A stretch of DNA of 43,668 nucleotides from Thermodesulfovibrionales bacterium (lineage in GTDB: Bacteria > Nitrospirota > Thermodesulfovibrionia > Thermodesulfovibrionales > SM23-35): positions 1-43,668 of the forward strand of contig JAGUWT010000284.1 in NCBI GenBank assembly GCA_020062205.1. Direction: 5' to 3'. The translations under genes were made by a program, and so were the position numbers. The notes beneath the pieces are model-generated. The model saw only the letters and a program-made list of their open reading frames with translations, had not been told where the DNA came from and did no database searches. This document shows, piece by piece, positions 1 to 43,668 of this stretch. Positions within the stretch are counted from its first letter, which is position 1, and the number at the start of each line of letters is the position of its first letter.

Positions 1-1
1 G

Positions 2-766
2 GCTGAAGTGAGGTGGTACAGGGAATTCGGTGATGTGCGAACAGGGAAGGACATCCCGGCAGAAATTCAGCGCCTGCATATAAAAAGGTCCATAGAAGGT
101 ATCCGCTCCCAATTTAATGTAATACCCTTAGCGCTTCGGCCGGGTGGGGCTGGTATTTCTATCGCTCCAGAGAATAATACATCCATGCTGGCAGCCCTGG
201 AAGGTTTCGGCTGGTGTGGAGGTGGGAAAGGTGGATATTGCGGAAAAGACTTAGTAGTTGAAAACATGATGGGGATGATGGGATCAAAAAACTCTCCCAG
301 GAATGGTTCAGATGATGCTCCCCGCCTGATAAATGCTCCCCCCGATGGTCACGACCGCGAAGTATCCCTTTATGAAAAAGGTTTTGTTTGGGGGTTGGAG
401 AAACTTAAAGATTTTAAGTTTATGGGTCTTAACGAGTATATTGGATATATGCATGCGAAGATAAATGTTTCCTGTGGTTCTGAATTCAGAATAGATTTTG
501 ACTATGACAGTCATTATTGCCAATATTTTAAAGACAATAGTTCCACATGGATATTTCATTTGTCAGACAGGTTGAGAGATAAATTGGGTTCAATTGATAA
601 TTTGCACATTATAGTCAACGGTGAGGAAATTCTTAGACAGTTACATCTTGATTTTAAGGCCGACAAAATCCCCCTTTGTAAAAAATGTGTTAACCCCTAT
701 TACAGGGCCACGTTACAGTTGGAGTTTCCTGAGTTTTTTTTGTTAGGAAATCATCCAACCAATTGA
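2..766 (+). CDS. hypothetical protein, 5'-truncated by the window edge
   Basis: The frame is open from nt 2, with no stop upstream of the listed start at 8. Stop is at 764-766. I recognised no family motif. There is a Gly/Cys-rich patch, GFGWCGGGKGGYCGK. Confidence 0.5.
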   Translation, partial: AEVRWYREFGDVRTGKDIPAEIQRLHIKRSIEGIRSQFNVIPLALRPGGAGISIAPENNTSMLAALEGFGWCGGGKGGYCGKDLVVENMMGMMGSKNSPRNGSDDAPRLINAPPDGHDREVSLYEKGFVWGLEKLKDFKFMGLNEYIGYMHAKINVSCGSEFRIDFDYDSHYCQYFKDNSSTWIFHLSDRLRDKLGSIDNLHIIVNGEEILRQLHLDFKADKIPLCKKCVNPYYRATLQLEFPEFFLLGNHPTN

Positions 767-810
767 AATTGGGTCATCAAAATCCCTGAGGTAATTTTAG
801 TTTTAATTAA

Positions 811-860
811 CTTTTCATTTTTGCAATCAGCTTTTCACTTTTTACCTTTTACTTTTCACT
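811..860. repeat. short-period CTTTTCAC-type tandem array directly upstream of the pyruvyl transferase start
   Basis: Sequence is cttttcattttt..cttttcacttttt accttttac ttttcact. It has the same low-complexity arm style as the cassette flanks elsewhere in the window. Confidence 0.5.
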
Positions 861-861
861 A

Positions 862-2112
862 ATGAATATATTGATTACAGGACACGATTCTTTCCGCAAT
901 AAAGGCTGTCAGGCTCTTATTTTTACAACCACGGAAATCATGAAGCAGGCATTTCCTGATGCTAATTTCACAGTCTTTTCGTGGGAACCCGAATTTGATC
1001 AGGCAAACTACGATAATCCTTCCATTGAATGTAAATTCATACAGCACAGGTTTCAGACAAATGATTTTTCTTTACGAAATAAGATATGGCTGACAATTAA
1101 TAAGTATGGAATAAAAACTGACAGAATCCTGTGGGTTAAGCCCTCTTTTTACAATGCAATAAAATCCTGCGATCTGATGGTAGTTAGCGGGGGAGATATA
1201 CTTGCAGACTACGGGGAGACTTCTGTGAAACATTGCTTTTTCCCAATTGCTATTGCTAAGGCATTGAAGAAGCCTGTGTTTGTATTTGCCCAATCCATAT
1301 CACCATATAAAAGTGATGAACTCCTGAATTTTGCACGACACTACCTCAACAAAGTCGATTTAATAACAGTTCGAGAAGGCATCTCTTATGAGTATCTAAA
1401 AAATATAAAAATTAAGACACCATCTTATCTTACCGCAGATCCCGCCTTTTTATTACAGCCATCTTCTGAAGAGAGACTGAAAAATATATTAAATAAGGAA
1501 GGTATATCTATGGATTCATCTCTCACAGTCGGGATCTCTGTCAGCGAGACGTTAACAAAATGGGGTGGCTCCAATCAGGAGAATTTTCTGAAAACTATGG
1601 CGGCTGTGTGCGACTCCATTATAAGGCAATACAGAGCAAGATTGATATTTGTTCCCCACGTTATGTACCCTGATGATCCCTCCAATGATGATCGCGTTGT
1701 AAGCGAAAAGGTCCGGAATATAATGAAAGAAAAGGGGTCAGTATACCTGTTGAGAGGCGATTATTCCTGCCGTGACTTAAAATCAGTTATTGGAAAATGT
1801 GACGTCTTAATAGGCGCAAGAACACATGCAACCATAGCATCCGCCTCACAGCATATTCCTACACTTGCACTCGCTTATAGTACTAAGGCATTTGGGATTA
1901 TGGAAGATGTCCTGGATAGAGAAAAGTGTACCTGTGATATAAGTAAAGTAACATTAGATGAACTCCTGGGTAAGACAGTCTATCTTATAGAAAATAGAGA
2001 GCAGATCAGAGAATCTGCTTCCAGCAGGCTAAGAATAATCACAGAACGTGCTTATATGAATGGAAGTTTGGCTCAAGAAGTTTTCGGGGGTACCCTTACT
2101 TCTAAGCGATAA
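862..2112 (+). CDS. polysaccharide pyruvyl transferase family protein (CsaB/WcaK-like)
   Basis: 416-aa ORF. The N-terminal MNILITGHDSFRNKGCQAL, the VVSGGD segment and the C-terminal GARTHATIASASQHIPTLALAYSTKAFG (GxRxH) are typical of polysaccharide pyruvyl transferases. Confidence 0.8.
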   Translation: MNILITGHDSFRNKGCQALIFTTTEIMKQAFPDANFTVFSWEPEFDQANYDNPSIECKFIQHRFQTNDFSLRNKIWLTINKYGIKTDRILWVKPSFYNAIKSCDLMVVSGGDILADYGETSVKHCFFPIAIAKALKKPVFVFAQSISPYKSDELLNFARHYLNKVDLITVREGISYEYLKNIKIKTPSYLTADPAFLLQPSSEERLKNILNKEGISMDSSLTVGISVSETLTKWGGSNQENFLKTMAAVCDSIIRQYRARLIFVPHVMYPDDPSNDDRVVSEKVRNIMKEKGSVYLLRGDYSCRDLKSVIGKCDVLIGARTHATIASASQHIPTLALAYSTKAFGIMEDVLDREKCTCDISKVTLDELLGKTVYLIENREQIRESASSRLRIITERAYMNGSLAQEVFGGTLTSKR

Positions 2113-2223
2113 AGCAAGGCTAAAGCCTTGCCCTACAAAAATTTATTATACCCAAGTTGAGCGATTTTTTACTGAAGACCTTATTTACCATAGCATTTTG
2201 AGAAAATGTAATCACCTAACAAG

Positions 2224-2322
2224 TGTCATTCCCGCTTGCCCCGTTAGAAACGAGCTTTCTAACGGGGCTTGTCGGGAATCCTTCTTAAAACAAGGAAAGA
2301 TTCCGAACAAGTCGGAATGACA
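2224..2322. repeat. palindromic intergenic element (TGTCATT...AATGACA family), copy 1
   Basis: Termini are tgtcattcccgcttg and caagtcggaatgaca, which are near reverse complements. There is an internal perfect 12-bp hairpin, ccccgttagaaa (2239-2250) / tttctaacgggg (2256-2267). A second imperfect hairpin is cttgtcgggaatc / gattccgaacaag. Confidence 0.7.
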
Positions 2323-2403
2323 AAAAAAGAATCGCTCAATTTAGGTTATAACTATACATGAACCTTTGGCTCACAATAGAGAATGAAAAGTGTCCTCCCT
2401 GTC

Positions 2404-2424
2404 ACCCTGAACTTGTTTCAGGGT
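2404..2424. repeat. 8-bp hairpin accctgaa-cttgt-ttcagggt preceded by gtc
   Basis: Perfect stem at 2404-2411 / 2417-2424 with a 5-nt loop. No U-tract follows it. It lies about 50 nt upstream of the epimerase start. Confidence 0.5.
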
Positions 2425-2476
2425 CTCATTAGAGGTATTTTAGATGAAACTTTAAGATAAATTTAGGAGGGAAGGT

Positions 2477-3601
2477 ATGAGTAATTTAATAGAGTCAACA
2501 GAAGATATAAAGAGGTTCTATAAAGACAAGAGATGTCTGGTAACGGGTGGCTTTGGATTTGTCGGCAGCCACGTTGTTGAATCTCTTGTGAAAGCCGGTG
2601 CAGAAGTTCATGTCCTCGATATTGATACGGATGAGAATCGGGATTCATTAATTAACCTCTGCGGCTTAAGAGATAAGGTTCATATTATTACTGCTGACAT
2701 TACCGATAAAATTGCTATGGAAGAGATCATTCGACAGATTAAATGCGATATCATTTTCCATTTTGCTGCAGCAGCAACAGTCGTAGAAAAGGCAATGGAT
2801 CTGCCTTACTTAACTGTTTTGGCGAATACGATGGGACTTGTCAATATCTTAGAGGCAGTCAGGAAAATGAATAATTCAATCTATTCTGTTCTCTTCTCAT
2901 CTACTGACAAGGTATATGGAGAAGCATCGGAACTTCCCTATAAAGAGAATGCAACCCCTCTCAAGGCTGTAGGACTGTACGATTCAGCAAAAATGGCAGC
3001 AGATGTTCTTGCAAAATCATACGCTGAGGTTTTTAAAGTTAATGTTGTCATTGTAAGACTCTGTAATCTCTATGGTCCCTATGACTTCAATATTGACTAC
3101 AGGCTCATACCAAAGTCAATGAAGCACATTTATGGAGAGGGGAGGGCACCAGAACTCTATTTTCATTCTCTGGATCATTTCAGAGATTACTTATATATTG
3201 ACGATGCTGTCAGGGCCATGCTGCTCCTCGCTAAGGAAAAAAAATGTTTTGGAGAGATTTATAATATGCCCGGATGTAAGTATGCTTCAACTCCTGGCAT
3301 CCTGAAAGAAATAATAAATAGGGTAGCAGAGGTGGAAAGGAAACTTAATGGAGAAATCGGGGATCAGATAACGGCCAGAGGGATAAGGATAAAAATGGGC
3401 GACCCCCAACATATTGTCATTGAGAAACAGCATTTATGTGGTGAAAAGATAAAAGATTCTGTTGGCTTTGTTCCTGAGATCAGTTTTGAGGATGGCTTGG
3501 AAAGAACGATATTGTTTTATAGGGAATATTTTCAAAATCAAAAGAAGAGTATAGTAGTCAGTATACAGGAGACAGAAGGCAGAATGCAGGAGGCGGTATA
3601 A
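2477..3601 (+). CDS. NAD-dependent epimerase/dehydratase (extended SDR)
   Basis: RBS aggagg at 2465-2470. Rossmann motif VTGGFGFVGSHVV and catalytic YDSAK (YxxxK). The last ~10 codons (QETEGRMQE) are encoded by the 7-nt repeat arm of the downstream cassette. Confidence 0.85.
   Translation: MSNLIESTEDIKRFYKDKRCLVTGGFGFVGSHVVESLVKAGAEVHVLDIDTDENRDSLINLCGLRDKVHIITADITDKIAMEEIIRQIKCDIIFHFAAAATVVEKAMDLPYLTVLANTMGLVNILEAVRKMNNSIYSVLFSSTDKVYGEASELPYKENATPLKAVGLYDSAKMAADVLAKSYAEVFKVNVVIVRLCNLYGPYDFNIDYRLIPKSMKHIYGEGRAPELYFHSLDHFRDYLYIDDAVRAMLLLAKEKKCFGEIYNMPGCKYASTPGILKEIINRVAEVERKLNGEIGDQITARGIRIKMGDPQHIVIEKQHLCGEKIKDSVGFVPEISFEDGLERTILFYREYFQNQKKSIVVSIQETEGRMQEAV
3565..3592. repeat. left arm of four-helix-bundle cassette A: (NCAGRAG) x4, 7-nt tandem units
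   Basis: Units are acaggag acagaag gcagaat gcaggag. It is complementary to the right arm at 3971-3997 at 23 of 27 positions. Three of the four mismatches would be G-U pairs in RNA. Confidence 0.75.
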
Positions 3602-3961
3602 ATGAAGGCTAAGGTTTTTGAAGATCTTGGTGTTTGGCAGAAAAGCCACCGGTTTGTCCTTGACGTGTACAGGTTGACCCAGTCCTTCCCGAATTACGAA
3701 CGTTTCGGTTTAGTTTCTCAAATAAGACGTTCGGCTGTCTCCGTCCCAGCAAATATTGCCGAAGGCTTTAAGAAAAGAGGATTACCTGATAAGCTGCGGT
3801 ATTTCAATATATCACAAGGTTCATTGGAAGAAACGCGCTATTATCTGATCCTGGCTAACGATCTTGGATATGCTGACACAAAAAACCTAAAAGAGAATCT
3901 CGACGAAATTAGCCGCATGATAGACGGATACATGCAATCCATAAAGAATAGGCAAACGTAA
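3602..3961 (+). CDS. four-helix-bundle protein (23S rRNA intervening-sequence protein family)
   Basis: 119 aa. The ATG follows the upstream TAA directly. Hallmark residues: FEDLGVWQKSHRF..VYRLTQSFPNYERFGLVSQIRRSAVSVPANIAEGF..SQGSLEETRYYLILANDLGY. Confidence 0.9.
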   Translation: MKAKVFEDLGVWQKSHRFVLDVYRLTQSFPNYERFGLVSQIRRSAVSVPANIAEGFKKRGLPDKLRYFNISQGSLEETRYYLILANDLGYADTKNLKENLDEISRMIDGYMQSIKNRQT

Positions 3962-3962
3962 A

Positions 3963-3997
3963 TCTCCTGTCTTCTGTATTCTGTCTTCTGTCTCCTA
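3963..3997. repeat. right arm of cassette A: (TCTTCTG-like) x5, 7-nt tandem units
   Basis: Units are tctcctg tcttctg tattctg tcttctg tctccta. It is the reverse complement of the left arm. Confidence 0.75.
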
Positions 3998-4016
3998 ACC
4001 AAAAACGGAGGATAAT

Positions 4017-5012
4017 ATGCAAAACAACAATTCTTATTGGCACAAAAGACCCTGCCTGGTTACCGGCGGAGCAGGTTTTGGCGGGGCACACTTATGCGCT
4101 GAATTGTTATCAAGAGGCGCTAAGGTCTATGTCTACGACCGACATCTCCCTAAAGATTCCTACCTGGTGTTTGCAGGACTGGTTGACAGGGTAAATTTTA
4201 TACAGGGTGACATAAGGGATTTGGAATATTTGAAAATGATTAACACCCGATTTGAAATCACAAACATCTTCCATCTTGCTGCCCAGGCCATTAAGCCTCA
4301 GAGTAATCTAATCCCTTATGAAACCTTTGTAGTAAATGCTCAGGGAACCTATAATGTTCTGGAGACGGTTCGTACGGCAAAACAAAGCCCTCATCTCGTC
4401 TTTGCTTCGACAGGGGGCTATTACGGAACTTTTTTCTCAGAGGACTTGATTAATGAGGATTCCCCGCCTCTGGTGGGCGACAACGTTTACTCTGCCTCCA
4501 AAGTGGCTGGGGATATAGCTGTAAGATATTATGCCAATATCTTCGGAATAAAGGCTGCTACATGCCGGTTCATGCAGACCTACGGTCCTGGAGATACAAA
4601 TTTCAGTCGTATTATTCCCATAACCATTAAGTACCTTATGAATGGTCAGCATCCCAAACTAACCCGTTGTGATGGTACCCCTCAATGGGATTTCCTGCAT
4701 GTCAGGGATATGGCCAGAGCTTACACAGCCGTCGCCGAGAATCTGGACAAGAAAGAGGTTTCCGGACAGGCCTTTAATTTCGGCGGCGGGAACCCCATAT
4801 CAGTAAAGGAACTAGTTATGTTGATCAGCAAAGTCTTTACCGGTAAGGAAATTGAGCCAATCATACTTATACCACCTTCCGGTATTCTGCAAAAAACTTG
4901 TTTGGACATCTCAAAAGCAAAATCCTTACTGGGATGGAAACCCGGGATCAGCCTTGAAGATGGTCTTAAGGAGACTATTTCCTGGTATAGAGAAATCTGG
5001 GATCAACTATAA
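4017..5012 (+). CDS. NAD-dependent epimerase/dehydratase (extended SDR, sugar 4,6-dehydratase/epimerase-like)
   Basis: RBS ggagg at 4007-4011. Motifs VTGGAGFGGAHLC and catalytic YSASK. Confidence 0.8.
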   Translation: MQNNNSYWHKRPCLVTGGAGFGGAHLCAELLSRGAKVYVYDRHLPKDSYLVFAGLVDRVNFIQGDIRDLEYLKMINTRFEITNIFHLAAQAIKPQSNLIPYETFVVNAQGTYNVLETVRTAKQSPHLVFASTGGYYGTFFSEDLINEDSPPLVGDNVYSASKVAGDIAVRYYANIFGIKAATCRFMQTYGPGDTNFSRIIPITIKYLMNGQHPKLTRCDGTPQWDFLHVRDMARAYTAVAENLDKKEVSGQAFNFGGGNPISVKELVMLISKVFTGKEIEPIILIPPSGILQKTCLDISKAKSLLGWKPGISLEDGLKETISWYREIWDQL

Positions 5013-5041
5013 GAGGACGACAATTTTCTTTATAACTATTC

Positions 5042-5071
5042 AGCCACGAATTGACACAAATGGACACGAAT
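5042..5071. repeat. left arm of an empty cassette: 10-nt units agccacgaat tgacacaaat ggacacgaat
   Basis: Inverted with respect to 5187-5216. The first unit is perfectly complementary and the other two match at 7 of 10 positions. Confidence 0.7.
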
Positions 5072-5186
5072 AAAGACAAAATCCTATATCAAGATTTATC
5101 ATATAAAATTATCTATAGGAAAAACTTTGCGTTTCTTTGCGCTCTTTGCGGTGAACTATTAGCTTCATTAGAATTGATTCCGCCTT

Positions 5187-5216
5187 ATTTGTGTAAATTC
5201 GTGGCCATTCGTGGCT
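5187..5216. repeat. right arm of the empty cassette: atttgtgtaa attcgtggcc attcgtggct
   Basis: Reverse complement of the left arm family. The arms enclose a 115-nt loop (5072-5186) with no credible ORF. Confidence 0.7.
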
Positions 5217-5245
5217 AACTCCATAGGTTTGAGGAAATATGAAAT

Positions 5246-6232
5246 ATGTATCAGCTGAAAGATAAGGTTTGGTTGTCGGCCAACAGGATTTTCGCTGCTA
5301 TAGAAGCAAAGAAAAATATTTCAGATCGGTCCAGGGAAAAAGCGATTTCCTGGTTTCGCAGTGTGGTTATATCGGGTGCAGGTTTCCCGGTTAGTACGGG
5401 CCAAAATATATCATACCCGGAAGTTACCGGGTATATTATTCCAACTCTTTATGAGGTCGGGGAAAAAGATTTTGCAAGGGATTTGGCCCTATGGCTGATT
5501 TCTGTGCAACACCCTGACGGCGCCTTTTGCGCGCCAGACGGGATGCCCTACACTTTTGATACTGGTCAGGTTTTACGCGGCCTGTTGACGGTACTGGATG
5601 ACATGCCTCAAGCGAAAGAGTCTACTATAAAGGCCTGTGACTGGATTCTTACTCAGATTCAATCTGACGGAAGAATTACCACTCCATCGACTGATATGTG
5701 GCGCCTGCCTGAAGATAAGATGGTCAACGACAATATTCACCTGTATGTTTTGCCACCCCTCATGGAAGCGGGCAGGAGACTTGGGAAGTCCGAATATGTA
5801 GATGCTTCCCGTCATGCATTAACGTATTACAAGCAACGTCCTGATTTGATATCGTTCACGACACTATCCCATTTCTATGGATATGTTATGGAAGCGCTCT
5901 TTGATTTGGGAGAAACGGATCTGGCGAAACAAGGCATGAAAGAAGTAGCCGCATTGCAGAAATTCAATGGAAGCATACCTGCATATCCAGGCGTAGATTG
6001 GGTATGCACTCCCGGCGTCGCCCAACTGGCCATTGTATGGTACAAGCTGGGGATGAGCGACCGGGGGGATGCTGCTTTAAGATATCTGAAAGGAATCCAG
6101 AATGACAGTGGTGGTTTCTTTGGGAGTTATGGCAAAGGAGCCAACTATTTCCCTCGTGAAGAGCTTCCCTGGGCAGCAAAGTATTTCTTAGACGCCTGTC
6201 ATTGGTCTCAAACCTCTGCGCCTTTGCGGTGA
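5246..6232 (+). CDS. alpha/alpha-toroid-like protein (prenyltransferase / terpene-cyclase-type repeats), function unknown
   Basis: 328 aa with repeated Q/H-x-x-DG-x-F type segments: VQHPDGAF, IQSDGRI, LQKFNGSIP, IQNDSGGFFG. The last codons (SAPLR-stop) lie in the ctttgcggtgaac repeat. Confidence 0.45.
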   Translation: MYQLKDKVWLSANRIFAAIEAKKNISDRSREKAISWFRSVVISGAGFPVSTGQNISYPEVTGYIIPTLYEVGEKDFARDLALWLISVQHPDGAFCAPDGMPYTFDTGQVLRGLLTVLDDMPQAKESTIKACDWILTQIQSDGRITTPSTDMWRLPEDKMVNDNIHLYVLPPLMEAGRRLGKSEYVDASRHALTYYKQRPDLISFTTLSHFYGYVMEALFDLGETDLAKQGMKEVAALQKFNGSIPAYPGVDWVCTPGVAQLAIVWYKLGMSDRGDAALRYLKGIQNDSGGFFGSYGKGANYFPREELPWAAKYFLDACHWSQTSAPLR

Positions 6233-6251
6233 ACAGTTACGAGACTTCAAT

Positions 6252-7388
6252 ATGCGGATATCTATTTTCACATCTGATATTGATAAAACGGCATCGGAGG
6301 GGGTAACTGTATTAGATGGTGTAAATTCATCCAGCCATGCGCTTACCAATGATAGTCTTTATGTCACAGGCTATGGATGGCCAACTTTGAAATTAGACTC
6401 CAGGAGAGTCTATCCTCTTGAGCGCCGCCATAAATTGAGAACAAAGTTTTTTTGCAACCTCCTCAGCGCAATAGATAATAACAAGCGTATTCCTGCTTCG
6501 TTAGCACTCATTGCGGTTTATTTCATACAAAGAGAGATATTCGATACTTTGTTATCTTTTGTCCCTGATGCGTTGATCCTTTCCGGCCTACGTTGGAACA
6601 AGGAATTTAGATTTTTTATTAAAAGAAAAATGCCGGATCTTCCTTGCTATTGCAAGCATGATCGTATCGAATTACCGCCTGAAGGGCATTGGAAAAAATA
6701 TGACCCATCGGTGAAAGTCAGCATCGTTCTTCCAACATATAACGGAGCCAAGTATATCCGAAAATCAATCAATAGCTGCCTGGAACAAACCCATAGTAAT
6801 TTGGAATTAATTATAGTGGACGATTTTTCAACCGATGAAACACCTCAAATTATTAACTCCTATTCAGATAAACGGATAAAATACATTAGGCATCCCACAA
6901 ATCTCAAGCTCCCCCGAGCCTTGAATACAGGCTTTAAGCACGCTACGGGTGAGTATCTAACCTGGACATCAGATGATAATTTTTATGATGTAAATGCCAT
7001 AGAAACAATGCTCAAATTTCTATTAACATATCCGCAAATAGACTATGTGTATACGGATGAATACCATATTGATGAAAATGACAATATAAATAAATACTTT
7101 GCCGTAGGACCGGTTGAAAGTTTGCAATTAGACAACTTGATCGGGGGATGTTTTCTGTATCACAGAAGGGTCTACGAGGAGATAGGAGAATATGACCCGG
7201 ATACTTATCTGGCCGAAGATTATGACTATTGGATTCGCATATCCAAACGGTTTCGTATGCAAAGATTGCGCATACCTCTTTACTATTACCGCCTTCACAA
7301 AGACTCGCTTACCGTAAAATATGGGAAATACGGGACGAAGCTTGCCGGAGAAGTTGGGGATATTGTCAAAAAGAGGCATAAGAAATGA
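6252..7388 (+). CDS. family 2 glycosyltransferase with a ~150-aa N-terminal extension
   Basis: GT-A motifs VSIVLPTYNGAKYIRKSINSCLEQT, LELIIVDDFSTDET, WTSDDN and AEDYDYWIR. The start is uncertain; an internal ATG at about 6630 is possible. Confidence 0.8.
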   Translation: MRISIFTSDIDKTASEGVTVLDGVNSSSHALTNDSLYVTGYGWPTLKLDSRRVYPLERRHKLRTKFFCNLLSAIDNNKRIPASLALIAVYFIQREIFDTLLSFVPDALILSGLRWNKEFRFFIKRKMPDLPCYCKHDRIELPPEGHWKKYDPSVKVSIVLPTYNGAKYIRKSINSCLEQTHSNLELIIVDDFSTDETPQIINSYSDKRIKYIRHPTNLKLPRALNTGFKHATGEYLTWTSDDNFYDVNAIETMLKFLLTYPQIDYVYTDEYHIDENDNINKYFAVGPVESLQLDNLIGGCFLYHRRVYEEIGEYDPDTYLAEDYDYWIRISKRFRMQRLRIPLYYYRLHKDSLTVKYGKYGTKLAGEVGDIVKKRHKK

Positions 7389-8515
7389 TGAAAGTCCTGA
7401 CCATATTCGGTACGCGACCGGAAGCAATAAAACTCATCCCTGTTATCCAGGAGTTAAAACGCCATGCACCGGCAGCAGAGGCTATAGTTTGTGTAACCTC
7501 CCAGCATAGGCAAATGCTTGATCAGGTCCTGGATCTGTTTTCCATTAAACCTGATTTTGATTTAAACCTTATGAGAGAAAACCAGGACCTGGCAAGCTTA
7601 ACCGCGTCTATTCTTGAGCATCTTAAGAAACTTATCGATCAAGTTAAGCCTGACTGGGTTCTTGTACAGGGTGATACCACCACCACCTTTTCTGCTGCAC
7701 TTGCTGCATACTATTGTAGGACTAAGGTTGCCCATGTGGAAGCGGGGTTGAGAACGAAGAATAAGTATTCCCCGTTTCCTGAAGAGATAAATAGATGTCT
7801 TACAAGCCGTATCACCGACTTACATTTTCCTCCGACAACTGTTGCAAAGACTAACCTACTGGACGAGGGGATTGATGCGAAATCAATCTGGGTTACAGGC
7901 AATACCGTAGTAGATACCTTGCAAAGTATTTCAGCCAAATTGAACGATGAAAGCATGTATCATGACTCCCTCAATTTTTTGGATCCAGACAGAAGAACTG
8001 TTTTGGTGACCGGCCATCGTCGAGAAAGTTTTGGACCTAAGTTAGAAGAGATCTGCTTGGCTCTGAAGGAGATAGCGCTTACTCACAATGGAGTTCAGGT
8101 GGTTTATCCTGTGCATCTCAACCCATCTGTGTGGGACCCTGTCCATAAGATACTGGGAGGAATTGAAAATATTCATTTAATTTATCCTCTCGATTATTTG
8201 TCTTTTGTCTATTTAATCAAAAAGGCAGACTTGATTATTACCGATTCGGGCGGTGTTCAGGAAGAAGCGCCCTCCTTAGGTAAATATGTTTTGATCACCC
8301 GGGACATTACAGAAAGGCCTGAAGGGGTAAAAGCAGGGATAGCCAAGTTGGTTGGAGCCGACAAAGGTACAATATGTGAGGCGGCTTATAAGGTATTGAA
8401 CGGAGATTCGTTATCACCAACTGAAATTCAAAAAAGGAATCCTTATGGGGATGGTCAGGCCAGCAGGAGAATCATCGAGGTTCTCTTAAACGGAAAGTGC
8501 AAAGAATTTTGCTGA
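7385..8515 (+). CDS. wecB: UDP-N-acetylglucosamine 2-epimerase (non-hydrolysing)
   Basis: Motifs MKVLTIFGTRPEAIKL, VQGDTTTT, HVEAGLRT, PFPEEINR, VTGHRRESFG and DSGGVQEEAPSLGK. The start overlaps the upstream stop (ATGATGA). Confidence 0.95.
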   Translation: MMKVLTIFGTRPEAIKLIPVIQELKRHAPAAEAIVCVTSQHRQMLDQVLDLFSIKPDFDLNLMRENQDLASLTASILEHLKKLIDQVKPDWVLVQGDTTTTFSAALAAYYCRTKVAHVEAGLRTKNKYSPFPEEINRCLTSRITDLHFPPTTVAKTNLLDEGIDAKSIWVTGNTVVDTLQSISAKLNDESMYHDSLNFLDPDRRTVLVTGHRRESFGPKLEEICLALKEIALTHNGVQVVYPVHLNPSVWDPVHKILGGIENIHLIYPLDYLSFVYLIKKADLIITDSGGVQEEAPSLGKYVLITRDITERPEGVKAGIAKLVGADKGTICEAAYKVLNGDSLSPTEIQKRNPYGDGQASRRIIEVLLNGKCKEFC

Positions 8516-8590
8516 AAGGAAAACATATGCCTACGAAAAAGTATGGGACGAATCCTGTTAGGGTGCCACTTAAAGCAACCGGAAGTTATA

Positions 8591-9502
8591 ATGCCGACCT
8601 GTTTAATTGTAATCCCTGCTTATAACGAAGGGAATAATATACTTGCCTGTGTAAATTCCCTGAAGGGGCAGAATTTCCCGAAGGACGATTACGAAATAAT
8701 AGTCGTTGATAATAACTCCACTGATGATACCCCGGACATAGTGAAAAACCTCGGTGTCATTCACGTAGTTGAATATAAAAGGGGGACTGCCGCGGCAAAG
8801 AATGCCGGAATACGATTAGCAAAAGGAAATATCATCGCATTCGTTGATGGCGATTGTATAGCCACAGAAGGCTGGCTAAAAAATATTGTTTCAGGTTTTG
8901 AGAAGTCAGACATCGGATGTATTGCCGGGGGCATTACGGCAAAGGAAGATGATAGCTTATCTCCCCTGGAAAGATTTTTTATTAGAAAAGGGTATCTTTC
9001 CCAGGCTCAACACGTTGAAAACTCCTTTTTGCCATTTGCCGCAATGGCCAATGCGGCTTATAGGAAAGAAGTCTTTGATAAGATTGGTTTGTTTGATGAG
9101 GAATTACTTATCGGGGAAGATGCAGACCTTTCCTGGAGAATGCAACTTTTTACTGATTACAGAGTGGCTTATGTTCCTGAGGCGATAGTTTTTCACCCCT
9201 ACGAATCCAGACCAGAAGAACTGTTCAGGCAGAAAAGACGGCATGCTTTTGGTTCGGTGATGCTCTATAAAAAATATAAGAAATATCAACAGGCAGGGGT
9301 GAAGAGTTTACGAGAAACCTACTGGGAATACAGGTCTCTCATCCGGAGGGGATTGCTGCTTCTTTTCCATAAACTCCAGAAATATCTGTGGAAGAAAAAC
9401 ATGGGCTTACCACCGACCGATGAACATCAGTTAATCCTTGAGACAGCATGGAAGGTGGGACTTATACAGGGATCAATACGTCATAGAGTCTGGTATGTAT
9501 AG
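8591..9502 (+). CDS. family 2 glycosyltransferase
   Basis: Motifs MPTCLIVIPAYNEGNN, IIVVDNNSTDDT, FVDGDC and GEDADLSWR. The ORF track begins at 8543, but ATG 8591 gives the usual short N-terminus. Confidence 0.8.
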   Translation: MPTCLIVIPAYNEGNNILACVNSLKGQNFPKDDYEIIVVDNNSTDDTPDIVKNLGVIHVVEYKRGTAAAKNAGIRLAKGNIIAFVDGDCIATEGWLKNIVSGFEKSDIGCIAGGITAKEDDSLSPLERFFIRKGYLSQAQHVENSFLPFAAMANAAYRKEVFDKIGLFDEELLIGEDADLSWRMQLFTDYRVAYVPEAIVFHPYESRPEELFRQKRRHAFGSVMLYKKYKKYQQAGVKSLRETYWEYRSLIRRGLLLLFHKLQKYLWKKNMGLPPTDEHQLILETAWKVGLIQGSIRHRVWYV

Positions 9503-10279
9503 ATGAGAATTTTAATATTGATGTATCACATGATATCGAGGACGAACATAAAAATGGAAAAGAGGTATGCCCTTGTTCCCGAGAGATTCAGGCAGCAGTT
9601 AAGGTATCTTAAATGGAGAGGGTATGCACCGATTAGCCTTGACGATTTACACAACTATTTTATTAATAAGACTATTAGCCTTCCTGATAAACCAGTAATC
9701 ATAACCTTTGACGACGGATATATGGATAACTACGAAAATGCCTTACCGATCCTGAAAGAACAGAATGTCCCGGCTACCCTCTTCATAGTCAGTGGGCTTA
9801 TCAATAAAACGAACCGATGGATAATAAGCGAAGGATATCCAGAAAGACCGCTAATGGGATGGACCGAAATTCGAGAAATGCAGAAGAATGGTATGACGAT
9901 CGGTTCCCATACTGTAAATCATTGCCGTTTAACTACCTTAGATCTTAAAGATGCAAAACGGGAGATCGAGGATTCAAAGAAATTCCTCGAAGATAGCCTC
10001 GGTACTCAGATCAACCATTTTGCTTATCCCTATGGTGATATGAAGGATTCTATTATGAATATGACAAGAGATGCAGGATACAGGACAGCCTGTTCTACGA
10101 GGTCCGGGTTTAATTCAGAACAAGTAAGTCCCTATGAATTAAGGAGGCTTGAGATTTATGGTACAGATACCCTTTGGAAATTTGCATTAAAACTAACCTA
10201 TGGGACAAACGATGGCAACTTACTCCTTCCTGCAAGATACTACATGAAAAGAATGGCTGAGAGACTTAATCGTTATTAG
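9503..10279 (+). CDS. polysaccharide deacetylase (CE4 / NodB homology domain)
   Basis: Motifs ILMYHMI, ITFDDGYMDNYENALPILKE, ATLFIV, IGSHTVNHCRL and FAYPYGD. The stop lies inside the GTTATT repeat arm. Confidence 0.9.
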   Translation: MRILILMYHMISRTNIKMEKRYALVPERFRQQLRYLKWRGYAPISLDDLHNYFINKTISLPDKPVIITFDDGYMDNYENALPILKEQNVPATLFIVSGLINKTNRWIISEGYPERPLMGWTEIREMQKNGMTIGSHTVNHCRLTTLDLKDAKREIEDSKKFLEDSLGTQINHFAYPYGDMKDSIMNMTRDAGYRTACSTRSGFNSEQVSPYELRRLEIYGTDTLWKFALKLTYGTNDGNLLLPARYYMKRMAERLNRY

Positions 10280-10309
10280 GTTATTACGTTATTAAGTTAC
10301 TTTGTTATT
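10271..10309. repeat. left arm of four-helix-bundle cassette B: (GTTATTNN) x5, 8-nt tandem units
   Basis: Sequence is cgttatta ggttatta cgttatta agttactt tgttatt. The segment gttattacgttatt (10280-10293) is perfectly complementary to aataacgtaataac (10713-10726). Confidence 0.75.
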
Positions 10310-10702
10310 ATGGCTATCATCAGGACATTTGAAGATTTGGATGTATACAAGCTTGCAAGAGAATTTCGAAAGAACATATACAAAATGGTAAAGATTCTAC
10401 CGGAAGAGGAAAAATATAATCTATCTTCACAAATGCGCCGTGCGGCCTTATCTGTTACAAATAACATTGCCGAAGGATTTGGATGCTATCATTATCAAGA
10501 AAATATACAATTTTGCAGACAATCAAGAGGTTCAATCAATGAGTTGATAGATGATCTTAATACATGTATAGATGAGAATTACATTTCAAGAGATGTCTAT
10601 CATGATATAAAAGAAGAAGCTTATAGATTACTAAAAGTATTAAATTCTTATATAGCCAGCCTACAAAGACAAAAATTACGCAATAACGCAATAACTCAAT
10701 AA
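10310..10702 (+). CDS. four-helix-bundle protein (23S rRNA intervening-sequence protein family)
   Basis: 130 aa. Hallmark residues: FEDLDVYKLAREFRKNIYKMVKILPEEEKYNLSSQMRRAALSVTNNIAEGFG..SRGSINELIDDL. The C-terminal LRNNAITQ-stop is encoded by the repeat arm. Confidence 0.9.
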   Translation: MAIIRTFEDLDVYKLAREFRKNIYKMVKILPEEEKYNLSSQMRRAALSVTNNIAEGFGCYHYQENIQFCRQSRGSINELIDDLNTCIDENYISRDVYHDIKEEAYRLLKVLNSYIASLQRQKLRNNAITQ

Positions 10703-10750
10703 TGTGATAACCAATAACGTAATAACTTAGTAACCCAATAACGCAATAAT
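10674..10750. repeat. right arm of cassette B: (AATAACNN) x~9, 8-nt tandem units
   Basis: Sequence is ttacgc aataacgc aataactc aataatgtg ataacc aataacgt aataactt agtaaccc aataacgc aataatt. It is in inverted orientation relative to 10271-10309. Confidence 0.75.
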
Positions 10751-10757
10751 TAATTCA

Positions 10758-11654
10758 TTGGACATAAGCGTAATAATCTGCACATACAATCGAAGCAATC
10801 ATCTCAGGAATGTCTTAAGAAGTCTTTCTGAACAGGTTGTCCCCAATAATCTGGAATGGGAAATTGTTGTAGTTGATAATAATTCAACCGATGATACCAT
10901 TGAAGTTGTGAAAGACTTTGGTAATGATTCAAGCCTTCCAATAAAGTATATAAAAGAAGAAAAGCAGGGTCTTTCTCATGCTCGTAATAGAGGTATTTTA
11001 GAGTCAAAAGGTAAGTATGTAGCCTTCACCGATGATGATGCTATCACAGATCGGAACTGGGTAACATCATTGTATGAGGCATTTCAGAAATACGGATGTG
11101 ATTGTGTTGGGGGGCGTATATATCTGAGGTTTGCAAGCGAGATGCCTCGATGGTTAAAAAGAGAGTTATGGGGATTTTTCGGCTTTTTGGATCATGGTCA
11201 CAGGGCATTTGAGGTGATTGACGAGCATATTTTTGGCGGGAATATGGCATTTTCAAAAGAGATCCTAAATAAGTCTGGTTTTTTCAACCCGAACCGCGGT
11301 CGAACCGCAACTGTATTAATAGGTGGAGAGGAGTTGGAGTTACTAAAAAGAGTAAAAAGTGCAGGAGGCAAGATAATATATCAACCAGCAGCCTTAGTTT
11401 ATCACGTTATAGGTTCTGAAAAACTTAAGAAGCAGTATTTCAGAAAACTGCATTATTACGAAGGAGTAATATCTGGAAAATCTTTTAGTGAGCCAATTAG
11501 GCGGCATATTACTGGGATACCGCTATTTATTTTTTCACAGTTCATAAGAAGTGTGATGAACTATTTTCGAAACCCTGCCCTAAGAATGCAGATGAATATT
11601 TGGTGGTTTTTAGGGTTTATGAGGGGAAGAATGGCCCAATTCAGAAAGAGCTGA
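10758..11654 (+). CDS. family 2 glycosyltransferase
   Basis: TTG start. Motifs ISVIICTYNRSNHL, VVVDNNSTDDT and FTDDDA. Confidence 0.85.
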   Translation: MDISVIICTYNRSNHLRNVLRSLSEQVVPNNLEWEIVVVDNNSTDDTIEVVKDFGNDSSLPIKYIKEEKQGLSHARNRGILESKGKYVAFTDDDAITDRNWVTSLYEAFQKYGCDCVGGRIYLRFASEMPRWLKRELWGFFGFLDHGHRAFEVIDEHIFGGNMAFSKEILNKSGFFNPNRGRTATVLIGGEELELLKRVKSAGGKIIYQPAALVYHVIGSEKLKKQYFRKLHYYEGVISGKSFSEPIRRHITGIPLFIFSQFIRSVMNYFRNPALRMQMNIWWFLGFMRGRMAQFRKS

Positions 11655-11665
11655 AGCACTGTGAC

Positions 11666-12403
11666 ATGAAGAACAGGCGGGAAAAGATAAAGGTTGCCAT
11701 TCTGACGAGCCCTTCCTTCCGGAGCCCAAGGGTGTTGGCTGAGGGTTTGCAACGGATGCTTTCGAGGGTAGGTATCGAAAGCCATATTTTTTACGAAGGT
11801 ATTCCGCTCATTTATGCGCCAACTAATTGGAGGGGAAGAAATTTTGTTAAAAACGCTTTAACCACCATTAGATACAGGTATGAAATACATTCGCTTAAGT
11901 CCTATAATCTGACAAAAAAAGAGGAATTTATAGCCTTGATAGATTTTGAGCGGAAAAGCTATGAAGAGTATAGGAGGGTCCAGTTAGAAGCCCTGTCAGA
12001 ACTCGGTATTAAGACCGTGGTCTTAGATTCCGATTACACCTTCTCCGAAATAGCCGAAGTCTACAGAAAATGCAGCATCTATTTTTTGGCTTTTTATGAA
12101 GCTTTTGGCGTTCCAATAGCTGAACTGCAGGCCTGTGGTGCTTGTATATTTTCCCCATCCCCGGCATGGCCAATGGCCCATAGGTTAGACGCACGTTGCC
12201 CAGATGCGTCAGCGTGGAAGTTGTCTGAAAACTTTATTATATATGACTCGAAAGCCGATTTAATAAATAAGATGAAAGAAATACGAGAAAACTACAATCC
12301 CTATCAAGTGTTCGACAATTTTGTCAAGAACTATCCGCATTTTTACGAAGGGGATACGGCCGCTCTAAGTGAAATAATTCATAAACTCTCTTCAAAATTC
12401 TGA
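11666..12403 (+). CDS. hypothetical protein with a GT-B-like C-terminal motif
   Basis: The likely start is ATG 11666 (MKNRREKIKVAILTS). The listed start at 11600 overlaps the previous gene. YEAFGVPIAELQACGACIF resembles the E-x7-E region of GT4 enzymes, but the protein is short and divergent. Confidence 0.4.
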   Translation: MKNRREKIKVAILTSPSFRSPRVLAEGLQRMLSRVGIESHIFYEGIPLIYAPTNWRGRNFVKNALTTIRYRYEIHSLKSYNLTKKEEFIALIDFERKSYEEYRRVQLEALSELGIKTVVLDSDYTFSEIAEVYRKCSIYFLAFYEAFGVPIAELQACGACIFSPSPAWPMAHRLDARCPDASAWKLSENFIIYDSKADLINKMKEIRENYNPYQVFDNFVKNYPHFYEGDTAALSEIIHKLSSKF

Positions 12404-12416
12404 ATTTGCCGGGTGT

Positions 12417-13409
12417 ATGATGAACGAGCGGGTAAGCGTAATAACCACGGTACTAAATGAGGCTAAGTCAATAGAAAGCCTACTTCAAGTCTTATTAGCT
12501 CAGTCCCATAAGCCCGAAGAAATTATCATTGTTGATGGTGGCTCATCAGACGGCACGGTTGAAATAGTTAAGAAATATTCAAATATTAACGACGACATTA
12601 ATCTGATTGTGAAAGAAGGGGTAAATATTGCAGAGGGGAGGAACATTGCTATTCAGAATGCTAAATATCCTCTGGTCGCAGTTATTGATGCAGGCTGCAG
12701 GCCAGATAAAAGGTGGCTGGAGGAATTGATTAAACCTTTCGAGAGAAATAATCCCCTGGATGCGGTAGCAGGATTGGTTAAAGTCGAATCGCACAATCTA
12801 TTTGAATTTTTTAGTGGTTTGTTGACTTTACCAGGTTGCCTGGAAGAAATTTCTGAAAATAACTTTCCCATGTATGGGCGTTCCGCTGCTTTTAAAAAAG
12901 ATGTCTGGGAGAAGGCAGGAGGTTATCCTGAATGGCTTTATACAGCGGAAGATTCTCTTTTTGAAGAAAAGCTAAGAAAGATGGGTGCAAATATCAAGTT
13001 GGCAAAACAGTCCATCGTACATTGGCGGCCCCGAAAGACCCTCTGGAAGATGGCGAAGATGTTCTATCTTTACGGTAGGGGGGCAGGTAGGATAGGTAAG
13101 AGCCTCAGTGGTGCTTATTATCATCTCAGAAATTATCTATTAGGGGTTGTGCTATTGATGATATCTTTTTTCTATCCTTTAACATTGATACTTTTCGCTG
13201 CTGGTTTGGCTTATATTTACAAGGGATTTTACAGGCCAATTATCAGACGGGTCAAAAGGGCACATCCAGGATGGAAGACAGAATTTTATGTCCCTCTGAT
13301 CGTATTCATACGGACGCTCAGCTATTCCATTGGTCTTCTTGTGGGGAATTATGAGTATAAACACGTATCTGGATTTAAAGAGAACCTTGATGCTTATATG
13401 AGGGAATGA
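12417..13409 (+). CDS. family 2 glycosyltransferase with a C-terminal membrane region
   Basis: Motifs VSVITTVLNEAKSIESLL, IIIVDGGSSDGT, VIDAGC and TAEDSLF. Hydrophobic C-terminal helices (LLGVVLLMISFFYPLTLILFAAGLAYIY). Confidence 0.85.
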   Translation: MMNERVSVITTVLNEAKSIESLLQVLLAQSHKPEEIIIVDGGSSDGTVEIVKKYSNINDDINLIVKEGVNIAEGRNIAIQNAKYPLVAVIDAGCRPDKRWLEELIKPFERNNPLDAVAGLVKVESHNLFEFFSGLLTLPGCLEEISENNFPMYGRSAAFKKDVWEKAGGYPEWLYTAEDSLFEEKLRKMGANIKLAKQSIVHWRPRKTLWKMAKMFYLYGRGAGRIGKSLSGAYYHLRNYLLGVVLLMISFFYPLTLILFAAGLAYIYKGFYRPIIRRVKRAHPGWKTEFYVPLIVFIRTLSYSIGLLVGNYEYKHVSGFKENLDAYMRE

Positions 13410-13452
13410 AGAACATAAGAAAGTTGGTTTGCATTTACAAAAAAACGCTTAT

Positions 13453-13481
13453 TTGACATTGTATTATCTGTTCAATAGAAT
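13453..13481 (+). promoter_or_regulatory. sigma70-type promoter candidate for the Uma2 gene
   Basis: TTGACA (13453-13458), an exact 17-nt spacer, then TAGAAT (13476-13481). It is followed by RBS aggagg and ATG 13510. Confidence 0.5.
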
Positions 13482-13509
13482 ATAAACAAGAACCAATAGG
13501 AGGTTCCTT

Positions 13510-14061
13510 ATGGCACCGACTGTTACAGAAAAGAAAAAATATACCTACGAAGATTACCTTAAAACCCCTGAGGACGAGATATATGAACTCATAGAAGGAG
13601 AATTGCTTATGACACCATCGCCTATACCAAAGCATCAAAGGATTTCAAGGGAGCTTGAATTCGAAATATTAAAATTTGTTAAGGCGAATGACCTTGGAGA
13701 AGTCTTTTATGCACCGTGTGATGTATATCTTGATGATGAGAATGTTATACAGCCTGATATACTGTTTATCTCAAAAGAGAGGTTGAATATTATAGGTGAA
13801 AAGAACATACAGGGCGCACCAGACCTTGTGGTAGAGATAATCTCAGAGAACACTGCCTACAGGGACCTTGTGCAAAAAAAGAAATTATACGCAAGATTTG
13901 GTGTAAAGGAATACTGGATAGTAATTCCAAAGGAAGAATTAATAGAGGTTTATATTTTAAAGGATAACACCTACATGCTTTATAAGACCTATAGTAAGGA
14001 TGACACCCTTGAATCACCCTATCTGAAGGACTTGAAGATAGGATTAAAAAGTATATTCTAA
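13510..14061 (+). CDS. Uma2 family endonuclease (DUF820, restriction-endonuclease-like fold)
   Basis: Motifs YTYEDYLKTPEDEIYELIEGELLMTPSP, KHQRIS, IQPDILFISKERL, GAPDLVVEIIS and FGVKEYWIV. Confidence 0.9.
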   Translation: MAPTVTEKKKYTYEDYLKTPEDEIYELIEGELLMTPSPIPKHQRISRELEFEILKFVKANDLGEVFYAPCDVYLDDENVIQPDILFISKERLNIIGEKNIQGAPDLVVEIISENTAYRDLVQKKKLYARFGVKEYWIVIPKEELIEVYILKDNTYMLYKTYSKDDTLESPYLKDLKIGLKSIF

Positions 14062-14127
14062 ACCATCCTGAACTTAATAACTTAGTAACTTGATACTAAG
14101 AAGTTCATAAGTAATACCACATAATTG

Positions 14128-14212
14128 GTCATTCGCGCTTGTCGGGAATCTTTCTTCAAGAAGGATGCCGGACTTCGACGTGAGCTCAGTCGAACGACAA
14201 GCCGGCATGACA
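14128..14212. repeat. palindromic intergenic element (TGTCATT...AATGACA family), copy 2
   Basis: It starts gtcattcgcgcttgtcgggaatctttctt and shares gcttgtcgggaatc(c/t)ttctt with copy 1. It ends caagccggcatgaca. Internal hairpin: ttcgac-gtgagctca-gtcgaa. Confidence 0.65.
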
Positions 14213-14332
14213 GAAGAAAAAGAGTCATGTGACCTTACTCATGGTCTCATTAGTAACTCGATAACTCAATTACTTAGTTTAGGGATGAGAATGAGAAGAG
14301 GTTATGGGTTTCAAGTTATGAGTATAGGTTAT

Positions 14333-14359
14333 TTGAATAGATGGAATTTGTGATATAAT
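14333..14359 (+). promoter_or_regulatory. possible extended -10 promoter for the UPF0175 gene
   Basis: TGaTATAAT at 14351-14359, with TTGAAT at 14333-14338. The spacer is only 15 nt. Confidence 0.3.
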
Positions 14360-14404
14360 AGTCAAATTAGAATTTTTGAAATTTTGAAACTTAGGAGCAA
14401 GATT

Positions 14405-14701
14405 ATGAATATACTAGAAAAGGAAGCTAAGGCACTTATAAAAAGGGGTATATATAAAGATGAAAAATCACTTTTTGAAGATGCCCTTAGAGCATTACTT
14501 GTATCTAAGCCTGGCCTGAGAGTGGAAGCTGCCATAGAGCTTTATAAAGCAAAAGAAATATCTCTTAAGAAGGCAGCAGAAATTGCATCTCTTGATATAG
14601 AGTCCTTCAAAGACGAGTTGTCAAGGAGGGGATTAAAAATAGAATTAGAACCCCCTTCCAAGGACATTCTGGATAAAGGGGTGTCTTTGCTCCTCAAATG
14701 A
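14405..14701 (+). CDS. UPF0175-family antitoxin-like protein
   Basis: RBS aggag, then ATG 14405. The C-terminal AIELYKAKEISLKKAAEIASLDIESFKDELSRRGL matches the UPF0175 helix-turn-helix signature. No partner toxin ORF follows. Confidence 0.7.
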   Translation: MNILEKEAKALIKRGIYKDEKSLFEDALRALLVSKPGLRVEAAIELYKAKEISLKKAAEIASLDIESFKDELSRRGLKIELEPPSKDILDKGVSLLLK

Positions 14702-14786
14702 TTAATGACAATCATCTTTGCCATTATTGTTACCTCTTTGAAATAGTATATTAAACCTGCAAACTCTCAATAATTAATCAATCAAA

Positions 14787-15854
14787 ATGTCTAATCCTCT
14801 CGTCAGTGTCGTAATCCCTACTTATAATACCGAAAAGTACATAACCGAAGCCCTGAAAAGCGTGTTCCAACAAAAGTACAGGCCGATTGAGGTTATCGTT
14901 GTTGACGATGGTTCTACTGATAATACGGCAGAGATTATAAGAAAATATGTTCAAACTGTTCAAAGCGTTCGAGATGTAGACTCGTGTCAAACAAGTGAAA
15001 CCATCGAACAACTCGAACAAGCTAAGCGATCCAACGAGCGGAGCGATCGAACAATACGAACATCTCCCACAAGCAAAGCGATCGAACTTATCTATATTTA
15101 TCAGAAAAACGGTGGCCGGGCCAGCGCAAGAAACACGGGTATCAGAGCTGCCAGAGGTAAATATGTTGCCTTCCTCGACAGTGATGATCTCTGGACATTG
15201 TGGAAACTGGAAAAGCAGGTTCATACAATGGAGGAGAATACCAAAATCGATTTCCTCTTTGGTGATAAACAACGGTTTTCAGATGGAGGGAAAATAGTCA
15301 TACATTCCATGTTCCAAAAAAATGGTTATGATGAAAAATTTTTTGGAGATCCCCTCTATGTTCGAAATGCCTATCAGAAGCTCTTGAAAGCCAATTTCAT
15401 CCCTACCGGAACCGTGATTTTGAGAAGAGACTGTTTTGAGAGGACAGGTTTGTTTGATGAAAGCATCTATGCAGAGGATTATGAATTCTGGCTCAGGATC
15501 GCCCTTTTTAACACAATAGGGTATGCCAATGAATTATGGGAATTAGAAAGGGATCGTGAGGGGAGTGGTTCAAAAAACCTTAAGGCAGTCTATTTATCAA
15601 ATATTCAAACCCTTGAGAAGCACGAGAGAGCATATCGAGAGAGATTATCGAAACTGCATATTAATCTCAATAACATAATCCGTGATGCCTATAGAGACAC
15701 AGGATATTTTTTCCTCACCCATGACAAATTGCTGGCCAGGGATTGTTTTAAAAAAAGCCTTTTGAGGGGCTTTCAAATAAAAACTTTGTTCTATTGGATC
15801 GCCACCTTTTTAGGGGTATCCTTTGTTAAAGCAATTCAACAGGCAAGACAATAG
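14787..15854 (+). CDS. family 2 glycosyltransferase carrying an in-frame ~45-aa repeat-derived insertion
   Basis: Motifs VSVVIPTYNTEKYITEAL, VIVVDDGSTDNT, NGGRASARNTGI, FLDSDD and AEDYEFWLR. The low-complexity segment VQTVQSVRDVDSCQTSETIEQLEQAKRSNERSDRTIRTSPTSKA lies between the DxS and ARN motifs. Confidence 0.85.
   Translation: MSNPLVSVVIPTYNTEKYITEALKSVFQQKYRPIEVIVVDDGSTDNTAEIIRKYVQTVQSVRDVDSCQTSETIEQLEQAKRSNERSDRTIRTSPTSKAIELIYIYQKNGGRASARNTGIRAARGKYVAFLDSDDLWTLWKLEKQVHTMEENTKIDFLFGDKQRFSDGGKIVIHSMFQKNGYDEKFFGDPLYVRNAYQKLLKANFIPTGTVILRRDCFERTGLFDESIYAEDYEFWLRIALFNTIGYANELWELERDREGSGSKNLKAVYLSNIQTLEKHERAYRERLSKLHINLNNIIRDAYRDTGYFFLTHDKLLARDCFKKSLLRGFQIKTLFYWIATFLGVSFVKAIQQARQ
14949..15088. 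repeat. GTTCRA/TCGAAC 9-nt-periodic palindromic element, copy in the GT2 coding sequence
   Basis: Left units are gttcaaact gttcaaagc gttcgagat. Right units include atcgaacaa ctcgaacaa, then cgaacaata cgaacatct and gcgatcgaac. It is homologous to 30891-30978. Confidence 0.75.
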
Positions 15855-15855
15855 C

Positions 15856-17625
15856 ATGCAATTCGTGGGTGTTGTAGACAGTGACAAAGATATTCCCCTG
15901 AAACTCTCTGAAAAGGGTTTCCAACGTATTATTCAGGACGAGGGTTTTGCTCTTTTCATCAGGAATGGAAATCCCCAAAAAGATTTCTCCTTGTCAGAAT
16001 ACCATGATATCCATCTCCTGATAATTGGCCATATAACGAATGGAGAAGAGATAATCAAAAGAGACGATATCTCATACAAGGAAACGAAAACGGTTTTATG
16101 CGAATCTCTTATTCGAAATTATCTTGACAGTGGGGAACAAGCATTCTCACAGCTTGATGGTTCTTATGTAATTATATTGTGGGATGGAAATAAAAAGGGA
16201 CTTTATGTCCAAAGAGATTGTTACGGAACAAAATGTTTGTATTACTACATCACCAAAGACAAAGGTGTCATTTTCTCAAACAGTCTGGACATCCTCATAA
16301 GAACGAAAAAGCAAAAAGACATAGCAAGAAAGGCACTTCATGAATATCTTCGATTTTTAGACATATCGCCTCCATATACCATATATGAAAATGTTTTTTC
16401 CCTTGAGCCAGAGAAAACATTGATTGTTCACGATGGAGAAGTGTTTCTCAAAGACATAGCAGAACAGAGCATAAACGAACAGAAGAGTATCACCTTATCA
16501 GAAGCGGTAGAAGATTTTAAACGTCTGATGCTCCAGAGTATTGAGAGGAGGATACAACATTCACAGCGAACAGGGGTTTTTCTAAGCGGAGGGATTGATT
16601 CTGCACTCATTTGTGCCTTGGCATCAAAAATCAATAGCAATCTCAAGGTCTATACTGTTGGTTTTGATAACCCTCGATATGATGAATCGAATATTGCTCA
16701 CGATATCACAACGTTTCTTGGATTGGAACATCACATTTTTAAATTTAGTATTAAAGAAGACCTCCAGGCGTTTACTGATTTTGTTTCTACTATACCTTCA
16801 CCATTTGCTGATCCAGCTGCTATTCCGACATTCCAATGTTTTCAAAAGATGTATAACAGTATAGATGTAGTATTAGATGGAACTGGAGCCGATTCTTTGA
16901 TTGGCATTATGCCAGCACGGCACATAAGATTTATTCTGAGATATTTGCGTTATATTCCTTACAGATTAAGACATTTTATTTCTTCCCTATTGAAACAAAC
17001 TACAATATTATCATCCTACTGCGATCTTTTTAATTTTACAGAACCTGAAGAATTACTAATTCGATGGAGAGGATGGACAAAAGAAGAGATATCAGTACTT
17101 TGCAACCAAAGATGTGATTTATCACATACAAGATTTTATAAAGTTTTTGCTGAAAATTCTTCAAAACATCCTTATGAGCTTTATGGAATATTATTAAGTG
17201 CTATGCCTGATGATAGGATAATTCAGTTGTCAACACAATTTAGATTACATATTGCTTTCCCATTTTGGGATAAGAACGTTAGACAATTTGGTGAAAATCT
17301 TCCAATAAAATATAAACACAACGATGGTACGTCTAAATTACTATATAAAAAAATATTACAAGAGTTTATCCCTCAAAGTATATGGGATCGACCAAAACAT
17401 GGTTTTGATTATCCTTTTGAAAACTTGCTCAAATATAATGACTATGAACTGCCAAAGTCTTTTCTTTCTAAGGACGCTATTGATGAACATGGGCTCTTTG
17501 ACTTTTCAATTGTGGAGAAATATGTACAGAGTTTTTTGAATAGTGATGATTCACTGAAATTCAAAATATGGGCTTTAGTTCTTTTTCAGGCATGGTATCA
17601 CAAACACTATAAGATCATACAATGA
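15856..17625 (+). CDS. asparagine synthase (AsnB) family protein lacking the N-terminal Cys nucleophile
   Basis: ATG 15856 lies 1 nt after the upstream stop. The N-terminus is MQFVGVV instead of MCGI. The Ntn-like domain is retained (LDGSYVIILWDG, RDCYGTKCLYYY), and so is the PP-loop GVFLSGGIDSALI. Confidence 0.85.
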   Translation: MQFVGVVDSDKDIPLKLSEKGFQRIIQDEGFALFIRNGNPQKDFSLSEYHDIHLLIIGHITNGEEIIKRDDISYKETKTVLCESLIRNYLDSGEQAFSQLDGSYVIILWDGNKKGLYVQRDCYGTKCLYYYITKDKGVIFSNSLDILIRTKKQKDIARKALHEYLRFLDISPPYTIYENVFSLEPEKTLIVHDGEVFLKDIAEQSINEQKSITLSEAVEDFKRLMLQSIERRIQHSQRTGVFLSGGIDSALICALASKINSNLKVYTVGFDNPRYDESNIAHDITTFLGLEHHIFKFSIKEDLQAFTDFVSTIPSPFADPAAIPTFQCFQKMYNSIDVVLDGTGADSLIGIMPARHIRFILRYLRYIPYRLRHFISSLLKQTTILSSYCDLFNFTEPEELLIRWRGWTKEEISVLCNQRCDLSHTRFYKVFAENSSKHPYELYGILLSAMPDDRIIQLSTQFRLHIAFPFWDKNVRQFGENLPIKYKHNDGTSKLLYKKILQEFIPQSIWDRPKHGFDYPFENLLKYNDYELPKSFLSKDAIDEHGLFDFSIVEKYVQSFLNSDDSLKFKIWALVLFQAWYHKHYKIIQ

Positions 17626-17723
17626 TTTTTGAAGACTTTAAGGAAAGTTCTCTATAAGGTTAGGTCAAAATTATTCATAGTTGAGAGGGCTTTGCCATTT
17701 GAGCTTTCACTACAGAGGTAAAC

Positions 17724-18992
17724 ATGACACATTCTTTAGGAGAATTTAGGCCCCAACTGGTACTTAATGTTATGGATAGGGAATTGGGACTATTAGGTTA
17801 TGTGGTTATAGACCGTACTATTGATGGATGCTCTTCTGGGGGTATAAGAATGACGTCGGATTTGACCCTCGACGAAGTAGCGAATCTTGCCAGAGAAATG
17901 ACCCTTAAATTTGGGTTTTTAAACATTCCTTGTGGAGGTGCAAAGGCAGGTATTATAGCTTCATCATCCCTTTCTAAGGAGAAGAGGAGGCAAGTATTAT
18001 TAGGATTTGGAAAAAGTTTGGGCCCACTTTTACTAAGTGGAATTTACCGACCCGGCACAGATATGGGAACATCTCCAGAAGATCTATATTATATTTGGAG
18101 AGGAGCTGGAAGAAAAGTTCGACCAGAGGTATTCCAAAATACTGAATCAGGATATTATGCTGCATTAACTGTTTTTATTACTGCAGAGAAATTAATCGAC
18201 TATCTGGGATTAAGTCTGCCTAATTGTTCTGTGGCTATAGAAGGGTTTGGAAAATTAGGATTATCAGTAGCTAGACTTTTTTCAGATGCCTGTGCAAAAA
18301 TTGTCGCCATTTCTACTATCGAAGGAGCAATATACAATCCTGAGGGTCTAAATATTTCCAAGCTAATAACATTAAAAAATAAATTTAATGATAAAGTTAT
18401 AGCAAATTACCGCGATGCTGAGATGATAACAAAAGAAGAATTATTGACTTTGGATGTGGATGTTTTAATCCCTTGCGCAGGACCCGATACTCTTAATCTT
18501 GCGAATATACCACACTTAAAGGCAAAGATAATCGTTCCCGGAGCTAATATAGCCGCTACTGGCGAAGCCGAAAATCTTATGTTTGAAAGGGGAATACATT
18601 ACGTCCCCGGGTTTGTTTCAAATTGTGGTGAGATATTAAAACATTTTTTGCTGGCTCAAGGTCTTGGCGAAAAGGATATCCAAAAAATGATAAAGGAAAG
18701 GTTCGGTAGAAAGATTTCTAATTTACTGGAAATTTCTTATAAACGGGGGATACCATTAGGGCGAATAGCGAGGAAGATTTCTTGGCAAAGAGTGAAGAAC
18801 ATGGAGGAAAGGCGAGAGAGTGATCTGAGAGATAAGGGCCTTTTATTAAAAATGCTGACAAAATTATCTAGATCAAACTTCCTACCCTATAAAATCACAG
18901 TGATGTTAAAATGGTTTATGAAATTCATGACCAATCCATATGTTAATAGGACGTTACCCAAAGATTACAAAGGCGATAGTTCCGCCATATAA
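17724..18992 (+). CDS. Glu/Leu/Phe/Val dehydrogenase family protein
   Basis: RBS agagg. Motifs SSGGIRM, LAREMTLKFGFLNIPCGGAKAGI (both conserved Lys present) and the dinucleotide fold IEGFGKLGLSVA. Confidence 0.85.
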   Translation: MTHSLGEFRPQLVLNVMDRELGLLGYVVIDRTIDGCSSGGIRMTSDLTLDEVANLAREMTLKFGFLNIPCGGAKAGIIASSSLSKEKRRQVLLGFGKSLGPLLLSGIYRPGTDMGTSPEDLYYIWRGAGRKVRPEVFQNTESGYYAALTVFITAEKLIDYLGLSLPNCSVAIEGFGKLGLSVARLFSDACAKIVAISTIEGAIYNPEGLNISKLITLKNKFNDKVIANYRDAEMITKEELLTLDVDVLIPCAGPDTLNLANIPHLKAKIIVPGANIAATGEAENLMFERGIHYVPGFVSNCGEILKHFLLAQGLGEKDIQKMIKERFGRKISNLLEISYKRGIPLGRIARKISWQRVKNMEERRESDLRDKGLLLKMLTKLSRSNFLPYKITVMLKWFMKFMTNPYVNRTLPKDYKGDSSAI

Positions 18993-19006
18993 GATTAGTG
19001 AAATCG

Positions 19007-20077
19007 ATGAAAATTTTAGTCCCAGATCACTATAGTAAAGAACATATAGAAAAGATTAAAGCGGTCTCAAAAGATATAGAGGTAGTCGGGTTGGGAGTAC
19101 AAAAACAATTTCAAGGTTTTCATGCATTATTATATAAGTTTTTACCTCTTACATTATACCGCAAATTTGCTCCCTTCCTCCATAAACAAAAACCTGTCTA
19201 TAAGGTTACAATTGATGAAAAAGATCTTAATGGGCCGCTAAACGATGTTTATATCCTCTTATCTTCTTGGATCATAAATTCAGATATTCTGGCCAACTTG
19301 TTACCATTTCTCCCTAATTTGCGGTGGATTCATTCAACTGTAACTGGTGTAAATCATCTGCTGTGTCCTGACATACTCAATAATAATATCCAAATTACGA
19401 GCTCTAAGGGTGTTCACAGTGTAGCGGTTGCAGAATTTGTTTTAGCTTTGATGCTTGCATTTAGTAAGAGAATTCCAGAACATATCCATCTTCAACAAAA
19501 AAAGAAGTGGCAGGTATTAAAGGCTGGCGAACTTGCTGATAAAACAGTTGGAATAGTGGGCTTTGGGAATATAGGCCGGGAAATAGCTAAAAAGGCCAGG
19601 ATTATGGGAATGAAAGTAGTTGCTATTAGAAGAAATTCGGTGGAGAGTAACAATGTCGATATATTGCTTTCTGCAGAAGGATTACAGGAATTATTGATTG
19701 TCTCTGATTTTGTAGTAATTTCTGCTCCTTTGACTAAAGAGACTTCTGGAATTATTGGAGAAGTAGAATTGAGAACAATGAAGAAAACTGCATATCTCAT
19801 TAATATTTCCCGGGAAGAGATCGTGCAAAAAGAGGCTTTGATGAGAGCATTAAAACAGAAGTGGATTGCCGGAGCCTGTATCGATGTCTTTCATCAACAA
19901 CCTCTCCTCCAGAATAGTCCATACTATTCACTGCCTAATTTAATTATCACTCATCATAGTGCTTATTTTACACCTGATGCAAATAAAAAGATTTTCGACT
20001 TTTTTCTTACTAACCTGAAAAGATTTATCACTGGAGACGAGCTTCTTGGTAAGGTAGATAAGAAAAGCGGTTATTAA
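19007..20077 (+). CDS. D-isomer-specific 2-hydroxyacid dehydrogenase family protein
   Basis: MKILVPDH start; GTG 18998 is also possible. NAD fold VGIVGFGNIGREIAKKA, Arg in NISREEIV, then IDVFHQQP (Gln where Glu is usual) and ITHHSAY (catalytic His). Confidence 0.8.
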   Translation: MKILVPDHYSKEHIEKIKAVSKDIEVVGLGVQKQFQGFHALLYKFLPLTLYRKFAPFLHKQKPVYKVTIDEKDLNGPLNDVYILLSSWIINSDILANLLPFLPNLRWIHSTVTGVNHLLCPDILNNNIQITSSKGVHSVAVAEFVLALMLAFSKRIPEHIHLQQKKKWQVLKAGELADKTVGIVGFGNIGREIAKKARIMGMKVVAIRRNSVESNNVDILLSAEGLQELLIVSDFVVISAPLTKETSGIIGEVELRTMKKTAYLINISREEIVQKEALMRALKQKWIAGACIDVFHQQPLLQNSPYYSLPNLIITHHSAYFTPDANKKIFDFFLTNLKRFITGDELLGKVDKKSGY

Positions 20078-20146
20078 GTCTAATATATCCAGAAGGCTAA
20101 CTGAGATTTTTACCCCCTATTTACTTTAGTTTTACCAACCAGTTTT

Positions 20147-21325
20147 ATGAAGAATTGGTCATTTCAACCTCATATGGAAAAGCCAATCAAGGTTTGCATG
20201 TTTACTTATTATTTTCCCCCTCAATATAGCGGAGCGGCATTGCAGGCAATCAGCCTGGCAAAAAAGCTCAGAAACAGGAGGGTCGAAGTTTTCTTTTTAA
20301 CTGTGAATCATGATGATCTGCCCGAAACTGATGAGGTAGAGGGTTTTAAGGTGCATAGAATAAAAGAGGGAAAGGGGAAATGGGTGGAATTTCTTCTATG
20401 GAAAAATATGTGGAACTTGTTAAGACATCAAAAAAGCGAGTTTGATATAGTCCACTCCCATGGGGCATACCTTCGAAATAGTTTTGTTGGTCCACTTTCG
20501 AAACTTATAGGAAAAAAAAGCCTCGTCAAAGTGAGTCTTTCAAATAATGACCTTCAAGGACTTGGAAATGGAAAGAGTGGACGATTACATAAATGGTTTC
20601 TCACAATGATTGATAGATGTGTCTCTATCAGTAAGGATATTACCAGTGAATTACGATCTTACGGGTTAACACAAGAAAAAATAAGAGAGATACCAAATGG
20701 TGTTGATACGGAAAGATTCTGTCCTGTGTCTGCTGAGGAGAAGATTATCCTGCGAAGGAAGGCAGGGTTGCCTGAAAAGGGTCTGATGTTGCTTTACGTC
20801 GGCGGAATTAGTAAACGTAAAAATGTGAAATGGCTGATAGAAAGGTGGGATAAATTTAACCGTAATTACCCAGGGTTTCTCGTGATCGTTGGGCCTATAA
20901 GCCGTGAAGACAAAGATAAGAGCATGTATAACAGTCTTAAAGCCTATGAGGATAAGTTAAGAGGTAAGCTCTTCATTATTCAGTTTATAGATAAAATAGA
21001 AGACTTTTACAAAATGGCTGATACCTTTATTTTACCTTCAACCAATGAAGGGATGCCCAATGTGGTGTTGGAGGCTATGGCTTGCGGCCTTCCATGTCTT
21101 GTCAACAAGGTGAGTGGTGCTGAAGACATCATTAATGGAGACAATGGTCTGCTTTTTGATGTTCAGAAACCTGAGACCTTACTGGGCGCATTGATTAAAT
21201 TGAATGACGCATCTTTAATATCTGAGATAGGCGTGAAAGCTCGTAAGACGATAATAAATGGATTTTCTCTTGAAAGTGTTGCTGAAAAGTACGTAAATCT
21301 TTATGAAGAAATGCTAAAGAGATGA
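20147..21325 (+). CDS. glycosyltransferase family 4 (GT-B)
   Basis: Motifs FPPQYSGAA, NGVDTERF and STNEGMPNVVLEAMACGLPCLVNKVSGAEDII. An alternative start at ATG 20174 is possible. Confidence 0.85.
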   Translation: MKNWSFQPHMEKPIKVCMFTYYFPPQYSGAALQAISLAKKLRNRRVEVFFLTVNHDDLPETDEVEGFKVHRIKEGKGKWVEFLLWKNMWNLLRHQKSEFDIVHSHGAYLRNSFVGPLSKLIGKKSLVKVSLSNNDLQGLGNGKSGRLHKWFLTMIDRCVSISKDITSELRSYGLTQEKIREIPNGVDTERFCPVSAEEKIILRRKAGLPEKGLMLLYVGGISKRKNVKWLIERWDKFNRNYPGFLVIVGPISREDKDKSMYNSLKAYEDKLRGKLFIIQFIDKIEDFYKMADTFILPSTNEGMPNVVLEAMACGLPCLVNKVSGAEDIINGDNGLLFDVQKPETLLGALIKLNDASLISEIGVKARKTIINGFSLESVAEKYVNLYEEMLKR

Positions 21326-21421
21326 TTCTTATGCACTATATCTGCAATTTAAATCACAAACAGAGCGGAGAAAAATATAGGTAGACTTGATGAATATATT
21401 TAAAGCATAAACAAACATAAG

Positions 21422-22693
21422 ATGTCCGTACGTGATTTAATTACATTTACAGTCATACTCGGTAGTCTTCCATTTTGCTTTTTGAGGCCATGGATTGGCA
21501 TACTGGTATTCTCCTGGATAGGATACATGAATCCCCATCGATTCACATGGGGAGCAGCCTATGATTTCCCCTTTGCTTTTATTGTTGCCATAACAACACT
21601 TGCAGGCTACATTTTCACTAAAGATAAGGATAAACTTTACATGGAAAAGGAAACTATTTTGATTATTTTACTCTGGATTGTTTTTACACTAACAAGTTTT
21701 TCTGCCTTCTATCCTGTTCAAGCATGGCAGATGTGGGGAAAAACATCTAAAATCCTTTTAATATCTCTTATTACAATACCTCTCTTCATTGATAAGAAAA
21801 GACTCCGCTACCTTCTACTGACAATTGCCCTTTCCCTCGGATTTCTCGGGATAAAAGGGGGTATTTTTTCCATAGCAAAGGCGGGAGCCTATAATGTGAG
21901 GGGACCAGAAGGCTCATTTATAGGTGGAGAAGGGGACTTTGGATTGGCTCTGAATATGACGTTACCTCTGCTTTTCTATCTAGCAAAGGAAGAAACGAAT
22001 AAGAAACTAAAAATCCTTCTTCAATCAGCTTTTGTTATGTCAATCTTATCTGTAATATTTACCTGTCGCCGTGGTGCCTTTTTGGGATTAGCTGCAGTTA
22101 TTTTAATATTAGCGTTAAAAGCGAATAAGAAGATAATAAGTGCTGCGATTTTATCTTTAGCACTTATCATTGCTCCATATTTTTTAACAGAGAAGTGGTT
22201 TGGAAGGATAGAGACAATAAGTTCTTATGAAGAAGATTCCTCTGCCATGGGAAGGATTAATGCATGGAAGATGGCATGGAATGTGGCAAGGGATAGACCA
22301 TTAATGGGCTCAGGATTTGAGGGGCTTAAGTGGGGAACCGTAGAACGATATTCACCAGCTCCTGATGCAACAGCAGGAGATGTTCACAGTATTTATTTTG
22401 AGGTACTCGGAGAACATGGTTTTATTGCATTTGGACTTTTTATTGCCCTACTGCTATCAGCCATGTCGAGCCTCCGGAAACTCAAGAAGACATTTAAGAA
22501 TAATCCGTCGTATAAATGGTTATGCAATTATGTTGACATGATTCAGGTAAGCATTATTGCTTATATGGTCTGTGGAACATTTCTTGGAAGGGCATATTTT
22601 GACCTTTTTTACCATTTAGTAGTTATAGTGGTGATTTTAAAAGTACTCGCCAAGAAGGAACTCATCAACCAGCAAAACTCTTTAAGCCAGTGA
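21422..22693 (+). CDS. O-antigen ligase / Wzy-like polytopic membrane protein (of the kind associated with exosortase loci)
   Basis: About 10 hydrophobic segments. The loop RINAWKMAWNVARDRPLMGSGFEG and HSIYFEVLGEHGFIAFGLF are typical of the O-antigen ligase domain. Confidence 0.8.
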   Translation: MSVRDLITFTVILGSLPFCFLRPWIGILVFSWIGYMNPHRFTWGAAYDFPFAFIVAITTLAGYIFTKDKDKLYMEKETILIILLWIVFTLTSFSAFYPVQAWQMWGKTSKILLISLITIPLFIDKKRLRYLLLTIALSLGFLGIKGGIFSIAKAGAYNVRGPEGSFIGGEGDFGLALNMTLPLLFYLAKEETNKKLKILLQSAFVMSILSVIFTCRRGAFLGLAAVILILALKANKKIISAAILSLALIIAPYFLTEKWFGRIETISSYEEDSSAMGRINAWKMAWNVARDRPLMGSGFEGLKWGTVERYSPAPDATAGDVHSIYFEVLGEHGFIAFGLFIALLLSAMSSLRKLKKTFKNNPSYKWLCNYVDMIQVSIIAYMVCGTFLGRAYFDLFYHLVVIVVILKVLAKKELINQQNSLSQ

Positions 22694-22727
22694 AAAACCA
22701 ATTAGATCAGTAAGGCAGATTATACCC

Positions 22728-23846
22728 GTGAGACCAATAAGGGTTCTTCATCTCATTCAAGGGCTTGAAGTAGGCGGTTTAGAGAACATAGTAGTTAGTT
22801 TGTTGAAAGGGCTTTGCAGAGAACGTTATCAACCATCTATCTGTTGTTATGATTCCTTGGGGTCTCTTACCCAGTCCCTTGATGGAACAATCAACATCCA
22901 TTATTTAAAGAGAAAAGCGGGGATTGACTATATGTATCCTTTTAAACTGGCTTCTATCCTCAAAAGAGAAAATGCCCAGATACTCCATCTTCATAATTCT
23001 ACAGCGTTTTTTTATGGGGTAATAGCAGGAAAGATTGCAAGGGTTCCGGCTATTGTATATACAGAGCATGCGAGGGATGTCTTTCCGAATCTTAAGGTCA
23101 GGATTACTGATAAAATACTATCTTTCTTTACAGACAGAGTGACAGTTGTAGCAGATTACTTGAAAAATAATTTAATTAAATACGAGTGGTTTAATCCTTC
23201 AAAAATTATGACTATTTATAATGGAATAGACGACTCCAAATTTGGAATCAAAAGTGATTCTGCAGAGATAAAGAGAGAATTAGGCATTTTCAGGTTTAAT
23301 AGAATAATTGGCATAGTTGCCCGGTTAGATCCAATAAAAAATCACAAAAATCTTATTGCAGCAATGCAAAACGTCATCAAAGAATTCCCTGATACCGTTT
23401 TGCTTACAATTGGAGATGGCCCTTTCAAAGATGAGCTGAAATCCTTTGTCATGGAATGCAAGCTTGAAAAACATATCATGTTTTTAGGAACAAGGGATGA
23501 TATTCCACGGTTGTTATCGATTATTGATGTTTTTGTAATTTGTTCTTCAAGTGAGGGGTTGCCTTTAACCTTGCTGGAGGCAATGGCAGCAGGAAAACCT
23601 ATTGTAGCAACGTATGTTGGTGGGATCCCTGAGATCATAGAACATGATATCGATGGTCTCTTAATTCCTCCTCATAATACAGAGGCCCTTTCAGATGCAA
23701 TTATGAAATTACTGAGAAACACGGAAAAAGCAAGGCTATTGGGCATAATGGCAAAAAGAAAATTTGAGAAAAATTTCAGTCTTTCATTGATGGTAAAAAA
23801 ATATGAAGAAGTTTATGAGTCTCTGATGTCAGTCACGCCAGTTTAG
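22728..23846 (+). CDS. glycosyltransferase family 4 (GT-B)
   Basis: GTG start. Motifs IRVLHLIQGLEVGGLENIVV, NGIDDSKF and SSSEGLPLTLLEAMAAGKPIVATYVGGIPEII. Confidence 0.85.
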   Translation: MRPIRVLHLIQGLEVGGLENIVVSLLKGLCRERYQPSICCYDSLGSLTQSLDGTINIHYLKRKAGIDYMYPFKLASILKRENAQILHLHNSTAFFYGVIAGKIARVPAIVYTEHARDVFPNLKVRITDKILSFFTDRVTVVADYLKNNLIKYEWFNPSKIMTIYNGIDDSKFGIKSDSAEIKRELGIFRFNRIIGIVARLDPIKNHKNLIAAMQNVIKEFPDTVLLTIGDGPFKDELKSFVMECKLEKHIMFLGTRDDIPRLLSIIDVFVICSSSEGLPLTLLEAMAAGKPIVATYVGGIPEIIEHDIDGLLIPPHNTEALSDAIMKLLRNTEKARLLGIMAKRKFEKNFSLSLMVKKYEEVYESLMSVTPV

Positions 23847-23873
23847 CCCGTTAAGTCCGATTAGTCAGTTTAA
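23838..23873. repeat. 9-nt tandem array x4 overlapping the GT4 stop
   Basis: Units are ccagtttag cccgttaag tccgattag tcagtttaa. Confidence 0.6.
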
Positions 23874-23900
23874 GAATTCAGAAGTCTACGCTATGTATTG

Positions 23901-23937
23901 ATTACAATAACCCAATAACTAAATTACTTAGTAACTC
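23901..23937. repeat. AATAAC/AGTAAC-type short tandem array upstream of cysC
   Basis: Sequence is attacaataacccaataactaaattacttagtaactc. Confidence 0.6.
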
Positions 23938-23974
23938 TTTTGATTATTGAAATTCAAAAAAAGGAGACTTTAGC

Positions 23975-24583
23975 ATGGATAACAATAGGAAAAATCTTTA
24001 CTGGCATAAACATTCTGTGACAGTAGAAGATCGATGGGAAAGTTTTGGATACAAGAGTTGTGTATTATGGTTCACTGGTTTATCGGCATCTGGTAAATCT
24101 ACCCTGGCCAATTCTCTGTGTAGAGAACTCCATGCCATAGGGGTTAATTGTTATGTATTAGATGGTGATAATATCCGTCACGGACTGAATAAAGATCTTG
24201 GATTCAGTCCTGAAGACAGAAAAGAAAATATCCGCAGAATTGCAGAAGTTGCAAAACTCTTTGTCGATGCTGGATTAATAATCATGACTGCATTTATATC
24301 ACCTTTTACAGAAGATCGAAATGACGCAAAAAAACTTTTCAAGGAAGGTGAATTTATTGAGATATATGTAAAATGTCCACTATCAGAGTGTGAAAAACGT
24401 GATCCAAAAGGGGTTTATAAAAGGGCAAAGGCAGGAGAAATAAAAGAATTTACGGGTATTTCATCTCCCTATGAAAAACCTGGAAATCCTGAGATAGTGT
24501 TAGAGACTGACAAGATGTCTGTAAATGAGTGTGTAGAGAGTGTTTTAGATTGTCTGGTTAAAGGCGGATACATTGTTCGATAA
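23975..24583 (+). CDS. cysC: adenylyl-sulfate (APS) kinase
   Basis: RBS aggag. Motifs VLWFTGLSASGKSTLA (P-loop), LDGDNIRHGLNKDLGFSPEDRKENIRRIAEVAKLF and ISPF. Confidence 0.95.
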   Translation: MDNNRKNLYWHKHSVTVEDRWESFGYKSCVLWFTGLSASGKSTLANSLCRELHAIGVNCYVLDGDNIRHGLNKDLGFSPEDRKENIRRIAEVAKLFVDAGLIIMTAFISPFTEDRNDAKKLFKEGEFIEIYVKCPLSECEKRDPKGVYKRAKAGEIKEFTGISSPYEKPGNPEIVLETDKMSVNECVESVLDCLVKGGYIVR

Positions 24584-24619
24584 TGGTTTAATCAGAAAGG
24601 TTATGACAGGGGGTGATAG

Positions 24620-27451
24620 TTGAGCCTCTGTCTGTTGTTTATTATATTCTTATCGTTGCTTTTACCATGTGCAGCTGAAGAAATAAATGTCTCCCTCACT
24701 ATTCACGAAGCCTTAAGGGAAGGAGTCACCGGAATTGACAGGATACAGGAACCCGTAACAGTTGGAATTCCGTTTCCAAAGGGAATTCTTTCTGAAAAAA
24801 ATGGAGTGCCTCAATTAGCCCTTGAAGGGGTTAGAGAATATCAATTCCGCACCCTTGCTAAATGGCCTGATGGGTCTATGAAATGGGTACTTGTTGATTT
24901 TCAGACAAGTGTTAAATCTGGCGGCATCAATAATAATATTCATGTGATCAGGGGCAGCGGGAATTCCCCTGGCGAATTGGCAGAAGATAAAGGCGAGGTA
25001 ATCTCTATTAACACAGGAGTAATGAGTGTTCAAATAAAAAAGAAAGGTTTTAATCTCTTTGACAGCGTAATAATGGAAGGCAGAGGGATTATTGCAAAAG
25101 GAACTTCGAAGAGTATTGTTGCCATCGGGGAAGAAGGAAAGGAATATCTGGCGTTAAATGACTCAAAGACGAAGGTTTCGATTGAAGAAAACGGTCCTGT
25201 AAGAGCGGTAATAAAGGCAAAAGGAACTCATGTCGGAAATGGCAAAAGGATGATGGACTATACAGTGAGGATGCATTTTTACAAAGGCAAATCCATGGTA
25301 AGAGTGTTCTATACACTTCGTAATGCAAGTAAAGAACAGTTTGAACATGCTTATATACGTTCTCTCGATCTTGTCACTAAGTTATCATTCAACGGACCCT
25401 ACCAGATAGGTATAGCCGGGCATAATAGTGTTATAAAGGAACAGTTATCAGAAAAAGATGACAACGTGGTTTACTATCAGGCGGTTTCAGATTTTCCACA
25501 AGAGTATGCAGGTGATGCCTTTTATGATAAAGCACCCATTCCTCCGGATTACAAAAGAGAGAAAGAACGAGGATTTGTGCAGGAAGGGTACTGGATTAAA
25601 AAGGGTGAGAGAGAATTAGCAAGAGGGAAGAGAAAGGAATATCCTGATCTTGCGTTTCTCGATATCAGTGATAAAGACGGCAAAGGGGTAACCATCGGTA
25701 TCCGCTTTGCTGCAGGATGGTGGCCAAAAAGCCTGCGTGCCAGTGGTGCCGGTATAATTGAGGTTGGATTATGGCCCAAGGAAAACAAAGTAGGTTACTG
25801 GATAAGATATGGAAGCCATAATACATTTGAAGTAATGTATGAATTTCATGATAGAGCCAACGATCCTGCTGCCTCGATGAAGAAATTTCAATACCCGCTG
25901 GTGGCAAAGGCGTCAGTAGAGTGGTACAACCGAAATGTCAAGGGCATCTACCCCCTCTATAATTTTGTCTCTTTTGCTGAAGAGCAAAATTATATAAAAG
26001 GTAAAGGCTGGGATTATCTGGTCGGCTGGCGAAAACCAAAGATGAAGGTATGGCGTTACCATTATTGGGGGTGGGGAGGATTTTTAAATCAGCATGATTT
26101 TGCACGTATTGGACTGGTGAATTTTTCAAGGGAAACAGAAGATATTGTAAGAGCAGGTGAATACTTTTTAGGCGCTGAAGCGAGATTCAATTATAATGCC
26201 GACTGGGCTGTATACCACTCTGATGATTATGACCTTTCAGCTACCGAAAGGGGTAAATGGAGATTGCCTGACCCGGAAAAGAACAGAGAAAAGGCGCAAC
26301 TGGCAAAGGTTGTCTTTGAGTGGGAACATCCCCATTGGTATGGTATGCCTCTTTATTACTATATGACGGGGGATGAGCGGATCAAGGAGGCTATTCTGGA
26401 TTGGGCTGAGTATGTAAAAAAAACCCACACAAATATAACAATGGGTTCTTATCAGCGGGTCTGGGGATGGGGAATGTATACATTAGCTGCAATGTACGAT
26501 TTTACTGGTGATAAAACATTTATAGACATAGCCGATAAAAACTTCATCTGGCTTCTTGAAAACAGAGATGATTCACAGCATCGAGGAAGTACTATATTCA
26601 TCGATTGGAATCGAGGCTATATAGCAGGTGGCCCTGGAAGCGGATGGGGAAAAGAGCATGGACTTAAGCCGGGTCTCATGACAGGCTATGTACTTTTTGA
26701 TGGATTATATAACTATTATCTCTATATGGATGAAAGTAATCCACTTAAGAGAAGGGTAGCCGATGTATTAGAGGGCCTTTCGGAGTTTATGTACAGAGAG
26801 CCCTATGTCGAAGGTCGAAAGGGAGGGCACTGGGCTTTCTGGCTTCCTTATTCCTATAATCTTGAAAATAAGTCAAAGTCAGAGCATCAATACCGTCTTA
26901 TACTTCAGGCATTCTATGTCAATTTAGCCGATTATCTATTCAATGGAGGAGATAGATGGTTAGAAAGAATAGATAAGACTATAAGAATGGCTGGATGGGA
27001 CGAAAGCGGAATCTGGGATCATTTCGGTTTTATTGACCATCCTGGACTGCAATCCATGTTATATCTTCAATTACATCCCAGAACTGATATACTCCCTCCA
27101 GAGCCCGTTAAAGACCTTTCTGTAAGAGTAAATGGCGGTCATGTTATCTTAAGCTGGACTGCACCGGCTGATGCAGTGCGTTATCAGATTAAGTTCTCAA
27201 CAAAGAAACTTGTGGAATCCCTTGAGTTCGATCCAGATAAAAGGATATATAAATACAACCCTGCAGAATATGCCAACTGGTGGGCAGGAGAAAATATATT
27301 AGATGAGATCAATCCAGGAACGTCGGGAACAAAACAACAACATATCATAAAAAATCTGAAGCCCGGACATCATTATATTGCGATCAGGAGTTGGGATGCC
27401 TCAAACAACCGAAGCAGAATTTCCAATCTGGCAGAAGTTGAGATTAAGTAA
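24620..27451 (+). CDS. large secreted protein (N-terminal beta-rich region, central toroid-like region, C-terminal Fn3-like domain); possible glycan lyase/hydrolase
   Basis: TTG start after gggggtg. Signal peptide MSLCLLFIIFLSLLLPCAAEE. The N-terminal VTVGIPFPKG..WPDGSMKWVLVDF reminds me of YetA / exo-rhamnogalacturonan-lyase-like proteins. The C-terminal PEPVKDLSVRVNGGHVILSWTAPADAVRYQIKFS is Fn3-like. Confidence 0.55.
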   Translation: MSLCLLFIIFLSLLLPCAAEEINVSLTIHEALREGVTGIDRIQEPVTVGIPFPKGILSEKNGVPQLALEGVREYQFRTLAKWPDGSMKWVLVDFQTSVKSGGINNNIHVIRGSGNSPGELAEDKGEVISINTGVMSVQIKKKGFNLFDSVIMEGRGIIAKGTSKSIVAIGEEGKEYLALNDSKTKVSIEENGPVRAVIKAKGTHVGNGKRMMDYTVRMHFYKGKSMVRVFYTLRNASKEQFEHAYIRSLDLVTKLSFNGPYQIGIAGHNSVIKEQLSEKDDNVVYYQAVSDFPQEYAGDAFYDKAPIPPDYKREKERGFVQEGYWIKKGERELARGKRKEYPDLAFLDISDKDGKGVTIGIRFAAGWWPKSLRASGAGIIEVGLWPKENKVGYWIRYGSHNTFEVMYEFHDRANDPAASMKKFQYPLVAKASVEWYNRNVKGIYPLYNFVSFAEEQNYIKGKGWDYLVGWRKPKMKVWRYHYWGWGGFLNQHDFARIGLVNFSRETEDIVRAGEYFLGAEARFNYNADWAVYHSDDYDLSATERGKWRLPDPEKNREKAQLAKVVFEWEHPHWYGMPLYYYMTGDERIKEAILDWAEYVKKTHTNITMGSYQRVWGWGMYTLAAMYDFTGDKTFIDIADKNFIWLLENRDDSQHRGSTIFIDWNRGYIAGGPGSGWGKEHGLKPGLMTGYVLFDGLYNYYLYMDESNPLKRRVADVLEGLSEFMYREPYVEGRKGGHWAFWLPYSYNLENKSKSEHQYRLILQAFYVNLADYLFNGGDRWLERIDKTIRMAGWDESGIWDHFGFIDHPGLQSMLYLQLHPRTDILPPEPVKDLSVRVNGGHVILSWTAPADAVRYQIKFSTKKLVESLEFDPDKRIYKYNPAEYANWWAGENILDEINPGTSGTKQQHIIKNLKPGHHYIAIRSWDASNNRSRISNLAEVEIK

Positions 27452-27727
27452 ACCACCACACCTTTACAGGTGTGACTCTACCCAATACTGGCTTCGCCAG
27501 CAAATCATTCCATTCATCCCCGTCTTCACAGACAGGGCTTTCTTGTGTGGTGGTAAATCATTCAAGCGCAACCTTGCGGACGATGGTAATCGCCCAGCGC
27601 TTTCTGGATCCCAAACACAAACAGAAACGCCCTCCTGAGGGATAGAGGAGCAAAGATATTCCCATTAATCAGGTAGGTGGATATTTTGTGTCGGTTTTAC
27701 AGTTGACTGATTAGATAATAATGCGCG

Positions 27728-29017
27728 GTGAGAGAACAATCAGTGAATCAAAAGAAAATAGAAATTAAGGCAGTAGAAAATAGAAAGGACAATTTCAATA
27801 TTGGAAGATTGACCATGCTATTTTTATTCACTTTATTGATCATCTACGGGACTCTATACCCTTTCAGTGGTTGGCAGCAGCCTGATGGCAATATATGGAA
27901 TTTACTGGTACCAAAATGGCCCCGCCATATTTCCCGTACTGACTTAACCACAAATTTTCTGGTCTATATGCCCCTTGGTTTGTTTATCGCCAAATCTCTA
28001 AATATACGTTTAAGCTCCCTTTCAAGGATATTACTAACCACCATTCTGGGAACTGTATTCAGTTTTTCACTTGAATGTTTACAAGTGTTTCTTCCCAGCA
28101 GGGCATCATCCATTTTCGACGTTCTTTTAAATGGAGGTGGTACTTTTGCAGGTGCCACGTTTGCAGAAATCTTAGGAGATCGAACTGCTATGGGAAGAAA
28201 ATTAATATCATTGCGGCAGGAGTTGTTTTTACCTGGTCGTCTAAATGACCTTGGCCTTGTCATATTAGTTTTTTGGGCGCTGTCCCAATTAATTCCGCTG
28301 GTTCCCTCTCTCGATATAGGCAATTTGAAATACGGGCTTAAACCATTATGGAATACCCTTCATAATCTGAAGAGCTTTAATCTATATCAGGCGTTAGTAT
28401 ATACATTTAACATATTTGGCCTCGGTGTTGTCGCCTTTTTGATAGCAAAAGATAAAAATCATATGACTACTATATTTGCTACCTTTGTTACCACGGTGTT
28501 TCTTTTCAAGGTTCCGATTGTTGGACGACAACTATCTATGGAAGCAGTATCTGGGCTTGCCTGTGGCCTGGTTTTATTAATCTCTTTACGCTATATACCA
28601 AATCCGGTTTTGGTAGTTATGGCCGCAGTGGCTATCTTTGCGGCATTTGTCATCAATGAAGTGTATCCAGCTACAGCTTCTTTATCGTGTCTCCACTCAT
28701 TCAACTGGATTCCCTTTCGGAGGCAAATGACAAATTTAATGGGCATAATAAGTATCATGGAAGGGCTCTGGCCATTCGCATTGCTTGCTTACCTGACAAT
28801 GTTAATGCGCCAGTGTACACTCCTTAGCGCAATCCTTGCTGGATTGCCGCTGTTCATTCTTGTCTTTGTGATGGAATGGGTACAGCAGGGCATACCCGGC
28901 CGTTATCCTGATATTACCGCTGTCCTACTCGCAGTTATTGGATGGACTACGCCGCGGTTATTTATAGGCATTCCTATTGAGAAAATTCGTAGTGGCAGTT
29001 TACAGCCACTCAAATAA
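27728..29017 (+). CDS. VanZ-like domain polytopic membrane protein
   Basis: Motifs LLIIYGTLYPF and FSLECLQVFLPSRASSIFDVLLNGGGTFAGA (VanZ signature), followed by about 8 more hydrophobic helices. The start is uncertain (GTG 27728 or ATG 27815). Confidence 0.7.
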   Translation: MREQSVNQKKIEIKAVENRKDNFNIGRLTMLFLFTLLIIYGTLYPFSGWQQPDGNIWNLLVPKWPRHISRTDLTTNFLVYMPLGLFIAKSLNIRLSSLSRILLTTILGTVFSFSLECLQVFLPSRASSIFDVLLNGGGTFAGATFAEILGDRTAMGRKLISLRQELFLPGRLNDLGLVILVFWALSQLIPLVPSLDIGNLKYGLKPLWNTLHNLKSFNLYQALVYTFNIFGLGVVAFLIAKDKNHMTTIFATFVTTVFLFKVPIVGRQLSMEAVSGLACGLVLLISLRYIPNPVLVVMAAVAIFAAFVINEVYPATASLSCLHSFNWIPFRRQMTNLMGIISIMEGLWPFALLAYLTMLMRQCTLLSAILAGLPLFILVFVMEWVQQGIPGRYPDITAVLLAVIGWTTPRLFIGIPIEKIRSGSLQPLK

Positions 29018-29030
29018 AGAAGAAGTTTTT

Positions 29031-30242
29031 ATGAAGATCCTCCATATCCTCGACCATTATAAGCCCCACTTCAGTGGGTATGTCTTCAGGACAAGTTATA
29101 TCCTGAGATATCAAAAGGAGTTGGGCCTTGAGCCAATAGTGGTTACCTCACCAAAGCATGGTAATGCAGAGAAATCCCTCGAAGAGATTGACAATATAAA
29201 AATCTACAGGGCACCAGCCAATAATTTTGGGGGAATTCCATTCCTGAAAGAGGCACGATTAATGAAAGTACTTCGGGACAGGATTGTAGAAGCTGTCAGG
29301 AGAGAAAAACCTGATATCATCCATGCTCATTCACCAAGCCTCAATGGCATACCAGCATTGAGGGTAGGGAGGAAGTACAGTATACCTGTTGTCTATGAAA
29401 TAAGGGCTTTCTGGGAAGACGCTGCTGTTGACCATGGGACTTTCCGTGAAGGCTCTCTTCGATACAAGTGGAGCAGATTCATAGAGACAGAATTATTGAA
29501 AAGGGTTGATGCGGTATTCACAATATGTAGGAGTCTCAAGAAGGAGATAGTAGCAAGAGGTATAGAGGATAATAAAGTTACAATAATACCAAACTGTGTC
29601 GATGGAGGATATTTTTCACCCACAGCATATGATAAGGAGATAGCTGATAGATATGGCTTGGTTGATAAGATTGTCTTTGGTTTTATTGGTTCATTCTACC
29701 ACTATGAAGGGATAGATCTCTTGATAGATAGCTATAGAAATACTCTGAAAAAAAATAGAGATACACGGTTGCTCCTGGTCGGTGATGGACCTGAAAGAGT
29801 TGCACTTTATAAAAAGGCAGAAGAAAATGGGTTACTCGGCCATGTTATTTTTACCGGAAAGGTTCCCCATGAGGATGTAAAGAGATACTACTCAGTGATA
29901 GATTTCCTTATTTATCCAAGAAAGAGCATAAGACTTACTGAGCTCGTGACCCCTTTAAAACCCCTTGAGGCTATGGCAATGGGGAAGATTGTTGTTGGCA
30001 GTGATGTCGGTGGGATTAGAGAGTTGATAACACCTGATAAAGATGGACTACTGTTTAGAGCAGGAGATGCTGATGAACTTTCAAGATTGTTGATTGATCT
30101 GGCGCTGAATAATAAAGACCTTAAAAGAATCTCAATGACAGCAAGAGAGACAGTAGAGCATCAGCATAAATGGGAATCGGCTGTCAAAAAATACCTACCG
30201 ATATATGAGCATTTGATAAAAAAATTAAAAAATAACCAATAA
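29031..30242 (+). CDS. glycosyltransferase family 4, of the type found next to exosortase-locus AsnB genes
   Basis: ATG 29031 (MKILHILDHYKPHFSGYVFRT). The listed start at 28977 overlaps the VanZ-like gene. Motifs TELVTPLKPLEAMAMGKIVVGSDVGGIRELI. The C-terminal KNNQ-stop lies in an AATAAC array. Confidence 0.85.
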   Translation: MKILHILDHYKPHFSGYVFRTSYILRYQKELGLEPIVVTSPKHGNAEKSLEEIDNIKIYRAPANNFGGIPFLKEARLMKVLRDRIVEAVRREKPDIIHAHSPSLNGIPALRVGRKYSIPVVYEIRAFWEDAAVDHGTFREGSLRYKWSRFIETELLKRVDAVFTICRSLKKEIVARGIEDNKVTIIPNCVDGGYFSPTAYDKEIADRYGLVDKIVFGFIGSFYHYEGIDLLIDSYRNTLKKNRDTRLLLVGDGPERVALYKKAEENGLLGHVIFTGKVPHEDVKRYYSVIDFLIYPRKSIRLTELVTPLKPLEAMAMGKIVVGSDVGGIRELITPDKDGLLFRAGDADELSRLLIDLALNNKDLKRISMTARETVEHQHKWESAVKKYLPIYEHLIKKLKNNQ

Positions 30243-30269
30243 ACTAATAACTCAATAATTTTCTAAACC

Positions 30270-32216
30270 ATGTGTGGCATAGTCGGAATCATAAATACCG
30301 TTTTAACACCTGAAAGGTCTCTTTTAGAGAAGATGTGTAGGATAATGACCCACAGAGGGCCTGATGGGGAGGGGTGTTACATTGAAGGACCTATCGCTCT
30401 TGGACACAGGAGATTGAGCATTATAGACCTTGAGGGTGGAAAACAACCAATGAGTAATGAAGATGACACAGTGTGGATTACCTTCAATGGAGAAATATAT
30501 AACTTTCCCGATGTTCAAAGAGAACTTGAAAAAAAAGGACATCGATTTAAAACAAGAAGCGATACTGAAGTGATTATTCATGCATATGAAGAATATGGGA
30601 AAGAGTGCATAAAGTATTTCAGGGGGATGTTTGCATTCGGAATTTGGGATAGTAAAAAAAAGGAACTCTTTCTTGCACGTGACCGTCTTGGGAAGAAGCC
30701 TCTTTACTATTATGTTGATGACAGGAGTTTTATCTTTGCCTCAGAAATAAAGGCAATCCTTCAGGATGAATATATAAAAAGAGAACTTGATGTAAAGGCA
30801 CTGGCTGATTACTTTACCTATCATTACGTTCCGTTTCCTGAAACAATATTCAAAGGCATACATAAACTGCCACCAGGACATTTAATGACTGTTCGAATTG
30901 TTCAAGATGTTCGAGACGTTCAAGTCGTTTCGAACAAGTGTAATGATCGAACGAGCGAAGCGATCGAACATATCGAATTTACTATTCATCAATACTGGGA
31001 TATTGAATATAAACCGGACTATTCTCTATCAGAACAGGAGTGGGTAGAGGCATTAAAGGAAAAACTGAAAGAAGCAGTCAGGATCAGGCTTATCAGTGAT
31101 GTGCCACTTGGGGCGTTTCTCAGTGGAGGGATAGATTCAAGCACTGTTGTTGCATTCATGAGTATGGTTCAGAACACACCTGTCAAAACATTCTCAATAG
31201 GGTTCAAAGAAGAGGATTTCAGCGAAGTGAAATATGCACGGGAGGTTGCCAAGAGGTTTGGAACTGAACATCAGGAAATGGTGGTCGAGCCCGATGCTAT
31301 AGAGGTATTACCAAAGCTCGCATGGGAATTTGACGAACCTTTTGCAGATTCTTCAGCCATACCTACCTATTATGTATCTAAAATGGCGAGGAAGTATGTA
31401 ACCGTCATCCTTTCTGGTGATGGCGGTGATGAAACCTTTGCTGGCTATAGGAGGTATCTATGGGCAAGGGATATGCATAAATACGACTGGATACCTCTGC
31501 CTTTGAGGGCAATAGTATTCGGAATTCCTGCTGCACTACTCCCAGATGGTATGAGAGGCAAAGGTATGCTCAGGCACCTTTCAAACGGTCCCTTTGAGCG
31601 ATATGCAGGTCTTAATACCTTTGGAGAACTGAACTCCCTCAAAAATCTCTTGAGCACAGATGTTCTGAACGAAGTCCAAAAGAGACAAAATGGGAGGTTG
31701 CATGACTATGCCTTTCTCAAGAAGTATTATGACTTCTGTAAGCATGACGACTATCTCACAAAGATACAATACATGGACACAAAGACCTACCTTGCTGAGG
31801 ATATTCTAACCAAGGTAGATAGGGCAAGCATGCTCTGTAGTCTGGAGACCCGTGCTCCATTACTTGATCATGAGGTAATTGAACTTGTTGCCAGAATTCC
31901 ATCATCCATGAAGATAAAAGATGGTGAGACGAAATATATCCTCAAAAAGGCAATGGATGGAATCCTCCCTGATACGATTTTGTATAGAAAAAAAATGGGC
32001 TTTGGGGTGCCTCTTATATATTGGTTTAAGAAAGATTTAACACAATATGCACGTGAGGTTCTTCTTTCTCAGGAAACTAAACATCGAGGAATATTTAATC
32101 AGAGCTATATCAAGAATATTTTGGAGAGACATCAGAAAAAGGGAAGAGACCTGAGTGCTAAGATATGGGCACTTCTTTTTTTCGAACACTGGTGCAGGAA
32201 CTGGCTTGATACATAA
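30270..32216 (+). CDS. asnB: asparagine synthase (glutamine-hydrolysing) family amidotransferase, exosortase-locus type, with an in-frame repeat insertion
   Basis: MCGIVGII (Cys2 nucleophile), HRRLSIIDL, RDRLGKKPLYYY and the PP-loop GAFLSGGIDSSTV. The extra segment IVQDVRDVQVVSNKCNDRTSEAIEHIE follows PPGHLMTV. Confidence 0.9.
   Translation: MCGIVGIINTVLTPERSLLEKMCRIMTHRGPDGEGCYIEGPIALGHRRLSIIDLEGGKQPMSNEDDTVWITFNGEIYNFPDVQRELEKKGHRFKTRSDTEVIIHAYEEYGKECIKYFRGMFAFGIWDSKKKELFLARDRLGKKPLYYYVDDRSFIFASEIKAILQDEYIKRELDVKALADYFTYHYVPFPETIFKGIHKLPPGHLMTVRIVQDVRDVQVVSNKCNDRTSEAIEHIEFTIHQYWDIEYKPDYSLSEQEWVEALKEKLKEAVRIRLISDVPLGAFLSGGIDSSTVVAFMSMVQNTPVKTFSIGFKEEDFSEVKYAREVAKRFGTEHQEMVVEPDAIEVLPKLAWEFDEPFADSSAIPTYYVSKMARKYVTVILSGDGGDETFAGYRRYLWARDMHKYDWIPLPLRAIVFGIPAALLPDGMRGKGMLRHLSNGPFERYAGLNTFGELNSLKNLLSTDVLNEVQKRQNGRLHDYAFLKKYYDFCKHDDYLTKIQYMDTKTYLAEDILTKVDRASMLCSLETRAPLLDHEVIELVARIPSSMKIKDGETKYILKKAMDGILPDTILYRKKMGFGVPLIYWFKKDLTQYAREVLLSQETKHRGIFNQSYIKNILERHQKKGRDLSAKIWALLFFEHWCRNWLDT
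30891..30978. repeat. GTTCRA/TCGAAC 9-nt-periodic palindromic element, copy in the asnB coding sequence
   Basis: Units are gttcgaatt gttcaagat gttcgagac gttcaagtc gtttcgaac aagtgtaat gatcgaacg agcgaagcg atcgaacat atcgaat. That is ten 9-nt units, about 30 codons. Confidence 0.75.
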
Positions 32217-32254
32217 AGATGGCAACTAGTTTTGTCCCTTATAGAGAGCGGTTA

Positions 32255-32524
32255 TGAGGAGGATATAAATATTCCTGTCACAGTACGTGAGGCTCTAAGA
32301 AAGGTGTCAGTGGGATTGATAGGACCGAGGAGACGGTTACAGGTTGGTATAACCCTTTCCAAGGGGAATGCTTTATGAGAAAATGGGTATGCCACAATTA
32401 TCAGTTGATGGTATGAAAGACTATCAATTTCGCATGCTGAAGCAGGATGATGGTTCAGTAAAATGGGGATAAACATAATAACAGAGTAAGATTTCTAATC
32501 TCGCCGAGGTAGAGATTAAATAAA
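32255..32524 (+). pseudogene. internally deleted, decayed paralogue of the 943-aa secreted protein gene
   Basis: 32255-32472 aligns to codons ~20-95 of 24620..27451 (EEDINIPVTVREALR.., VGITLSKG.., DGMKDYQFRMLKQDDGSVKW). It contains two in-frame TGA stops and frameshifts. 32481-32524 aligns to the last 14 codons plus stop (aacagagtaagatttctaatctcgccgaggtagagattaaataa versus aaccgaagcagaatttccaatctggcagaagttgagattaagtaa). Confidence 0.85.
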
Positions 32525-32602
32525 AACAAAAATATCATTCCTTCAAAGGTGGGTAAATAGTTTGAATATCTATAATAGTTTTAAATTGGAGAAGAACTAA
32601 AT

Positions 32603-35600
32603 TTGAAAAGGGAACACGAAGCATCACGCACCCGTATAGAAAAAGTACTATCGAAAATCTGGGCTGAAGTCCTCGGTCTTGAGCGAATCCACGTTGAGGA
32701 TAATTTTTTTGAGTTAGGTGGTGATTCTATCAATGTCCTTCAGGTGATCGCTATAGCCAATCGTGAAGGCTTACAATTTACTCCGAAACAGTTTTTTCAA
32801 CATCCTACCATTGCTGAGCTAGCTACCGTAACGGTTCCACTTTCAACTTCATGTGCAGAACAGGGTATCGTCAAAGGCAGGATACCACTAACTCCTATTC
32901 AGCACTGGTTTTTTGAACAGGGAGTCCCAGAACCAGAGCAATGGACACAGTCTATATTGCTTGAAGTGCATCACCCTCTTAAAGTTTCTATATTGCAAGA
33001 AGCCATTCGACACTTGCTTGTTCATCACGATGCACTGCGTGTGCGCTTTACCCCAGGGGAGCTGGGTTGGGAACAGTTTTGCGTTGGTAACGAAGAATTA
33101 GTACCGTTTAACAGGTTAGATTTGTCAGGACTTTCAGGTGGAGAGTTAAAACATGTCATTGAGGCTGAAGCAGCAAAATTGCGTGCTGGTTTAAACATAT
33201 CAAAGGGACCACTTATGCAAGTAGCCCTCTTTGACCTTGGCACTTCCCAACCGAATCGACTACTTATAGTCATTCATCATTTAGTAGCGGACGGTGTTTC
33301 ATGGCGGATCTTGCTGGGGGATCTCCAGACAGCCTATATGCAACTCAGCCGTGGTGAATTAATAAAACTGCCTGCCAAGACGACCTCGTTAAAGCAGTGG
33401 GCAGAACGACTTGAGGCATATGCACAATCAATAGAGCTGCGACATGAGATGAAATACTGGCTTGCACAGCCATGGAGTCAAGCAGGATGTTTACCTGTGG
33501 ACTTTCCAGATGGTGACAATACCGAGGCTTTGGCTTGGGCTGTGTCGGTTTCGCTCACTGCTGAAGAGACAAAGGCTATTTTACAGGAGATTCCCAAGGT
33601 ATACCATGTCCGTGTCAACGATATCTTGATCACGGCGCTGGTGCAGGCCTTTGCACCATGGATCGGAAAGGATTGTCTTCTCATAGATCTAGAAGGTCAC
33701 GGTCGGGAGGCTATTTTCGATGATGTGGATCTGTCTCGGACGGTGGGGTGGTTTACCTCAATTTTTCCTGTGCTGCTGGATCTTAAGAATGCGTCAGGAC
33801 TCAGGAGTACCATGAAGTTGACACAGGAACAAATGAATCATATTCCGCATAAAGGTATTGACTATGGCATACTGCGCTACCTCAGCAGTGCTGAAAATGC
33901 TCGTCGACTTCAAAGTCTGCCTCAGGCCGAGGTTAGTTTTAACTACTTTGGACAATTCGATCAACTATTTTCAGGCACATCTATGTTTAAGCCAGCCTCT
34001 GAAACTATTACTCCTGTACAGTTAAAGGGTCTATTGCAAGAGTCATATGGGTTAAAGGGAACACGGAGGCATTTAATAGATATTAGTGGAAGCGTATTTA
34101 ATGGCAAGCTTTGGTTTAACTGGACGTATAGCAAGAACGTTCATCGCGAAACGACAATCCGTTACCTTGCTGAAGACTACGTGGCTGCACTCCGCTCGAT
34201 TATTAATAGCTATCAGTCTACCGAGGCCGAGTCTTACAAACCTTTCAACTCTCGGGGGACCTTCTTATGCAATGAAGAGTTTGATGCTAAAAATAAACAG
34301 CTCATTGAAGGCAGCGCTACAGGTGATAAGAGTTTGGAAAATGTTGAGGCTATTTTCCCGCTTTCCGCCATGCAGCGGGGGCTTTTATTTCACAGTCTTC
34401 AGAATCCCGAGTTGGGTATCTACATCGTGCAGGATTGTTACATGCTTTATGGTGACTTAAACATGCCGGCATTTAGGGAGGCTTGGATGCATGTATCAAA
34501 GCGACATACCGCCCTGCGGACTGTATTTATCCCAAAAGGGCACAAACAGCCACTTCAGGCCATTCACAAGGTAGTAAATTTATTAATCGAAGAACATGAT
34601 TGGCCTGATCTGGGAGCAACCGATCAGAAAGAGCAAATAGAGTCTTTCCTCAAGATGGACCGCGAAAAGGGCTTCGACCTTACAAAGAGTCCACCACTGC
34701 GTCTTGCCATAATCCGATTAACCAAAGACGTCTATCAATTTATTTTAAGTTTCCATCACGCATTACTTGATGCTTGGTCTGTGTCTTTACTAATCAGGGA
34801 AGTTTTTGACTTCTATCAGGCACTCTGTTATGGGAGTGAGTACAAAATGGATTCAAACCATCCCTATATGGATTATATTACATGGCTTCATCAGCAGGAT
34901 CTGTCCCAGGCTGAGGGTTTCTGGCGGCAGATACTGAAAGGGTTTACAGCACCGACACCTTTAGGAATGATTGCAGAGCGTAATGGTTTATCATGCCATG
35001 TTGATGGTTTTAGTGAAGGAGAAATTAAGTTATCTGCAGCCACTACGGCAGCGTTGCAGTCCTTTGCACAGCGTCATCATCTCACTCTTAATACCCTGAT
35101 TCAGGGTTCGTGGGCCCTGTTGCTAAGTCACTATAGTGGTGAGAAGGAAGTAGTCTTTGGGGTCGTTGTGTCTGGTCGTCCACCTGCTCTGGAAGGAGTC
35201 GAGTCCATGGTAGGACTATTTATCAATACCTTACCAGCACGGGTACAGATACATGACAAGGAGACACTATTTCTTTGGTTGAAGAAGCTTCAAAACCAGC
35301 AAGTTGAGATGAGACAGTATGAATATAGTCCTTTGGTAAAGGTAAAAGAGTGGAGTGAAATTCCAAGCGGTGTTCCTCTGTTCGAGAGTATATTGCTTTT
35401 CCAGAATTACCCGGTGGACGATATGTTAGTAGCGAGGCATGGAAACTTAAAGATAGAGAATGTACGAACAGTGGAAAGGACTAATTATCCACTTACCCTG
35501 GTAGCAATACCAGGTTCAGAATTAATATTGCGGCTCATGTACCATACCCCTCGTTTTAATGCTTCTACCATTGCCCAGATGCTTGACCATTTACAAACCT

Positions 35601-36472
35601 TGCTGGAGGGCATGCTTGCCAATCCACAGGCGCGACTTTCAGACATCCCGTTGTTAACCGCAGCACAACAGCGCCAACTCCTTGTTGAATGGAATAATAC
35701 CAAAACGGACTACCCCAGGGATGCAACTATCCCTGAACTGTTTGAGGCACAGGTAGAACAGACACCCGACACCGTAGCAGTTATATTTGGAGACCATCGA
35801 CTTACTTATCGGGATTTGAATCAGAGAGCAAACCAGCTATCGCACTACCTGAGGTACTTAGACGTTTCACCGGAAGTGCGGGTTGCTATTTGTATGGAAC
35901 GCTCCCTGGAAATGGTAATAGGACTTTTAGGCATACTCAAAGCAGGTGGTGCATACGTGCCTCTTGACCCCTTGTACCCTAAAGAAAGGCTATCGTTCAT
36001 GCTGGCAGATGCTCAGGTGCCAGTGTTGTTGACCCAAAAGCAGCTGATTCAGAGATTGCCAAAGCATATGGCTAGGGTAGTGTGTCTTGATGAAGAGTGG
36101 GGACATATAGCAGGAGAAAGCGACCAAAATCCACCCAGGAGAACTAAGGCGGAAAACCTAGCCTGTATAATTTATACTTCAGGTTCAACCGGCAAGCCAA
36201 AAGGAGTGGAAGTTCTCCACCGTGGTATTGTTCGTTTATTATTCGGCACGGATTACGTCAAGCTTGATGCGACACAGAGATTTTTGCATATGTCTGCAAT
36301 CACCTTTGATGCTTCTACCTTTGAGATTTGGGGAGCATTGCTTCATGGTGCCCAATGTGTTCTCTTGCCGGGAAGAATACCTAGTTTAGAAGAAATAGGC
36401 ATGGCGATACAAAAATATGGCATTACCACCCTCTGGTTAACAGCTGCACTATTCAACGTGATATATAGATGA
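32603..36472 (+). CDS. non-ribosomal peptide synthetase, N-terminal part (T-E-C and A-domain cores A1-A4), interrupted by a frameshift
   Basis: TTG start 11 nt after ggag. T domain: FFELGGDS (Ser codon 32726-32728). E domain: PIQHWFF, HHLVADGVSW (33275), LEGHGRE, RTVGWFTSIFP, FNYFGQ. C domain: SAMQRGLLF, HHALLDAWS (34754). A domain: LTYRDLN, LKAGGAYVPLDP, IIYTSGSTGKPKG (36173), FDAS. It ends at TGA 36470-36472 in the middle of the A domain. Confidence 0.9.
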   Translation: MKREHEASRTRIEKVLSKIWAEVLGLERIHVEDNFFELGGDSINVLQVIAIANREGLQFTPKQFFQHPTIAELATVTVPLSTSCAEQGIVKGRIPLTPIQHWFFEQGVPEPEQWTQSILLEVHHPLKVSILQEAIRHLLVHHDALRVRFTPGELGWEQFCVGNEELVPFNRLDLSGLSGGELKHVIEAEAAKLRAGLNISKGPLMQVALFDLGTSQPNRLLIVIHHLVADGVSWRILLGDLQTAYMQLSRGELIKLPAKTTSLKQWAERLEAYAQSIELRHEMKYWLAQPWSQAGCLPVDFPDGDNTEALAWAVSVSLTAEETKAILQEIPKVYHVRVNDILITALVQAFAPWIGKDCLLIDLEGHGREAIFDDVDLSRTVGWFTSIFPVLLDLKNASGLRSTMKLTQEQMNHIPHKGIDYGILRYLSSAENARRLQSLPQAEVSFNYFGQFDQLFSGTSMFKPASETITPVQLKGLLQESYGLKGTRRHLIDISGSVFNGKLWFNWTYSKNVHRETTIRYLAEDYVAALRSIINSYQSTEAESYKPFNSRGTFLCNEEFDAKNKQLIEGSATGDKSLENVEAIFPLSAMQRGLLFHSLQNPELGIYIVQDCYMLYGDLNMPAFREAWMHVSKRHTALRTVFIPKGHKQPLQAIHKVVNLLIEEHDWPDLGATDQKEQIESFLKMDREKGFDLTKSPPLRLAIIRLTKDVYQFILSFHHALLDAWSVSLLIREVFDFYQALCYGSEYKMDSNHPYMDYITWLHQQDLSQAEGFWRQILKGFTAPTPLGMIAERNGLSCHVDGFSEGEIKLSAATTAALQSFAQRHHLTLNTLIQGSWALLLSHYSGEKEVVFGVVVSGRPPALEGVESMVGLFINTLPARVQIHDKETLFLWLKKLQNQQVEMRQYEYSPLVKVKEWSEIPSGVPLFESILLFQNYPVDDMLVARHGNLKIENVRTVERTNYPLTLVAIPGSELILRLMYHTPRFNASTIAQMLDHLQTLLEGMLANPQARLSDIPLLTAAQQRQLLVEWNNTKTDYPRDATIPELFEAQVEQTPDTVAVIFGDHRLTYRDLNQRANQLSHYLRYLDVSPEVRVAICMERSLEMVIGLLGILKAGGAYVPLDPLYPKERLSFMLADAQVPVLLTQKQLIQRLPKHMARVVCLDEEWGHIAGESDQNPPRRTKAENLACIIYTSGSTGKPKGVEVLHRGIVRLLFGTDYVKLDATQRFLHMSAITFDASTFEIWGALLHGAQCVLLPGRIPSLEEIGMAIQKYGITTLWLTAALFNVIYR
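32624..32827 (+). other. NRPS domain: carrier (T/PCP) domain 1
   Basis: IWAEVLGLERIHVEDNFFELGGDSINVLQV. Confidence 0.85.
32882..34207 (+). other. NRPS domain: epimerisation (E) domain
   Basis: All seven E-type cores were recognised by eye: PIQxWF, HHxxxDGVSW, DILITA, EGHGRE, RTVGWFT, GIDYG and FNYxGQ. Confidence 0.8.
34343..35647 (+). other. NRPS domain: condensation (C) domain, presumably DCL type because it follows E
   Basis: Motifs LSAMQRGLLFH, RHTALRTVF, HHALLDAWS, GLFINTLP and NYPLTLVA. Confidence 0.8.
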
Positions 36473-37211
36473 GGCACCACGGATATTAGATGGCATCCGG
36501 CAGTTGCTTGTTGGTGGAGATGCGCTTTCAGTTTCGCATGTTCTCAAAGCCCTTGAGGTTTTACACACCATACAGATCATCAACGGCTATGGTCCCACTG
36601 AGGGCACGACATTTACCTGTTGTTATACTATTCCTCGTCAACTTGATAAAACCGCGCTATCAATCCCTATAGGGCGTCCCATTTCCAATACACAAGTCTA
36701 CCTGCTTAATTCATATCTGCAGCCGGTGCCCGTTGGGGTTCCAGGTGAAATTTACATTGGAGGAGATGGTCTTGCCCGAGGCTATCTCAATCAGCCCGAA
36801 TTAACAGCCGAAAAGTTTATCCCCAATCTGTTCAATGATGACCCGGGTGCACACCTGTACAAGACAGGGGATCTGGCACGTTACCTGCCAGACGGTAATA
36901 TTGAGTTCATCGGTCGTCTTGACCATCAGGTGAAGATCCGTGGCTTCCGGATCGAGCTGGGAGAGATTGAGTCAGTGTTAGGACAACATCCCGCTGTTCG
37001 TCAAGTAGCGGTAATTACCCGTGAAGATGTACCCGGCAGCAAAAGCCTAGTAGCCTACATTGTCCCTGTTCGCGAAGGAGTTATCTCGGCACGGGAGATG
37101 AGGCATTTCTTGAAAGAAAAGCTACCAGACTATATGATTCCCTCTGCTTTTGTATTTTTGGAAGCTTTGCCGTTAACGCCGAATAACAAAATAAACCGCA
37201 AAGAGTTACCA
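35720..37211 (+). other. NRPS domain: adenylation (A) domain, spanning the frameshift at about 36461-36469
   Basis: Cores A1-A10 are present across the two frames. The hand-derived specificity code is D A F W L G G T F K. Confidence 0.8.
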
Positions 37212-38243
37212 CCGCCAAGCCATAAGCCCAGTAACCGAAAGGAGTGTTTTGTGGCACCACAGGATGCTATTGAGGTTCATCTGATGAGGATTTGGGAGGA
37301 TATTTTAGACATACACAAGATAGGGATAAGGAATAACTTTTTCGAATTAGGCGGCAACTCCCTTCAGGCCGTTCGTCTGATAGATAAAATTGAACATTTT
37401 TTTGGCAAGAGGCTGCCTTTGGATATCCTCTGGCACAATGGATCAACCATAGAAGATATGGCTGTTGCTCTTCGAAGGGAGGAAGGCTCCACTCTCTGGT
37501 CCTCTGCTATACCGATCAAGCCCGATGGTTCACGAAGATCATTATTCTGCACTCATATCGCTGGAGGGTACTTTTTTTATTACGATAAATTAGCCAGCTA
37601 CCTAAACCAAAAACAACCTCTTTATGCAATACCACCTCAGTATGTTGATGGTAAACATCATCCTCACACAACGATTGAAACGATGGCATCACACTGCATC
37701 CAACTCATGAGACAGGTTCAACCAGAAGGTCCATATTCTATCGCCGGCTTCTGCAGTGGTGGTGTGATAGCTTTCGAAATGGCCCAGCAGCTTCATGCAC
37801 AGGGTGAAGAAATGGCATTGTTAGCATTATTAGACAGTCTGGCTCCGGGCTTTCATTTGCGTCTTTTTATTCGAGTATTGTTAGATTTTCTCCGGTTAAA
37901 GAATGTGAGGCTTGTGCAGGAACGTTTGTACCACATGTTTTTGCGGGCATTTGGTATGCCGCATCTTCGTGTTTTCCAAAAGGCTAGCGAAGCCCACCGT
38001 TGGGCTTTGTGGAGCTATAAAGCCAAGCCTTACTCGGGGCGTATTACCCTGTTTCGGCCAAGTAAATACAAGTATTCCAGTGATCCCCTGTTGGGCTGGG
38101 GTAAGCTCGCAATGGAGGGAGTGGATGTTCATGTGATTCCTGGTAAGCACGGAGAAATGGTTAAAGAACCTATTGTACAGGTCATGGCCAAACAACTCGA
38201 AACCCATCTTGCTGGGATAGATGCTAATGAAAAGACAGTTTAA
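36504..38243 (+). CDS. non-ribosomal peptide synthetase, C-terminal part (A-domain cores A5-A10, T, TE)
   Basis: The frame is open from 36462 (YIDEAPRILDGIRQLLVGGDAL). A domain: NGYGPTE, GEIYIGGDGLARGY, YKTGDLARY, GRLDHQVKIRGFRIELGEIE, LPDYMIPS, NNKINRKEL. T domain: FFELGGNS (Ser 37359-37361). TE domain: GFCSGG (Ser 37755-37757) and GKHG (His 38148-38150). Confidence 0.9.
   Translation: MLVGGDALSVSHVLKALEVLHTIQIINGYGPTEGTTFTCCYTIPRQLDKTALSIPIGRPISNTQVYLLNSYLQPVPVGVPGEIYIGGDGLARGYLNQPELTAEKFIPNLFNDDPGAHLYKTGDLARYLPDGNIEFIGRLDHQVKIRGFRIELGEIESVLGQHPAVRQVAVITREDVPGSKSLVAYIVPVREGVISAREMRHFLKEKLPDYMIPSAFVFLEALPLTPNNKINRKELPPPSHKPSNRKECFVAPQDAIEVHLMRIWEDILDIHKIGIRNNFFELGGNSLQAVRLIDKIEHFFGKRLPLDILWHNGSTIEDMAVALRREEGSTLWSSAIPIKPDGSRRSLFCTHIAGGYFFYYDKLASYLNQKQPLYAIPPQYVDGKHHPHTTIETMASHCIQLMRQVQPEGPYSIAGFCSGGVIAFEMAQQLHAQGEEMALLALLDSLAPGFHLRLFIRVLLDFLRLKNVRLVQERLYHMFLRAFGMPHLRVFQKASEAHRWALWSYKAKPYSGRITLFRPSKYKYSSDPLLGWGKLAMEGVDVHVIPGKHGEMVKEPIVQVMAKQLETHLAGIDANEKTV
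37257..37469 (+). other. NRPS domain: carrier (T/PCP) domain 2
   Basis: IWEDILDIHKIGIRNNFFELGGNSLQAVRL. Confidence 0.85.
37530..38198 (+). other. NRPS domain: type I thioesterase (TE)
   Basis: LFCTHIAGGYFFYYDKLA, GFCSGG (GxSxG) and the C-terminal GKHGEM. Confidence 0.8.
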
Positions 38244-39027
38244 AAATACCTTACAGGATACACCTGAGTTGCAATGGCTGACTCCACCAGAGCAACTAAT
38301 CCTTGCTAATGACGAGGTTCACATCTGGCGGTTATACATAAATTCAGAATTCTCTAATATCCAATATCTTAAAGGGATACTTTCTAACGAAGAACGTACT
38401 AAGGCTGAAGGATTCTATTTTAAAATAGATCAATGGCGGTATATTATAGTTCGAGCCATACTGAGAATAATCCTTGCTAAATACCTGTGTCTTGAACCTG
38501 AACAAATTCGATTCAACTATGGAACACATGACAAGCCTGCCTTATCCGATGTGCTGAAGACACATAGAGTCAATTTCAATTTGTCCCACTCTCAAAATAT
38601 AGCTTTATATGTAATAGTTTGTGATCGAGAGGTTGGAATAGACATTGAAAATATTCGTACCGATTTGGATGTCTTGGGAATTGCAGAACATTGGTTTTCT
38701 CAGCGAGAAGCTGCTGTTATCAGGGAATTATCCTCAGATGCACAGAAGAAGGCATTTTTTACGATTTGGACTCGCAAGGAGGCGTATCTAAAGGCAAAAG
38801 GAGTGGGATTAGCCCAACTGAATGGGTTTGAAGTTTTATTACATCTTGGAGAGCTTACTATTTTGATGAGCAGTGAAGAAGATTCCCACGAACCATCACT
38901 CTGGAAACTGGAAGACCTGGCAGTTGACCCTGATTATGCAGCCACTGTTGCTGTTGAGGGTAAAACATGGACCCCAAAATTCTGGCAATGGAGCCCAATT
39001 TATAAACTCGAAAGGTTCTTCTTTTAA
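38221..39027 (+). CDS. 4'-phosphopantetheinyl transferase, Sfp type
   Basis: ATG 38221 overlaps the NRPS 3' end by 23 nt. Motifs HDKPAL, NFNLSHSQNIA, VGIDIE and FFTIWTRKEAYLKAKG. Confidence 0.9.
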   Translation: MLMKRQFKNTLQDTPELQWLTPPEQLILANDEVHIWRLYINSEFSNIQYLKGILSNEERTKAEGFYFKIDQWRYIIVRAILRIILAKYLCLEPEQIRFNYGTHDKPALSDVLKTHRVNFNLSHSQNIALYVIVCDREVGIDIENIRTDLDVLGIAEHWFSQREAAVIRELSSDAQKKAFFTIWTRKEAYLKAKGVGLAQLNGFEVLLHLGELTILMSSEEDSHEPSLWKLEDLAVDPDYAATVAVEGKTWTPKFWQWSPIYKLERFFF

Positions 39028-39060
39028 CAGTAATCACTACTGTCCGCTTAAAATAGGGAC

Positions 39061-39168
39061 TGTTATATCCAGACTATGTTAGAAATACATCAAAAAAGGG
39101 GAAGAGACCTGAGTGCCCCTTTGTGGGCATTGCTCTTTTTTGAATACTGGTGCAGGAATTGGATGTAG
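39061..39168 (+). pseudogene. remnant of the last 35 codons of an AsnB paralogue
   Basis: It translates to CYIQTMLEIHQKRGRDLSAPLWALLFFEYWCRNWM-stop. The C-terminus of the 30270..32216 product is SYIKNILERHQKKGRDLSAKIWALLFFEHWCRNWLDT. 24 of 35 residues are identical. A TAA lies immediately upstream and there is no N-terminal part. Confidence 0.85.
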
Positions 39169-39170
39169 GT

Positions 39171-40388
39171 GTGAAAATCCTCGTTATTACAACCATCTTT
39201 CCTAATTCAAAACAGCACACCCTCGGCATCTTTGTGAGAGAAAGGATGTTTCAGGTTGCAAAACACTGTGAGATAAAGGTCGTAGCTCCTGTTCCATGGT
39301 TTCCTTTTGTGCGGTATATCAAGAAGGGTTATAGACCAAAGGTTCCTTTTTTGGAGATTCAGGATGGGATAGAGGTATACCATCCGCGCTTCTTCAATAT
39401 CCCGAAACTTTGTAAATTTCTTGATGGAATCTTTTTCTTTATATCATCTATACTTACAACAATAAACTTAAGAAAAAGCTTTAAGTTTGATATTATTGAT
39501 GCACACTTTATTTATCCTGAGGGATTTGGGGCGGTACTTCTTGGCAAGGTAATAAGAAGGCCTGTCATTATTACAGAAAGGGGAACTATACGAAAACTAT
39601 TAAAGTATCCCCTTATTAAACCTCAGATTCAATATGCCTTGGGCAAGGCCGTAAAAGTCTTTACGGTCTGCAATGATCTGAAAAAGGCTGTTACAGAGCT
39701 TGGCATCCCTGAAAAAAGGGTAGTAGTCGTCCCGAATGGAGTTGATATTGAAAAGTTTAAGCCTGTTGAGAAGCAAAAGGCCCGGAAAGAACTTGGGCTC
39801 TTAGAATATAAAAAGATTATCATCTCAGCGGGCGGACTTGTTGAAAGAAAGGGATTTCATAGGATTATCTCTGTCCTCCCTGAGATTAAAAAAACCATAC
39901 CAGAAATAATGTATGTGATCGTTGGAGGAGCCTCTGTTGAAGGTAACTATGAGCCGGTATTACGCAAGATGGTCAAGGATTTAAATCTTGAAAATGATGT
40001 CTTATTCGCAGGACCTCAGCCCCATGATGTTCTCTACAAATGGCTCAGTGCATCAGATATCTTCTGCCTCGCAACAAGCAATGAGGGATGGGCAAATGTT
40101 TTTTTAGAGGCAATGGCCTGTGGACTTCCTGTTGTTACAACACGTGTTGGCGGTAATGAAGAGGTGGTTATATCTGAGGATTATGGATTACTTTTCAATT
40201 TAGAAGACAGACAAGAGATGATTGATATGATATTGAAAGCCTTGAAGAAAGACTGGGGTAGAGAAAAGATTGTCCACTATGCACGATCAAATACATGGGA
40301 CGAGCGGATTCATGATTTGCTCAATAATATCAAAGATATCATTAATCCTGATAAATCCTATGTTTCAGCTAAGGTGTTTACGCCATAA
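39171..40388 (+). CDS. glycosyltransferase family 4 (GT-B)
   Basis: The likely start is GTG 39171 (MKILVITTIFP), directly after the remnant's TAG. The ORF track start at 39150 lies inside the remnant. Motifs NGVDIEKF and TSNEGWANVFLEAMACGLPVVTTRVGGNEEVV. Confidence 0.85.
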   Translation: MKILVITTIFPNSKQHTLGIFVRERMFQVAKHCEIKVVAPVPWFPFVRYIKKGYRPKVPFLEIQDGIEVYHPRFFNIPKLCKFLDGIFFFISSILTTINLRKSFKFDIIDAHFIYPEGFGAVLLGKVIRRPVIITERGTIRKLLKYPLIKPQIQYALGKAVKVFTVCNDLKKAVTELGIPEKRVVVVPNGVDIEKFKPVEKQKARKELGLLEYKKIIISAGGLVERKGFHRIISVLPEIKKTIPEIMYVIVGGASVEGNYEPVLRKMVKDLNLENDVLFAGPQPHDVLYKWLSASDIFCLATSNEGWANVFLEAMACGLPVVTTRVGGNEEVVISEDYGLLFNLEDRQEMIDMILKALKKDWGREKIVHYARSNTWDERIHDLLNNIKDIINPDKSYVSAKVFTP

Positions 40389-40510
40389 TGGCATGGGTTT
40401 CGTTGGAAAAAGGTTTTCATATCAGATACTTAGTTTATCTACTGATAAAGAAGAGTTCTTCAGTAAGGACACTCTCTGAAATTTATTTTGCAGGCAGGAA
40501 ATAGGCTTCT

Positions 40511-41842
40511 ATGAAACCTCTCATCAGAAATATCCTGTTGCCCTTCCATGAATATCTCAAAGGACACATGACGCTCAAAATGCTTAAAGACCTTGAAAGA
40601 ACGCAATGGCTTACGACCGAAGAATTAAGACAATTACAGAGACAAAAATATAAAGCCATTGTTGCATTTGTTCAGGAAAATGTCCCTTTCTACAGAGATT
40701 TGTTGGCATCACAATCAGATGGTGTCCAATTCCCTTACCTGAGGAAAAACGATATCCGAAACAATTTCAAGAGGATGTGTTCAGAAAAGGCGAATGGACT
40801 CGTTCGATCCAATACAGGCGGTTCTACGGGAGAACCATTGATATTCTATCTTGGTAAAAGGCGCATTAGTGCAGATGTAGCTGCAAAGATAAGAGCTACG
40901 AAGTGGTGGGGCGTTGATATCGGTGACAAAGAAGTGGTTATCTGGGGATCACCAGTTGAATTTACAAAGCAGGATAGAATACGGACGTTCAGGGACTGGC
41001 TCTTCAGGACAAGGCTCCTCTCCGCCTTTGATATGACAGAGGAGACAATGTTTGAATATCTAAATTTTATGAGAGAATTTAAGCCACTCCATGTATTCGG
41101 TTATCCAAGTTCAATACACGTGCTGTGTAAATATGCACGGAAAAAAAATATCAGGCTCGATGACATAGGTGTAAAGGTAGTTTTTTGTACTGCTGAAAGG
41201 CTCTATGATGATCAACGAGAGTTTATTTCCGAGGTATTTTCAGCACCTGTTGCCAATGGCTATGGAGGAAGAGATTCTGGGTTCATTGCCCATGAATGTC
41301 CTGAAGGGAGAATGCATATCACCGATGAGAACATTATGGTAGAAATTGTTGTCAGCACCGGAAATATTTTGCAACCAGGAGAGACAGGAGAGATTGTCAT
41401 AACCCATCTTGAATCTCATGATTTCCCCTTTATCAGGTATAAAACCGGTGACATCGGAGCGCTATCTGATGAAACGTGTCCATGCGGGAGAGGACTGAGC
41501 GTTTTGAAAGCAATTGAAGGAAGGGGTACTGACTTTATCGTTACTCCTAAAGGTAAGATAATGCATGGGCTTTCACTTATATATGTAGTTAGAGATACAG
41601 AAGGGATTGAGGAGTTCAAAATAGTTCAGGAAGACTACGACAAGATTAACCTCTTTCTCTCAGTCAATGAGAAATTTTCAGAGAAACATGCCTTGGGAAT
41701 AAAAAAGGGTTTTTCAAAGAGACTGGGCGCAGATGTAAACATTACCATTCATTATGTAGATAAAATCTCTCACGAGAAATCTGGAAAATATCGATATGTT
41801 GAGTCACATGTACAACAGCCATATGCCCAAATCCATAGGTAA
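40511..41842 (+). CDS. phenylacetate-CoA ligase / CapK-like adenylate-forming enzyme
   Basis: Motifs SNTGGSTGEPLIFY, GYPSS, IRYKTGDIG, GRGTDFIV and a C-terminal SGKYRYV. Confidence 0.8.
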   Translation: MKPLIRNILLPFHEYLKGHMTLKMLKDLERTQWLTTEELRQLQRQKYKAIVAFVQENVPFYRDLLASQSDGVQFPYLRKNDIRNNFKRMCSEKANGLVRSNTGGSTGEPLIFYLGKRRISADVAAKIRATKWWGVDIGDKEVVIWGSPVEFTKQDRIRTFRDWLFRTRLLSAFDMTEETMFEYLNFMREFKPLHVFGYPSSIHVLCKYARKKNIRLDDIGVKVVFCTAERLYDDQREFISEVFSAPVANGYGGRDSGFIAHECPEGRMHITDENIMVEIVVSTGNILQPGETGEIVITHLESHDFPFIRYKTGDIGALSDETCPCGRGLSVLKAIEGRGTDFIVTPKGKIMHGLSLIYVVRDTEGIEEFKIVQEDYDKINLFLSVNEKFSEKHALGIKKGFSKRLGADVNITIHYVDKISHEKSGKYRYVESHVQQPYAQIHR

Positions 41843-41864
41843 ACAGCATAAAACTTGATATACC

Positions 41865-41999
41865 TGTCATTGCGAGCACCCGAAGGGTGCGTGGCAATCT
41901 CATCGAAAACAACGAGATTGCGGAGCTTGTTCCGAACGAAGTGAGGAATCCTGCTCCGGTTTGCTTCGGCTTCGCCTCGCAACTTCACTCGCAATGACA
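41865..41999. repeat. palindromic intergenic element (TGTCATT...AATGACA family), copy 3, 135 nt
   Basis: The termini tgtcattgcgag and ctcgcaatgaca are perfect reverse complements. Internal hairpins: gcaccc-gaa-gggtgc and gcaatctc (41893-41900) / gagattgc (41913-41920). Confidence 0.75.
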
Positions 42000-42067
42000 A
42001 GTTTTATCGCTGGATTTAAAATATGAATAACGTAGTTAATAAAGAGATGTGCCAGGAGAATATATAA

Positions 42068-42922
42068 ATGCCAACGACAAAAGCTCTTCCCTATTATAAA
42101 TTTGTTTTCCTATCACTCTTGGTGTTTGTTTTATATTTTCCTGAGCTTAGTGTCATGGTGAGTGATTGGGCAGATAAAAAAGAATACTCACACGGTTTCC
42201 TCATACCCCTCATATCTGGTTATATCATATGGACCAAGAGAGAAACCTTCCGTAAATCACCTGTTATGCCTGATTTGAAAGGGATTTTCATACTTTTACT
42301 GGGAATTGCCTTATTGATGCTTGGGCATGTTGCATTTGAACCTTATACACGACGATTTTCTTTCATCATAACCATTTTGGGACTCATATACCTTCTCTGC
42401 GGGAGCAGGATAGTTAAGATACTGCTGTTTCCATTAGGATACCTCATTTTTATGATCCCGCTGCCCTATGTCATCATAAAAACCATAGCAGTCAGTCTCA
42501 GGCTTGTTAGTGCAAAAGTTACATACACTATTCTTAAATTTTCCGGCATACCAATATGGCGAGAAGGTGTCAATTTAGAACTACCCAATATAAGTCTTGT
42601 GGTAGCTGACCTTTGCACCGGAATACTATCACTCGTTGCCATAACAGCATTGTCTGTTCTCTACGCATACTTTACACAGAGAAATTTGATAAGCAGGTTA
42701 GCCCTCGTTTTTCTGTCTATCCCTATTGCCATTTTAAGTAATATGTTCAGACTTATCATAACTGTTGGACTTGCTTATTTTTATGGTGGAAAGATTCTGG
42801 GAAATGTTATCCATCAATTTCATGGTACTGTCAACTTCCTTCTCACCATATTCTTGCTTATTCTTATAAGCGGTCTTATTCGAAAGGTAGATCTTGCCTT
42901 GAGTAAGAGGAAATCACCATGA
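42068..42922 (+). CDS. exosortase (EpsH/Xrt family transpeptidase)
   Basis: RBS aggag. Motifs DWADKKEYSHGFLIPLISGYIIW, VVADLCTGILSL (Cys), SNMFRLII (Arg) and HQFHGTVNF (His). About 8 TM segments. Confidence 0.9.
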   Translation: MPTTKALPYYKFVFLSLLVFVLYFPELSVMVSDWADKKEYSHGFLIPLISGYIIWTKRETFRKSPVMPDLKGIFILLLGIALLMLGHVAFEPYTRRFSFIITILGLIYLLCGSRIVKILLFPLGYLIFMIPLPYVIIKTIAVSLRLVSAKVTYTILKFSGIPIWREGVNLELPNISLVVADLCTGILSLVAITALSVLYAYFTQRNLISRLALVFLSIPIAILSNMFRLIITVGLAYFYGGKILGNVIHQFHGTVNFLLTIFLLILISGLIRKVDLALSKRKSP

Positions 42923-43557
42923 AGAAGGACGATATCTATTATCTCATTGCATGCGCAATCTTGATTCTCGCAAGCATCTCCATTAAGGGTTATAGTCACG
43001 AAGTAAGGGTTCCCTTGCCACAGGCGATTGATGGTATCCCAAGAGAATTCGGTGAATTTATCGGCATAAATGAACATCCCTCTGATAGAAACTACCTCGA
43101 CTCATCAGCAGATCAATGGATTTTCCGGATTTATAACCAAAGGGGAAGTGATAAACCAATACGTGTTTTTGTTGGATACTGGGAAAGTCAGAATGAACAA
43201 AAGAGGGTCACTCCTCCACGGTATACAGCTGAAGGATGGGAATATTACTGGATCAAAACAAAACCTCTTTCATTAGGGACAGACGCTTTTGTGAGTGTGA
43301 AAGAATTTCTCAACGAAAAAGGACAAGAAAAAGAACTGGTCTATTACTGTTATATTGTTGATGGTAAGATCGTTTTAGATGAATATCAGCTCAGACTGCT
43401 CAACGTTGTAAATTTATTGTTGTACCGAAAAAGCAATGCAGCCCTTGTGAGGTTATCAGTGTCTGTTACAACCGATTTTCCGGTGGAGAATGCAGAGGTT
43501 TTGGGAGAGAAATTTTTAAAGGAATTCTTACCGCTTCTCAAAAAATATCTCTCATAG
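42919..43557 (+). CDS. EpsI family (exosortase-associated) protein
   Basis: ATGA overlap with the exosortase stop. N-terminal anchor helix. IRVFVGYWESQNEQKRVTPP is typical of the EpsI domain. Confidence 0.7.
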   Translation: MKKDDIYYLIACAILILASISIKGYSHEVRVPLPQAIDGIPREFGEFIGINEHPSDRNYLDSSADQWIFRIYNQRGSDKPIRVFVGYWESQNEQKRVTPPRYTAEGWEYYWIKTKPLSLGTDAFVSVKEFLNEKGQEKELVYYCYIVDGKIVLDEYQLRLLNVVNLLLYRKSNAALVRLSVSVTTDFPVENAEVLGEKFLKEFLPLLKKYLS

Positions 43558-43580
43558 CTAATTAAGGCATAAAAAAGGCG

Positions 43581-43657
43581 ATTCACCACAGAGGACACAG
43601 AGAAAGGCACTGATAAATATAAGAGAAAAAGAAATTTCTCTGTGCACTCATTGAGTG
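43581..43657. repeat. CACAGAG-type short repeat arms forming a hairpin at the window end
   Basis: Left sequence is attcaccacagaggacacagagaaa. cacagagaaa (43596-43605) is a perfect inverted repeat of tttctctgtg (43635-43644). A further small palindrome, cactca-t-tgagtg, lies at 43645-43657. Confidence 0.6.
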
Positions 43658-43668
43658 AGGACAATAAA

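Follow-up and report, generated by a model that had tools for sequence, protein, structure and literature searches.

Positions 3565-3997 of the window, the 43,668-nt stretch of Thermodesulfovibrionales contig JAGUWT010000284.1 that was analyzed, most likely constitute an intervening sequence (IVS)-type element that lies in an mRNA and would form an RNase III substrate. This element, cassette A, is ~433 nt long and carries a four-helix-bundle gene between inverted tandem-repeat arms. We consider it probable that cassette A represents one copy of a widespread, previously uncatalogued IVS-type class that occupies operon gaps as well as 23S rRNA, and we propose to define this class as a PF05635 ORF placed between two inverted 6-8-nt tandem-repeat arrays in co-directional operon gaps. 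The full-text literature searched yielded no account of inverted tandem-repeat arms flanking family members outside rRNA.

Results

Gene A (3602-3961, + strand) encodes a 119-aa four-helix-bundle protein of the 23S rRNA IVS protein family and occupies the loop of the predicted stem-loop. Matches to PF05635 (E = 1e-37, 128.9 bits; cut-off 33.8) and TIGR02436 (E = 4e-37, 126.8 bits; cut-off 24) extend over the full length and exceed both curated cut-offs, confirming the identity given to this gene in the original prediction. Residues 6-117 are homologous to PDB 2GSC (XCC0516; E = 2.9e-21). Both this structure and a further homologue, PDB 2RLD, contain five chains, and S23p-family proteins are described as homopentameric toroids (PMC4990558). 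The gene A ORF is under purifying selection (dN/dS of 0.07-0.14, about 0.1, against orthologues). Homologues of gene A were absent from the phage collection searched. Family members are routinely annotated as "four helix bundle protein" or, wrongly, as "S23 ribosomal protein".

The left arm (3553-3596, + strand) is a degenerate period-7 array of NCAGNAG units, with 3567-3596 providing the 5′ strand of the helix. The right arm (3963-3999, + strand) begins 2 nt past the gene A stop codon and comprises 4.4 copies of a period-7 TCTTCTG/TCTCCTG unit, with 3967-3996 as the 3′ strand. TRF recovers the inverted 7-nt repeats that had been noticed from the sequence alone, calling period 7 on both sides (CAGAAGG x3.1 at 3573-3594 and TCTTCTG x4.4 at 3963-3993). 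Segments 3567-3592 and 3971-3996 are 88% Watson-Crick complementary over 26 nt, and all three mismatches set a left G against a right T, corresponding to G-U in sense RNA. Adding 3566/3997 reproduces the complementarity first reported, 23 of 27 positions with three of the four mismatches of the G-U type.

RNAfold of 3545-4010 yields 30 consecutive pairs between 3567-3596 and 3967-3996, alike in the MFE and centroid structures, and leaves the 360-nt ORF plus 5 nt on either side as the hairpin loop, bearing out the ~26-bp helix expected around this ORF. The stem is more stable than its shuffled counterparts, a comparison that the prediction withstood (z = -4.78 against dinucleotide shuffles; 0 of 100 folded as well). 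The gapless helix score of cassette A, 68, lies above all 539 displaced controls (median 24, 99th percentile 39.6, maximum 48), which were flank pairs of the same geometry shifted by 1-2.5 kb in 80 related loci. The inverted arms around gene A are real and far beyond chance. An Rfam scan of the whole window brought no family to threshold, rRNA included.

Two epimerase genes flank cassette A within a polysaccharide operon. The upstream NAD-dependent epimerase/dehydratase gene (2477-3601, + strand) runs its reading frame across the left arm, and its TAA abuts the gene A ATG. The downstream epimerase/dehydratase gene (4005-5012, + strand; ATG at 4017) has a GGAGG of its own, which lies beyond the stem at 4007-4011. 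The Shine-Dalgarno (SD)-like AGGAGG of gene A (3588-3593, + strand) is positioned in the last left-arm heptamer and within the predicted stem. Sequestration of the ORF SD by the stem as a general feature was rejected, being true in the window and failing across relatives, where the helix contains 7 of 28 SD-like motifs. The left arm does encode the final residues and stop context of the upstream epimerase in the window genome, as originally claimed. Orthologous cassettes do not retain this arrangement: at loci L081 and L083, the epimerase stop precedes the ATG by 24 and 54 nt. The epimerase tail through the left arm is a local accident and not part of the design. On the + strand around cassette A, promoter-like or terminator-like sites were not found.

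A relative without the cassette, sought as a means of defining the empty site, was found in L091. Here, one CAGGAGG is all that separates the two orthologous, abutting epimerase genes, and both the arms and the ORF are missing, so that arms and ORF form one indel unit. The upstream epimerase of L091 is 85% identical to that of the window, and the indel boundaries deduced from this site match 3565-3997. L092 and L093, which are more distant, lack the cassette as well. Alignment of the filled and empty (L091) sites, with flanks 15-30% diverged, revealed no recognizable target-site duplication. A metagenome scan with the epimerase returned three loci, sufficient for one empty site and too few for a gain/loss phylogeny. 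Cassettes at this epimerase site have been inherited vertically over dS of about 0.4-0.8.

Cassette B contains a second four-helix-bundle family member, gene B (10310-10702, + strand), that is 29% identical to gene A and matches TIGR02436 with 101 bits. Its left arm (10271-10309, + strand) is a period-8 array of GTTATTAN x4.9, and its right arm (10674-10752, + strand) is a complementary period-8 array of AATAACNN x9.6; the best helix joins 10279-10309 with 10682-10712. Upstream lies a polysaccharide deacetylase gene (9503-10279) whose stop codon falls within the left arm, and the right arm encodes the C-terminal residues and stop codon of gene B. The arm sequence is unrelated to the cassette A arms, with a period of 8 versus 7. 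A neighboring Uma2 gene (13510-14061) was checked as further cargo between arms and is not. Solo arrays or gene-less hairpins are present in the window at 809-859, 5042-5216, 14071-14335, and 30230-30259 and also occur in related loci; arms are therefore able to persist without an ORF.

The survey covered the 80 species-level relatives closest to gene A among the matches listed, together with a few other subfamilies. In 69 of these 80 loci, which represent dozens of bacterial lineages from about ten phyla, the strongest helix between the flanks scores above the 95th percentile of the controls, and in 45 of 80 it also passes their maximum. Full MFE folds join the flanks by at least 15 bp in 72 of 83 cases versus 42 of 136 controls. 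Arrays of period 6-9 reach 5.1 per kb beside these genes, compared with 0.25 per kb in the remainder of the loci. RNAduplex energy of 130-nt flanks was discarded as a discriminator (medians of -65.8 and -61.5 kcal/mol for real and displaced flanks, no separation) because long flanks always find scattered pairs, and was replaced by the gapless helix score and full folds. Both neighbors are co-directional with the cassette in 49 of 70 cases, with about 30% arranged otherwise, and the upstream stop codon precedes the ATG by a median of 53 nt. Some B-type loci (L095 and L098) do not follow a simple left/right layout and place a (+)(-) array pair upstream and a (-) array downstream.

Inverted short-period flanks on other copies, on which the original prediction depended, extend beyond gene B and these relatives to Xanthomonas and cyanobacteria. 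The Xanthomonas orthologue of the crystallized protein is similarly arm-flanked and sits between accB and accC; this insertion was revealed by a search for rRNA-borne copies seeded with the PDB 2GSC sequence, which gave only Xanthomonadales chromosomal copies among the matches listed. Cultured cyanobacteria carry arm-flanked copies, one of them between cas10 and cmr3 and others in T4SS operons on plasmids, and the cassettes of Nostoc, Trichormus, Dolichospermum, and Lyngbya have TCAGGAG/TCAGAAG arrays. Culturable carriers include Nostoc punctiforme PCC 73102 (NPUN_RS35280 on pNPUN02), Trichormus variabilis ATCC 29413 (AVA_RS28115 on plasmid C), and Picosynechococcus PCC 7003, whose copy is the one between cas10 and cmr3. 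T2SS-type ATPase genes are also among the host operons. No transposase, recombinase, or integrase was found in or adjoining the cassettes examined. At L084, one DDE transposase lies about 5 kb from the cassette.

The arms track the protein subfamily and not the host, both in repeat length and in their invariant positions. The invariant positions are C-A-G-N-A-N-N in subfamily A, which keeps the same heptamer consensus and polarity in about ten phyla, and G-T-N-A-Y-T-N-N in subfamily B. B-type relatives L094, L096, and L097 have period-8 GTNATT units in common, and the single locus L081 holds three cassettes with three arm types. Heptamer position 5 is A in 99% of units, a value not imposed by the search pattern. 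The left and right arms covary, with a left/right match at variable heptamer positions of 0.667; exchanging arms between cassettes lowers this value to 0.399, and none of 2000 permutations exceeded 0.561. Arrays commonly contain ~4-6 units. Near-identical cassettes have 4-11 left and 5-12 right heptamers, and copy number shifts in 7-nt steps.

Arm polarity is sense-left/antisense-right in 61 cassettes, reversed in one, and sense in both arms in one. As evidence on RNA versus DNA, this polarity (61 vs 2) was judged uninformative, since it survives inversion of the segment that the arms enclose and is accounted for by shared ancestry. Wobble bias is absent from the helix mismatches of 48 cassettes (52 G-U-type versus 54 A-C-type, plus 105 transversions), which thus provide no sequence signature of selection specifically on sense RNA and would permit a DNA-level or protein-binding role of the arms.

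Discussion

Cassette A resembles the IVSs of Coxiella burnetii (helix 45), Leptospira, Brucella, Xanthomonas, and Haemophilus in five respects: a PF05635 "S23p" ORF, complementary termini that enclose this ORF in a stem of about 28-30 bp, 5′ tandem heptamers (GACAGAT in Coxiella vs CAGNAGN here), sporadic occurrence among relatives, and an AG-rich SD-like site within the arm. Our comparison with rRNA-borne copies is based on the Coxiella study (PMC4990558), in which the IVS has tandem GACAGAT repeats in the 5′ arm of a 28-bp stem, a heptamer copy number that varies between strains, and RNase III cleavage sites mapped mid-stem; the same study reports the ORF as decaying and probably untranslated and notes that the origin and function of rRNA IVSs have been termed unclear since 1990. 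An enclosing stem, indel polymorphism, and variable-copy heptamers upstream of the ORF are all found in cassette A, and location inside an rRNA gene is not.

The differences concern host and gene. Cassette A resides between two epimerase ORFs of a protein-coding polysaccharide operon, in a window where no rRNA was found, whereas an IVS lies inside a 23S or 16S rRNA gene and replaces a helix tip (helix 9, 25, or 45). Gene A is under purifying selection, unlike the decaying Coxiella ORF, and RNase III cleavage is demonstrated for the Coxiella IVS but only inferred for cassette A. Taken by its shared features, the IVS analogy is stronger than the original prediction knew. The proposal of an IVS-like unit is partly supported: it came through every computational check that it had itself put forward, mismatch types gave no signal of RNA-level selection, and the epimerase tail is not part of the design.

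As no promoter- or terminator-like site of its own accompanies it, we propose that cassette A is transcribed as part of the polysaccharide operon. The arms would pair in the transcript into a ~30-bp helix, a canonical RNase III substrate, and cleavage there would free the loop that holds the ORF and part the cistrons on either side from each other. Both flanking cistrons keep their own ribosome-binding site, and the insertion would therefore be tolerated, like fragmentation in rRNA. In the window genome, the stem contains the SD of gene A and the left arm is read through in the epimerase frame, so gene A is probably translated by coupling to ribosomes that melt the stem. Invariant repeat positions are inexplicable by pairing alone, which suggests a sequence-specific partner; most economically, this would be the encoded protein, predicted to be pentameric. 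Several observations count against an RNase III substrate in mRNA: mismatches without wobble bias, SD sequestration that is not general, the roughly 30% of cassettes whose neighbors are not both co-directional, the array layout at L095 and L098, and the existence of gene-less arrays and hairpins.

RNase III stems are known from polycistronic transcripts, namely the rRNA operon stems around 16S and 23S and the early mRNA of phage T7. Cassette A shares with them long-range pairing of flanks and dsRNA of at least 20 bp and, by prediction, the release of a functional unit from a longer transcript by cleavage. Those stems are unique and fixed in host or phage, whereas the cassette stem consists of rapidly expanding and contracting repeats and moves with its ORF as an indel unit.

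An unlikely alternative, although the strongest of the rivals, is that the arms act at the DNA level, as terminal inverted repeats or protein-site arrays of a small mobile element moved by an enzyme in trans or through hairpin/cruciform replication intermediates, with the RNA stem as a by-product. Strand-symmetric mismatch types (52 vs 54) and the indel nature of the cassette fit such an element, and the absence of any transposase, recombinase, or integrase in or beside the cassettes examined, together with the lack of a recognizable target-site duplication between the diverged flanks of the L091 junction, fits it less well. The invariant repeat positions imply sequence-specific recognition beyond pairing, hairpins that lack a gene but share the repeat type lie dispersed through these genomes, as non-autonomous derivatives would, and copy changes in 7-nt steps are as expected from replication slippage; set against these are the vertical inheritance at the epimerase site and the fact that the sole experimentally studied member, that of Coxiella, is processed as RNA (PMC4990558).

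The arms could instead be primarily operator-like arrays, in RNA or DNA, bound by the encoded four-helix-bundle pentamer for autoregulation or transcript protection, with arm complementarity secondary to the presence of the same site in both orientations. We rate this as quite improbable, while noting that it is compatible with RNase III processing. Avd, a relative with a homologous four-helix-bundle fold from diversity-generating retroelements, binds nucleic acid together with a reverse transcriptase, in keeping with this idea. Gene A itself scores below the Avd cut-offs (PF22296, bAvd, 28.4 bits against 40; NF033474, 31.9 against 80), no reverse-transcriptase domain was found among 15 window proteins (Pfam scan) or in the Pfam labels precomputed for the related loci, and inverted tandem arrays are not known to surround Avd genes. 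A binding array would also fit the observation that repeat period and invariant positions track subfamily and not host, with two or three arm types present within one locus, but this correlation may be mere co-inheritance. Arrays of about 4-6 units and homopentameric toroids among the homologues (PDB 2GSC, 2RLD; PMC4990558) point in the same direction; the variable positions, which a pure binding-site model has no need to match, nevertheless match between the arms of one cassette.

That the arrays are generic intergenic repeats (REP-like or STRR-like) unrelated to the gene is highly improbable and largely refuted: array density is 20 times higher beside the genes, arm type switches with protein subfamily inside one locus, subfamily A retains its consensus and polarity across phyla, and arms and ORF are jointly absent at the empty site. 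Such repeats would account for the solo arrays and gene-less hairpins of the window and related loci, and tandem heptamers (STRR) are a known trait of heterocystous cyanobacteria. The cassette arms are likewise intergenic tandem 7-nt repeats, but the STRR units reportedly described by Mazel and colleagues in 1990 (CCCCAGT, TTGGTCA, and CAACAGT) differ from the cyanobacterial cassette unit, making the resemblance a lead only, and no link between STRR and the four-helix-bundle gene family was found in the searchable literature. Chance pairing of low-complexity sequence, suggested by arms that are short and biased (left purine-rich, right pyrimidine-rich), is refuted by the z score, by the helix score relative to every displaced control, and by recurrence of the pattern in most of about 100 independent loci.

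Beyond the IVS-type reading of cassette A, a broader and tentative possibility is that genes of this family are the autonomous form of abundant selfish stem-loop elements, each subfamily recognizing its own arms, with gene-less hairpins as derivatives. By analogy to REPIN-RAYT systems, these hairpins would be non-autonomous, and 23S rRNA IVSs would be the small subset that landed in rRNA. Arms serving as an RNase III excision site would render insertion harmless, which would explain genes inside accBC, cas, T4SS, and polysaccharide operons. In an extreme version, telomere-like inverted arrays would be added to an excised intermediate by templating or slippage, with the Avd-like protein as a cofactor. 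REPIN/REP-RAYT systems are similar in having one small gene between inverted copies of a short repeat, gene-less intergenic hairpins in the same genomes, and a repeat type specific to the gene lineage. They differ in that gene A is a 119-aa four-helix bundle (PF05635, with no transposase domain match) rather than an IS200/IS605-type tyrosine transposase, the arms take the form of tandem 6-8-nt arrays instead of single REP palindromes, and several cassettes with differing arms share one locus. Cassette A is also distinct from integron gene cassettes, in which a promoterless ORF bears one attC site at its 3′ end and belongs to an array beside an intI integrase, having two tandem-repeat arms, one per side, and ordinary operon genes as neighbors; no integrase domain was found among the window proteins scanned.

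Among large protein families without an assigned function, PF05635/TIGR02436 stands out as one for which protein searches each bring up close to 8000 candidates at least. If the non-rRNA copies are the same element, the IVS would no longer be an rRNA oddity but a general operon-dwelling element. The family would gain a concrete and testable context in the form of its cognate repeat together with a predicted RNase III site and binding target, and experiments would be feasible in carriers such as Xanthomonas (accB-accC), Nostoc punctiforme, Trichormus variabilis, and Picosynechococcus. The "associations" of the family with CRISPR, secretion, and polysaccharide loci in guilt-by-association screens would then reflect hitchhiking, and its listing among CRISPR-linked genes (PMC10910872), set beside the cas10-cmr3 insertion, would be an example. 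Cassettes of this kind may create unannotated mRNA processing sites within essential operons.

Arm architecture of cassettes A and B

Gene A (3602-3961, plus strand) encodes a 119-aa protein that matches PF05635 ('23S_rRNA_IVP') over its full length (128.9 bits, E = 1e-37) and also TIGR02436 ('four helix bundle protein'), with homopentameric XCC0516 of Xanthomonas (PDB 2GSC) as its nearest solved relative (E = 2.9e-21). TRF places a degenerate period-7 array (CAGAAGG x3.1, 3573-3594) directly 5' of the gene and another period-7 array (TCTTCTG x4.4, 3963-3993) directly 3' of it. In the repeat-finder output, 3567-3592 and 3971-3996 form an inverted pair of 26 nt at 88% complementarity, with G opposite T at all three mismatches; lengthening this pair by one position reproduces the 23 of 27 complementary positions counted earlier, three of the four mismatches being G-U. 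RNAfold of 3545-4010 predicts, in the MFE and the centroid structure alike, an unbroken 30-bp helix between 3567-3596 and 3967-3996 that closes a loop composed of the gene A ORF and 5 nt on either side. The stem is also more stable than its shuffled counterparts (z = -4.78), none of the 100 dinucleotide shuffles folding as well. The original observation of inverted period-7 arms enclosing gene A thus holds as written, with the arrays, the PF05635 match and a 30-bp predicted helix.

The left arm had further been read as the C-terminal tail of the upstream epimerase. The epimerase frame is indeed open through the arm in the window, but not in the related loci L081 and L083, and on this comparison the tail is incidental. 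The AGGAGG of gene A (3588-3593) lies within the predicted stem and the epimerase stop codon adjoins the gene A ATG, which suggests translational coupling of the two genes in the window; this arrangement is not general among the relatives examined.

Gene B (10310-10702, plus strand), recovered by tblastn of the window with gene A (29% identity; TIGR02436, 101 bits), is likewise enclosed, in line with the expectation of inverted flanks on other family copies. Its period-8 arms, GTTATTAN x4.9 upstream (10271-10309) and AATAACNN x9.6 downstream (10674-10752), are inverted, differ in period from those of cassette A and are unrelated to them in sequence. They also close in the predicted fold, with a helix score of 46 that exceeds the control 99th percentile. 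The upstream deacetylase has its stop codon inside the left arm, and gene B its own inside the right.

Inverted arms among the family members surveyed

The survey covered part of the family: the 80 relatives closest to gene A at species level (one locus per species, 58-71% identity), ~15 proteins from other subfamilies and four copies from cultured organisms. The 80 loci derive from Acidobacteriota, Verrucomicrobiota, Cyanobacteria, Bacteroidota, Desulfobacterota, Peptococcaceae, Planctomycetota, Ignavibacteriota, Chloroflexota and others. Flank pairs of equal geometry displaced by 1-2.5 kb served as helix controls. The best gapless helix between 150-nt flanks has a median of 50.5 in cassettes versus 24 in controls (95th percentile 33, maximum 48); inverted flanks extend to most relatives, with 69 of 80 loci above the control 95th percentile and 45 above the control maximum. 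Full MFE folds contain at least 15 bp between the flanks in 72 of 83 cassettes (median 37 bp) versus 42 of 136 controls (median 8 bp).

Cultured bacteria carry the same architecture. The XCC0516 orthologue of Xanthomonas (L100, LR877306.1, 3984-4433) separates accB from accC, which most bacteria keep side by side and co-transcribe, and is flanked by inverted GGGAATC arrays at 3990-4019 and 4403-4432 (30 nt, 87% complementary). Plasmid copies in Nostoc punctiforme PCC 73102 and Trichormus variabilis ATCC 29413 (T4SS operon) have TCAGGAG/TCAGAAG arms. On a plasmid of Picosynechococcus sp. PCC 7003 (L103, NZ_CP016476.1, 1165-1594), a cassette with GGAGATA-type arms sits within a type III-B CRISPR-Cas operon, with cas10/cmr2 on one side and cmr3 on the other.

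Arm anatomy and covariation

The subfamily A unit is C-A-G-[A/G/T]-A-[G/T]-N, with A at position 5, which the unit search pattern did not impose, in 99% of 273 phased units. In 61 cassettes the upstream arm has the purine-rich version on the sense strand and the downstream arm has its complement; one further cassette is reversed and one has both arms in sense. Variable heptamer positions differ among cassettes (GGAGTCA, GTAGCCA, GAATCCA, GAAGACA and others) yet agree between the arms of one cassette, with a left/right match probability of 0.667 versus 0.399 for arms exchanged at random from cassette to cassette (2000 permutations, maximum 0.561). The right arm starts a median of 2 nt past the stop codon, an approximate distance since the survey took its gene starts from homology, and overlaps the ORF 3' end in 44% of cases, gene B included.

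Other subfamilies have other units: GTNAYTNN (period 8) in B-type cassettes (window, L094, L096, L097, L098), AAAAGTG (period 7) and AAGGYT (period 6) in cassettes 1 and 3 of L081, and CAAGATTN (period 8) in the second cassette of L078. Different cassettes of one locus have different arms (window, L081, L078, L095), and one subfamily has one kind of arm even when its hosts are unrelated. Arm type is a property of the cassette and not of the genome.

The cassette as an indel unit

Proteins 87-91% identical to gene A occupy the same site between the same two epimerase genes in L081, L083, L085 and other metagenomic contigs, a shared position that marks the site as vertically inherited. Gene A and these orthologues are separated by a dS of 0.4-0.8 with a dN/dS of 0.07-0.14, and the protein under this purifying selection is therefore functional. 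Among near-identical orthologous cassettes, array length differs by whole units (4-11 left, 5-12 right), resembling the array variation reported among Coxiella strains.

A metagenome scan with the upstream epimerase yielded the anticipated empty site in L091, where the epimerase genes abut without arms or ORF. Its upstream epimerase, 85% identical to that of the window, is closer than those of cassette-bearing L081 and L083 (70-71%); its downstream epimerase is 77% identical. Junction alignments bound the indel at ~3565-3997 of the window, leaving a single, SD-like CAGGAGG at the empty site. The more distant L092 and L093 are empty too. As L091 interleaves with cassette-bearing relatives and polysaccharide loci recombine, the difference may reflect loss, gain or exchange alike.

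The only experimentally dissected member is the IVS in 23S rRNA helix 45 of Coxiella burnetii, the single source of our comparison with rRNA-borne copies (PMC4990558). It spans 428 nt, holds an S23p ORF and is cleaved by RNase III in vitro, and RACE located the ends midway along the stem; the paper calls the function and origin of IVSs in general unclear and cites an older proposal in which the ORF might serve mobility (PMC4990558). The window cassette shares this architecture, whereas its host transcript is other than rRNA. Full-text literature searches found no description of inverted tandem-repeat arms around non-rRNA copies.

Arrays outside complete cassettes

Several arrays in the window stand apart from a four-helix-bundle gene. 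A period-7 array at 809-859 (CTTTTCA/CTTTTTA units), directly 5' of a pyruvyl transferase ORF (862-2112), resembles what remains of a lost cassette; in L081 a complete cassette (3116-3499), with a right arm of this repeat type, lies ahead of the orthologous gene. Another candidate, possibly a decayed cassette, is the ~320-nt gene-less intergenic region 14061-14384, where B-type-like period-8 arrays of either orientation (14071-14095, 14250-14280, 14300-14335) accompany an internal 17-nt inverted repeat (14128-14144/14195-14211). The Uma2-family gene 5' of it (13510-14061) was rejected as cargo, not being enclosed by arms. A solo B-type array (30230-30259; AATAACC, AATAAAC, TAATAAC and others) falls where only 27 nt separate ORFs 28977-30242 and 30270-32216. 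In the intergenic region after the second epimerase, repeat-like arms (5042-5073/5185-5216; 32 nt, 81% complementary) form a gene-less stem enclosing 111 nt, including a small CTTTGCG x3 array (5125-5150).

Further variants occur in related loci (local coordinates). Gene-less hairpins in L031 (4415-4500), L035 (1497-1580) and L004 (954-1033), each a left array, a 14-18-nt loop and a complementary right array of cassette-like heptamers, resemble miniature ORF-less cassettes. L018 (5100-5620) holds a higher-order ~54/108-nt tandem repeat of right-arm-type heptamers (TTCTGAC TTCCGAC TTCTGAA TTCTGTA) and a constant spacer, preceded by a left-arm-type array (5114-5170). B-type L095 (400-1650) and L098 (1350-1950) have a plus and a minus array 5' of the gene and a further minus array 3', so that the arrays could pair in alternative ways, locally as a hairpin upstream of the gene or over a longer range to close around the ORF. 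In L026 (1-650; Peptococcaceae bacterium BRH_c4a), a TwoAYGGAY RNA motif (RF01731, 278-436; 48.5 bits, gathering score 43) sits between subfamily-A-type arrays (GGAGACA x6, 1-42; GAATCCA-type, 162-193; complementary CCTGTCT, 609-650), and the arms may thus also enclose non-coding RNA.

Operon context and proposed processing

The neighbours of cassette A, a polysaccharide cluster of pyruvyl transferase, epimerases, glycosyltransferases and deacetylase, all lie on the plus strand, where no promoter-like or terminator-like sites were found around the cassette. Among 70 subfamily-A cassettes with enough flank, both neighbours are co-directional in 49 and both opposite in only three; the upstream gene ends, at its stop codon, a median of 53 nt from the ATG, and this intergenic gap is taken up by the arm.

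Taken jointly, the following course is probable. The cassette would be transcribed together with its host operon, the arms would pair in the transcript and RNase III would cut the stem, while the flanking cistrons would remain translatable, each from its own ribosome-binding site (GGAGG, 4007-4011, for the downstream epimerase). Helix mismatches lack a wobble bias (52 G-U-type, 54 A-C-type) and the invariant repeat positions need a sequence-specific reader, both of which count against an exclusively RNA-level reading. The main rival, in which the arms act at the DNA level as terminal repeats or through hairpin-mediated excision, seems rather unlikely. Chance complementarity, set against the dinucleotide shuffles and displaced flanks, and generic intergenic repeats, set against period 6-9 TRF arrays at 5.1/kb within 160 nt of these genes versus 0.25/kb elsewhere in the same loci, are effectively excluded. 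The encoded pentamer would be the most economical candidate reader of the invariant positions, since the constraint on them follows the protein subfamily rather than the host.

The host operons, comprising polysaccharide synthesis, accBC, type III-B cas, T4SS and T2SS-type ATPases, are mutually unrelated, which argues for cassettes that hitchhike in operons rather than share a pathway function. The four-helix-bundle family is named in a figure legend of a large CRISPR-association clustering screen (PMC10910872), and such hitchhiking, by insertion between cas10 and cmr3, may be the reason for its listing.

Follow-up and report, generated by a model that had tools for sequence, protein, structure and literature searches.

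Intercistronic RNase III processing hairpins, such as those of phage T7 early mRNA, are long stems that lie between cistrons on one polycistronic RNA. For intergenic heptamer repeats, an explanation has been lacking since about 1990, the year in which the cyanobacterial STRR repeats were reportedly described by Mazel and colleagues. Such repeats include TAACTGA in Beggiatoaceae, Cyanobacteria and Bacteroidetes, for which an unknown binding protein was proposed (MacGregor 2015, PMC4679880), and GGGAATC in Xanthomonas, with 70–75 convergent pairs among them (Rehm et al. 2015, PMC4692102). A further described system is the intervening sequence (IVS) of 23S rRNA. In Coxiella burnetii, the IVS carries an S23p open reading frame (ORF) preceded by tandem heptamers (GACAGAT) of variable copy number, its two ends are complementary and pair into a 28-bp stem that encloses the ORF as a loop, and RNase III cuts at the first repeat (Warrier et al. 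2016, PMC4990558); Leptospira is also named there as a carrier of an ORF-bearing IVS. The protein family concerned, PF05635/TIGR02436, is among the most widespread bacterial families without known function, and a single search returned 6,769 relatives.

The window (the whole 43.7-kb stretch of DNA analyzed here) contains two genes of this family, A and B, and each forms a cassette with the two arms of tandem repeats that bracket it:

3566–3597, + strand: 5′ arm of cassette A, CAGGAGA/CAGAAGG/CAGAATG heptamers
3602–3961, + strand: gene A, a 119-aa four-helix-bundle protein (PF05635, E = 1.1e-37)
3963–3997, + strand: 3′ arm of cassette A, TCTTCTG/TATTCTG/TCTCCTG heptamers
9503–10279, + strand: polysaccharide deacetylase (PF01522), the upstream host gene of cassette B, whose final two codons and stop codon already belong to the first unit of the repeat
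10271–10310, + strand: 5′ arm of cassette B, about five tandem GTTATTNN units, G/T-rich
10310–10702, + strand: gene B, a 130-aa four-helix-bundle protein of the 23S rRNA-intervening-sequence protein/S23p/Avd-like family
10674–10749, + strand: 3′ arm of cassette B, about 9.6 AATAACNN units in two blocks, C/A-rich and G-poor
10758–11654, + strand: family 2 glycosyltransferase (GT2; PF00535), the downstream host gene of cassette B

Protein B matches both PF05635 (E = 4.7e-32; 110.8 bits against a cut-off of 33.8) and TIGR02436 (E = 4e-29; 101 bits against a cut-off of 24), and its residues 5–95 are homologous to PDB 2GSC (XCC0516, a solved four-helix-bundle pentamer; E = 5e-12). Protein A, which is 29% identical to B, scores 128.9 bits against PF05635 and 126.8 against TIGR02436 and also weakly matches the Avd models NF033474 and PF22296. 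The closest homolog of B (P0002) is known from a 1.1-kb contig. Measured against homologs of 80–85% identity, gene B has a dN/dS of 0.05–0.06; protein B is under strong purifying selection, and the gene is functional.

Like the Coxiella IVS, these cassettes combine a PF05635 protein, short repeats (heptamers in Coxiella) directly before the ATG, complementary termini and an ORF in the loop, and the Coxiella GACAGAT unit is of the arm type found in the clade of gene A (CAGRA). They differ in lying between protein-coding operon genes rather than in rRNA, in having arrays that form the whole of both arms and, for B, in the unit itself, which is the 8-nt GTTATTNN, whereas the heptamers of cassette A match the CAGA type. 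In Coxiella the ORF is in decay and is unlikely to be translated (PMC4990558), whereas ORF B is strongly conserved (dN/dS ~0.05), and RNase III excision, experimental in Coxiella (PMC4990558), is here predicted by analogy. We found no insertion into 23S helix 9, 25 or 45: the flanks are protein-coding, and neither the window nor the surroundings of 20 A-clade loci contained rRNA or any other Rfam match at gathering thresholds, so that neither an rRNA setting nor a known RNA family applies.

A sequence-only reading of this DNA had described five upstream units overlapping the deacetylase stop, about nine downstream units running over the last codons of gene B, and a mutual inversion of the two arrays with a perfect 14-nt complement, all of which was borne out. 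At the 5′ arm, TRF finds 4.9 copies of period 8 (10272–10310), which read in order GTTATTAG, GTTATTAC, GTTATTAA, GTTACTTT and GTTATT(ATG), the last unit directly abutting the ATG of gene B; the deacetylase stop (TAG, 10277–10279) lies inside the first unit, and the C-termini of deacetylase orthologs diverge exactly where the array starts. At the 3′ arm, TRF finds 9.6 copies of period 8 (10674–10749, 73% matches). This array begins 29 nt before the end of the B stop codon, so that its first block encodes the last codons and the stop (a repeat-encoded tail, ...RNNAITQ*), and it stops 8 nt short of the GT2 gene. The inverted arms are complementary at 78% over 37 nt, 86% over 29 nt and 91% over 22 nt, and positions 10280–10293 (GTTATTACGTTATT) are the exact reverse complement of 10713–10726 (14 nt). 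A three-unit pattern, GTTATTNNGTTATTNNGTTATT, matched the window 13 times with up to three mismatches, against 0.12 expected and with none of 100 shuffles reaching as many; three matches are on the + strand, solely at the 5′ arm of B, and the 3′ arm has six on the − strand. GTTATT-type arrays in + orientation occur in the window solely upstream of gene B. The same reading saw one architecture in both cassettes, and indeed A too is a promoterless PF05635 gene with a 5′ array and a reverse-complement 3′ array; its 5′ arm is read through by the upstream epimerase ORF, and its unit does not recur elsewhere in the window.

Around B, our scan found no promoter- or terminator-like sites, so B is neither an independent transcription unit nor a terminator. 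We give an even chance to the reading that cassette B is an IVS-type cassette in an mRNA operon, whose arms would pair once transcribed, with the ORF in the loop between them, and probably constitute an RNase III site. In this cassette, an S23p/Avd-like gene with neither promoter nor terminator sits wedged, co-directionally, between two exopolysaccharide operon genes. Upon transcription of the operon, the G/T-rich 5′ array would pair with the reverse-complement C/A-rich 3′ array, possibly in several registers because the arms are tandem repeats (the best B pairing spans 37 nt; a typical arm in the family has ~34 nt, roughly five units). The resulting long stem would loop the 390-nt ORF out of the polycistronic RNA and place the end of the upstream cistron beside the start of the downstream one. 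The precedent of the ORF-bearing 23S rRNA IVS makes it most likely that RNase III cleaves the stem; cleavage would set the cassette RNA free and part the two neighboring cistrons, with a presumed effect on expression.

Thermodynamic folding, in which the arms had been expected to pair, agrees with the pairing step. The B arm duplex has a predicted energy of −38.1 kcal/mol compared with −19.2 ± 3.6 for shuffled arms (z = −5.2), the full-length minimum-free-energy (MFE) structure closes the arms in an A-U-rich stem, in a fold modestly better than shuffles (z = −2.2), and 5′-arm bases pair with the 3′ arm at a mean probability of 0.66 versus 0.21 when shuffled. For cassette A, the MFE structure has a 30-bp closing stem (z = −5.2) and an arm pairing probability of 0.995. 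Over 81 cassettes, the duplex energy is −41.8 kcal/mol, compared with −30.6 for shuffled arms and −28.9 for swapped partners (p ~1e-10 or lower), and the stem has a median of 31 aligned columns, 87% of them Watson–Crick. RNA-level selection for pairing is not positively shown by these stems, because G-U-compatible mismatches are not in excess on the sense strand (61 sense versus 67 antisense); nor do the lengths of 5′ and 3′ arms correlate (rho 0.12). The variable unit positions are weakly complementary (44% versus 33% in shifted registers; cross-validated, p = 0.008), and much of the arm complementarity arises because both arms carry the same core motif in opposite orientation.

Arrays of the same kind also occur in the window where there is no four-helix-bundle gene:

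14252–14335, + strand: gene-less pair of arrays built from one unit family, C-type (TAGTAACTCGATAACTCAATTACTTAG) first and G-type (GGTTATGGGTTTCAAGTTATGAGTATAGGTTATT) second
23906–23937, + strand: solo AATAACNN-type array, lacking both an inverted partner and a four-helix-bundle gene
30231–30259, + strand: solo AATAAC-type array that runs across a GT4 stop codon, again with neither four-helix-bundle gene nor partner

A further C-type array lies at 14071–14095. The array at 23906–23937 extends from 69 nt to ~40 nt before the APS kinase start codon, that at 30231–30259 ends ~10 nt before the asparagine synthase start, and solo C-type arrays end at most ~40 nt before the downstream start codon, some of them a few nucleotides before it; for solo arrays, distances of 2–20 nt to the start were also recorded. 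C-type arrays that stand alone at other junctions must have some role or origin that needs no partner. Gene-less hairpins with the cassette polarity also exist, and these G-array/C-array hairpins resemble the T7-type intercistronic hairpins; they differ in that stems here are built of tandem repeats, can carry a 400-nt coding loop and are predicted, by analogy, to be cleaved.

The sequence-only reading had warned that partnerless AATAAC arrays at gene-less junctions would make the bracketing of gene B coincidental. Such arrays do exist, at three sites in the window (14252–14273, 23906–23935 and 30238–30259) and at one orthologous junction lacking the gene (L164), but the bracketing itself recurs in most homologous loci and is therefore not coincidental. 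We collected ~155 such loci from many phyla (83 B-clade and 72 A-clade) and scored inverted arms as present above the 95th percentile of shuffles; cultivable carriers include Roseivirga thermotolerans (L050), Lacipirellula limnantheis (L079) and Xanthomonas campestris (XCC0516). By this measure, 87% of the B-clade loci have inverted arms, compared with 31% of partner-swapped controls and 14% of direct comparisons, as do 63% of the A-clade loci; the PF05635 gene is mostly embedded in a matched, oriented pair of arrays. Arms have a median of 4.7 units (~34 nt), and periods of 7 and 8 dominate. The G-rich arm is the 5′ one in 64 of 69 cassettes, and gene-less hairpins show the same G-5′ polarity at a ratio of 16:1, which ties the design to the direction of transcription. 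Most cassettes (64 of 86) lie between two same-strand ORFs and three are antiparallel to both, with a median of 54 nt from the upstream stop to the cassette ATG. That slippage-born intergenic arrays happen to enclose a gene by chance is, in our estimate, highly improbable. Intergenic DNA is enriched in heptamer arrays in several phyla (PMC4692102; PMC4679880), and AATAAC arrays do occur at gene-less junctions in the window; however, each arm prefers its own partner over arms from other loci, 70% of the strong period-7/8 arrays in 756 kb adjoin the 174 four-helix-bundle ORFs, polarity is fixed, units are clade-specific, and cassette A brought both arms to a junction free of arrays.

The unit itself follows the protein. 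As the sequence-only reading had suggested might be checked, arm unit type co-varies with four-helix-bundle phylogeny (Mantel r = 0.36, p = 0.001): A-clade loci have period-7 CAGRA/TYCTG units in 47 of 48 cases, B-clade loci have 8/7-mers of the GGTTAATT/GTTATT/GGTGAGT kind, and crossing over of unit types between clades was seen in none of 72 and one of 83 loci. Unit type thus tracks protein clade, and the arms are not purely structural. Each unit consists of a conserved 6-nt core plus one or two free positions, and the core is kept between cassettes even though synonymous sites are saturated (dS 1.5–1.9). From the different arm sequences of A and B, the earlier reading had argued that structure is required and that no sequence-specific site is. 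The shared architecture is supported, in that it is conserved over ~155 loci although the unit differs and the arms are predicted to pair; the argument as worded is not supported, given a core kept at saturated dS, the unpaired cores of solo arrays before other start codons and at the empty orthologous site, the fixed polarity and the weak complementarity of variable positions. To judge by these comparisons, sequence and strand matter as well as complementarity.

These features could also mean that the arrays are primarily putative protein-binding sites, an alternative that we take seriously but consider rather unlikely. The encoded protein, or another factor, would read the 6-nt core every 7–8 nt on RNA or single-stranded DNA, perhaps as a ring-shaped homopentamer like its solved relatives and in the manner of TRAP on GAG repeats; each clade would have its own unit, arm complementarity would be secondary, and solo arrays would be further targets in a small post-transcriptional regulon. 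The division of the unit into core and free positions, the persistence of the core at saturated synonymous sites, the strict clade specificity and the barely complementary variable positions all fit this, as do the ~4.7 units per arm beside the pentamers of XCC0516 and Avd (PMC4990558; bioRxiv 10.1101/2023.10.23.563531) and the RNA-binding nature of Avd (bioRxiv 10.1101/2023.10.23.563531). Arrays lying over 150 nt away from every four-helix-bundle gene have 6-mers in common with the cassette arms of their own locus (0.38 versus 0.115; 44 of 86 against 8.6 expected), and solo C-type arrays end close to start codons, as TAACTGA repeats do (PMC4679880). However, co-inheritance of gene and arms explains the covariation of clade and unit equally well, Avd in the diversity-generating retroelement (DGR) structure contacts RNA backbone and stem-loops and does not read bases, and the cassette A unit is absent elsewhere in the window. 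Nor does binding account for why the two arrays face opposite ways or why the signal from inverted partners is so strong.

Comparison with orthologous junctions bears on how the cassettes move. Where orthologs lack gene B, the glycosyltransferase directly follows the deacetylase, with a spacer of 27 nt in one locus (L164) and 6 nt in another (L166); an AATAAC-type array is present at the first, and a few C-type units are kept at empty B sites. Homologs of B with 71–85% identity sit at another junction (wzm|wzt) with the unit type unchanged. Occupancy of the P0124 junction is read from one locus (L165), which ends at the ATG with a G-type array preceding. At the empty orthologous junction of cassette A (L169, L170), the host genes overlap by 14 nt and have no arrays; on this comparison, cassette A arrived with both arms at an array-free junction. 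Proteins with more than 50–65% identity occur in Nitrospirota, Planctomycetota, Verrucomicrobiota, Bacteroidota and Omnitrophota, among others. As part of the IVS-type reading, arm, gene and arm together behave as one discrete insert that changes junctions and crosses phyla.

Such movement raises the alternative, which we hold to be quite unlikely, that the arms act at the DNA level, as the ends of a mobile cassette, as a hairpin or cruciform recombination structure recognized like attC, or as portable homology into existing arrays, with template switching at quasi-palindromes, and not RNA-level selection, keeping the arms complementary. The mismatch spectrum is symmetric, with no G-U bias, and discrete insertion with empty orthologous sites, one cassette type at different junctions, related proteins across many phyla (>50–65% identity), the few C-type units left at empty B sites and variants of the form [G arm][C arm] gene [C arm], which resemble recombination within arrays, point the same way. 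Yet no transposase, integrase or reverse transcriptase was found in the cassette or among the ORFs of the 43.7-kb window, no clear or convincing target-site duplication was seen at the cassette A insertion, and the arms are not one conserved recognition sequence across clades. The fixed G-5′/C-3′ polarity relative to transcription, which gene-less hairpins share, is unexpected for a pure DNA palindrome, and the 64:3 co-orientation is a poorer fit too, even if selection to have a promoterless gene expressed could suffice to explain it.

Several known element classes were considered and set aside. Like integron cassettes, those described here are promoterless co-directional ORFs, and attC is recognized by folded structure rather than sequence; there is, however, no integrase or attI in the 43.7 kb, and in place of one imperfect palindrome after the ORF there are two tandem 7–8-mer arms, one on each side, in cassettes scattered through ordinary operons. 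The cassette is not a MITE, as it encodes a selected protein, its arms are tandem arrays and no clear duplication is seen at A, and the defining parts of a CRISPR are missing. Avd, a homologous four-helix-bundle pentamer, acts on RNA with pairing segments upstream and downstream of a looped-out region (bioRxiv 10.1101/2023.10.23.563531). A reverse transcriptase, a template repeat and a variable repeat, as a DGR would have, are all absent from the window, and a bona fide phage avd gene has neither tandem arrays nor inverted arms (IR score 14). Like DGR RNAs, the cassettes might conceivably, if improbably, be non-autonomous retroelements that use their paired flanks and Avd-like protein to attract a trans-supplied reverse transcriptase.

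The intergenic heptamer repeats share with these cassettes their head-to-tail tandem arrays (7 nt; here 7–8 nt, and 8 nt in B), often ending a few nucleotides before a start codon, their occasional hairpin-capable inverted pairs and their occurrence in phyla rich in PF05635 genes. They differ in that the arrays here bracket a PF05635 gene and take a unit type that follows the gene clade. The searched passages of PMC4679880 and PMC4692102 make no link from the arrays to an enclosed gene or to PF05635, and a full-text search covering part of the literature returned no paper stating a general association of gene and array. For annotation, it matters that arrays supply stop codons and C-terminal tails to host and cassette genes and can mimic CRISPR-like repeats.

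Overall, three findings join the literatures on rRNA IVSs, intergenic heptamer repeats and S23p genes in cas loci: the gene mostly lies within a matched, oriented array pair, unit type tracks protein clade, and the ORF-bearing 23S IVS is, on this reading, one special case of a much commoner cassette in ordinary operons (polysaccharide, sdhAB and cas). It is also conceivable, if unlikely, that PF05635 proteins are the putative trans-acting partners of intergenic heptamer and octamer repeats (STRR-like, TAACTGA and GGGAATC); if so, clade-specific ring multimers, each gene travelling within its own pair of sites and with solo arrays and hairpins as targets, would make up a mobile post-transcriptional control module. 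Because the bracketing design is shared with a removable 23S rRNA insert, two long-puzzling features, a protein family and a class of repeats, may belong together.

Cassette B, gene B between two tandem repeat arrays, stands in the DNA as the sequence-only reading described it: the arrays, their inversion relative to each other, the enclosed ORF and a perfect 14-nt complementarity are all present. Its parts, its sister gene A and the arrays of the window that lack a gene are as follows:

831-860: solo CTTTTCA array, 4.3 copies, directly before the start (862) of a pyruvyl transferase gene
3602-3961, plus strand: gene A, PF05635, 119 aa, 29% identical to protein B
10272-10310, plus strand: 5' array of cassette B (TRF: 8-nt unit, 4.9 copies)
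10310-10702, plus strand: gene B, 130-aa product
10674-10749, plus strand: 3' array of cassette B (TRF: 9.6 copies)
14252-14273, 23906-23935 and 30238-30259, coding strand: gene-less AATAAC-type arrays in 3'-arm orientation, upstream of following genes

Protein B matches PF05635 (23S rRNA-intervening sequence protein) at 110.8 bits against a cut-off of 33.8, as well as TIGR02436 ('four helix bundle protein'); its sole solved relative by sequence is XCC0516 (2GSC), given as a homopentamer where PMC4990558 cites Lin et al. The 5' units run GTTATTAG, GTTATTAC, GTTATTAA, GTTACTTT, GTTATT-ATG, with the deacetylase stop TAG (10277-10279) inside the first. The 3' array sets in 29 nt before the end of the gene B stop codon, so the repeats encode the tail RNNAITQ*, and a family 2 glycosyltransferase (GT2) starts 8 nt beyond its end. 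As listed, this GT2 gene (10758-11654) overlaps the next ORF (11600-12403; 267 aa, no Pfam match) by 55 nt, and the TTG start of the latter is probably mis-set.

The arms are mutually reverse-complementary in inverted pairs of 37 nt (78%), 29 nt (86%) and 22 nt (91%), and the window holds 13 occurrences of a three-unit pattern with ≤3 mismatches, where 0.12 are expected. Pairing of the arms, which had been proposed as a check, was borne out in silico: the computed duplex energy is -38.1 kcal/mol (shuffles, -19.2 +/- 3.6), the predicted 497-nt MFE fold closes the arms, and a 5'-arm base has a mean predicted probability of pairing with the 3' arm of 0.66, against 0.21 for shuffles. A scan in and around the cassette found no promoter-like or terminator-like sites. 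Cassette A, with CAGAAGG-type heptamers 5' of its gene and their complement 3', is predicted to form a 30-bp closing stem (z = -5.2).

Cassette B is one instance of a general design, broader than the earlier reading could see. A profile of B relatives, scanned over one genome per species, gave 80 B-clade loci (48-67% identity) from Nitrospirota, Deltaproteobacteria, Planctomycetota, Verrucomicrobiota, Bacteroidota, Chlorobi, Omnitrophota, Ignavibacteriae, Elusimicrobia and others, and a metagenome scan with protein A gave 80 A-clade loci (55-71%). Nearly all B-clade loci carry a 5' tandem 7-8-nt array and a complementary 3' array, with units that vary (GGTTAATT/AATTAACC, GGTGAGT/ACTCACC, CGTGAAT/ATTCACG, GGAAAAT/ATTTTCC and more). 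Aligned as inverted arms, they score a median of 33 (shuffles, 16), and 87% of 83 cassettes surpass the 95th percentile of shuffles; partner arms borrowed from other loci lower this to 31%, and direct instead of inverted comparison to 14%. In the A clade, 63% lie above threshold. Over both sets (756 kb), a profile HMM found 174 four-helix-bundle ORFs, and 216 of 307 strong period-7/8 arrays adjoin such an ORF. The median arm on each side is 4.7 units (~34 nt), and the 3' array begins within the ORF in 69 of 132 cases, giving the family its variable, repeat-encoded C-terminal tails (e.g. NNSITQ, KSTKST, QSTQST). The 5' arm has more G than C in 64 of 69 cassettes; 64 of 86 lie between two same-strand ORFs (3 are opposed to both), with a median of 54 nt from upstream stop to cassette ATG. 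In some cassettes a full G-array/C-array hairpin takes the place of the single arm, at one or both ends of the gene (L053, 2770-2990 and 3363-3470; L081, 680-760), which shows that the arrays rearrange readily.

The proposal that unit type might covary with the phylogeny of the enclosed protein also held. Arm 6-mer sharing drops as protein distance grows (Mantel r = 0.36, p = 0.001); the A clade uses CAGRA/TYCTG-type units, with period 7 at 47 of 48 loci, the B clade uses 8- or 7-mers of other types, and units cross between clades in 0/72 and 1/83 cases. Gene B is under purifying selection, with a dN/dS of 0.05-0.06 against homologs with saturated synonymous sites (dS 1.5-1.9), and despite that divergence their arms retain a GTWAYT core. 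Colinearity is weak: variable unit positions within arms are complementary in 44% (trained register) versus 33% (shifted; p = 0.008, cross-validated test). The arms are mostly one core arrayed in opposite orientation, not exact mirror copies. Arm length on one side does not correlate with that on the other, and arm mismatches show no sense-strand G-U bias (61 vs 67).

Arrays also occur without the gene. The array at 30238-30259 ends ~10 nt and that at 23906-23935 ~40 nt before a start codon; the CTTTTCA array, whose unit is of a different type from those in cassettes A and B, lacks a nearby complementary partner. Across the loci, gene-less arrays take two forms. Some are solo and G-poor and stop 2-20 nt short of a start codon; the others are hairpins (n = 24) in which a short loop joins a G-rich array to a complementary C-rich one. 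Oriented by the local cassette, 16 hairpins lead with the G arm and 1 with the C arm. For arrays >150 nt from any four-helix-bundle gene, the fraction of 6-mers in common is 0.38 with the cassette of their own locus and 0.115 with those of other loci; 44 of 86 have the local unit type, where 8.6 would be expected. The sequence-only reading had held that the bracketing would be coincidental if AATAAC arrays were equally frequent, with no inverted partner, at junctions lacking the gene. This holds in part: the 3' array type is not exclusive to the gene, but specificity is seen for the 5' G-type array and for the matched pair.

Several other repeats accompany these. In the uncultured bacterium of L001, six C-rich 8-nt arrays (AATAACC/CAATTACC family; gaps ~50-900 nt) extend over ~2.7 kb (3673-6328) downstream of a cassette, their unit type that of the local arms. 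In the window, the polysaccharide cluster is broken at 13510-14701 by two genes, one for a Uma2-family endonuclease and one of the UPF0175 (antitoxin-like) type, and the 322-nt spacer between them (14061-14384) holds C-type arrays, a C-array/G-array pair and, between C-type arrays, a MITE-like element (14128-14211). This is one of three small intergenic inverted-repeat elements (also 2224-2322 and 41862-42002) with common termini TGTCATTCC...GGAATGACA. A CTTTGCG-type motif, CTTTGCGTTTCTTTGCGCTCTTTGCGGTGAAC, in two window spacers (5125-5150, 6208-6232) and 5' of the orthologous epimerase in L168 (940-1226) is a repeat family separate from the cassette arms.

Orthologous junctions bear on mobility. 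At junction A, the host genes of L169 and L170 overlap by 14 nt with no arrays (downstream epimerase 76% identical), whereas in the window upstream-gene homology ends at ...YFQN, after which come, as additional sequence, the final 20 codons, the two arms, gene A and a new Shine-Dalgarno serving the downstream gene. Cassette A is thus a discrete insertion of ~460 nt that brought both arms. Junction B (deacetylase/GT2) has a 27-nt spacer in L164, TATAATAACTCAATAACGATTATAAAA (deacetylase 80% identical), a short solo AATAAC array with neither gene nor G arm; L166 has a 6-nt spacer, and the L165 contig ends with the deacetylase, a G-type array and an ATG. A different junction, wzm/wzt, holds the closest B homologs (85, 80 and 71% identical), which have B's unit type, two of them arranged [G arm][C arm] gene [C arm]. 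Orthologous insertions with diverged yet complementary arms occur at sdhA/sdhB, for at least nine Verrucomicrobia, and at a junction that three Nitrospirae share (AGTAATT/AATTACT vs GGTAATT/AATTACC). At the former (L049, L052, L055, L056, L057, L063, L066, L067, L073; ~3000-3450 each), the protein is longer (150-165 aa), its tail extending through the 3' array, and several loci have a gene-less hairpin of related unit after sdhB. The window, a single all-plus-strand exopolysaccharide cluster of 43.7 kb, contains no transposase, integrase or reverse transcriptase, and that the arrays act at the DNA level, in mobility, seems to us quite unlikely. In the same cluster, an NRPS adenylation domain is divided over two ORFs (32603-36472 and 36504-38243, 31-nt gap), with AMP-binding profile positions 1-270 closing the first and 291-384 opening the second, which could be a frameshift, a pseudogene or a sequencing error.

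The closest parallel is the 428-nt intervening sequence (IVS) in helix 45 of Coxiella burnetii 23S rRNA, with its S23p ORF, three tandem GACAGAT heptamers directly 5' of the ATG (copy number strain-variable), terminal inverted repeats forming a 28-bp stem and an RNase III cut where the first repeat begins (Warrier et al. 2016, PMC4990558). GACAGAT is the A-clade unit type and the anatomy is alike, but cassette B lies outside rRNA, where location is one defining feature of the family, and so is not classed as a 23S IVS. By analogy, we read cassette B as an element of IVS type within an mRNA operon and give about even odds to the mechanism, in which its arms pair and are cleaved by RNase III; our confidence in the anatomical classification is much higher than in this mechanism. 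In a read-through transcript, the arrays would pair, with some freedom of register, into a stem of sufficient length for RNase III, looping out the ORF, and cleavage would follow as in the rRNA-borne relatives. We favor such an RNA-level role because of co-orientation, fixed polarity relative to transcription (gene-less hairpins included), arms at stop and start codons, and experimental precedent. Three results show that there is more to the arms than pairing: mismatches have no G-U bias, the core is conserved while variable positions are weakly complementary, and C-type arrays also stand free. The main rival, that the arrays are putative binding sites for the encoded multimer, we hold to be rather unlikely; it and the DNA-mobility reading are both compatible with the IVS-type model, whereas pure coincidence of gene and arrays is effectively excluded.

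Related cases have been described separately. Beggiatoaceae, Cyanobacteria and Bacteroidetes have TAACTGA heptamer arrays just 5' of start codons, for which an unidentified binding protein was proposed (MacGregor 2015, PMC4679880), and Xanthomonas has GGGAATC arrays, among them 70-75 convergent pairs able to form stem-loops, function unknown (Rehm et al. 2015, PMC4692102). Some 23S_rRNA_IVP genes have been noted within cas operons as insertions (Zhang et al. 2013, PMC3936711). The homolog Avd of diversity-generating retroelements is an RNA-binding pentamer whose RNA pairs upstream and downstream segments around a looped-out template (bioRxiv 10.1101/2023.10.23.563531); a real phage avd gene has no arrays. 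Searches of a limited literature collection returned no report of a general link between arrays and PF05635 genes or of clade-specific units.

Overall, cassette B has the anatomy of a 23S IVS and, by that analogy, probably works like one. The finding joins three separate puzzles, and one genome supplies two orthogonal protein/unit pairs for direct tests.

Follow-up and report, generated by a model that had tools for sequence, protein, structure and literature searches.

Two segments of a 43,668-nt stretch of DNA from a Thermodesulfovibrionales bacterium (hereafter the window) are, we are confident, copies of a dispersed repeat element that is non-coding by origin and has been inserted in frame into two unrelated genes. 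The element is built from inverted arrays of a GTTCRA unit, and the account that we regard as probable overall is that it is a gene-less derivative of PF05635 cassettes, dispersed and tolerated in open reading frames through its 9-nt period. Taken singly, its derivation from PF05635 cassettes is proposed more tentatively. We found no description of this element family in the literature, which agrees with the remark in the initial annotation of this DNA that none was known.

The first copy (14949..15088, forward strand) lies in frame in a gene for a family-2 glycosyltransferase (GT2), at about residues 55–101, and the second (30891..30978, forward strand) lies in frame in asnB, at about residues 208–237. 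Both follow one plan, in which three to four GTTCRA units at 9-nt spacing lead through a short loop to TCGAAC units, their complement, spaced 9 or 17 nt apart. The left arm of the element repeats a 9-nt unit (GTTCRA plus 3 nt) in direct orientation and the right arm is a TYGAAC array; because the right arm is complementary to the left, the element is able to fold back on itself. The left arm of copy 1 comprises GTTCAA at 14949 and 14958, GTTCGA at 14967 and a degenerate GTAGAC at 14976, all at 9-nt spacing, and is followed on the same strand by a loop (14982–14986) and by right-arm units at 14987 (TCAAAC), 15004, 15013, 15030 (TCCAAC), 15047, 15056 (ACGAAC) and 15082, separated by 17/9/17/17/9/26 nt, with an exact TCGAAC at 15004, 15013, 15047 and 15082. 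The left arm of copy 2 comprises GTTCGA at 30891, GTTCAA at 30900, GTTCGA at 30909 and GTTCAA at 30918, and its right arm has TCGAAC at 30930, 30947 and 30964, at 17-nt spacing with spacers AAGTGTAATGA and GAGCGAAGCGA, and then TCGAAT at 30973. Some of the 17-nt right-arm units hold an 11-nt spacer with a mini-hairpin motif of the GCGAAGC/GTGAAAC type, in which positions 4 and 8 of the spacer pair as C-G or T-A. Motifs of this GYGNARC type occupy the 11-nt spacers AAGTGAAACCA, AAGCTAAGCGA and GAGCGGAGCGA of copy 1, and the 10-nt AGCAAAGCGA that precedes 15082 is also of this type. The loops of both window copies measure about 5 nt, no PF05635/TIGR02436 ORF lies inside, and the arms consist of one unit repeated in inverted arrays, not of unique terminal repeats. 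The unit positions thereby bear out the 9-nt-periodic GTTCRA/TCGAAC architecture first described at 14949–15088.

The GT2 gene (14787..15854, forward strand) encodes 355 residues, and alignment with orthologues places an insertion where the initial annotation had put one. Insert-free orthologues have 6 residues in place of the 49 in the window, these being PYMEQI in orthologues up to 69% identical, and the length of the site ranges from 6 to 58 aa across 32 aligned orthologues. The PF00535 match (121.6 bits, above threshold) falls into two stretches split around the insert, which lies in frame, and the host qualifies as a family-2 enzyme of GT-A fold with a DxD region. An AlphaFold (AF2) model of the protein has a mean pLDDT of 86, with values of 33–51 for the insert, which is placed between a helix (47–60) and a strand (99–105); the possible surface loop raised earlier is thus predicted as a low-confidence loop. 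The second host gene (30270..32216, forward strand) encodes a glutamine-hydrolysing asparagine synthase homologue of 648 aa that matches Asn_synthase and GATase in Pfam. Its insert sits in a hairpin between ..PPGHLMTV and ..FTIHQYWD and comprises 30 residues, compared with 9–11 in insert-free orthologues (TVDVESDLS in those of 72% identity) and a range of 9–65 aa among orthologues; where the insert lies, the closest solved homologue, 7ylz, shows a gap, with a short hairpin instead. Both host genes belong to one polysaccharide gene cluster.

Spurious ORFs, which had been attributed to stop-poor sequence, are present at the GT2 copy on both strands (14778–15272, minus; 14995–15297, plus). The description as stop-poor suits the asnB copy, with four of six frames open, a value that 4% of random windows reach or surpass, but not the GT2 copy, whose two open frames of six are ordinary.

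That the two segments represent the same element is clear from direct comparison. Their Smith-Waterman score is 52, whereas 781 control tiles of the window gave at most 30 (mean 15.8, sd 2.2), blastn aligns them over 26 nt at 92% identity (E = 8e-5), and a family HMM built on 14 members matches exactly these two sites in the window, with E values of 9e-27 and 3e-22. GTTCRA-type hexamers are not enriched over the whole window (48 found, 43 expected); it is their clustering at the two sites, not their abundance, that stands out. The likeness resides in the DNA: owing to a 1-nt indel, the common core CRAACAAGTG and the common AGCGATCGAAC are translated in one frame in GT2 and in another in asnB. 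The element is also common to both gene families, as an AsnB orthologue (P0123/L125) has a long form (..TSETIEQVEH..EQAKRSNDSNLFNERNDRTIRT..RLEL) that matches the GT2 inserts of the window and of P0002. Synonymous sites are more conserved inside the element than in the rest of the host genes: between the GT2 gene and that of L003, codons of conserved residues are identical in 32/37 cases inside the element and in 122/225 outside (p = 1e-4), and asnB has a synonymous excess inside the element against L126 (p = 0.045) and L127 (p = 0.004), although not a significant one against L125. Gene conversion could cause this excess instead of constraint.

Homologous inserts occur at the same sites in orthologues of 60–78% identity, so the insertions are older than this organism. 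A shared segment of this kind had been named as a sign that the stretch was ancestral. However, equally close and more distant orthologues are without the insert and its presence is patchy, so that neither protein family had the segment ancestrally. On distance trees of both GT2 and AsnB, sequences with the insert are scattered among those without it. The inserts shared at one site by many lineages of AsnB and GT2 could stem from a single ancient insertion with later decay, or from recombination between genes, instead of repeated insertion, and the neighbour-joining trees are not strong evidence on this point. Comparison of filled and empty sites revealed neither a target-site duplication nor defined termini, in orthologues that are only about 70% identical and have fuzzy boundaries. 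Homologues of the host proteins are named Desulfobacterales, Deltaproteobacteria or Nitrospirae.

Additional copies exist in other organisms, both in frame and between genes. The genes for TsaD (L052, a Saccharibacteria MAG) and for a UvrD helicase (L137) contain the core GAACRAGTGAAACGATYGAAC in frame, the gene for an ABC-F ATPase (L107) has an in-frame array of the general family, and Pfam confirms each of these hosts; the open frame kept in two unrelated enzymes, which had suggested the likeness to Rickettsia palindromic elements (RPEs), thus extends beyond GT2 and AsnB. Intergenic copies were found in L011, L092 (four copies in 6.7 kb), L042, L057, L129 and L136, and the MAGs in which close relatives with the core are intergenic are labelled Desulfobacterales, Patescibacteria and Proteobacteria, the phylum labels of all element-bearing loci being those of the MAG bins. 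With one genome per species, a pattern of three GTTCRA units plus TCGAAC gave at least 120 matches, where about 1 is expected in random sequence; 58 among the matches listed have the direct-plus-inverted array design, at up to five loci per MAG, and intergenic examples have strong predicted folds (z = −4 to −16). GTTCRA/TYGAAC inverted arrays are present in many phyla (by MAG-bin labels), in a general family that was chosen by our own pattern and may mix unrelated arrays. For this organism the known copies are the two of the window, on one contig.

Some pattern matches were set aside. A conserved Cupriavidus/Ralstonia gene (L040, L047, L051 and others) and simple 9-nt repeats within high-GC genes were among the false positives of the genome scan, and five of ten matches in the metagenome scan were chance. 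Matches beside tRNA genes (L021, L055, L067, L112) owe the TCGAAC that the pattern requires to the T-arm of the tRNA; a resemblance of the element to the tRNA T-loop (GTTCRA corresponds to tRNA positions 53–58) was dropped as an idea, the third spacer base being not consistently C. Viral contigs gave six pattern matches, mostly plain 9-nt coding repeats, and no PF05635 relatives of the window protein, and a blastn search of the elements against plasmids found nothing. Rfam gave no family for the whole window, for 17 array loci or, at E up to 10, for the element region, and the window contains no rRNA. At the protein level, a profile of eight insert peptides had no match among 5.8 billion proteins at E up to 10, and the window's insert peptide none among 1.84 billion representatives at E up to 0.001, both queries being probably too short and of low complexity.

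Two of the element-bearing loci connect the GTTCRA arrays with a gene of the PF05635/TIGR02436 family ('S23p'), whose protein is the one that 23S rRNA intervening sequences (IVSs) encode and is distantly related to the Avd protein of diversity-generating retroelements. In L137, a PF05635 gene (13180–13533) is directly preceded by GTTCAAATC GTTCAAAAT GTTCAAGTT, and two copies of TAGAACGTC TTGAACGAC TTCAACGAA TTTAAC lie downstream of it. In L011, a PF05635 gene lies between two complete elements bearing GAGCGAAGCGATCGAAC units, as in the asnB copy of the window. The two proteins are mutual best matches among the seven compared, and for the GTTCRA type the link to PF05635 rests on these two cassettes. 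Flanking tandem arrays are a wider feature of such genes: they occur at all seven PF05635 genes in the fetched loci and at all ten in an independent plasmid sample, which includes a true 23S rRNA IVS (L151), and they are inverted and beat all shuffles at 5/7 and 8/10, respectively (13/17 in total, with repeats of 7–9 nt). The Coxiella IVS is reported to have tandem heptamers in the stem ahead of its S23p ORF (PMC4990558). PF05635 is the gene in the only gene-bearing relatives of the element, and it is not known to encode a transposase. Given that the ORF is present in L137 and L011 and absent from the window copies, the latter would be ORF-less derivatives.

We envisage a full-length selfish cassette in which the small four-helix-bundle gene would lie between the same inverted arrays, and from which miniature, gene-less forms, the solo hairpins, would derive and, being presumably mobile, would spread. 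As the 9-nt unit is stop-free in most frames, copies landing in a gene could remain in frame; subsequent addition or removal of 9-nt units would preserve the frame, whereas that of 17-nt units would not. Copies in tolerant loop-coding positions would then be translated as a hydrophilic, disordered surface loop.

Unlikely, in our judgement, though the best placed of the alternatives, is a conventional element of the MITE or REP type moved in trans by a transposase (for example RAYT or an IS200/IS605-type enzyme acting on single-stranded hairpins), the adjacency to PF05635 being then a matter of crowded intergenic space. MITEs and REP/REPIN sequences (Correia, ERIC, BOX, REPIN-RAYT) are, like the GTTCRA element, small, non-autonomous, hairpin-forming, multi-copy and occasionally intragenic in frame, and the element is likewise short and dispersed. 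GCGAAGC-type motifs form very stable mini-hairpins in single-stranded DNA (PMC13037366), the pairing of spacer positions 4 and 8 speaks for the same reading, and the flanking elements in L011 are each complete alone, so that their adjacency to the PF05635 gene could be coincidental. However, the element has tandem arrays for arms in place of the usual terminal inverted repeats, its copies have no GTAG-type REP head and no target-site duplication, and no transposase, RAYT or recurrent neighbour gene was found near the 58 arrays, where an all-against-all BLAST of 1308 ORFs gave no family in more than two loci. Furthermore, the arrays of L137 directly adjoin the PF05635 gene at its start and at its stop, and inverted tandem arrays enclose PF05635 genes in general.

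A functional cis-element is decidedly improbable, whether as an array of binding sites (possibly for a pentameric PF05635 protein) or as an mRNA hairpin tuning RNase III processing or translation of the polysaccharide genes. Arrays of three to five units do resemble iterated binding sites, by inspection 9/10 subfamily copies have the orientation of the local genes, and IVS stems are reported as RNase III substrates (PMC4990558). The conservation of synonymous sites inside the element also speaks for such a role. Against it, the copies lie in unrelated contexts, orthologues do well without the insert, and the stems of the coding copies are decayed. The palindrome originally proposed holds to the extent that both copies are inverted arrays, but pairing is imperfect, and the predicted fold of the GT2 copy is no better than that of shuffled sequences, that of the asnB copy modestly better (z = −0.5 and −1.2 for the GT2 and asnB copies, respectively, against dinucleotide shuffles; −1.1 and −3.9 against mononucleotide shuffles). 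With such weak z-scores for the coding copies, we do not claim a functional mRNA structure. We know of no protein that binds GTTCRA arrays. A cis-acting role would be compatible with a selfish origin and does not exclude it.

Still less probable is a module selected at the protein level, that is, a disordered or coiled linker spread by recombination of coding segments, with the DNA period as a by-product of a V-Q/R-x repeat. The left arm is indeed read in one frame, as V-Q/R-x, in GT2, AsnB, TsaD and UvrD, and the peptides of the long AsnB form resemble those of the GT2 insert (TSETIEQ.., ..RSN.., ..DRTIRT). However, the difference in frame between the two window copies across core and right arm largely refutes a protein module. 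The ABC-F copy is in yet another frame, many copies are intergenic, and both the conservation at synonymous sites and the low-confidence loop in the GT2 model argue in the same direction. Least credible of all is the absence of any mobile element, with independent 9-nt expansions converging by replication slippage in hypervariable loops: the host sites are hypervariable in length and their indels are multiples of 3, but a non-simple core and 17-nt units that recur in unrelated genes, intergenic DNA and different phyla contradict it, as does a likeness between the two copies far above that of the window controls.

The dispersed element that we favour shares its behaviour with several known systems. 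RPEs form consensus families of 100–150 bp and are not known outside Rickettsia, nor are they known to have internal short-period arrays. They are short palindromic repeats located in frame in unrelated housekeeping and metabolic genes and also outside genes (Ogata et al. 2000, 2002; MITE review PMC10969869), where they add a peptide segment tolerated by the fold, with no transposase known (PMC10969869). In-frame insertion into unrelated genes with the fold preserved is common to both, the fold here being predicted. Unlike RPEs, the GTTCRA element is modular, with 9- and 17-nt units in variable number, occurs in MAGs labelled Desulfobacterales, Patescibacteria, Saccharibacteria and Proteobacteria, and has full-length relatives that carry a gene; it is likened to RPEs by behaviour, not by sequence homology.

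A stem of terminal inverted repeats characterizes the 23S rRNA IVS, a selfish insert; the stem region has a variable number of tandem heptamers in Coxiella, and S23p ORFs are known in IVSs of Coxiella, Leptospira, Xanthomonas and Brucella (PMC4990558). Like IVS cassettes, the window copies have direct and inverted arrays of short tandem repeats as a stem, and inverted tandem arrays enclose members of the PF05635 family in this window, in L011, in L137 and in the true IVS of L151. Unlike IVSs, the window copies are without an ORF, lie in protein-coding genes and not in rRNA helix 25 or 45, are presumably translated and not excised by RNase III, and have a unit of 9 nt, not 7. Heptamer arrays, those of Xanthomonas and the STRR heptamers of cyanobacteria (Mazel et al. 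1990), resemble the GTTCRA element in being dispersed arrays of short units, often in convergent pairs able to form stem-loops, with unit numbers that vary between strains; they differ in being described as mainly intergenic, and since a 7-nt period shifts the frame, a heptamer array cannot sit in an ORF without a frameshift. The GGGAATC heptamers of Xanthomonas form 70–75 inverted pairs per genome, in a paper that makes no link to PF05635 (PMC4692102). PARCELs are also coding repeats with DNA dyad symmetry and a patchy, HGT-like distribution, but each is a protein-domain repeat of 25 residues (75 nt), the ORFs concerned have no known function, and the definition is one of protein sequence and not of inserts in enzymes.

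To our knowledge, frequent in-frame 'protein-coding palindromes' have so far been treated as largely a peculiarity of Rickettsia. RPE-like behaviour is now seen in an unrelated element family of free-living, mostly uncultivated bacteria from several phyla (by MAG-bin labels), and its 9-nt unit may supply a structural reason for in-frame tolerance. The element accounts for length-variable, low-complexity loops in the GT2, AsnB, TsaD and UvrD homologues examined, yields spurious ORFs on both strands and may split Pfam matches, as it did for GT2. The association with PF05635 offers a handle on the role of the S23p protein and the spread of rRNA intervening sequences, and on the origin of dispersed short tandem-repeat arrays in cyanobacteria and Xanthomonas.

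A broader reading, which we consider doubtful, is that PF05635/TIGR02436 proteins act in trans as partners of selfish cassettes that end in inverted 7–10-nt arrays. These cassettes would form a very large class, spread across phyla, and would unite IVSs, STRR-type heptamers, Xanthomonas heptamer pairs and GTTCRA hairpins. Each protein lineage would recognize its own repeat unit, and gene-less hairpins would be non-autonomous offshoots of the cassettes. The lineage with the 9-nt GTTCRA unit would be the one that can colonize coding genes in frame, and it would reshape protein loops of uncultivated bacteria, members of the candidate phyla radiation among them.

The window itself contains further arrays on the forward strand. 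A four-helix-bundle PF05635/TIGR02436 gene (3602–3961) and its inverted 7-nt repeats span 3567..3996, with CAGAAGG-type repeats at 3567–3594 and TCTTCTG-type repeats at 3963–3996, an array–gene–array architecture like that of the full-length relatives of the GTTCRA element. A second PF05635/TIGR02436 gene (10310–10702) lies with inverted 8-nt repeats in 10271..10749, of the GTTATTAA type at 10271–10310 and of the AATAACGC type at 10674–10749. A gene-less intergenic hairpin (5042..5216) has repeats of about 10 nt and CACGAAT type in its arms (5042–5073 and 5185–5216), which are 81% complementary, and folds with z = −4.6. All the 7-, 8- and 10-nt-period arrays examined (3567–3996, 5042–5216, 10271–10749, 14071–14095 and 30227–30271) are intergenic, in contrast to the two 9-nt GTTCRA arrays of the window, which are intragenic.

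The initial annotation had described one repeat, built of GTTCRA units at 9-nt spacing followed by complementary TCGAAC units, lying in frame within two unrelated genes. In the GT2 glycosyltransferase ORF (14787-15854, + strand) we located GTTCAA at 14949 and 14958, GTTCGA at 14967, and TCGAAC at 15004, 15013, 15047 and 15082; in the asnB ORF (30270-32216, + strand), four GTTCRA units span 30891-30918 and TCGAAC recurs at 30930, 30947 and 30964. The periodic architecture is thus present, with further order beyond that first described. Read in register, the left arm of both copies consists of about four 9-nt units and is followed by a loop of about 5 nt, and the right arm is a mixture of 9-nt and 17-nt units, the latter being TYGAAC plus RAG-YGAAR-YGA. 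The GTTCRA hexamer is not enriched across the window (48 occurrences versus 43 expected); its conspicuous feature is clustering at the GT2 and asnB sites. Local alignment of the two copies scored 52, against a control maximum of 30 among 781 tiles of the window, and an HMM trained on 14 members of the family matched these two sites alone within 43.7 kb. The likeness is not due to chance, and the GT2 and asnB segments are copies of the same element, their tally of two covering this contig, which is the entire window.

Alignment of the GT2 protein with 31 homologues (43-78% identity) bore out the proposed insertion. In 14 of the 31, a set that includes distant homologues as well as some with up to 69% identity, six residues (PYMEQI-like) stand opposite 49 in the window protein. 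Inserts of 13-58 residues occupy this position in the remaining 17, one of which (L003, 74% identical) has the homologous DNA element. The AsnB insert occupies a hairpin turn whose length is 9-11 residues in the baseline sequences and likewise in 7ylz, the nearest homologue of known structure, and reaches 65 residues in other orthologues; V-Q/R-type inserts are recognizable in five or more distinct groups on the AsnB distance tree. The AsnB orthologue P0123 (DNA locus L125) has the long form, and both its peptide and its DNA match the GT2 insert, tying the two protein families to one element. In comparison with empty-site DNA (L144 and L145), the element stands in place of 3-6 loop codons, with no target duplication visible. 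The inserts are older than this organism, but they are not ancestral to the GT2 or AsnB family. Their patchy presence on the trees may reflect repeated insertion, loss or recombination. Decayed remnants occur in orthologues (for example, VQDVKNSQ..ERLE), and copies, once inserted, would alter through unit gain, unit loss and decay.

In the AlphaFold2 prediction for the GT2 protein (mean pLDDT 86), the GT-A fold is preserved, and residues ~55-100 form a low-scoring segment (pLDDT 33-51) between helix 47-60 and strand 99-105. We infer that the inserts are translated as part of their host proteins. A neutral peptide spacer is disfavoured by the codons of conserved residues: between the window gene and L003, these are identical at 32 of 37 positions inside the element versus 122 of 225 outside (p = 1e-4), an excess that is not the pattern expected of such a spacer, and the trend recurs in two of the three comparisons made for AsnB. 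The excess indicates selection on nucleotides, or homogenization among copies. A 1-nt indel in the alignment of the window copies places their common core (C[A/G]AACAAGTG) and the common AGCGATCGAAC in different frames in GT2 and asnB, which argues that the similarity is at the DNA level and not in the protein. Directly from the sequence, the GTTCRA-NNN unit is stop-free in every forward frame, and in its complement a stop arises only as TTGAAC, in one frame. The description of the element as stop-poor held for the asnB copy, with four of six frames open (4% of random windows have at least as many), but not for the GT2 copy, in which only two of six are open.

The broad class is set by a pattern of our own, three GTTCRA units with TCGAAC after them; a search for it in a single genome of each species gave at least 120 matches where we calculated about one for random sequence of that size. 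Some of the matches listed are trivial, being simple coding repeats of 9 nt, arrays adjoining a tRNA T-arm, or a gene conserved in Cupriavidus. Four loci from Thermodesulfovibrio-type, actinobacterial and unclassified MAGs (L021, L055, L067 and L112) carry one-armed GTTCAA/GTTCGA arrays directly beside tRNA 3' ends, and matched because the T-arm supplies TCGAAC. The design of direct array plus inverted array was found at 58 loci among the matches listed, with up to five per MAG, under MAG bin labels of Thermodesulfobacteriota/Deltaproteobacteria, Binatia, Acidobacteriota, Nitrospirota, Bacteroidota, Patescibacteria and others. These broad-family copies are mostly intergenic, and their predicted folds are long hairpins (z -4 to -16). 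Relatives sharing the window's core and 17-nt units likewise include intergenic copies, in Desulfobacterales MAGs (L011, and L092 with four copies in 6.7 kb), in L042 and L057, and in metagenome contigs (L129, L132 and L136). Subfamily copies also lie in frame within genes for TsaD (L052) and a UvrD-type helicase (L137), and a general-family array within that for an ABC-F ATPase (L107), all three hosts being confirmed by Pfam. The behaviour likened at the outset to Rickettsia palindromic elements (RPEs), in-frame residence in unrelated enzymes, therefore holds for GT2 and asnB and reaches beyond this contig; overall, the initial finding was confirmed and its interpretation supported. The Saccharibacteria TsaD (L052, complement of ~6050-7300) contains, besides its GTTCRA insert, three lysine/arginine/glutamine-rich segments (for example, ETRDKRQEKQKK and RKNQRSKRCENQRFYKDQRYN) that are candidate inserts of other elements.

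In L011, two complete GTTCRA elements, both with GAGCGAAGCGATCGAAC units as in the window's asnB copy, enclose an ORF of 119 aa. A homologous ORF in L137 has three GTTCAA units directly 5' and, 3' of it, a four-unit TYGAAC-type array present twice. This arrangement is the hairpin element, its loop occupied by a gene; a solo in-frame copy, that in UvrD, lies 12.6 kb away on the same contig. Both ORFs, and window ORFs 3602-3961 and 10310-10702, encode PF05635/TIGR02436 'four helix bundle' proteins, the family whose genes occur in 23S rRNA intervening sequences (IVS), with weak similarity to Avd of diversity-generating retroelements. The first window gene is bracketed by inverted 7-nt arrays of CAGAAGG type (3567-3996), the second by inverted 8-nt arrays of GTTATTAA type (10271-10749). 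Tandem arrays flank all seven PF05635 genes of the loci examined, with inverted pairing above every shuffle in five. They also lay beside all ten genes of an independent set, drawn without regard to repeats from plasmids of bacteria in culture, and were inverted in eight (z 5.5-17.6) and direct in two, including L150 (CTAAAAG x15, CCAAAAG x10). One of the ten (L151) is a true intervening sequence within a 23S rRNA gene, and several lie between operon genes: in cyanobacterial plasmids L146, L149 and L150, PF05635 genes with heptamer arrays sit within CRISPR-cas operons (cas10-cmr3, cas6-cas4), as expected for an inserted cassette. A PF05635 gene of a Riemerella anatipestifer plasmid (L155, 362-778) is flanked by inverted 8-nt arrays (GGTTCAAG / CTTGAACC) that have the GTTCAA core of the studied element at a different period. 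Just downstream of the PF05635 genes in L011, a predicted 423-aa ORF (3867-5138) bears a different in-frame tandem-repeat insert (..SSIFNLQSSIFNLQSS..).

The L011 and L137 PF05635 proteins are mutual best matches among seven compared, which hints, but only hints, at protein and repeat unit moving as a pair. GTTCRA-type arrays are linked to such cassettes at two loci. The proposed connection of the element to PF05635 genes is plausible, and the most likely explanation of the two window segments is that they would be gene-less copies of a cassette family ending in inverted short-repeat arrays. Of the window arrays followed up, those of 7-, 8- and 10-nt period are intergenic, leaving the two GTTCRA arrays as the ones inside genes, as expected if only periods divisible by three survive in an ORF. 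No transposase was seen near the arrays of the 58 loci. In nearly every spacer of the family, positions 4 and 8 form a C-G or T-A pair, which would fit a single-stranded intermediate but may also stem from just one or two ancestral changes. An ultra-stable single-strand DNA mini-hairpin is known and is matched by GCGAAGC/GTGAAAC spacers (PMC13037366). By inspection of a small sample, nine of ten subfamily copies have the orientation of local genes.

The element resembles RPEs as an in-frame palindromic repeat and rRNA intervening sequences as a stem-forming selfish insert. The Coxiella IVS has been described as a selfish element excised by RNase III, with a variable number of tandem GACAGAT heptamers in the stem region ahead of its S23p ORF (PMC4990558); the window's 7-nt units (3567-3996) resemble these heptamers. 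Xanthomonas genomes contain ~190 GGGAATC heptamer arrays, 70-75 as inverted pairs (PMC4692102). In the literature we found no description of the GTTCRA element and no paper tying such short tandem arrays to PF05635 genes in general.

Other repeats occur in the window. An intergenic, gene-less hairpin at 5042-5216 (fold z = -4.6) has 81% complementary arms of ~10-nt CACGAAT-type repeats and a loop with a CTTTGCG x3 array at 5125-5150. The 8-nt AATAAC-type unit flanking the second PF05635 gene (10310-10702) forms solo arrays at 14071-14095 and 30227-30271, one downstream of a Uma2 gene and the other directly upstream of the asnB start codon. A small dispersed repeat with internal palindrome TTCCGAACAAGTCGGAA occupies two intergenic regions in opposite orientation (2295-2324 and 14125-14154, 80% complementary). 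Uma2-family endonuclease and UPF0175 genes (13510-14701) are wedged among the glycosyltransferase genes of the cluster. An NRPS adenylation domain (32603-38243) is split over two ORFs, AMP-binding positions 1-270 ending at 36472 and 291-384 starting at 36504, which could reflect a frameshift, stop, small insertion or assembly error. Between the phosphopantetheinyl transferase and next glycosyltransferase genes, 99 nt (39064-39162) are 80% identical to the asnB 3' end (32106-32204) and appear to be the remnant of a second copy of asnB.

Follow-up and report, generated by a model that had tools for sequence, protein, structure and literature searches.

What would an amino-acid dehydrogenase and a 2-hydroxyacid dehydrogenase supply in a polysaccharide locus, and do they form one module with the AsnB-like gene that precedes them? 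The three genes lie within a slime/exosortase-type exopolysaccharide (EPS) gene cluster. The organism, a member of the Nitrospirota that has not been cultured, is represented by a metagenome-assembled genome (MAG) of a Thermodesulfovibrionales bacterium (GCA_020062205.1). Positions 1-43,668 of contig JAGUWT010000284.1 were analyzed, and this whole stretch of 43,668 nucleotides is called the window. Loci used for comparison are designated by L numbers.

Gene content and composition of the locus

Pfam matches confirmed the enzyme types that an earlier note, made from the sequence alone, had assigned to the three consecutive genes. The features considered here are as follows.

9503-10279: polysaccharide deacetylase
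14787-15854, + strand: GT2 glycosyltransferase (72% identity to the L015 fragment, 37% to L017)
15856-17625, + strand: AsnB-like enzyme, family A (Asn_synthase 5.9e-51, GATase_7 3.8e-13)
17724-18992, + strand: ELFV amino-acid dehydrogenase (ELFV_dehydrog 1.8e-36, ELFV_dehydrog_N 6.9e-15)
18998/19007-20077, + strand: divergent 2-hydroxyacid dehydrogenase, 2HADH (2-Hacid_dh_C 1.7e-51)
20147-21325, + strand: GT4 glycosyltransferase (64-67% identity to L017 and L015)
21422-22693, + strand: exosortase-A-associated O-ligase/Wzy-like protein (TIGR03097 459 bits, above cut-off; 54-56% identity to L017 and L015)
30270-32216, + strand: canonical WbpS-type amidotransferase paralogue with N-terminus MCGIVGI (TIGR03108 720 bits, below the cut-off of 817)
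40511-41842, + strand: PaaK/CapK-like adenylating ligase (NCBIfam matches)

The AsnB-like reading frame opens at a TTG at 15823, with an ATG at 15856; that of the 2HADH was called from 18998, its likely true start being the ATG at 19007 (MKILVPD). Only 1 bp separates the GT2 and AsnB-like genes, followed by gaps of 98 bp to the ELFV gene, 5-14 bp to the 2HADH gene and 69 bp to the next gene. Along the co-directional, tightly spaced ELFV/2HADH stretch, terminator- or promoter-like sites were not above chance.

The region is AT-rich, as had been noted, although less so than the 25-33% G+C estimated from single lines. Its G+C content is 36.05%, compared with 40.8% for the MAG and 40.4% for the window; no more than 3.8% of 4222-bp windows across the MAG are as low. 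Among 614 long ORFs, the GC3 values of the three genes (0.293, 0.305 and 0.311) rank within the bottom 5-9%. Individual 60-nt lines range from 22 to 52% with a mean of 36%, and only 29% of them lie within the 25-33% band. The contrast with the NRPS of the window was exaggerated, since the NRPS itself, at 45.6%, exceeds the genome mean; genome-wide the contrast is 36.0 versus 40.8%. The low-GC stretch extends to the APS kinase at 24583. Elsewhere in the window, Uma2, UPF0175 and IVP genes were observed as non-glycan inserts.

A backbone gene and an accessory dehydrogenase cassette

The stretch consists of two separate things, a backbone AsnB-like gene and an accessory dehydrogenase pair. The three-gene module envisaged earlier did not withstand comparison across genomes: a dehydrogenase neighbour was absent in six of the eight family A loci whose contexts were read, among them the syntenic loci that hold the two nearest homologues (64% and 61% identity). 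Thus, the AsnB-like enzyme does not need the pair. Besides the window, the trio recurs in one locus type only (L017/L018), with a sulfotransferase gene between. The backbone of this exosortase/PEP-CTERM EPS locus type, to which the AsnB-like gene belongs, consists of GT2, AsnB-like, GT4 and Wzy genes conserved at 37-72% identity. GT4 forms the conserved downstream boundary of a variable slot and GT2 is the conserved upstream neighbour in most loci read; across relatives the slot is either empty or occupied by a GNAT, a methyltransferase with a GNAT, the dehydrogenase pair, or a sulfotransferase with the pair. The view that these genes are not standard polysaccharide content therefore holds for the pair and not for the first gene, AsnB-type genes being standard in XrtA/PEP-CTERM loci, with an MCG-bearing copy in the window itself.

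The AsnB-like enzyme is Cys-less, as stated in the earlier note: it begins with MQFVGVV rather than MCG, and the catalytic nucleophile Cys is absent from its Ntn-like N-domain; the PP-loop (SGGIDS) is retained. None of the 120 best homologues has an MCG start, whereas 116 keep SGGxDS. The best fold matches of the predicted model (pLDDT 92.4) were CarA, TsnB9 and BLS, then AsnB. Because the PP-loop (ATP-pyrophosphatase) half is kept and the glutaminase nucleophile is absent, the enzyme would most likely adenylate a carboxylate, likely that of a repeat-unit uronic acid, for coupling with an amine or with free ammonia. Two UDP-sugar dehydrogenases are encoded in the MAG, which is hence able to make uronic acids.

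The two dehydrogenases did prove to be a unit. The ELFV and 2HADH genes are a tight two-gene accessory cassette in the variable tailoring slot, and six further independent glycan loci share this gene order: L017/L018, L069, L070 and L071, where, as in the window, called coordinates place them 2-18 bp apart, and L022 and L036, where they are adjacent. Every full-length member of the 2HADH subfamily with readable context lies directly 3' of an ELFV gene inside a glycan locus, and the ELFV genes of the pair-bearing loci belong to one nine-member clade (support 100/99). The window ELFV gene is the only one in the MAG, and ELFV proteins above 36% identity were absent from all 400 other genomes sampled across the phylum. 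No published description of the dehydrogenase-pair cassette was found.

Wherever context is available (five loci; L022 and L036 end at contig ends), an ATP-dependent carboxylate-activating enzyme lies beside the pair, which fits the amide decoration suggested earlier. The type of enzyme varies. A family A Cys-less AsnB-like gene adjoins the pair in the window and L017, and L069 and L023 have Cys-less PP-loop AsnB-like genes of another family (LSGGYDS), which shows 19.5% identity to family A. L070 and L071 carry a CapK-like ligase and a FemAB/VimA-like gene, with no AsnB-like gene there; L020 has an ATP-grasp neighbour. In about 20 loci, a gap of 27-70 bp separates a gene of a sister ELFV clade from a CapK-like ligase gene. 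The ligase at 40511-41842, the only PaaK/CapK-like one in the MAG, is a candidate alternative partner of the cassette. It shares 32-34% identity with two CapK_C ligases flanking the ELFV gene in L019 and 32% with the ELFV-locus ligases of L023 and L030; Pfam CapK_C itself gave no match to it at the thresholds used.

Proposed function and alternatives

Alignment with the Thermotoga maritima glutamate dehydrogenase (GDH) showed that the ELFV enzyme keeps K62, K74, D113 and N275, which align with the Lys and Asn that bind the alpha-carboxylate and with the catalytic Lys and Asp. The Lys that binds the gamma-carboxyl group in GDH is replaced by Ser38, and the second side-chain-binding position, Ser in three GDH-type outgroup rows, is His. 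Judged by these residues, the ELFV enzyme is not a glutamate dehydrogenase. Since the pocket residues are Ser/Thr/Glu/His in the window and L017 but Ile/Glu/Gly/Tyr in most others, the substrate is probably not uniform across subclades. The 2HADH retains the active-site Arg and His and has THH in place of the TPH signature, an additional helical hairpin (residues 37-58) and, at the cofactor site, an NADP-type RR that aligns with the VRRSG motif in the Haloferax D2-HDH; the L070/L071 subclade has Asp (NAD-type) at this site. The usual catalytic Glu is Gln, a position that varies in the subfamily (Q/E/M/V/D), and the reaction may therefore be something other than a simple 2-hydroxyacid oxidoreduction.

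With moderate confidence, we consider the best overall explanation to be a backbone AsnB-like enzyme plus a cassette providing an acid that becomes amide-linked to the glycan. From its sequence and setting, the pair most likely supplies an amino acid, or a D-hydroxy acid. Acting on one non-glutamate acid, it would interconvert the L-2-amino, 2-oxo and D-2-hydroxy forms, and the couple could be cofactor-balanced. An ATP-dependent ligase of the locus would then attach the building block to the glycan through an amide linkage; the candidates here are the Cys-less AsnB-like enzyme, the CapK/VpsH-like ligase at 40511, or both. While the gene identities, the retained catalytic residues and the conservation of the pair with its neighbours are observed, the substrate, the direction, the choice of ligase and the attachment to the glycan are inferred. 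Conversion of a hydroxy or oxo acid to the L-amino acid is tentatively favoured, because in the same ELFV clade (L020, L023, L069) the 2HADH is replaced or accompanied by a GMC oxidoreductase, which oxidises alcohols to carbonyls, and because ELFV alone, without 2HADH, pairs with ligases of the VpsH kind. The NADP-type RR site, like that of known 2-oxo-acid reductases, counts against this direction.

The reverse direction is doubtful. Spelled out, this unlikely scheme, the forward reading of the earlier note, has the ELFV enzyme deaminating an L-amino acid and the 2HADH reducing the 2-oxo acid to a non-standard D-2-hydroxy acid, with which the AsnB-like or CapK-like ligase would N- or O-acylate the glycan. 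D-hydroxy acids need dedicated synthesis, which L-amino acids do not, and the hydroxyglutarate pathway, combining GDH with (R)-2-hydroxyglutarate dehydrogenase, provides a precedent. The RR motif is typical of NADPH-dependent 2-oxo-acid reductases, ELFV precedes 2HADH in all loci, and the deacetylase could expose a sugar amine for re-acylation, as VimE and VimA do (PMC7468200). However, the GMC partner points to oxidation first, ELFV and CapK loci without 2HADH would yield only a 2-oxo acid, and the L070/L071 subclade has the NAD-type Asp. Oxidative deamination by ELFV enzymes is also thermodynamically uphill. Furthermore, the NRPS A domain of the locus retains Asp235 (FDAS) and therefore loads an amino acid rather than a hydroxy acid.

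That the dehydrogenases lack a glycan role, as ordinary genes of central metabolism or as a neutral islet gained by horizontal transfer, is very unlikely. Low G+C and GC3 relative to the genome, the lack of comparable ELFV genes in the 400 genomes and the other non-glycan inserts would agree with an islet, but the ordered pair recurs in at least six other glycan loci of different lineages, the GDH specificity residues are lost, and the tight, co-directional spacing shows no excess of terminator- or promoter-like sites.

Least probable is an ammonia generator, in which deamination would replace the lost glutaminase, the 2HADH would re-oxidise the cofactor and the product would be a plain uronamide: the missing Cys, a couple redox-neutral on paper and a Cys-less AsnB-superfamily gene at most two genes from ELFV in four clade loci speak for it, whereas the dehydrogenase-less orthologues (six of eight family A loci) and the CapK- and Fem-type partners in loci with no AsnB-like gene make use of locally released ammonia unlikely, a complete MCG-bearing WbpS-type amidotransferase is already present, and free ammonia suffices for other NH3-dependent synthetases.

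Comparison with known systems

Among the closest known counterparts of the AsnB-like enzyme are WbpS, WbqG and PGN_1234 (eps_aminotran_1, TIGR03108), typical of XrtA/PEP-CTERM loci, which turn uronic acids into uronamides, while VimA adds Ser or Gly (PMC7468200). Shared with this group are the two-domain architecture with a PP-loop, the exosortase EPS locus with glycosyltransferases and a Wzy-like gene, and the presumed glycan-carboxylate target. Unlike them, the window enzyme lacks Cys2 and would not hydrolyse glutamine; the N-nucleophile must come from elsewhere; it scores 186.8 bits against the TIGR03108 cut-off of 816.9, and is 23-29% identical, in local segments only, to the WbpS-type paralogue of the window. 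Its best fold matches, carbapenam synthetase CarA (1q15), beta-lactam synthetase BLS (1jgt) and the equally close TsnB9 (7ylz), have TM scores of 0.55-0.71. CarA and BLS keep a nucleophile-less Ntn-like N-domain as a structural or substrate-binding domain, and the ATP-dependent acyl-adenylate chemistry would be shared. Identity is only about 15%, however, no NCBIfam model for CarA/BLS-type synthetases was reached, and those enzymes work outside glycan loci, on small-molecule precursors of antibiotics or hydroxamates.

Ligases of the type of Vibrio cholerae VpsH, a PaaK/CapK-like protein to which the window ligase is likened by type, are the most frequent ligase neighbours of the ELFV family (about 20 loci). 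VpsH is required for Gly addition to L-GulNAcA of VPS on a lipid-linked disaccharide, and the vps cluster as described there has no ELFV/2HADH partner (PMC13463779). Glycine needs no special supply. The ELFV enzyme (best PDB E-value 3e-38) has both Pfam domains of the glutamate, leucine and phenylalanine dehydrogenases (T. maritima GDH, 2tmg; LeuDH, 1leh). It reached no NCBIfam cut-off and differs from these dehydrogenases in its side-chain pocket, with Ser38 for the GDH Lys, Gly111 for Ala and the His described above, and in a C-terminal tail of about 70 residues. The 2HADH, which reached no NCBIfam equivalog cut-off, shares its fold and the conserved Arg and His with McyI (8wph, 9jnq) and the Haloferax D2-HDH (5mh5/5mh6; TM 0.73-0.84), and its NADP-type site with 5mh5, whereas the THH signature, the Gln and the hairpin set it apart. 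Both are 2HADH-family enzymes that feed building-block synthesis, McyI in microcystin biosynthesis. The pair, unusual as it is in polysaccharide loci, would be a variation on known glycan-tailoring logic.

Gene content and composition of the locus

The window makes up an entire contig (C45) of a 1.84 Mb metagenome-assembled genome (MAG) of 74% completeness. Its RpoB shares a 90% cluster with a Nitrospira sp. MAG record, which places the organism in the Nitrospirota. Its large ORFs all lie on the + strand and together form one big exosortase/PEP-CTERM-type exopolysaccharide (EPS) locus.

Table. Genes of the EPS locus in the window.
15856-17625, +, AsnB-like gene without the nucleophile Cys (family A)
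17724-18992, +, ELFV-type amino-acid dehydrogenase gene (ELFV)
18998/19007-20077, +, 2-hydroxyacid dehydrogenase gene (2HADH)
20147-21325, +, GT4 gene
23975-24583, +, APS kinase (cysC-like), inside the locus, GC3 0.25
30270-32216, +, WbpS-type amidotransferase, start MCGIVGI, 720 bits on TIGR03108
40511-41842, +, PaaK/CapK-like ligase, the sole such gene in the MAG
Further genes: pyruvyl transferase, sugar-nucleotide enzymes, WecB, several GT2 and GT4 genes; deacetylase; O-ligase/Wzy-like gene (TIGR03097, 459 bits, above cut-off); stp2- and stp3-type GTs; PcRGLX-like protein (943 aa); NRPS with the domain order T-C-C-A-T-TE and HetI-type PPTase; exosortase plus EpsI

An earlier note had described the genes from 15856 to 20077 as an AT-rich module of an AsnB-like enzyme, an amino-acid dehydrogenase and a 2-hydroxyacid dehydrogenase, and gene calls, profile matches and the N-termini bear out this description of the three genes. 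The region is indeed AT-rich, with a G+C content of 36.05% against 40.8% for the genome, which lies within the lowest 3.8% of equal-sized windows across the genome. However, its 60-nt lines average 36% and not the 25-33% of the earlier spot counts, and the NRPS chosen for comparison is itself above the genome mean; the claim of a distinct composition stands in a weaker form. Among 614 long ORFs the three genes rank in the bottom 5-9% by GC3 (0.29-0.31), and the low-GC tract extends past them as far as the APS kinase. A scan of positions 14000-22000 for promoters and terminators gave counts at or below shuffle expectation, hence no signals specific to the dehydrogenase genes.

Among the window ORFs scanned no Pfam sulfotransferase match was found, whereas Sulfotransfer_3 genes are present in syntenic relatives. 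Two ORFs without assignment, at 2-766 and 11600-12403, might take this role. The adenylation domain of the NRPS contains a single frame break at 36440-36510, where '...LFNVIYR*' resumes as 'YIDEAPRILDGIRQLLVGGDAL' in another frame; either the MAG consensus is wrong here or the gene is a true pseudogene.

A two-gene cassette beside an independent AsnB-like gene

That the three genes form one unit, as the earlier note supposed, was not borne out. AsnB-like homologues with 64%, 61%, 53%, 52%, 44% and 43% identity occur without dehydrogenases in syntenic or related loci. Eight loci with a family A gene were compared, most of which share a backbone of GT2, AsnB-like gene, a variable slot, GT4 and a DUF5935/Wzy_C gene. 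Dehydrogenases are also absent from L016, L072 and L074, three more of the loci compared.

Table. Content of the slot between the AsnB-like and GT4 genes (identity of the AsnB-like protein to that of the window in brackets).
P0005 locus (64%): empty
L015 (61%): GNAT
L073 (53%): methyltransferase plus GNAT
Window (reference): two dehydrogenases
L017/L018 (43%): sulfotransferase plus two dehydrogenases

Table. Protein identity between the window and L017.
2HADH, 71%
ELFV, 68%
GT4, 64%
Wzy-like, 54%
AsnB-like, 43%
GT2, 37%

The dehydrogenases of the window and L017 thus resemble each other more closely than the remaining genes of the two loci do. Gene spacing agrees with both the identities and the slot pattern: 1 bp separates the GT2 stop codon from the start of the AsnB-like gene, the next spacer measures 98 bp, and ELFV and 2HADH are separated by 5-14 bp. 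The unit of inheritance is therefore a two-gene cassette, placed next to an independent backbone gene, and not a three-gene module. The pair is rare. In 400 other genomes sampled from the phylum no ELFV match exceeded 36% identity, and the best AsnB-like match in the 40 closest genomes searched was 29%; vertical inheritance gives no help.

The AsnB-like protein begins with MQFVGVV and lacks the Cys that follows the initiator Met in TIGR01536 and class II amidotransferases. An upstream in-frame Cys cannot be gained, because the ORF opens at a TTG at 15823 with LLKQFNRQDNS. Homologue searches gave 690 matches, and none of the best 120 of these starts with MCG. The two-domain AsnB fold is present, with the PP-loop SGGIDS at residues 244-249, and an AF2 model (pLDDT 92.4) matched 1ct9 and 6gq3 in Foldseek with TM scores of about 0.6-0.7; CarA, TsnB9 and beta-lactam synthetase fit slightly better than AsnB/ASNS. 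The protein did not reach the cut-offs of TIGR01536 (AsnB; 195.8 bits, cut-off 267.1), NF006949 (89.4, cut-off 499) or TIGR03108 (XrtA/PEP-CTERM, WbpS type; 186.8, cut-off 816.9), and it differs both in TIGR03108 score and in its start from the WbpS-type paralogue of the same locus. A lasso-peptide or macrolactam cyclase was rejected on the scores for NF033535 (126.8 against 525) and NF033561 (28.1 against 300), and all its neighbours are glycan genes rather than precursor-peptide and B-protein genes. The family is populous and is found in exosortase EPS loci.

Active sites of the dehydrogenases and recurrence of the pair

ELFV matches PF00208 (126.5 bits, cut-off 23.4) and PF02812 (55.3, cut-off 25.3), so that it has both domains of the superfamily; the Lys and Asp of catalysis are present too, as is the Lys that binds the alpha-carboxylate. 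K62, K74 and D113 align with residues of glutamate dehydrogenase (GDH) and are invariant in the ELFV alignment; N275 is likewise kept in alignment with GDH. K62 corresponds to the alpha-carboxylate-binding Lys of GDH, K74 to its catalytic Lys and D113 to its catalytic Asp, roles known from the family. Retention of these four residues points to an alpha-amino or 2-oxo acid as substrate. The residues around the side chain are different: the Lys of 'PxKGG' in GDH is Ser38 ('CSSGG'), the Ser after 'NAGGVxx' is His ('NCGEILKH') and Gly111 takes the place of the Ala in the 'APD' motif, whereas the GDH-type outgroups L034, L035 and L066 retain both Lys and Ser. All NCBIfam GDH models scored far below cut-off. 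Glutamate dehydrogenase was rejected because the specificity Lys and Ser are lost, and the pocket is larger and polar. Pocket residues also differ between ELFV subclades, which suggests different substrates.

2HADH belongs to its family by PF02826 (174.6 bits, cut-off 25.1) and PF00389 (34.9, cut-off 24.6), and its fold matches 5mh6 (TMt 0.84), with an inserted helical hairpin at residues 37-58. Of the catalytic triad, the Arg is kept (NISRE), the His is part of a 'THH' where 'TPH' is usual, as in all 13 subfamily members, and the Glu is a Gln ('HQQP'), a position occupied by Q, E, M, V or D across the subfamily. In the corresponding segment (window 19880-19960; homologues P0244-P0256) the preceding His is invariant, whereas two proteins, P0248 and P0255, have Arg or Lys at the position of the canonical catalytic His; hence the acid/base residue may be shifted by one position. 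The cofactor site is RR, KK or KR (NADP-type) in the subclade of the window and Asp in that of L070/L071. A formate dehydrogenase or FDH-like cofactor regenerator with a Gln-His pair was rejected, as NF005750 gave 113.4 bits against 329 and the Gln varies in the subfamily.

Homologues covering the full length of 2HADH (about 355-360 aa) form a small subfamily, and an ELFV gene lies directly upstream of every member with readable context. Besides the window, the pair occurs in L017/L018, L022 (a Nitrospirota MAG), L036, L069, L070 and L071, each of them a polysaccharide locus that also has flippase, Wzz, Wzy and GT genes. L034 (Dehalococcoidia) was rejected as an instance, its ELFV being a true GDH and its 2HADH carrying the canonical TPH. 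An rve-type transposase gene lies between the GT4 and Wzy genes of L069 (8574-9404). A maximum-likelihood tree built from 41 ELFV proteins places those of the pair loci in one nine-member clade (support 100/99). Within this clade 7 loci have 2HADH as the redox partner and 3 have a GMC oxidoreductase, L069 having both.

Table. ATP-dependent neighbours of ELFV in the nine-member clade.
Window, L017: family A Cys-less AsnB-like
L069, L023: second, very distant Cys-less PP-loop AsnB-like family
L070, L071: CapK-like ligase plus FemAB/VimA-like Acetyltransf_6 gene
L020: ATP-grasp

The second Cys-less group (L069:3212-4882 and L023:6206-7918) starts with MNQIFGY, has the PP-loop LSGGYDS and adjoins ELFV; it gave a weak GATase_7 match in Pfam and no Asn_synthase match. 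In L020/L021/L037 (JGI Ga0209345_10001001) an ELFV of the same clade sits in a different decoration block after Poly_export and Wzz, comprising a TPP enzyme, GMC oxidoreductase, ELFV, ATP-grasp, a 225-aa protein, UDP-GlcNAc 2-epimerase, a heparinase II/III-like gene and an Orn/DAP decarboxylase.

In sister clades, a spacing of 27-70 bp between the ELFV gene and a CapK/PaaK-like adenylating ligase was seen in about 20 loci, from Clostridia, Anaerolineales, Calditrichia, Omnitrophota and other groups. ELFVs without the GDH residues were seen near such ligases, sometimes with two flanking, in L019, L024, L028-L030, L039-L049, L052 and L060. More distant rows include Asgard archaea; in Jordarchaeia (Asgard) MAGs and an unclassified archaeal MAG a CapK-like gene lies about 4 kb from ELFV on the opposite strand. 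The CapK/PaaK-like ligase of the window is 32-34% identical over its full length to both CapK_C ligases flanking the ELFV of L019, and 32% identical to ligases in L023 and L030. Its one Pfam match, AMP-binding, stays below cut-off (27.3 bits, cut-off 29.9). On these similarities it is a candidate CapK/VpsH-type glycan amino-acid ligase.

Possible roles of the pair

Because ELFV is found among glycan ligases again and again, the pair most plausibly provides, by analogy, an acid that is ligated to the glycan. The predicted amino-acid dehydrogenase is repeatedly embedded among these ligases and, in one clade, coupled to an enzyme interconverting 2-hydroxy and 2-oxo acids. Direction, substrate and acceptor are what we infer. 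For the direction we lean towards hydroxy or oxo acid to L-amino acid, since the GMC enzyme, the alternative partner, oxidises, ELFV without a partner dehydrogenase is found beside VpsH-type ligases, and reductive amination is the favoured direction for ELFV-type dehydrogenases. Two points speak for the opposite course, from L-amino acid via the 2-oxo acid to a D-2-hydroxy acid: 2HADH of the window has an NADP-type site, and D-hydroxy acids are scarce metabolites.

A supply of ammonia from the pair to the AsnB-like enzyme is a weak alternative, given that AsnB-like orthologues without dehydrogenases exist and the locus already holds a complete WbpS-type enzyme. We give very little credence to a further reading, by which the pair edits not a free building block but an amino acid already tethered through its side chain to a lipid-linked glycan (for example of beta-aspartyl or gamma-glutamyl type, from the AsnB-like enzyme). 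The free alpha-amino-acid end would then become a 2-oxo and finally a D-2-hydroxy acid end, an amino-to-hydroxy swap made on the polymer by enzymes of the amino-acid dehydrogenase family. In its favor, the slot is otherwise filled by modifiers of installed substituents (GNAT, methyltransferase, sulfotransferase), the ELFV pocket is enlarged and polar (Gly111, Ser38, His), and both dehydrogenases have extra segments, in which an amphipathic-helix scan found nothing decisive. A D-hydroxy acid feeding the NRPS of the locus was not supported, as its A domain retains Asp235 (FDAS) and hence activates an amino acid.

Amino-acid and hydroxy-acid substituents alter the charge and antigenicity of bacterial polysaccharides as well as their matrix properties. 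The analysis defines a portable ELFV-then-2HADH cassette and, more widely, an ELFV subfamily in glycan loci of several bacterial phyla, with more distant members in Asgard archaeal MAGs; the bacterial glycan-locus genes adjoin three kinds of ATP-dependent amide ligase. If a dedicated acid is indeed what the cassette supplies, it would mark decorated glycans in the genomes of uncultured organisms. It would also be a source of amino-acid dehydrogenases whose side-chain specificities are new, and would give access to the function of the large Cys-less AsnB-like family of exosortase EPS loci.

AsnB-type enzymes such as WbpS, WbqG and PGN_1234 yield uronamides, the FemAB-like VimA modifies a deacetylated sugar amine with Ser or Gly, and such genes occur in exosortase loci (PMC7468200). 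L-GulNAcA receives its glycine amide while the disaccharide is lipid-linked, and this step depends on VpsH, a PaaK/CapK-like protein (PMC13463779). Set beside these systems, the pair and the ELFV-ligase association, for neither of which a literature search returned a published description, are a variant, undescribed as far as found, of a known glycan-tailoring logic.

Follow-up and report, generated by a model that had tools for sequence, protein, structure and literature searches.

Gene content of the exopolysaccharide locus

The window analyzed here, i.e., the whole stretch of 43,668 nucleotides, represents the entire contig C45 of the genome and contains an XrtA/PEP-CTERM exopolysaccharide (EPS) locus. 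Its gene content comprises an exosortase, an EpsI-like gene and a PEP O-ligase-like Wzy_C protein, as well as stp2- and stp3-like GT4 glycosyltransferases, an XrtA-type amidotransferase, an APS kinase, and a CapK-like ligase. The following features are of relevance for this study:

24620-27451, plus strand: intact gene for a 943-aa secreted PcRGLX/YetA-like protein, copy 1 (PF21345, PF19501)
30270-32216, plus strand: AsnB-1, intact XrtA/PEP-CTERM-type amidotransferase gene, its product ending in ...NWLDT before the stop (TIGR03108, 720 bits)
32219-32258, plus strand: probable start ATG 32219 and decayed signal-peptide region (tblastn, junction alignment)
32259-32466, plus strand: N-terminal fragment, codons 20-89, RIFT-barrel domain (alignments, corrected translation)
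32464-32524, plus strand: C-terminal fragment, W925 to the stop, reading WDKHNNR.KISNLAEVEIK and stop (alignments, frame reading)
32475-32478, no strand: ATAA target site of a DDE_5 insertion sequence in the strain of run X1 (insertion sequence ends, empty site)
32525-32587, no strand: spacer of 63 nt from the stop of the remnant to the first NRPS-derived base (no match in the window)
32588-38243, plus strand: 5'-truncated NRPS fragment, T-E-C-A-T-TE (Pfam, NCBIfam)
38221-39027, plus strand: Sfp/HetI-type phosphopantetheinyl transferase (PPTase) gene, the right-hand end of the block (PF01648, NF042922)
39064-39168, plus strand: 3'-terminal relic of a second AsnB gene, YIQTMLEIHQKRGRDLSAPLWALLFFEYWCRNWM and stop (alignment to AsnB-1)
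39171-40388, plus strand: GT4 glycosyltransferase gene (Pfam, locus comparison)

The intact 943-aa protein matched PF21345 with 62.1 bits and PF19501 with 32.8 bits, both above the respective cut-offs, and thus features the PcRGLX-like N-terminal RIFT barrel and the central beta-sandwich. At least 120 homologues were found, all of them originating from metagenomes and located in EPS loci, the closest ones sharing 57-72% identity. A sequence search of the PDB with this protein gave no match. Its domain composition indicates a polysaccharide-lyase-like protein with a predicted enzymatic role, and the gene is therefore referred to as lyase-like below. The lyase-like gene is separated from the stp3-like GT4 gene by a gene for a 429-aa VanZ-like-domain protein (27728-29017); no such gene was present at the equivalent place in the related loci inspected.

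A remnant of a second lyase-like gene

The spacer between AsnB-1 and the NRPS fragment (32217-32602) was used as a blastn query against the whole window. Two matches to the lyase-like gene were obtained, namely of 32259-32467 to 24677-24887 (68.7% identity in 214 columns, including 8 gap positions, E 2e-24) and of 32477-32524 to 27404-27452 (75.5% over 49 columns, E 3e-4). Beyond these two and the self-match, all hits of the spacer within the window had E values of at least 0.34, and the 63 nt at 32525-32587 gave no match in the window at all. Pairwise alignment scored far above shuffled controls, with Smith-Waterman scores of 70 for the N-terminal piece (13.8 +/- 1.7, maximum 23, in 200 shuffles) and of 23 for the C-terminal piece (11.7 +/- 1.5, maximum 19, in shuffles). 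The similarity of this stretch to the N-terminal region and to the last codons and stop of the gene at 24620-27451, on which the first-pass annotation had based the idea of a decayed copy, is thus real.

In a six-frame search of the 1.84-Mb genome (303 contigs), the 943-aa protein matched the intact gene and the remnant only, and the remnant was collinear at the protein level with 25 or more members of the family. Furthermore, the remnant and both of its junctions were recovered in independent Logan contigs from the groundwater runs X1, X2, X3, and X8, so that it is no assembly chimera. A chance similarity or an assembly artefact has the low identity (69%) as its sole point in favour and is of negligible probability, considering the E value of the N-terminal match, a score approximately 33 standard deviations over the shuffles, the protein-level collinearity, and the occurrence of the same remnant in independent assemblies of four other runs.

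The remnant extends from a probable start ATG at 32219, located 2 nt past the stop of AsnB-1, to a stop codon at 32522-32524. In tblastn searches with the homologues, protein similarity was detected from 32226 onward, i.e., from the signal-peptide h-region (homologue residues 13-16). The signal-peptide region is frameshifted and approximately 33 nt shorter than that of the homologues. Codons 20-89 occupy three frames (-1 near 32297, +1 at 32344, and +1 near 32351) and lack one codon near 32437, and the C-terminal fragment has a G added at the joint plus a -1 shift near 32485, giving about six small indels in the remnant. The translation corrected for these indels contains no nonsense codon, and the TGA and TAA codons observed in the remnant are accordingly due to the frameshifts. 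Of the frameshifts and premature TGA codons reported by the first-pass annotation, the former could be confirmed, but independent nonsense mutations could not.

The two pieces abut directly at a tryptophan. The short stretch between them, previously regarded as a separate junction, is not foreign but reads W-D-K-H-N-N-R one frame over, corresponding to W925-D-A-S-N-N-R of the intact protein, with the shared Trp codon located at 32464-32466. The internal loss, estimated before at about 2.5 kb, can be refined to 2,505 nt or 835 of the 943 codons (24887-27391 of the intact gene). Its ends are the invariant Trp codons W89 and W925, each followed by a G in the intact gene, giving TGGG at both sites (AAATGGGTA and AGTTGGGAT, respectively). 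We infer that slippage or illegitimate recombination between these two TGGG sites probably produced the deletion, with the present sequence of the intact gene serving as a proxy for the microhomology and the joint also carrying the one extra G.

The corrected peptide matched PF19501 with 21.3 bits (cut-off 22.1, E 2.4e-4), and the part corresponding to PF21345 is deleted; as a protein, the remnant hence fails the two-domain test of the family (PF19501 plus PF21345), although its sequence identifies it as a descendant of the PcRGLX/YetA-like family. The substitutions H29R, P45T, T78M, and W82Q affect columns that are invariant in 27 homologues. Collinear homology, a destroyed reading frame, and relaxed constraint, as expected for a pseudogene, were all observed for this stretch.

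Position of the remnant compared to related loci

Two gene orders were distinguished among the related loci. In type A (loci L003, L004, L085, L090, L092, and the window), the order is WzyC, GT4, (APS kinase), lyase-like gene, ..., stp3-like GT4, AsnB, GT4, and CapK. In type B (L080/L084, L081, L087, and L091), it is WzyC, GT4, AsnB, lyase-like gene, stp3-like GT4, GT4, CapK, and exosortase, with an intact lyase-like homologue directly behind AsnB or overlapping it by 4 nt. The remnant occupies exactly this type-B slot. The counterpart of the GT4 gene at 39171 follows directly behind AsnB in type A and behind the stp3-like GT4 in type B.

The junction from the AsnB stop to the ATG resembles that of L087 and L091 (GATAC(A/G)TAA...AGATG), a likeness that spans only about 20 nt. 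Similarly, the end of AsnB-1 (...NWLDT and stop) is type-B-like (DT, DS, or DV), the type-A AsnB proteins being two codons shorter. A mosaic origin of AsnB-1 was considered and rejected, the gene being type-A-like over its whole length except for the last two codons.

An intact second copy of the lyase-like gene at this position, as sought following the first-pass annotation, was not found. No trace of a lyase-like gene was detected after AsnB in the type-A loci L003, L085, and L090. Two close copies did not occur in any of 26 homologous metagenome loci, nor in any of the approximately 14 close ones. No lyase-like gene was present in 40 genomes of relatives from the genus, family, and order, and among 400 genomes of the phylum, none had a match at close identity and five featured distant partial matches only (33-35% identity). 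In eight groundwater and soil runs, the deleted form of the remnant was the only allele seen.

Divergence of the remnant from the intact gene

Comparison of the remnant with the intact gene over 265 aligned sites revealed 18, 15, and 49 differences at codon positions 1, 2, and 3 (88, 89, and 88 sites, respectively; 69% identity). For the intact gene and its orthologue in L003, the corresponding values were 14, 8, and 50 (third positions 50/90), and for L004 they were 9, 6, and 38 (third positions 38/90). With 49/88 third positions changed compared to 38/90 for L004 and 50/90 for L003, the remnant does not behave as a recent tandem duplicate. The assumption that the remnant goes back to a second, formerly complete member of this gene family that was gutted internally is supported by our results, but a recent copy of the neighbouring gene is contradicted by a nucleotide difference of 31%.

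In the comparison with the remnant, saturation is nearly reached at third positions but not at positions 1 and 2. Had the remnant been neutral since the split, an approximately threefold higher divergence would, as an estimate, be expected at positions 1 and 2. Since the divergence is concentrated at third positions, purifying selection most probably kept the second gene working during the larger part of its separate history. An excess of about 6% at positions 1 and 2, together with the indels, is consistent with a shorter period of neutral decay. From these values, the lost gene appears to be a long-diverged paralogue or xenologue and no fresh duplicate, the distance between the remnant and the intact gene being comparable to that of orthologues in separate metagenomic lineages.

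The motifs EDINIP... and ...SNLAEVEIK plus stop of the remnant are those of the clade of the intact gene (type A). In a maximum-likelihood placement based on 267 nt, the remnant formed a long branch with no stable position (support 15-31%). A sister relation to the intact gene was not rejected (AU p = 0.43), leaving room for an old in situ duplication. Placement within the type-B clade was weakly rejected (AU p = 0.043). Since the remnant groups with type-A and not with the sampled type-B genes, none of the sampled loci is a plausible donor.

The NRPS fragment, the PPTase gene, and a second AsnB tail

Downstream of the remnant, NRPS homology starts at 32588, and this start aligns to internal residues approximately 980-1220 of multimodule NRPSs. 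The GC content of the NRPS fragment (44-49%) exceeds that of the flanks (37-42%). Its best homologues share about 50% identity, and no relative above 53% identity was found in the GTDB representatives or in a set of 5.8 billion proteins; a search for a lyase-like gene beside a related NRPS therefore yielded no donor context. In the window, a 1-nt frameshift within ATATATA (36461-36467) interrupts the fragment in its A domain. Base 36464 is absent from run X1, where the sequence accordingly reads ...LFNVIIDEAPRILDGIRQLLVGGDALS... and forms one ORF of approximately 1,880 aa. The frameshift is therefore either strain-specific or an assembly error, as judged from these sequences, and the NRPS fragment, its frame being unbroken in X1, cannot be regarded as dead in all lineages.

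To the right of the PPTase gene, no partner sequence could be recognised for the joint at 39027-39063. This joint is followed by the dead tail of a second AsnB gene, 39064-39149 matching 32106-32191 with 77.9% identity over 86 nt (E 1.5e-15; alignment score 48 compared to 11.0 +/- 1.5 in shuffles). The tail of AsnB is thus doubled in the window (32106-32216 and 39064-39168). The second tail, YIQTMLEIHQKRGRDLSAPLWALLFFEYWCRNWM, reads indel-free to a stop at 39166-39168, located 2 nt before GTG 39171 as in L003, and abuts the glycosyltransferase gene in type-A fashion. Hence, the NRPS fragment and the PPTase gene are bracketed by the lyase-like remnant on the left and by the AsnB tail on the right. 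The GT4 gene was listed as starting from GTG 39150; GTG 39171 (MKILVITT..., as in L003) is the more likely start, and the first seven codons of the listed ORF represent the end of the dead AsnB tail in another frame.

Comparison of the block between strains

Logan metagenome contigs were used for strain comparison and read as differences from the window. Contigs of run X1 differed from the window by 0.5-2% over 32163-39063, a region comprising the remnant, the NRPS fragment, and the PPTase gene (the block). At its left edge, a 550-nt contig of X1 joins a divergent AsnB end (about 19% different; 22 differences over 116 nt and a replacement of a further 85 nt) to the remnant (7 differences in 316 nt). 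At the right edge, a 3,653-nt contig leads from the block into the AsnB tail and the GT4 gene, which are 6-20% different (9 substitutions in 46 nt of the tail plus a 1-nt deletion at 39092; 6% for GT4). The WzyC, first lyase-like, VanZ-like, stp3-like GT4, and AsnB-1 genes of X1 differ by 7-18% and have similar depth. Divergence from X1, 19% on the left, drops to about 2% around 32163 and increases once more around 39064-39075; together with the doubled AsnB tail, this profile could stem from one-sided import, but equally from a later homologous exchange of the block.

The 3' part of AsnB-1 (31962-32162) was about 19% different in X1 and X3; X4 has the allele of the window. This part of AsnB, just left of the common block, is most probably a recombination breakpoint region. 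In X1, 42 letters stand in place of 4 letters between 39167 and 39172.

These values suggest that the block has a common history distinct from, and much more recent than, that of its flanks. Because the block is about 99% identical and the flanks differ by 6-19%, at least one lineage received the remnant already dead. It may also have been broken already on arrival in the genome studied here. The claim that the second gene once lay at this place and was destroyed here is therefore only partly tenable: the slot fits, but loss in place cannot be asserted for a block that is about 99% identical elsewhere. Either the block is mobile or its flanks are hypervariable. Two 12-kb backbone pieces of the genome, L111 (C215) and L112 (C289), were essentially absent from X1 at an identity of at least 80%; both were also essentially absent from X3, which likewise carries the block at about 99% identity. 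The block either resides in a different organism there or contig C45 was mis-binned.

Small differences were also noted within the remnant. None of the four other runs covering 32344 (X1, X2, X3, and X8) has the extra G of the window, which is either strain-specific or an assembly error; single-base indels in this metagenome-assembled genome consequently call for caution. In X1, a 6-nt insertion (CCCTTA) was found behind 32235. These indel polymorphisms, along with the insertion sequence present in one strain (see below), point to neutral decay that is still continuing.

An insertion sequence close to the deletion joint

In X1, an insertion sequence is located at 32475-32478, within 10 nt of the joint, with ATAA on both sides and an 11-nt inverted repeat (CCCTACAACGA). 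Its transposase belongs to Pfam DDE_5 (E 7.6e-46), and we take the element to be IS701-like. An X1 contig links the end of the element to the window from 32481 onward, and both the window and X2 possess the exact empty site at 32475-32478. The genome studied here has its own copy of about 1.5 kb on contig C144 (L108, positions 1-1502), which shares the same end at 1502, encodes a frameshifted transposase, and abuts ATAATA. The latter suggests a target preference of the element.

The position of a high-copy DDE_5 element less than 10 nt from the joint in X1, along with the copy on C144, could imply that it caused the 2.5-kb deletion, either by adjacent deletion or by recombination between two copies. 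However, the ATAA flanks and the exact empty site are those of a simple insertion that took place later, when the joint was already present, the ATAATA beside the C144 copy points to target choice, and an adjacent deletion would have left the element in place without a target duplication. An involvement of the element in the deletion is thus extremely improbable, and this candidate was discarded on account of the target duplication and the empty site. As neither the window nor X2 has the element at this site, the insertion postdates the deletion and is not its cause.

The word depth of the insertion sequence was 630 in X1 and 336 in X3, compared to approximately 6 for the locus, and the element therefore has a very high copy number in those groundwater communities.

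Possible function of the remnant

The stretch represents the sole non-coding DNA from AsnB to the NRPS start and contains a weak sigma-70-like site (32510-32538) as well as a GGAG located about 11 nt before TTG 32603. Accordingly, co-option as a promoter or leader of the NRPS gene, or as a small protein or RNA, was considered, and is very unlikely. Promoter-like sites were at chance level (1 found compared to 1.8 expected from shuffles), and the lone Rfam match, RAGATH-17, was far under its threshold (27.7 bits compared to 102.3; E 0.24). Moreover, the homologous frames keep no ORF of 20 or more codons, and sister strains tolerate indels and the insertion of the DDE_5 element in this stretch.

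Proposed history of the locus

Based on the above, we consider it probable, with good confidence, that 32219-32524 is the pseudogene of a second PcRGLX/YetA-like gene, carried as a passenger beside an imported NRPS fragment. The locus would once have harboured a second, divergent arrangement running from a lyase-like gene to AsnB, the middle of which would later have been replaced by the foreign NRPS segment. This arrangement would have originated from a tandem duplication or, with higher probability, from the one-sided homologous import of DNA from a related locus with the AsnB-lyase order. One-sided import is favoured because no sampled relative has two copies and because the divergence is lineage-deep. 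The second lyase-like gene itself was gutted by a single deletion of 2,505 nt, followed by small indels. Remnant, NRPS fragment, and PPTase gene would now be exchanged as a unit among lineages with divergent EPS genes.

Alternatively, and in line with the first-pass annotation, the remnant could stem from an in-lineage tandem duplication that comprised either the neighbouring gene alone or the block from the lyase-like over the VanZ-like and GT4 genes to AsnB, and could have decayed in place. The lyase-like stub and the AsnB tail stand in the order expected of a second tandem block, the sister relation to the intact gene was compatible with the AU test, and the C-terminal SNLAEVEIK plus stop is identical in both. 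Such an origin nevertheless appears unlikely. The third-position divergence equals that to L003 and exceeds that to L004, so that both copies would need to have been functional for about the time since the lineages split, which is difficult to reconcile with the lack of two copies in the approximately 14 close loci and of any trace after AsnB in L003, L085, and L090. In addition, a block of about 99% identity between flanks differing by 6-19% means that the decay did not take place in situ in at least one lineage.

Beyond the preferred reading of a pseudogene carried beside the imported NRPS fragment, it could be speculated, though this is doubtful, that the window represents a half-way stage of a gene-order change by block doubling and loss, with the stubs acting as homology arms that shuttle the NRPS and PPTase cassette among lineages differing by 6-19% in their EPS genes, one of which has the NRPS frame unbroken. 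If true, the window would be an intermediate between the orders AsnB-lyase-GT4-GT4 and lyase-...-GT4-AsnB-GT4 in XrtA exopolysaccharide loci.

Relation to known systems and relevance

Bacterial pseudogene relics are known to arise from deletional bias. The remnant resembles such cases in concerning a redundant gene with one large deletion followed by small indels, in its strain polymorphism, and in its tolerance of an insertion sequence. In contrast to them, it rides in a block that is nearly unchanged across lineages and is thus hitch-hiking rather than simply fading. Capsule and O-antigen loci are mosaic, and remnants of genes occur at their recombination joints. With these loci, the locus studied here has in common that gene orders vary, that divergence changes abruptly, and that dead ends of genes lie at the boundaries of blocks; the differences are that an XrtA/PEP-CTERM locus of an uncultured groundwater bacterium is concerned and that an NRPS fragment is the cargo. 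Regarding the PcRGLX/YetA-like (exo-rhamnogalacturonan-lyase-like) proteins, the intact gene passes both Pfam cut-offs, whereas the remnant has lost everything past residue 89 except for the last 19 residues.

In type VI secretion system (T6SS) effector-immunity arrays of Vibrio cholerae, the displacement of modules is reported to leave orphan stubs, which is attributed to homology-facilitated illegitimate recombination (PMC5361080), a process described in PMC3240628. The incoming homologous module is anchored on one side by a conserved gene end, and the displaced resident persists as a stub downstream; in the window, the doubled AsnB tail would correspond to this anchor. Unlike in these arrays, the cargo here is a dead lyase-like gene and an NRPS fragment and includes no working module.

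As a pseudogene, the stub is ordinary genome decay and matters little, except that it records a rearrangement of the locus; its value is that of a historical marker. Together with the AsnB tail, it would mark a former second, divergent arrangement from a lyase-like gene to AsnB in an exopolysaccharide locus. The NRPS/PPTase segment accordingly appears to be a scar-bounded insertion that is not integral to the pathway and probably moves as a unit between related loci, such loci being rearranged by block exchange. With respect to an NRPS decorating the polysaccharide, this argues against an ancestral, integrated role, yet the NRPS of the sister lineage is free of the frameshift. For annotation purposes, the stretch should be marked as a pseudogene instead of being left as an empty spacer of 386 nt.

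Finally, distant lyase-like family members (24-44% identity) were observed to share their contig with a second copy, either partial or complete, in L097 (5308-5397), L099 (12707-13906, minus strand), and L102 (6513-6788), and doubling of the lyase-like gene may thus be recurrent in EPS loci.

Follow-up and report, generated by a model that had tools for sequence, protein, structure and literature searches.

Does a nonribosomal peptide synthetase (NRPS) that lies with a phosphopantetheinyl transferase (PPTase) inside an exosortase operon take part in the exopolysaccharide (EPS) pathway around it, or does it have another origin? The question is raised by a cassette in a 43.7-kb stretch of DNA (43,668 nucleotides, analyzed as a whole and referred to here as the window) from a Nitrospirota (Thermodesulfovibrionia-like) bacterium. 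An earlier note had proposed that the NRPS is built into the exosortase pathway and makes a D-Xaa-L-Val-type unit that decorates the EPS.

Host locus and domain content of the cassette

The features of the locus are collected in Table 1. Their coordinates confirm that the cassette lies between an asnB gene and a glycosyltransferase gene, about 3 kb 5' of the exosortase and EpsI genes, with all of them on one strand. The exosortase scores just under the cutoff of the XrtA-specific model (199.1 versus 208), and matches to TIGR03097 (O-antigen-ligase-like; 459, cutoff 188) and TIGR04063 (stp3 GT4; 511, cutoff 442) are both above theirs. The intact asnB product reaches 720 bits with TIGR03108 (cutoff 816.9) and 544 bits with TIGR01536 (cutoff 267). 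The families of the XrtA/PEP-CTERM EPS system are thus found at the host locus, namely exosortase, EpsI, the system glycosyltransferase, the ligase and the amidotransferase, and XrtA/PEP-CTERM EPS loci likewise have exosortase, EpsI, TIGR03097, TIGR04063 and an asnB-type amidotransferase (Haft 2006, PMC1569441). A six-frame regular-expression search for PEP followed by a hydrophobic stretch and a basic C-terminal tail found no PEP-CTERM substrate genes in the window; as a rule these are found away from such loci, in operons of a single gene (Haft 2006, PMC1569441). Rfam, tRNA and promoter/terminator scans gave nothing informative, with 30 promoter-like sites against 30.4 expected.

Table 1. 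Positions of the cassette, its domains and the neighboring genes in the window
Feature	Position	Strand	Remarks
asnB-type amidotransferase (XrtA/PEP-CTERM type), intact	30270-32216	+	left neighbor of the cassette
Stubs of a second PcRGLX-like gene (PcRGLX') with an internal deletion	32226-32524	+	blastn/tblastn against the 943-aa gene at 24620-27451
NRPS ORF1	32603-36472	+	TTG start; T1, E, C and first two thirds of the A domain
T1	32648-32827	+	LGGDS at 32714-32728, residues 38-42 of ORF1; PF00550
E domain	about 32855-34250	+	HHLVADG, EGHGRE, FNYFGQ
C domain	34346-35683	+	HHALLDA
A domain, N-terminal part	from 35741	+	A3 TSGSTGKPKG, A4 FDAS
+1 frameshift site (GTGATATATAGATGAG)	36458-36473	+	in the A domain, flanked by specificity positions 278 and 299
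NRPS ORF2	36504-38243	+	frame open already from 36462
A domain, C-terminal part	ends about 37199	+	A5 GYGPTE to A10 PNNKINR
T2	37281-37463	+	LGGNS, residues 282-286 of ORF2; PF00550
TE	37539-38171	+	GFCSGG (Cys codon TGC at 37752-37754), LLDS, GKH
Sfp/HetI-type 4'-phosphopantetheinyl transferase	38221-39027	+	PF01648 (ACPS) and PF22624 (AASDHPPT_N)
Stub of a second asnB allele (asnB'; last ~35 codons and stop)	39064-39165	+	abuts the GT4 start
GT4 glycosyltransferase	39150-40388	+	right neighbor of the cassette
CapK/PaaK-like adenylate-forming enzyme	40511-41842	+	conserved beside exosortase in NRPS-free relatives
Exosortase	42068-42922	+	PF09721 214.7 bits; TIGR02602 172 (cutoff 105.55)
EpsI	42919-43557	+	TIGR02914 65.9 (cutoff 42.8)

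Pfam and NCBIfam models agree on the domain order T-E-C-A-T-TE, with readable core motifs, that the earlier note had read from the sequence alone; the order stands, but the single megasynthetase does not, as the gene is present as two ORFs split by a +1 frameshift in the A domain. ORF1 contains PP-binding (residues 16-75), two Condensation-superfamily stretches and AMP-binding, and ORF2 contains the remainder of AMP-binding followed by AMP-binding_C, PP-binding and Thioesterase. The serine for phosphopantetheine attachment is present in both carrier domains, each matched by PF00550. The first Condensation stretch of ORF1 carries the motifs of an E domain (HHxxxDG, EGHGRE and FNYxGQ, all found) and matches TIGR01720 at 113 bits (cutoff 74.2). 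The domain that follows aligns colinearly with the post-E C domains of homologues, which indicates by context a C domain of the DCL type; its HHALLDA motif has A in place of G at a position conserved to 95% or more. The specificity code of the A domain, DAFWLGGTFK, has one conservative change relative to the canonical Val code DAFWIGGTFK. The TE matches PF00975 at 96-99 bits and has a complete triad of Cys (GFCSGG), Asp (LLDS) and His (GKH), with the nucleophile Cys matching Ser in 7crn and Cys in 4zxh in the alignment.

The adjoining Sfp-type PPTase is likewise borne out, by ACPS and AASDHPPT_N matches (PF01648 at 65.6 bits, cutoff 25; PF22624 at 37.7 bits, cutoff 27) and by the position of its ATG inside the TE ORF, with which it overlaps by 23 nt. 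Its motifs FNLSHS, VGIDIE and WTRKEAYLKAKG are intact. The protein has the two lobes, ACPS and AASDHPPT, and the (V/I)G(V/I)D and W/F-x-x-KEA-x-x-K motifs of a Sfp-type (group II) PPTase, a class defined as two-lobed proteins of ~230 aa. With the HetI equivalog model it scores 230 bits, under the cutoff of 370, indicating that it is not a HetI orthologue.

The frameshift in the A domain and the 5' end of the NRPS

The frame of the A domain is broken between motifs A4 and A5. ORF1 stops at position 270 of 384 of the AMP-binding profile and homology in the other frame restarts at position 291; the motifs are present, but the domain is interrupted. Deletion of one base gives a continuous protein of 1879 aa, in which AMP-binding is matched over positions 1-384 of 384 at 308 bits. 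The split into two ORFs appears in the NCBI and JGI gene calls alike. Beyond this single frameshift the ORF extends over 5.6 kb without stops and all catalytic residues are present, and a lone lesion over such a length indicates either that the damage is very recent or that the frameshift arose in assembly or sequencing. None of the other genes in the 43.7-kb window looked split, from which we infer that a generally indel-prone assembly is disfavored. The only other contig found for this organism (L081, 1084 nt, 100% identical), looked at as an independent check of the frameshift, ends short of the NRPS. Programmed frameshifting at 36458-36473 was considered and rejected, by inference from the lack of a slippery or cognate re-pairing codon.

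The NRPS protein begins exactly at the T domain, and homology to other NRPSs starts at 32600, in the A-T linker. A GGAG lies 12 nt upstream of the TTG start, which sits exactly at the T-domain boundary. No A-domain remnant was found upstream of T1 by tblastn with homologue N-termini and three-frame translation, and the window holds neither a cis nor a partner amino-acid A domain for T1. The homologues that match the first residues of the query all have A sequence before T, or a gene start at or near a contig edge. As natural T-first homologues two candidates were rejected, P0115, whose gene starts at nt 49, i.e. 48 nt from the contig edge, and P0099, which nearly fills its own 6.5-kb contig; their contig-edge position or short contig makes them poor evidence for a natural T-first protein. 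Aryl-capped siderophore lines do include T-first NRPS proteins that receive their substrate in trans. The CapK-like ligase is unlikely to be the loader of T1, since it is conserved in NRPS-free relatives and the E domain implies an aminoacyl substrate. The D-Xaa-L-Val unit of the earlier note is supported on paper by the T-E didomain, the post-E-like C domain and the Val code, but not by the state of the genes, with the A domain frameshifted and nothing in the window that loads T1.

Flanking stubs, related loci and composition

Both sides of the cassette carry remains of genes of the locus itself. To the left, the PcRGLX' stub consists of ~80 N-terminal codons with a stop and a frameshift, corresponding to residues 9-89 of the 943-aa gene at 35-59% aa identity, and of the final 13 codons with the stop codon, corresponding to residues 931-943 at 85%. 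To the right, the asnB' stub is a 99-nt direct repeat of 32106-32204 with 80% identity. Its peptide, EIHQKRGRDLSAPLWALLFFEYWCRNWM, matches the P0124/L078 allele, and its nucleotide identity to L078 is 90%, versus 74.5% for the intact asnB. The last ~12 codons of the PPTase extend into the asnB' stub, indicating that the end of the PPTase is a junction product.

The cassette is missing from all five related syntenic loci (JGI 3300075153, L074, L075, L079 and L080, all of Thermodesulfovibrionia/Nitrospirae type), which have neither the NRPS nor the PPTase. The gene order common to the five is stp3-GT4, asnB, none or one gene, GT4 and CapK-like; Xrt-EpsI come next in four of them, and in L080 an Xrt and a 206-aa neighbor are found upstream of the stp3 GT4. 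The intact asnB shows 72-78% aa identity to Thermodesulfovibrionia/Nitrospirae proteins. The GT4 to the right of the cassette shows 68-73% aa identity to the gene after asnB in L075, L079 and L080, and in relatives GT4 directly follows asnB. The closest homologues of the NRPS and the PPTase are 51-53% and 40-45% identical, respectively. Among 5.8 billion protein clusters, GTDB species genomes and JGI metagenome contigs (PPTase query), no match to the cassette exceeded 53% for the NRPS and 45% for the PPTase. Exact-protein look-ups of ORF1 and asnB gave no other contig, and the cluster members are only the NCBI and JGI calls of this same contig. Among 73 loci of NRPS homologues none has Xrt or EpsI within 10 kb. 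Co-occurrence of NRPS orthologues with xrt/epsI was seen in none of the 5 syntenic relatives and none of the 73 homologue loci, with no orthologue in the collections searched; as far as these searches reach, the NRPS relatives are without exception found in unrelated settings, a result that the earlier note had itself named as speaking against its proposal.

Synonymous codon usage is less host-like in the two NRPS ORFs (z = -5.7 and -5.1) than in any other gene of the window, although the gene at 5246-6232 is nearly as atypical. The codon usage of the PPTase is host-like (z = -0.1), with little test power at its short length; it could reflect long residence. The GC content of the NRPS is 45-46% versus 37-42%, an excess that falls mostly at codon position 1, with GC3 (0.42-0.44) inside the range of the window's genes; GC content is therefore a weak sign of foreign origin, and the codon-usage likelihood test is more telling. 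At near-invariant columns the NRPS departs in 12 of 197 cases (6.1%; homologue median 1.8%, 90th percentile 4.7%), in a test that is biased because the homologues are closer to one another than to the query; the departures include HHxxxDG to HHALLDA and, in A10, NGK to NNK.

Origin of the cassette and comparison with known systems

The cassette is probably a horizontally acquired, 5'-truncated end-fragment of an NRPS that lies in a recombination scar and is being lost. The lack of a loading domain, the frameshift, the flanking stubs and the absence from all relatives checked make a decaying imported fragment the most likely explanation, and a new peptide-decorated-polysaccharide pathway is disfavored. 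The region 32226-39165 would then be the scar of recombination at a variable slot in an XrtA-type EPS operon. In it, the PcRGLX-like and asnB genes of the locus are represented a second time by diverged stubs, and these enclose what appears to be the 3' end of an NRPS cluster of foreign origin, T-E-C-A(Val)-T-TE(Cys), along with the Sfp/HetI-type PPTase that belongs to it. Its parent was probably either an A-T-E-C-A-T-TE gene or the last part of a longer line, for which Caldilineaceae clusters (...C-A-T-E, C-A-T-TE, PPTase, ABC transporters) may serve as a model. The loading A domain would have been lost at the 5' breakpoint, and a later single-base insertion would have disrupted the A domain that was left. 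Expression of the PPTase, whose ORF is intact, may persist through operon read-through. Since neither substrate could be activated, the NRPS as assembled would make nothing and be on its way to loss. It is improbable, as a sub-case of this explanation, that the NRPS is dead cargo and the PPTase is maintained for use on a carrier protein from another part of the genome; its intact ORF and motifs and its host-like codon usage, not shared by the NRPS, would fit, but the window holds no carrier protein besides T1 and T2, the end of the PPTase is a junction product running into the asnB' stub, and the codon test is weak for so short a gene.

A working D-Xaa-L-Val line loaded in trans is conceivable, given that the frameshift may stem from the assembly, and we regard it as rather unlikely that the cassette is a working accessory module with an artefactual frameshift, giving a strain-specific EPS decoration. 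The PPTase would prime T1, an A domain encoded elsewhere would load an L-amino acid in trans and E would epimerize it; C would join the D-residue to Val-S-T2, and the Cys-TE would either hydrolyze D-Xaa-L-Val off or pass it to a sugar or lipid acceptor. Cys-TEs are known for non-hydrolytic chemistry (PMC11298585, PMC6668435), and the Cys nucleophile is shared with AB3403. The intact core motifs with only one lesion in 5.6 kb, the intact PPTase overlapping the TE ORF and the tight, same-strand setting within the operon are consistent with such a module, as is the presence of the organism in a second JGI sample, which indicates a real population. It is opposed by 43.7 kb without an amino-acid A domain for T1, where the only free adenylate-forming enzyme is the CapK/PaaK-like one, conserved in relatives that have no carrier protein, and by an E domain that would make no sense for an achiral acyl starter. 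The gene stubs on both sides, the absence of the cassette from relatives, the lack of an orthologue in the searches and the two split ORFs in both the NCBI and JGI calls also argue against it. That the cassette is a live strain-specific add-on to the XrtA-EPS system, with the frameshift an error or bypassed, T1 trans-loaded and the Cys-TE moving D-Xaa-L-Val onto the polysaccharide, a lipid carrier or a PEP-CTERM protein, is highly doubtful; if so, an exosortase system would be linked for the first time to a peptide decoration of thiotemplate origin, and the asnB' and PcRGLX' stubs would show the cassette moving between such loci by homologous recombination. There is only a slight chance that the contig is a chimeric metagenome assembly in which an NRPS piece from another organism was joined in silico. 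The higher GC content, the atypical codon usage, the absence from relatives and the diverged repeat that brackets the insert would be expected from it, but the two copies of this repeat agree at only 80%, their exact matches of ~20 nt being too short to mislead a usual assembler, and the NRPS junctions (32525-32603 and about 38990-39002) lie off the repeats. Moreover, the PPTase is host-like in composition and its ORF continues into the asnB' stub, and stubs of the locus's own genes on both sides are what real recombination leaves.

If the cassette is a relic, it is a well-resolved case of a conserved exosortase/EPS operon gaining and then shedding foreign biosynthetic DNA, with uptake and loss at one variable slot, the asnB-GT4 junction, and datable scars; its value is modest. 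For genome mining it is a caution, as antiSMASH-style domain calls would give an NRPS in an EPS cluster and prompt a story of peptide-decorated EPS that finds no support in the frameshift, the lack of a loading domain or the comparison with relatives. The same evidence, together with the stubs, gives no support to an NRPS built into the exosortase pathway. A new thiotemplate-exosortase link would follow only if the frameshift were artefactual and a trans-loading partner existed.

The closest known counterparts of the cassette are the ends of multi-module NRPSs with an adjacent Sfp-type PPTase, from uncultured Caldilineaceae (L015, L007), cyanobacteria and acidobacteria, whose T-E-C-A-T-TE is colinear with it at 44-53% identity for T-E-C-A, about 35% for TE and 43-45% for the PPTase. 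As in the cassette, the PPTase gene comes immediately after the TE gene. In contrast to the cassette, which has nothing 5' of T1, a frameshifted A domain and EPS genes as neighbors, these clusters extend upstream into C-A modules and downstream into ABC transporters. Carrier domains without a cis A domain are loaded in trans in HMWP2/YbtE, PchE/PchD and EntB/EntE, and DltA/DltC uses thiotemplate chemistry to decorate a cell-surface polymer in the D-alanylation of teichoic acids. All four have a dedicated stand-alone adenylating enzyme beside the carrier, unlike the cassette, for which the window contains no amino-acid-activating enzyme, and to our knowledge none of them has an E domain after the first T.

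Accessories associated with the exosortase A system include adenylate-forming enzymes (acyl-CoA ligase TIGR03098, by its family name), but the known ones at XrtA loci are stand-alone ligases and not modular NRPSs; the ligase of the host locus is CapK/PaaK-like rather than TIGR03098, and the NRPS is common to no related locus. N-acyl amino acid synthases have been linked to PEP-CTERM/exosortase systems (Craig et al. 2011, cited in PMC7293339) and provide a precedent for an amino-acid-derived small-molecule pathway beside exosortase/EPS genes. These are small, FeeM-like NAS enzymes whose linkage recurs in many genomes, whereas the cassette is a thiotemplate fragment found once. AB3403 of Acinetobacter baumannii (PDB 4ZXH) is a C-A-T-TE protein with a Cys thioesterase and has the layout of the cassette's second module, but it is a complete free-standing module of unknown product, and the similarity of the two TEs is modest (E = 1.3e-14). 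GFCSGG of the cassette TE aligns with GWCFGG of AB3403, and LLDS with MIDT, the Asp following beta6 (PMC11298585). A TE of the beta-lactone- or beta-lactam-forming type (ObiF1, SulM) was rejected, as the Asp is at the AB3403-like post-beta6 position I and not at position II (PMC11298585); for the SulM type, the local motif is F-C-S and not Q-C-N.

Architecture and lesions of the NRPS

The three ORFs in 32603–39027 lie on the same strand and encode the 5' part of an NRPS (ORF1), its 3' part (ORF2), and a PPTase (ORF3). The first of the two Condensation-superfamily stretches carries the motifs HHLVADG, EGHGRE, and FNYFGQ and scores 113 bits with TIGR01720 (cutoff 74.2); it is an epimerization domain. 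These motifs and the Pfam and NCBIfam domains bear out the order T-E-C-A-T-TE plus Sfp-type PPTase described in an earlier note. The start codon of the PPTase (ATG) lies within the TE ORF, giving an overlap of 23 nt, and the PPTase motifs FNLSHS, VGIDIE, and WTRKEAYLKAKG are present. Two defects of the NRPS had escaped that note, a frameshift in the A domain that splits the gene over ORF1 and ORF2, and a truncation at the 5' end.

Features of the cassette and the surrounding EPS operon
Feature	Position	Strand	Content or match
NRPS ORF1	32603–36472	same as ORF2 and ORF3	PP-binding (residues 16–75), two Condensation-superfamily stretches, AMP-binding profile positions 1–270 (Pfam, NCBIfam)
NRPS ORF2	36504–38243	same	AMP-binding positions 291–384, AMP-binding_C, PP-binding, Thioesterase (Pfam, NCBIfam)
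PPTase (ORF3)	38221–39027	same	ACPS and AASDHPPT_N (Pfam, NCBIfam)
Sugar-nucleotide enzymes, many GT2 and GT4 genes, WecB, PgaB-like deacetylase	in window	same
APS kinase and adjoining PcRGLX-like 943-aa protein	23975–27451	same
O-antigen-ligase-like gene	in window	same	TIGR03097, 459 bits
stp3 GT4	in window	same	TIGR04063, 511 bits
asnB-type amidotransferase	in window	same	TIGR03108, 720 bits, just below cutoff
GT4, CapK/PaaK-like ligase	in window	same
Exosortase	in window	same	TIGR02602 above cutoff; XrtA model 199 vs 208
EpsI	in window	same
Four small passenger genes	3602–3961, 10310–10702, 13510–14061, 14384–14701	same	two TIGR02436, one Uma2-family, and one UPF0175 gene

The A domain breaks at GTGATATATAGATGAG (36458–36473), where ORF1 meets a TGA and homology resumes in another frame, open from 36462; the ORFs are split in both the NCBI and the JGI gene calls. 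Comparison with homologues, such as the protein P0077 (ALFNSIINDAP), makes a one-base insertion the most parsimonious lesion. With one base deleted, the frame is continuous over a protein of 1879 aa, in which the A domain fits the Pfam model over positions 1–384 of 384 (308 bits). The lesion falls between specificity positions 278 and 299, and the code of the repaired protein is DAFWLGGTFK, with numbering checked on the GrsA PheA sequence (DAWTIAAICK reproduced). This is one conservative change away from DAFWIGGTFK, the canonical Stachelhaus code for Val, and the earlier reading of L-Val as the predicted substrate therefore stands.

ORF1 starts eight residues ahead of helix 1 of its first carrier domain (T1). 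Homology to other NRPSs begins abruptly at 32600, and no A-domain-like sequence is found upstream of this point in the window, so that T1 is left without a loading domain in cis. Homologues matching the first residues of the query either carry A-domain sequence ahead of this position or come from genes that begin at a contig edge or near one.

The C-domain motif is HHALLDA, as opposed to HHxxxDG in homologues, the A10 motif is PNNKINR, and the motif of the second carrier domain is LGGNS. Across 197 columns in which 119 homologues show conservation of at least 95%, the NRPS deviates at 12 (6.1%), compared with a homologue median of 1.8% and a 90th percentile of 4.7%; this may hint at relaxed constraint, but the comparison is biased. 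The TE nucleophile is a Cys in GFCSGG (37746–37763; codon TGC, 37752–37754), at which 7crn has an aligned Ser and AB3403 (4zxh) an aligned Cys. The TE shares with the uncharacterized AB3403 both the Cys nucleophile and a triad Asp at the usual position after β6 (PMC11298585), whereas in the β-lactam and β-lactone formers SulM and ObiF1 this Asp is at another position (PMC11298585; PMC6668435).

The asnB–GT4 junction and its scars

The entire window is one same-strand EPS operon, which agrees with the PEP-CTERM/EpsH system of Haft 2006 (PMC1569441); no PEP-CTERM protein genes are encoded in the window. The nearest relatives of asnB (72–78% amino acid identity) are in Thermodesulfovibrionia/Nitrospirae MAGs and further metagenome contigs. 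Five related loci were compared (JGI 3300075153, L074, L075, L079, and L080). The order stp3-GT4, asnB, GT4, CapK-like ligase is found in all five, with Xrt-EpsI next in four; the L080 exosortase lies, together with a 206-aa neighbor, upstream of the stp3 GT4. None of the five has an NRPS or PPTase. The asnB–GT4 junction is a variable slot, empty in three loci, occupied in L075 (3348–4679) and L079 (6370–7812) by an orthologous gene of 443/480 aa (80% amino acid identity, no Pfam match), and holding the NRPS cassette only in the window.

The 3' end of asnB (32106–32204) recurs as a 99-nt direct repeat of 80% identity at 39064–39162, directly behind the PPTase and adjoining the start of the GT4 gene. 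This asnB' stub still codes for ...EIHQKRGRDLSAPLWALLFFEYWCRNWM*, which is a different asnB allele, common to P0124/L078. In nucleotides the stub (39064–39165) is 90% identical to positions 2049–2146, the asnB 3' end, of L078, a Logan contig (SRR14784668), to which the intact asnB is only 74.5% identical there. As the stub is closer to L078 than to the intact asnB of the window, and the neighboring GT4 is only 77% identical to the L078 GT4, the stub seems to be a patch with another ancestry. The listed GT4 ORF begins at GTG 39150, within the stub; relatives align only from residue 7–8, which makes the GTG at 39171, directly after the stop codon of the stub, the probable true start.

The 386-nt left spacer is not empty. 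At 32226–32524 it holds stubs of a second PcRGLX-like gene, comprising residues 9–89 (~80 codons of the N-terminal part, interrupted by a stop and a frameshift) and the C-terminal 13 residues with the stop codon, indicating that this copy was internally deleted. With the PcRGLX' and asnB' stubs at its flanks, the cassette appears to occupy the former interior of a second, diverged PcRGLX...asnB block.

Origin and state of the cassette

The closest matches to ORF1 are about 51% identical in a collection of 5.8 billion protein clusters and 53% at best in GTDB genomes; no PPTase homologues above 45% identity were found. At none of 73 NRPS-homologue loci does a homologue of the Xrt, EpsI, asnB, or CapK of the window locus occur within 10 kb. 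The most similar arrangement, on two Caldilineaceae contigs, is ...C-A-T-E / C-A-T-TE / PPTase / ABC transporters, and a cluster of this kind could be the source of the T-E-C-A-T-TE-PPTase end-piece. Synonymous codon usage is least host-like in the window for the NRPS ORFs (z = -5.7 and -5.1) and typical for the PPTase. The GC excess is chiefly at first codon positions, which is weak evidence of origin.

On balance we favor the view that an NRPS end-fragment was acquired horizontally with its PPTase, its 5' end lost, that it lodged in a recombination scar of the variable slot, and that it now carries a frameshift. As assembled, it can load neither carrier domain and should therefore make nothing. 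The main competing explanation, a working D-Xaa-L-Val line loaded in trans, draws on an NRPS ORF intact apart from a single lesion that could be an assembly error, and on an intact PPTase, but we consider it rather improbable. Chimeric assembly is unlikely, since no repeat lies at the cassette junctions, the ORF of the PPTase continues into the asnB' stub, and the insert is flanked left and right by stubs of genes that belong to the locus itself. The one further contig found for this organism, L081 (1084 nt), comes from JGI metagenome 3300037880; it matches the exosortase region (41959–43042) at 100% identity and does not extend to the NRPS. At least one other dataset has thus sampled the same population. 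Fragments and pseudogenes of NRPSs are ordinary, and one damaged, non-conserved copy is not enough to establish a new system. No modular NRPS inside an XrtA-type locus was found described in the literature, where the only related case returned was an N-acyl amino acid synthase linkage (PMC7293339).

Other genes of the operon

Loci of the relatives carry sulfotransferase, sulfatase, or PAPS-reductase-family genes, which, with the APS kinase beside the PcRGLX-like protein in the window, suggests that the EPS is sulfated. A group of three genes lies among the GT genes at 15823–20077. They encode a Glu/Leu/Phe/Val-type dehydrogenase, a D-2-hydroxyacid dehydrogenase, and an AsnB-like protein in which the first ~70 residues do not fit the model; the group may supply the EPS with an amino-acid or hydroxy-acid substituent independently of the NRPS. 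The small passenger genes amid the sugar genes comprise two TIGR02436 four-helix-bundle genes, one Uma2-family gene, and one UPF0175 gene. The gene at 5246–6232 encodes a 328-aa protein with only a weak match to the squalene-hopene-cyclase C-terminal repeat. Its GC content (47.5%) is the highest and its codon usage (z = -4.9) nearly the most atypical outside the NRPS, so that it may be another foreign insert.
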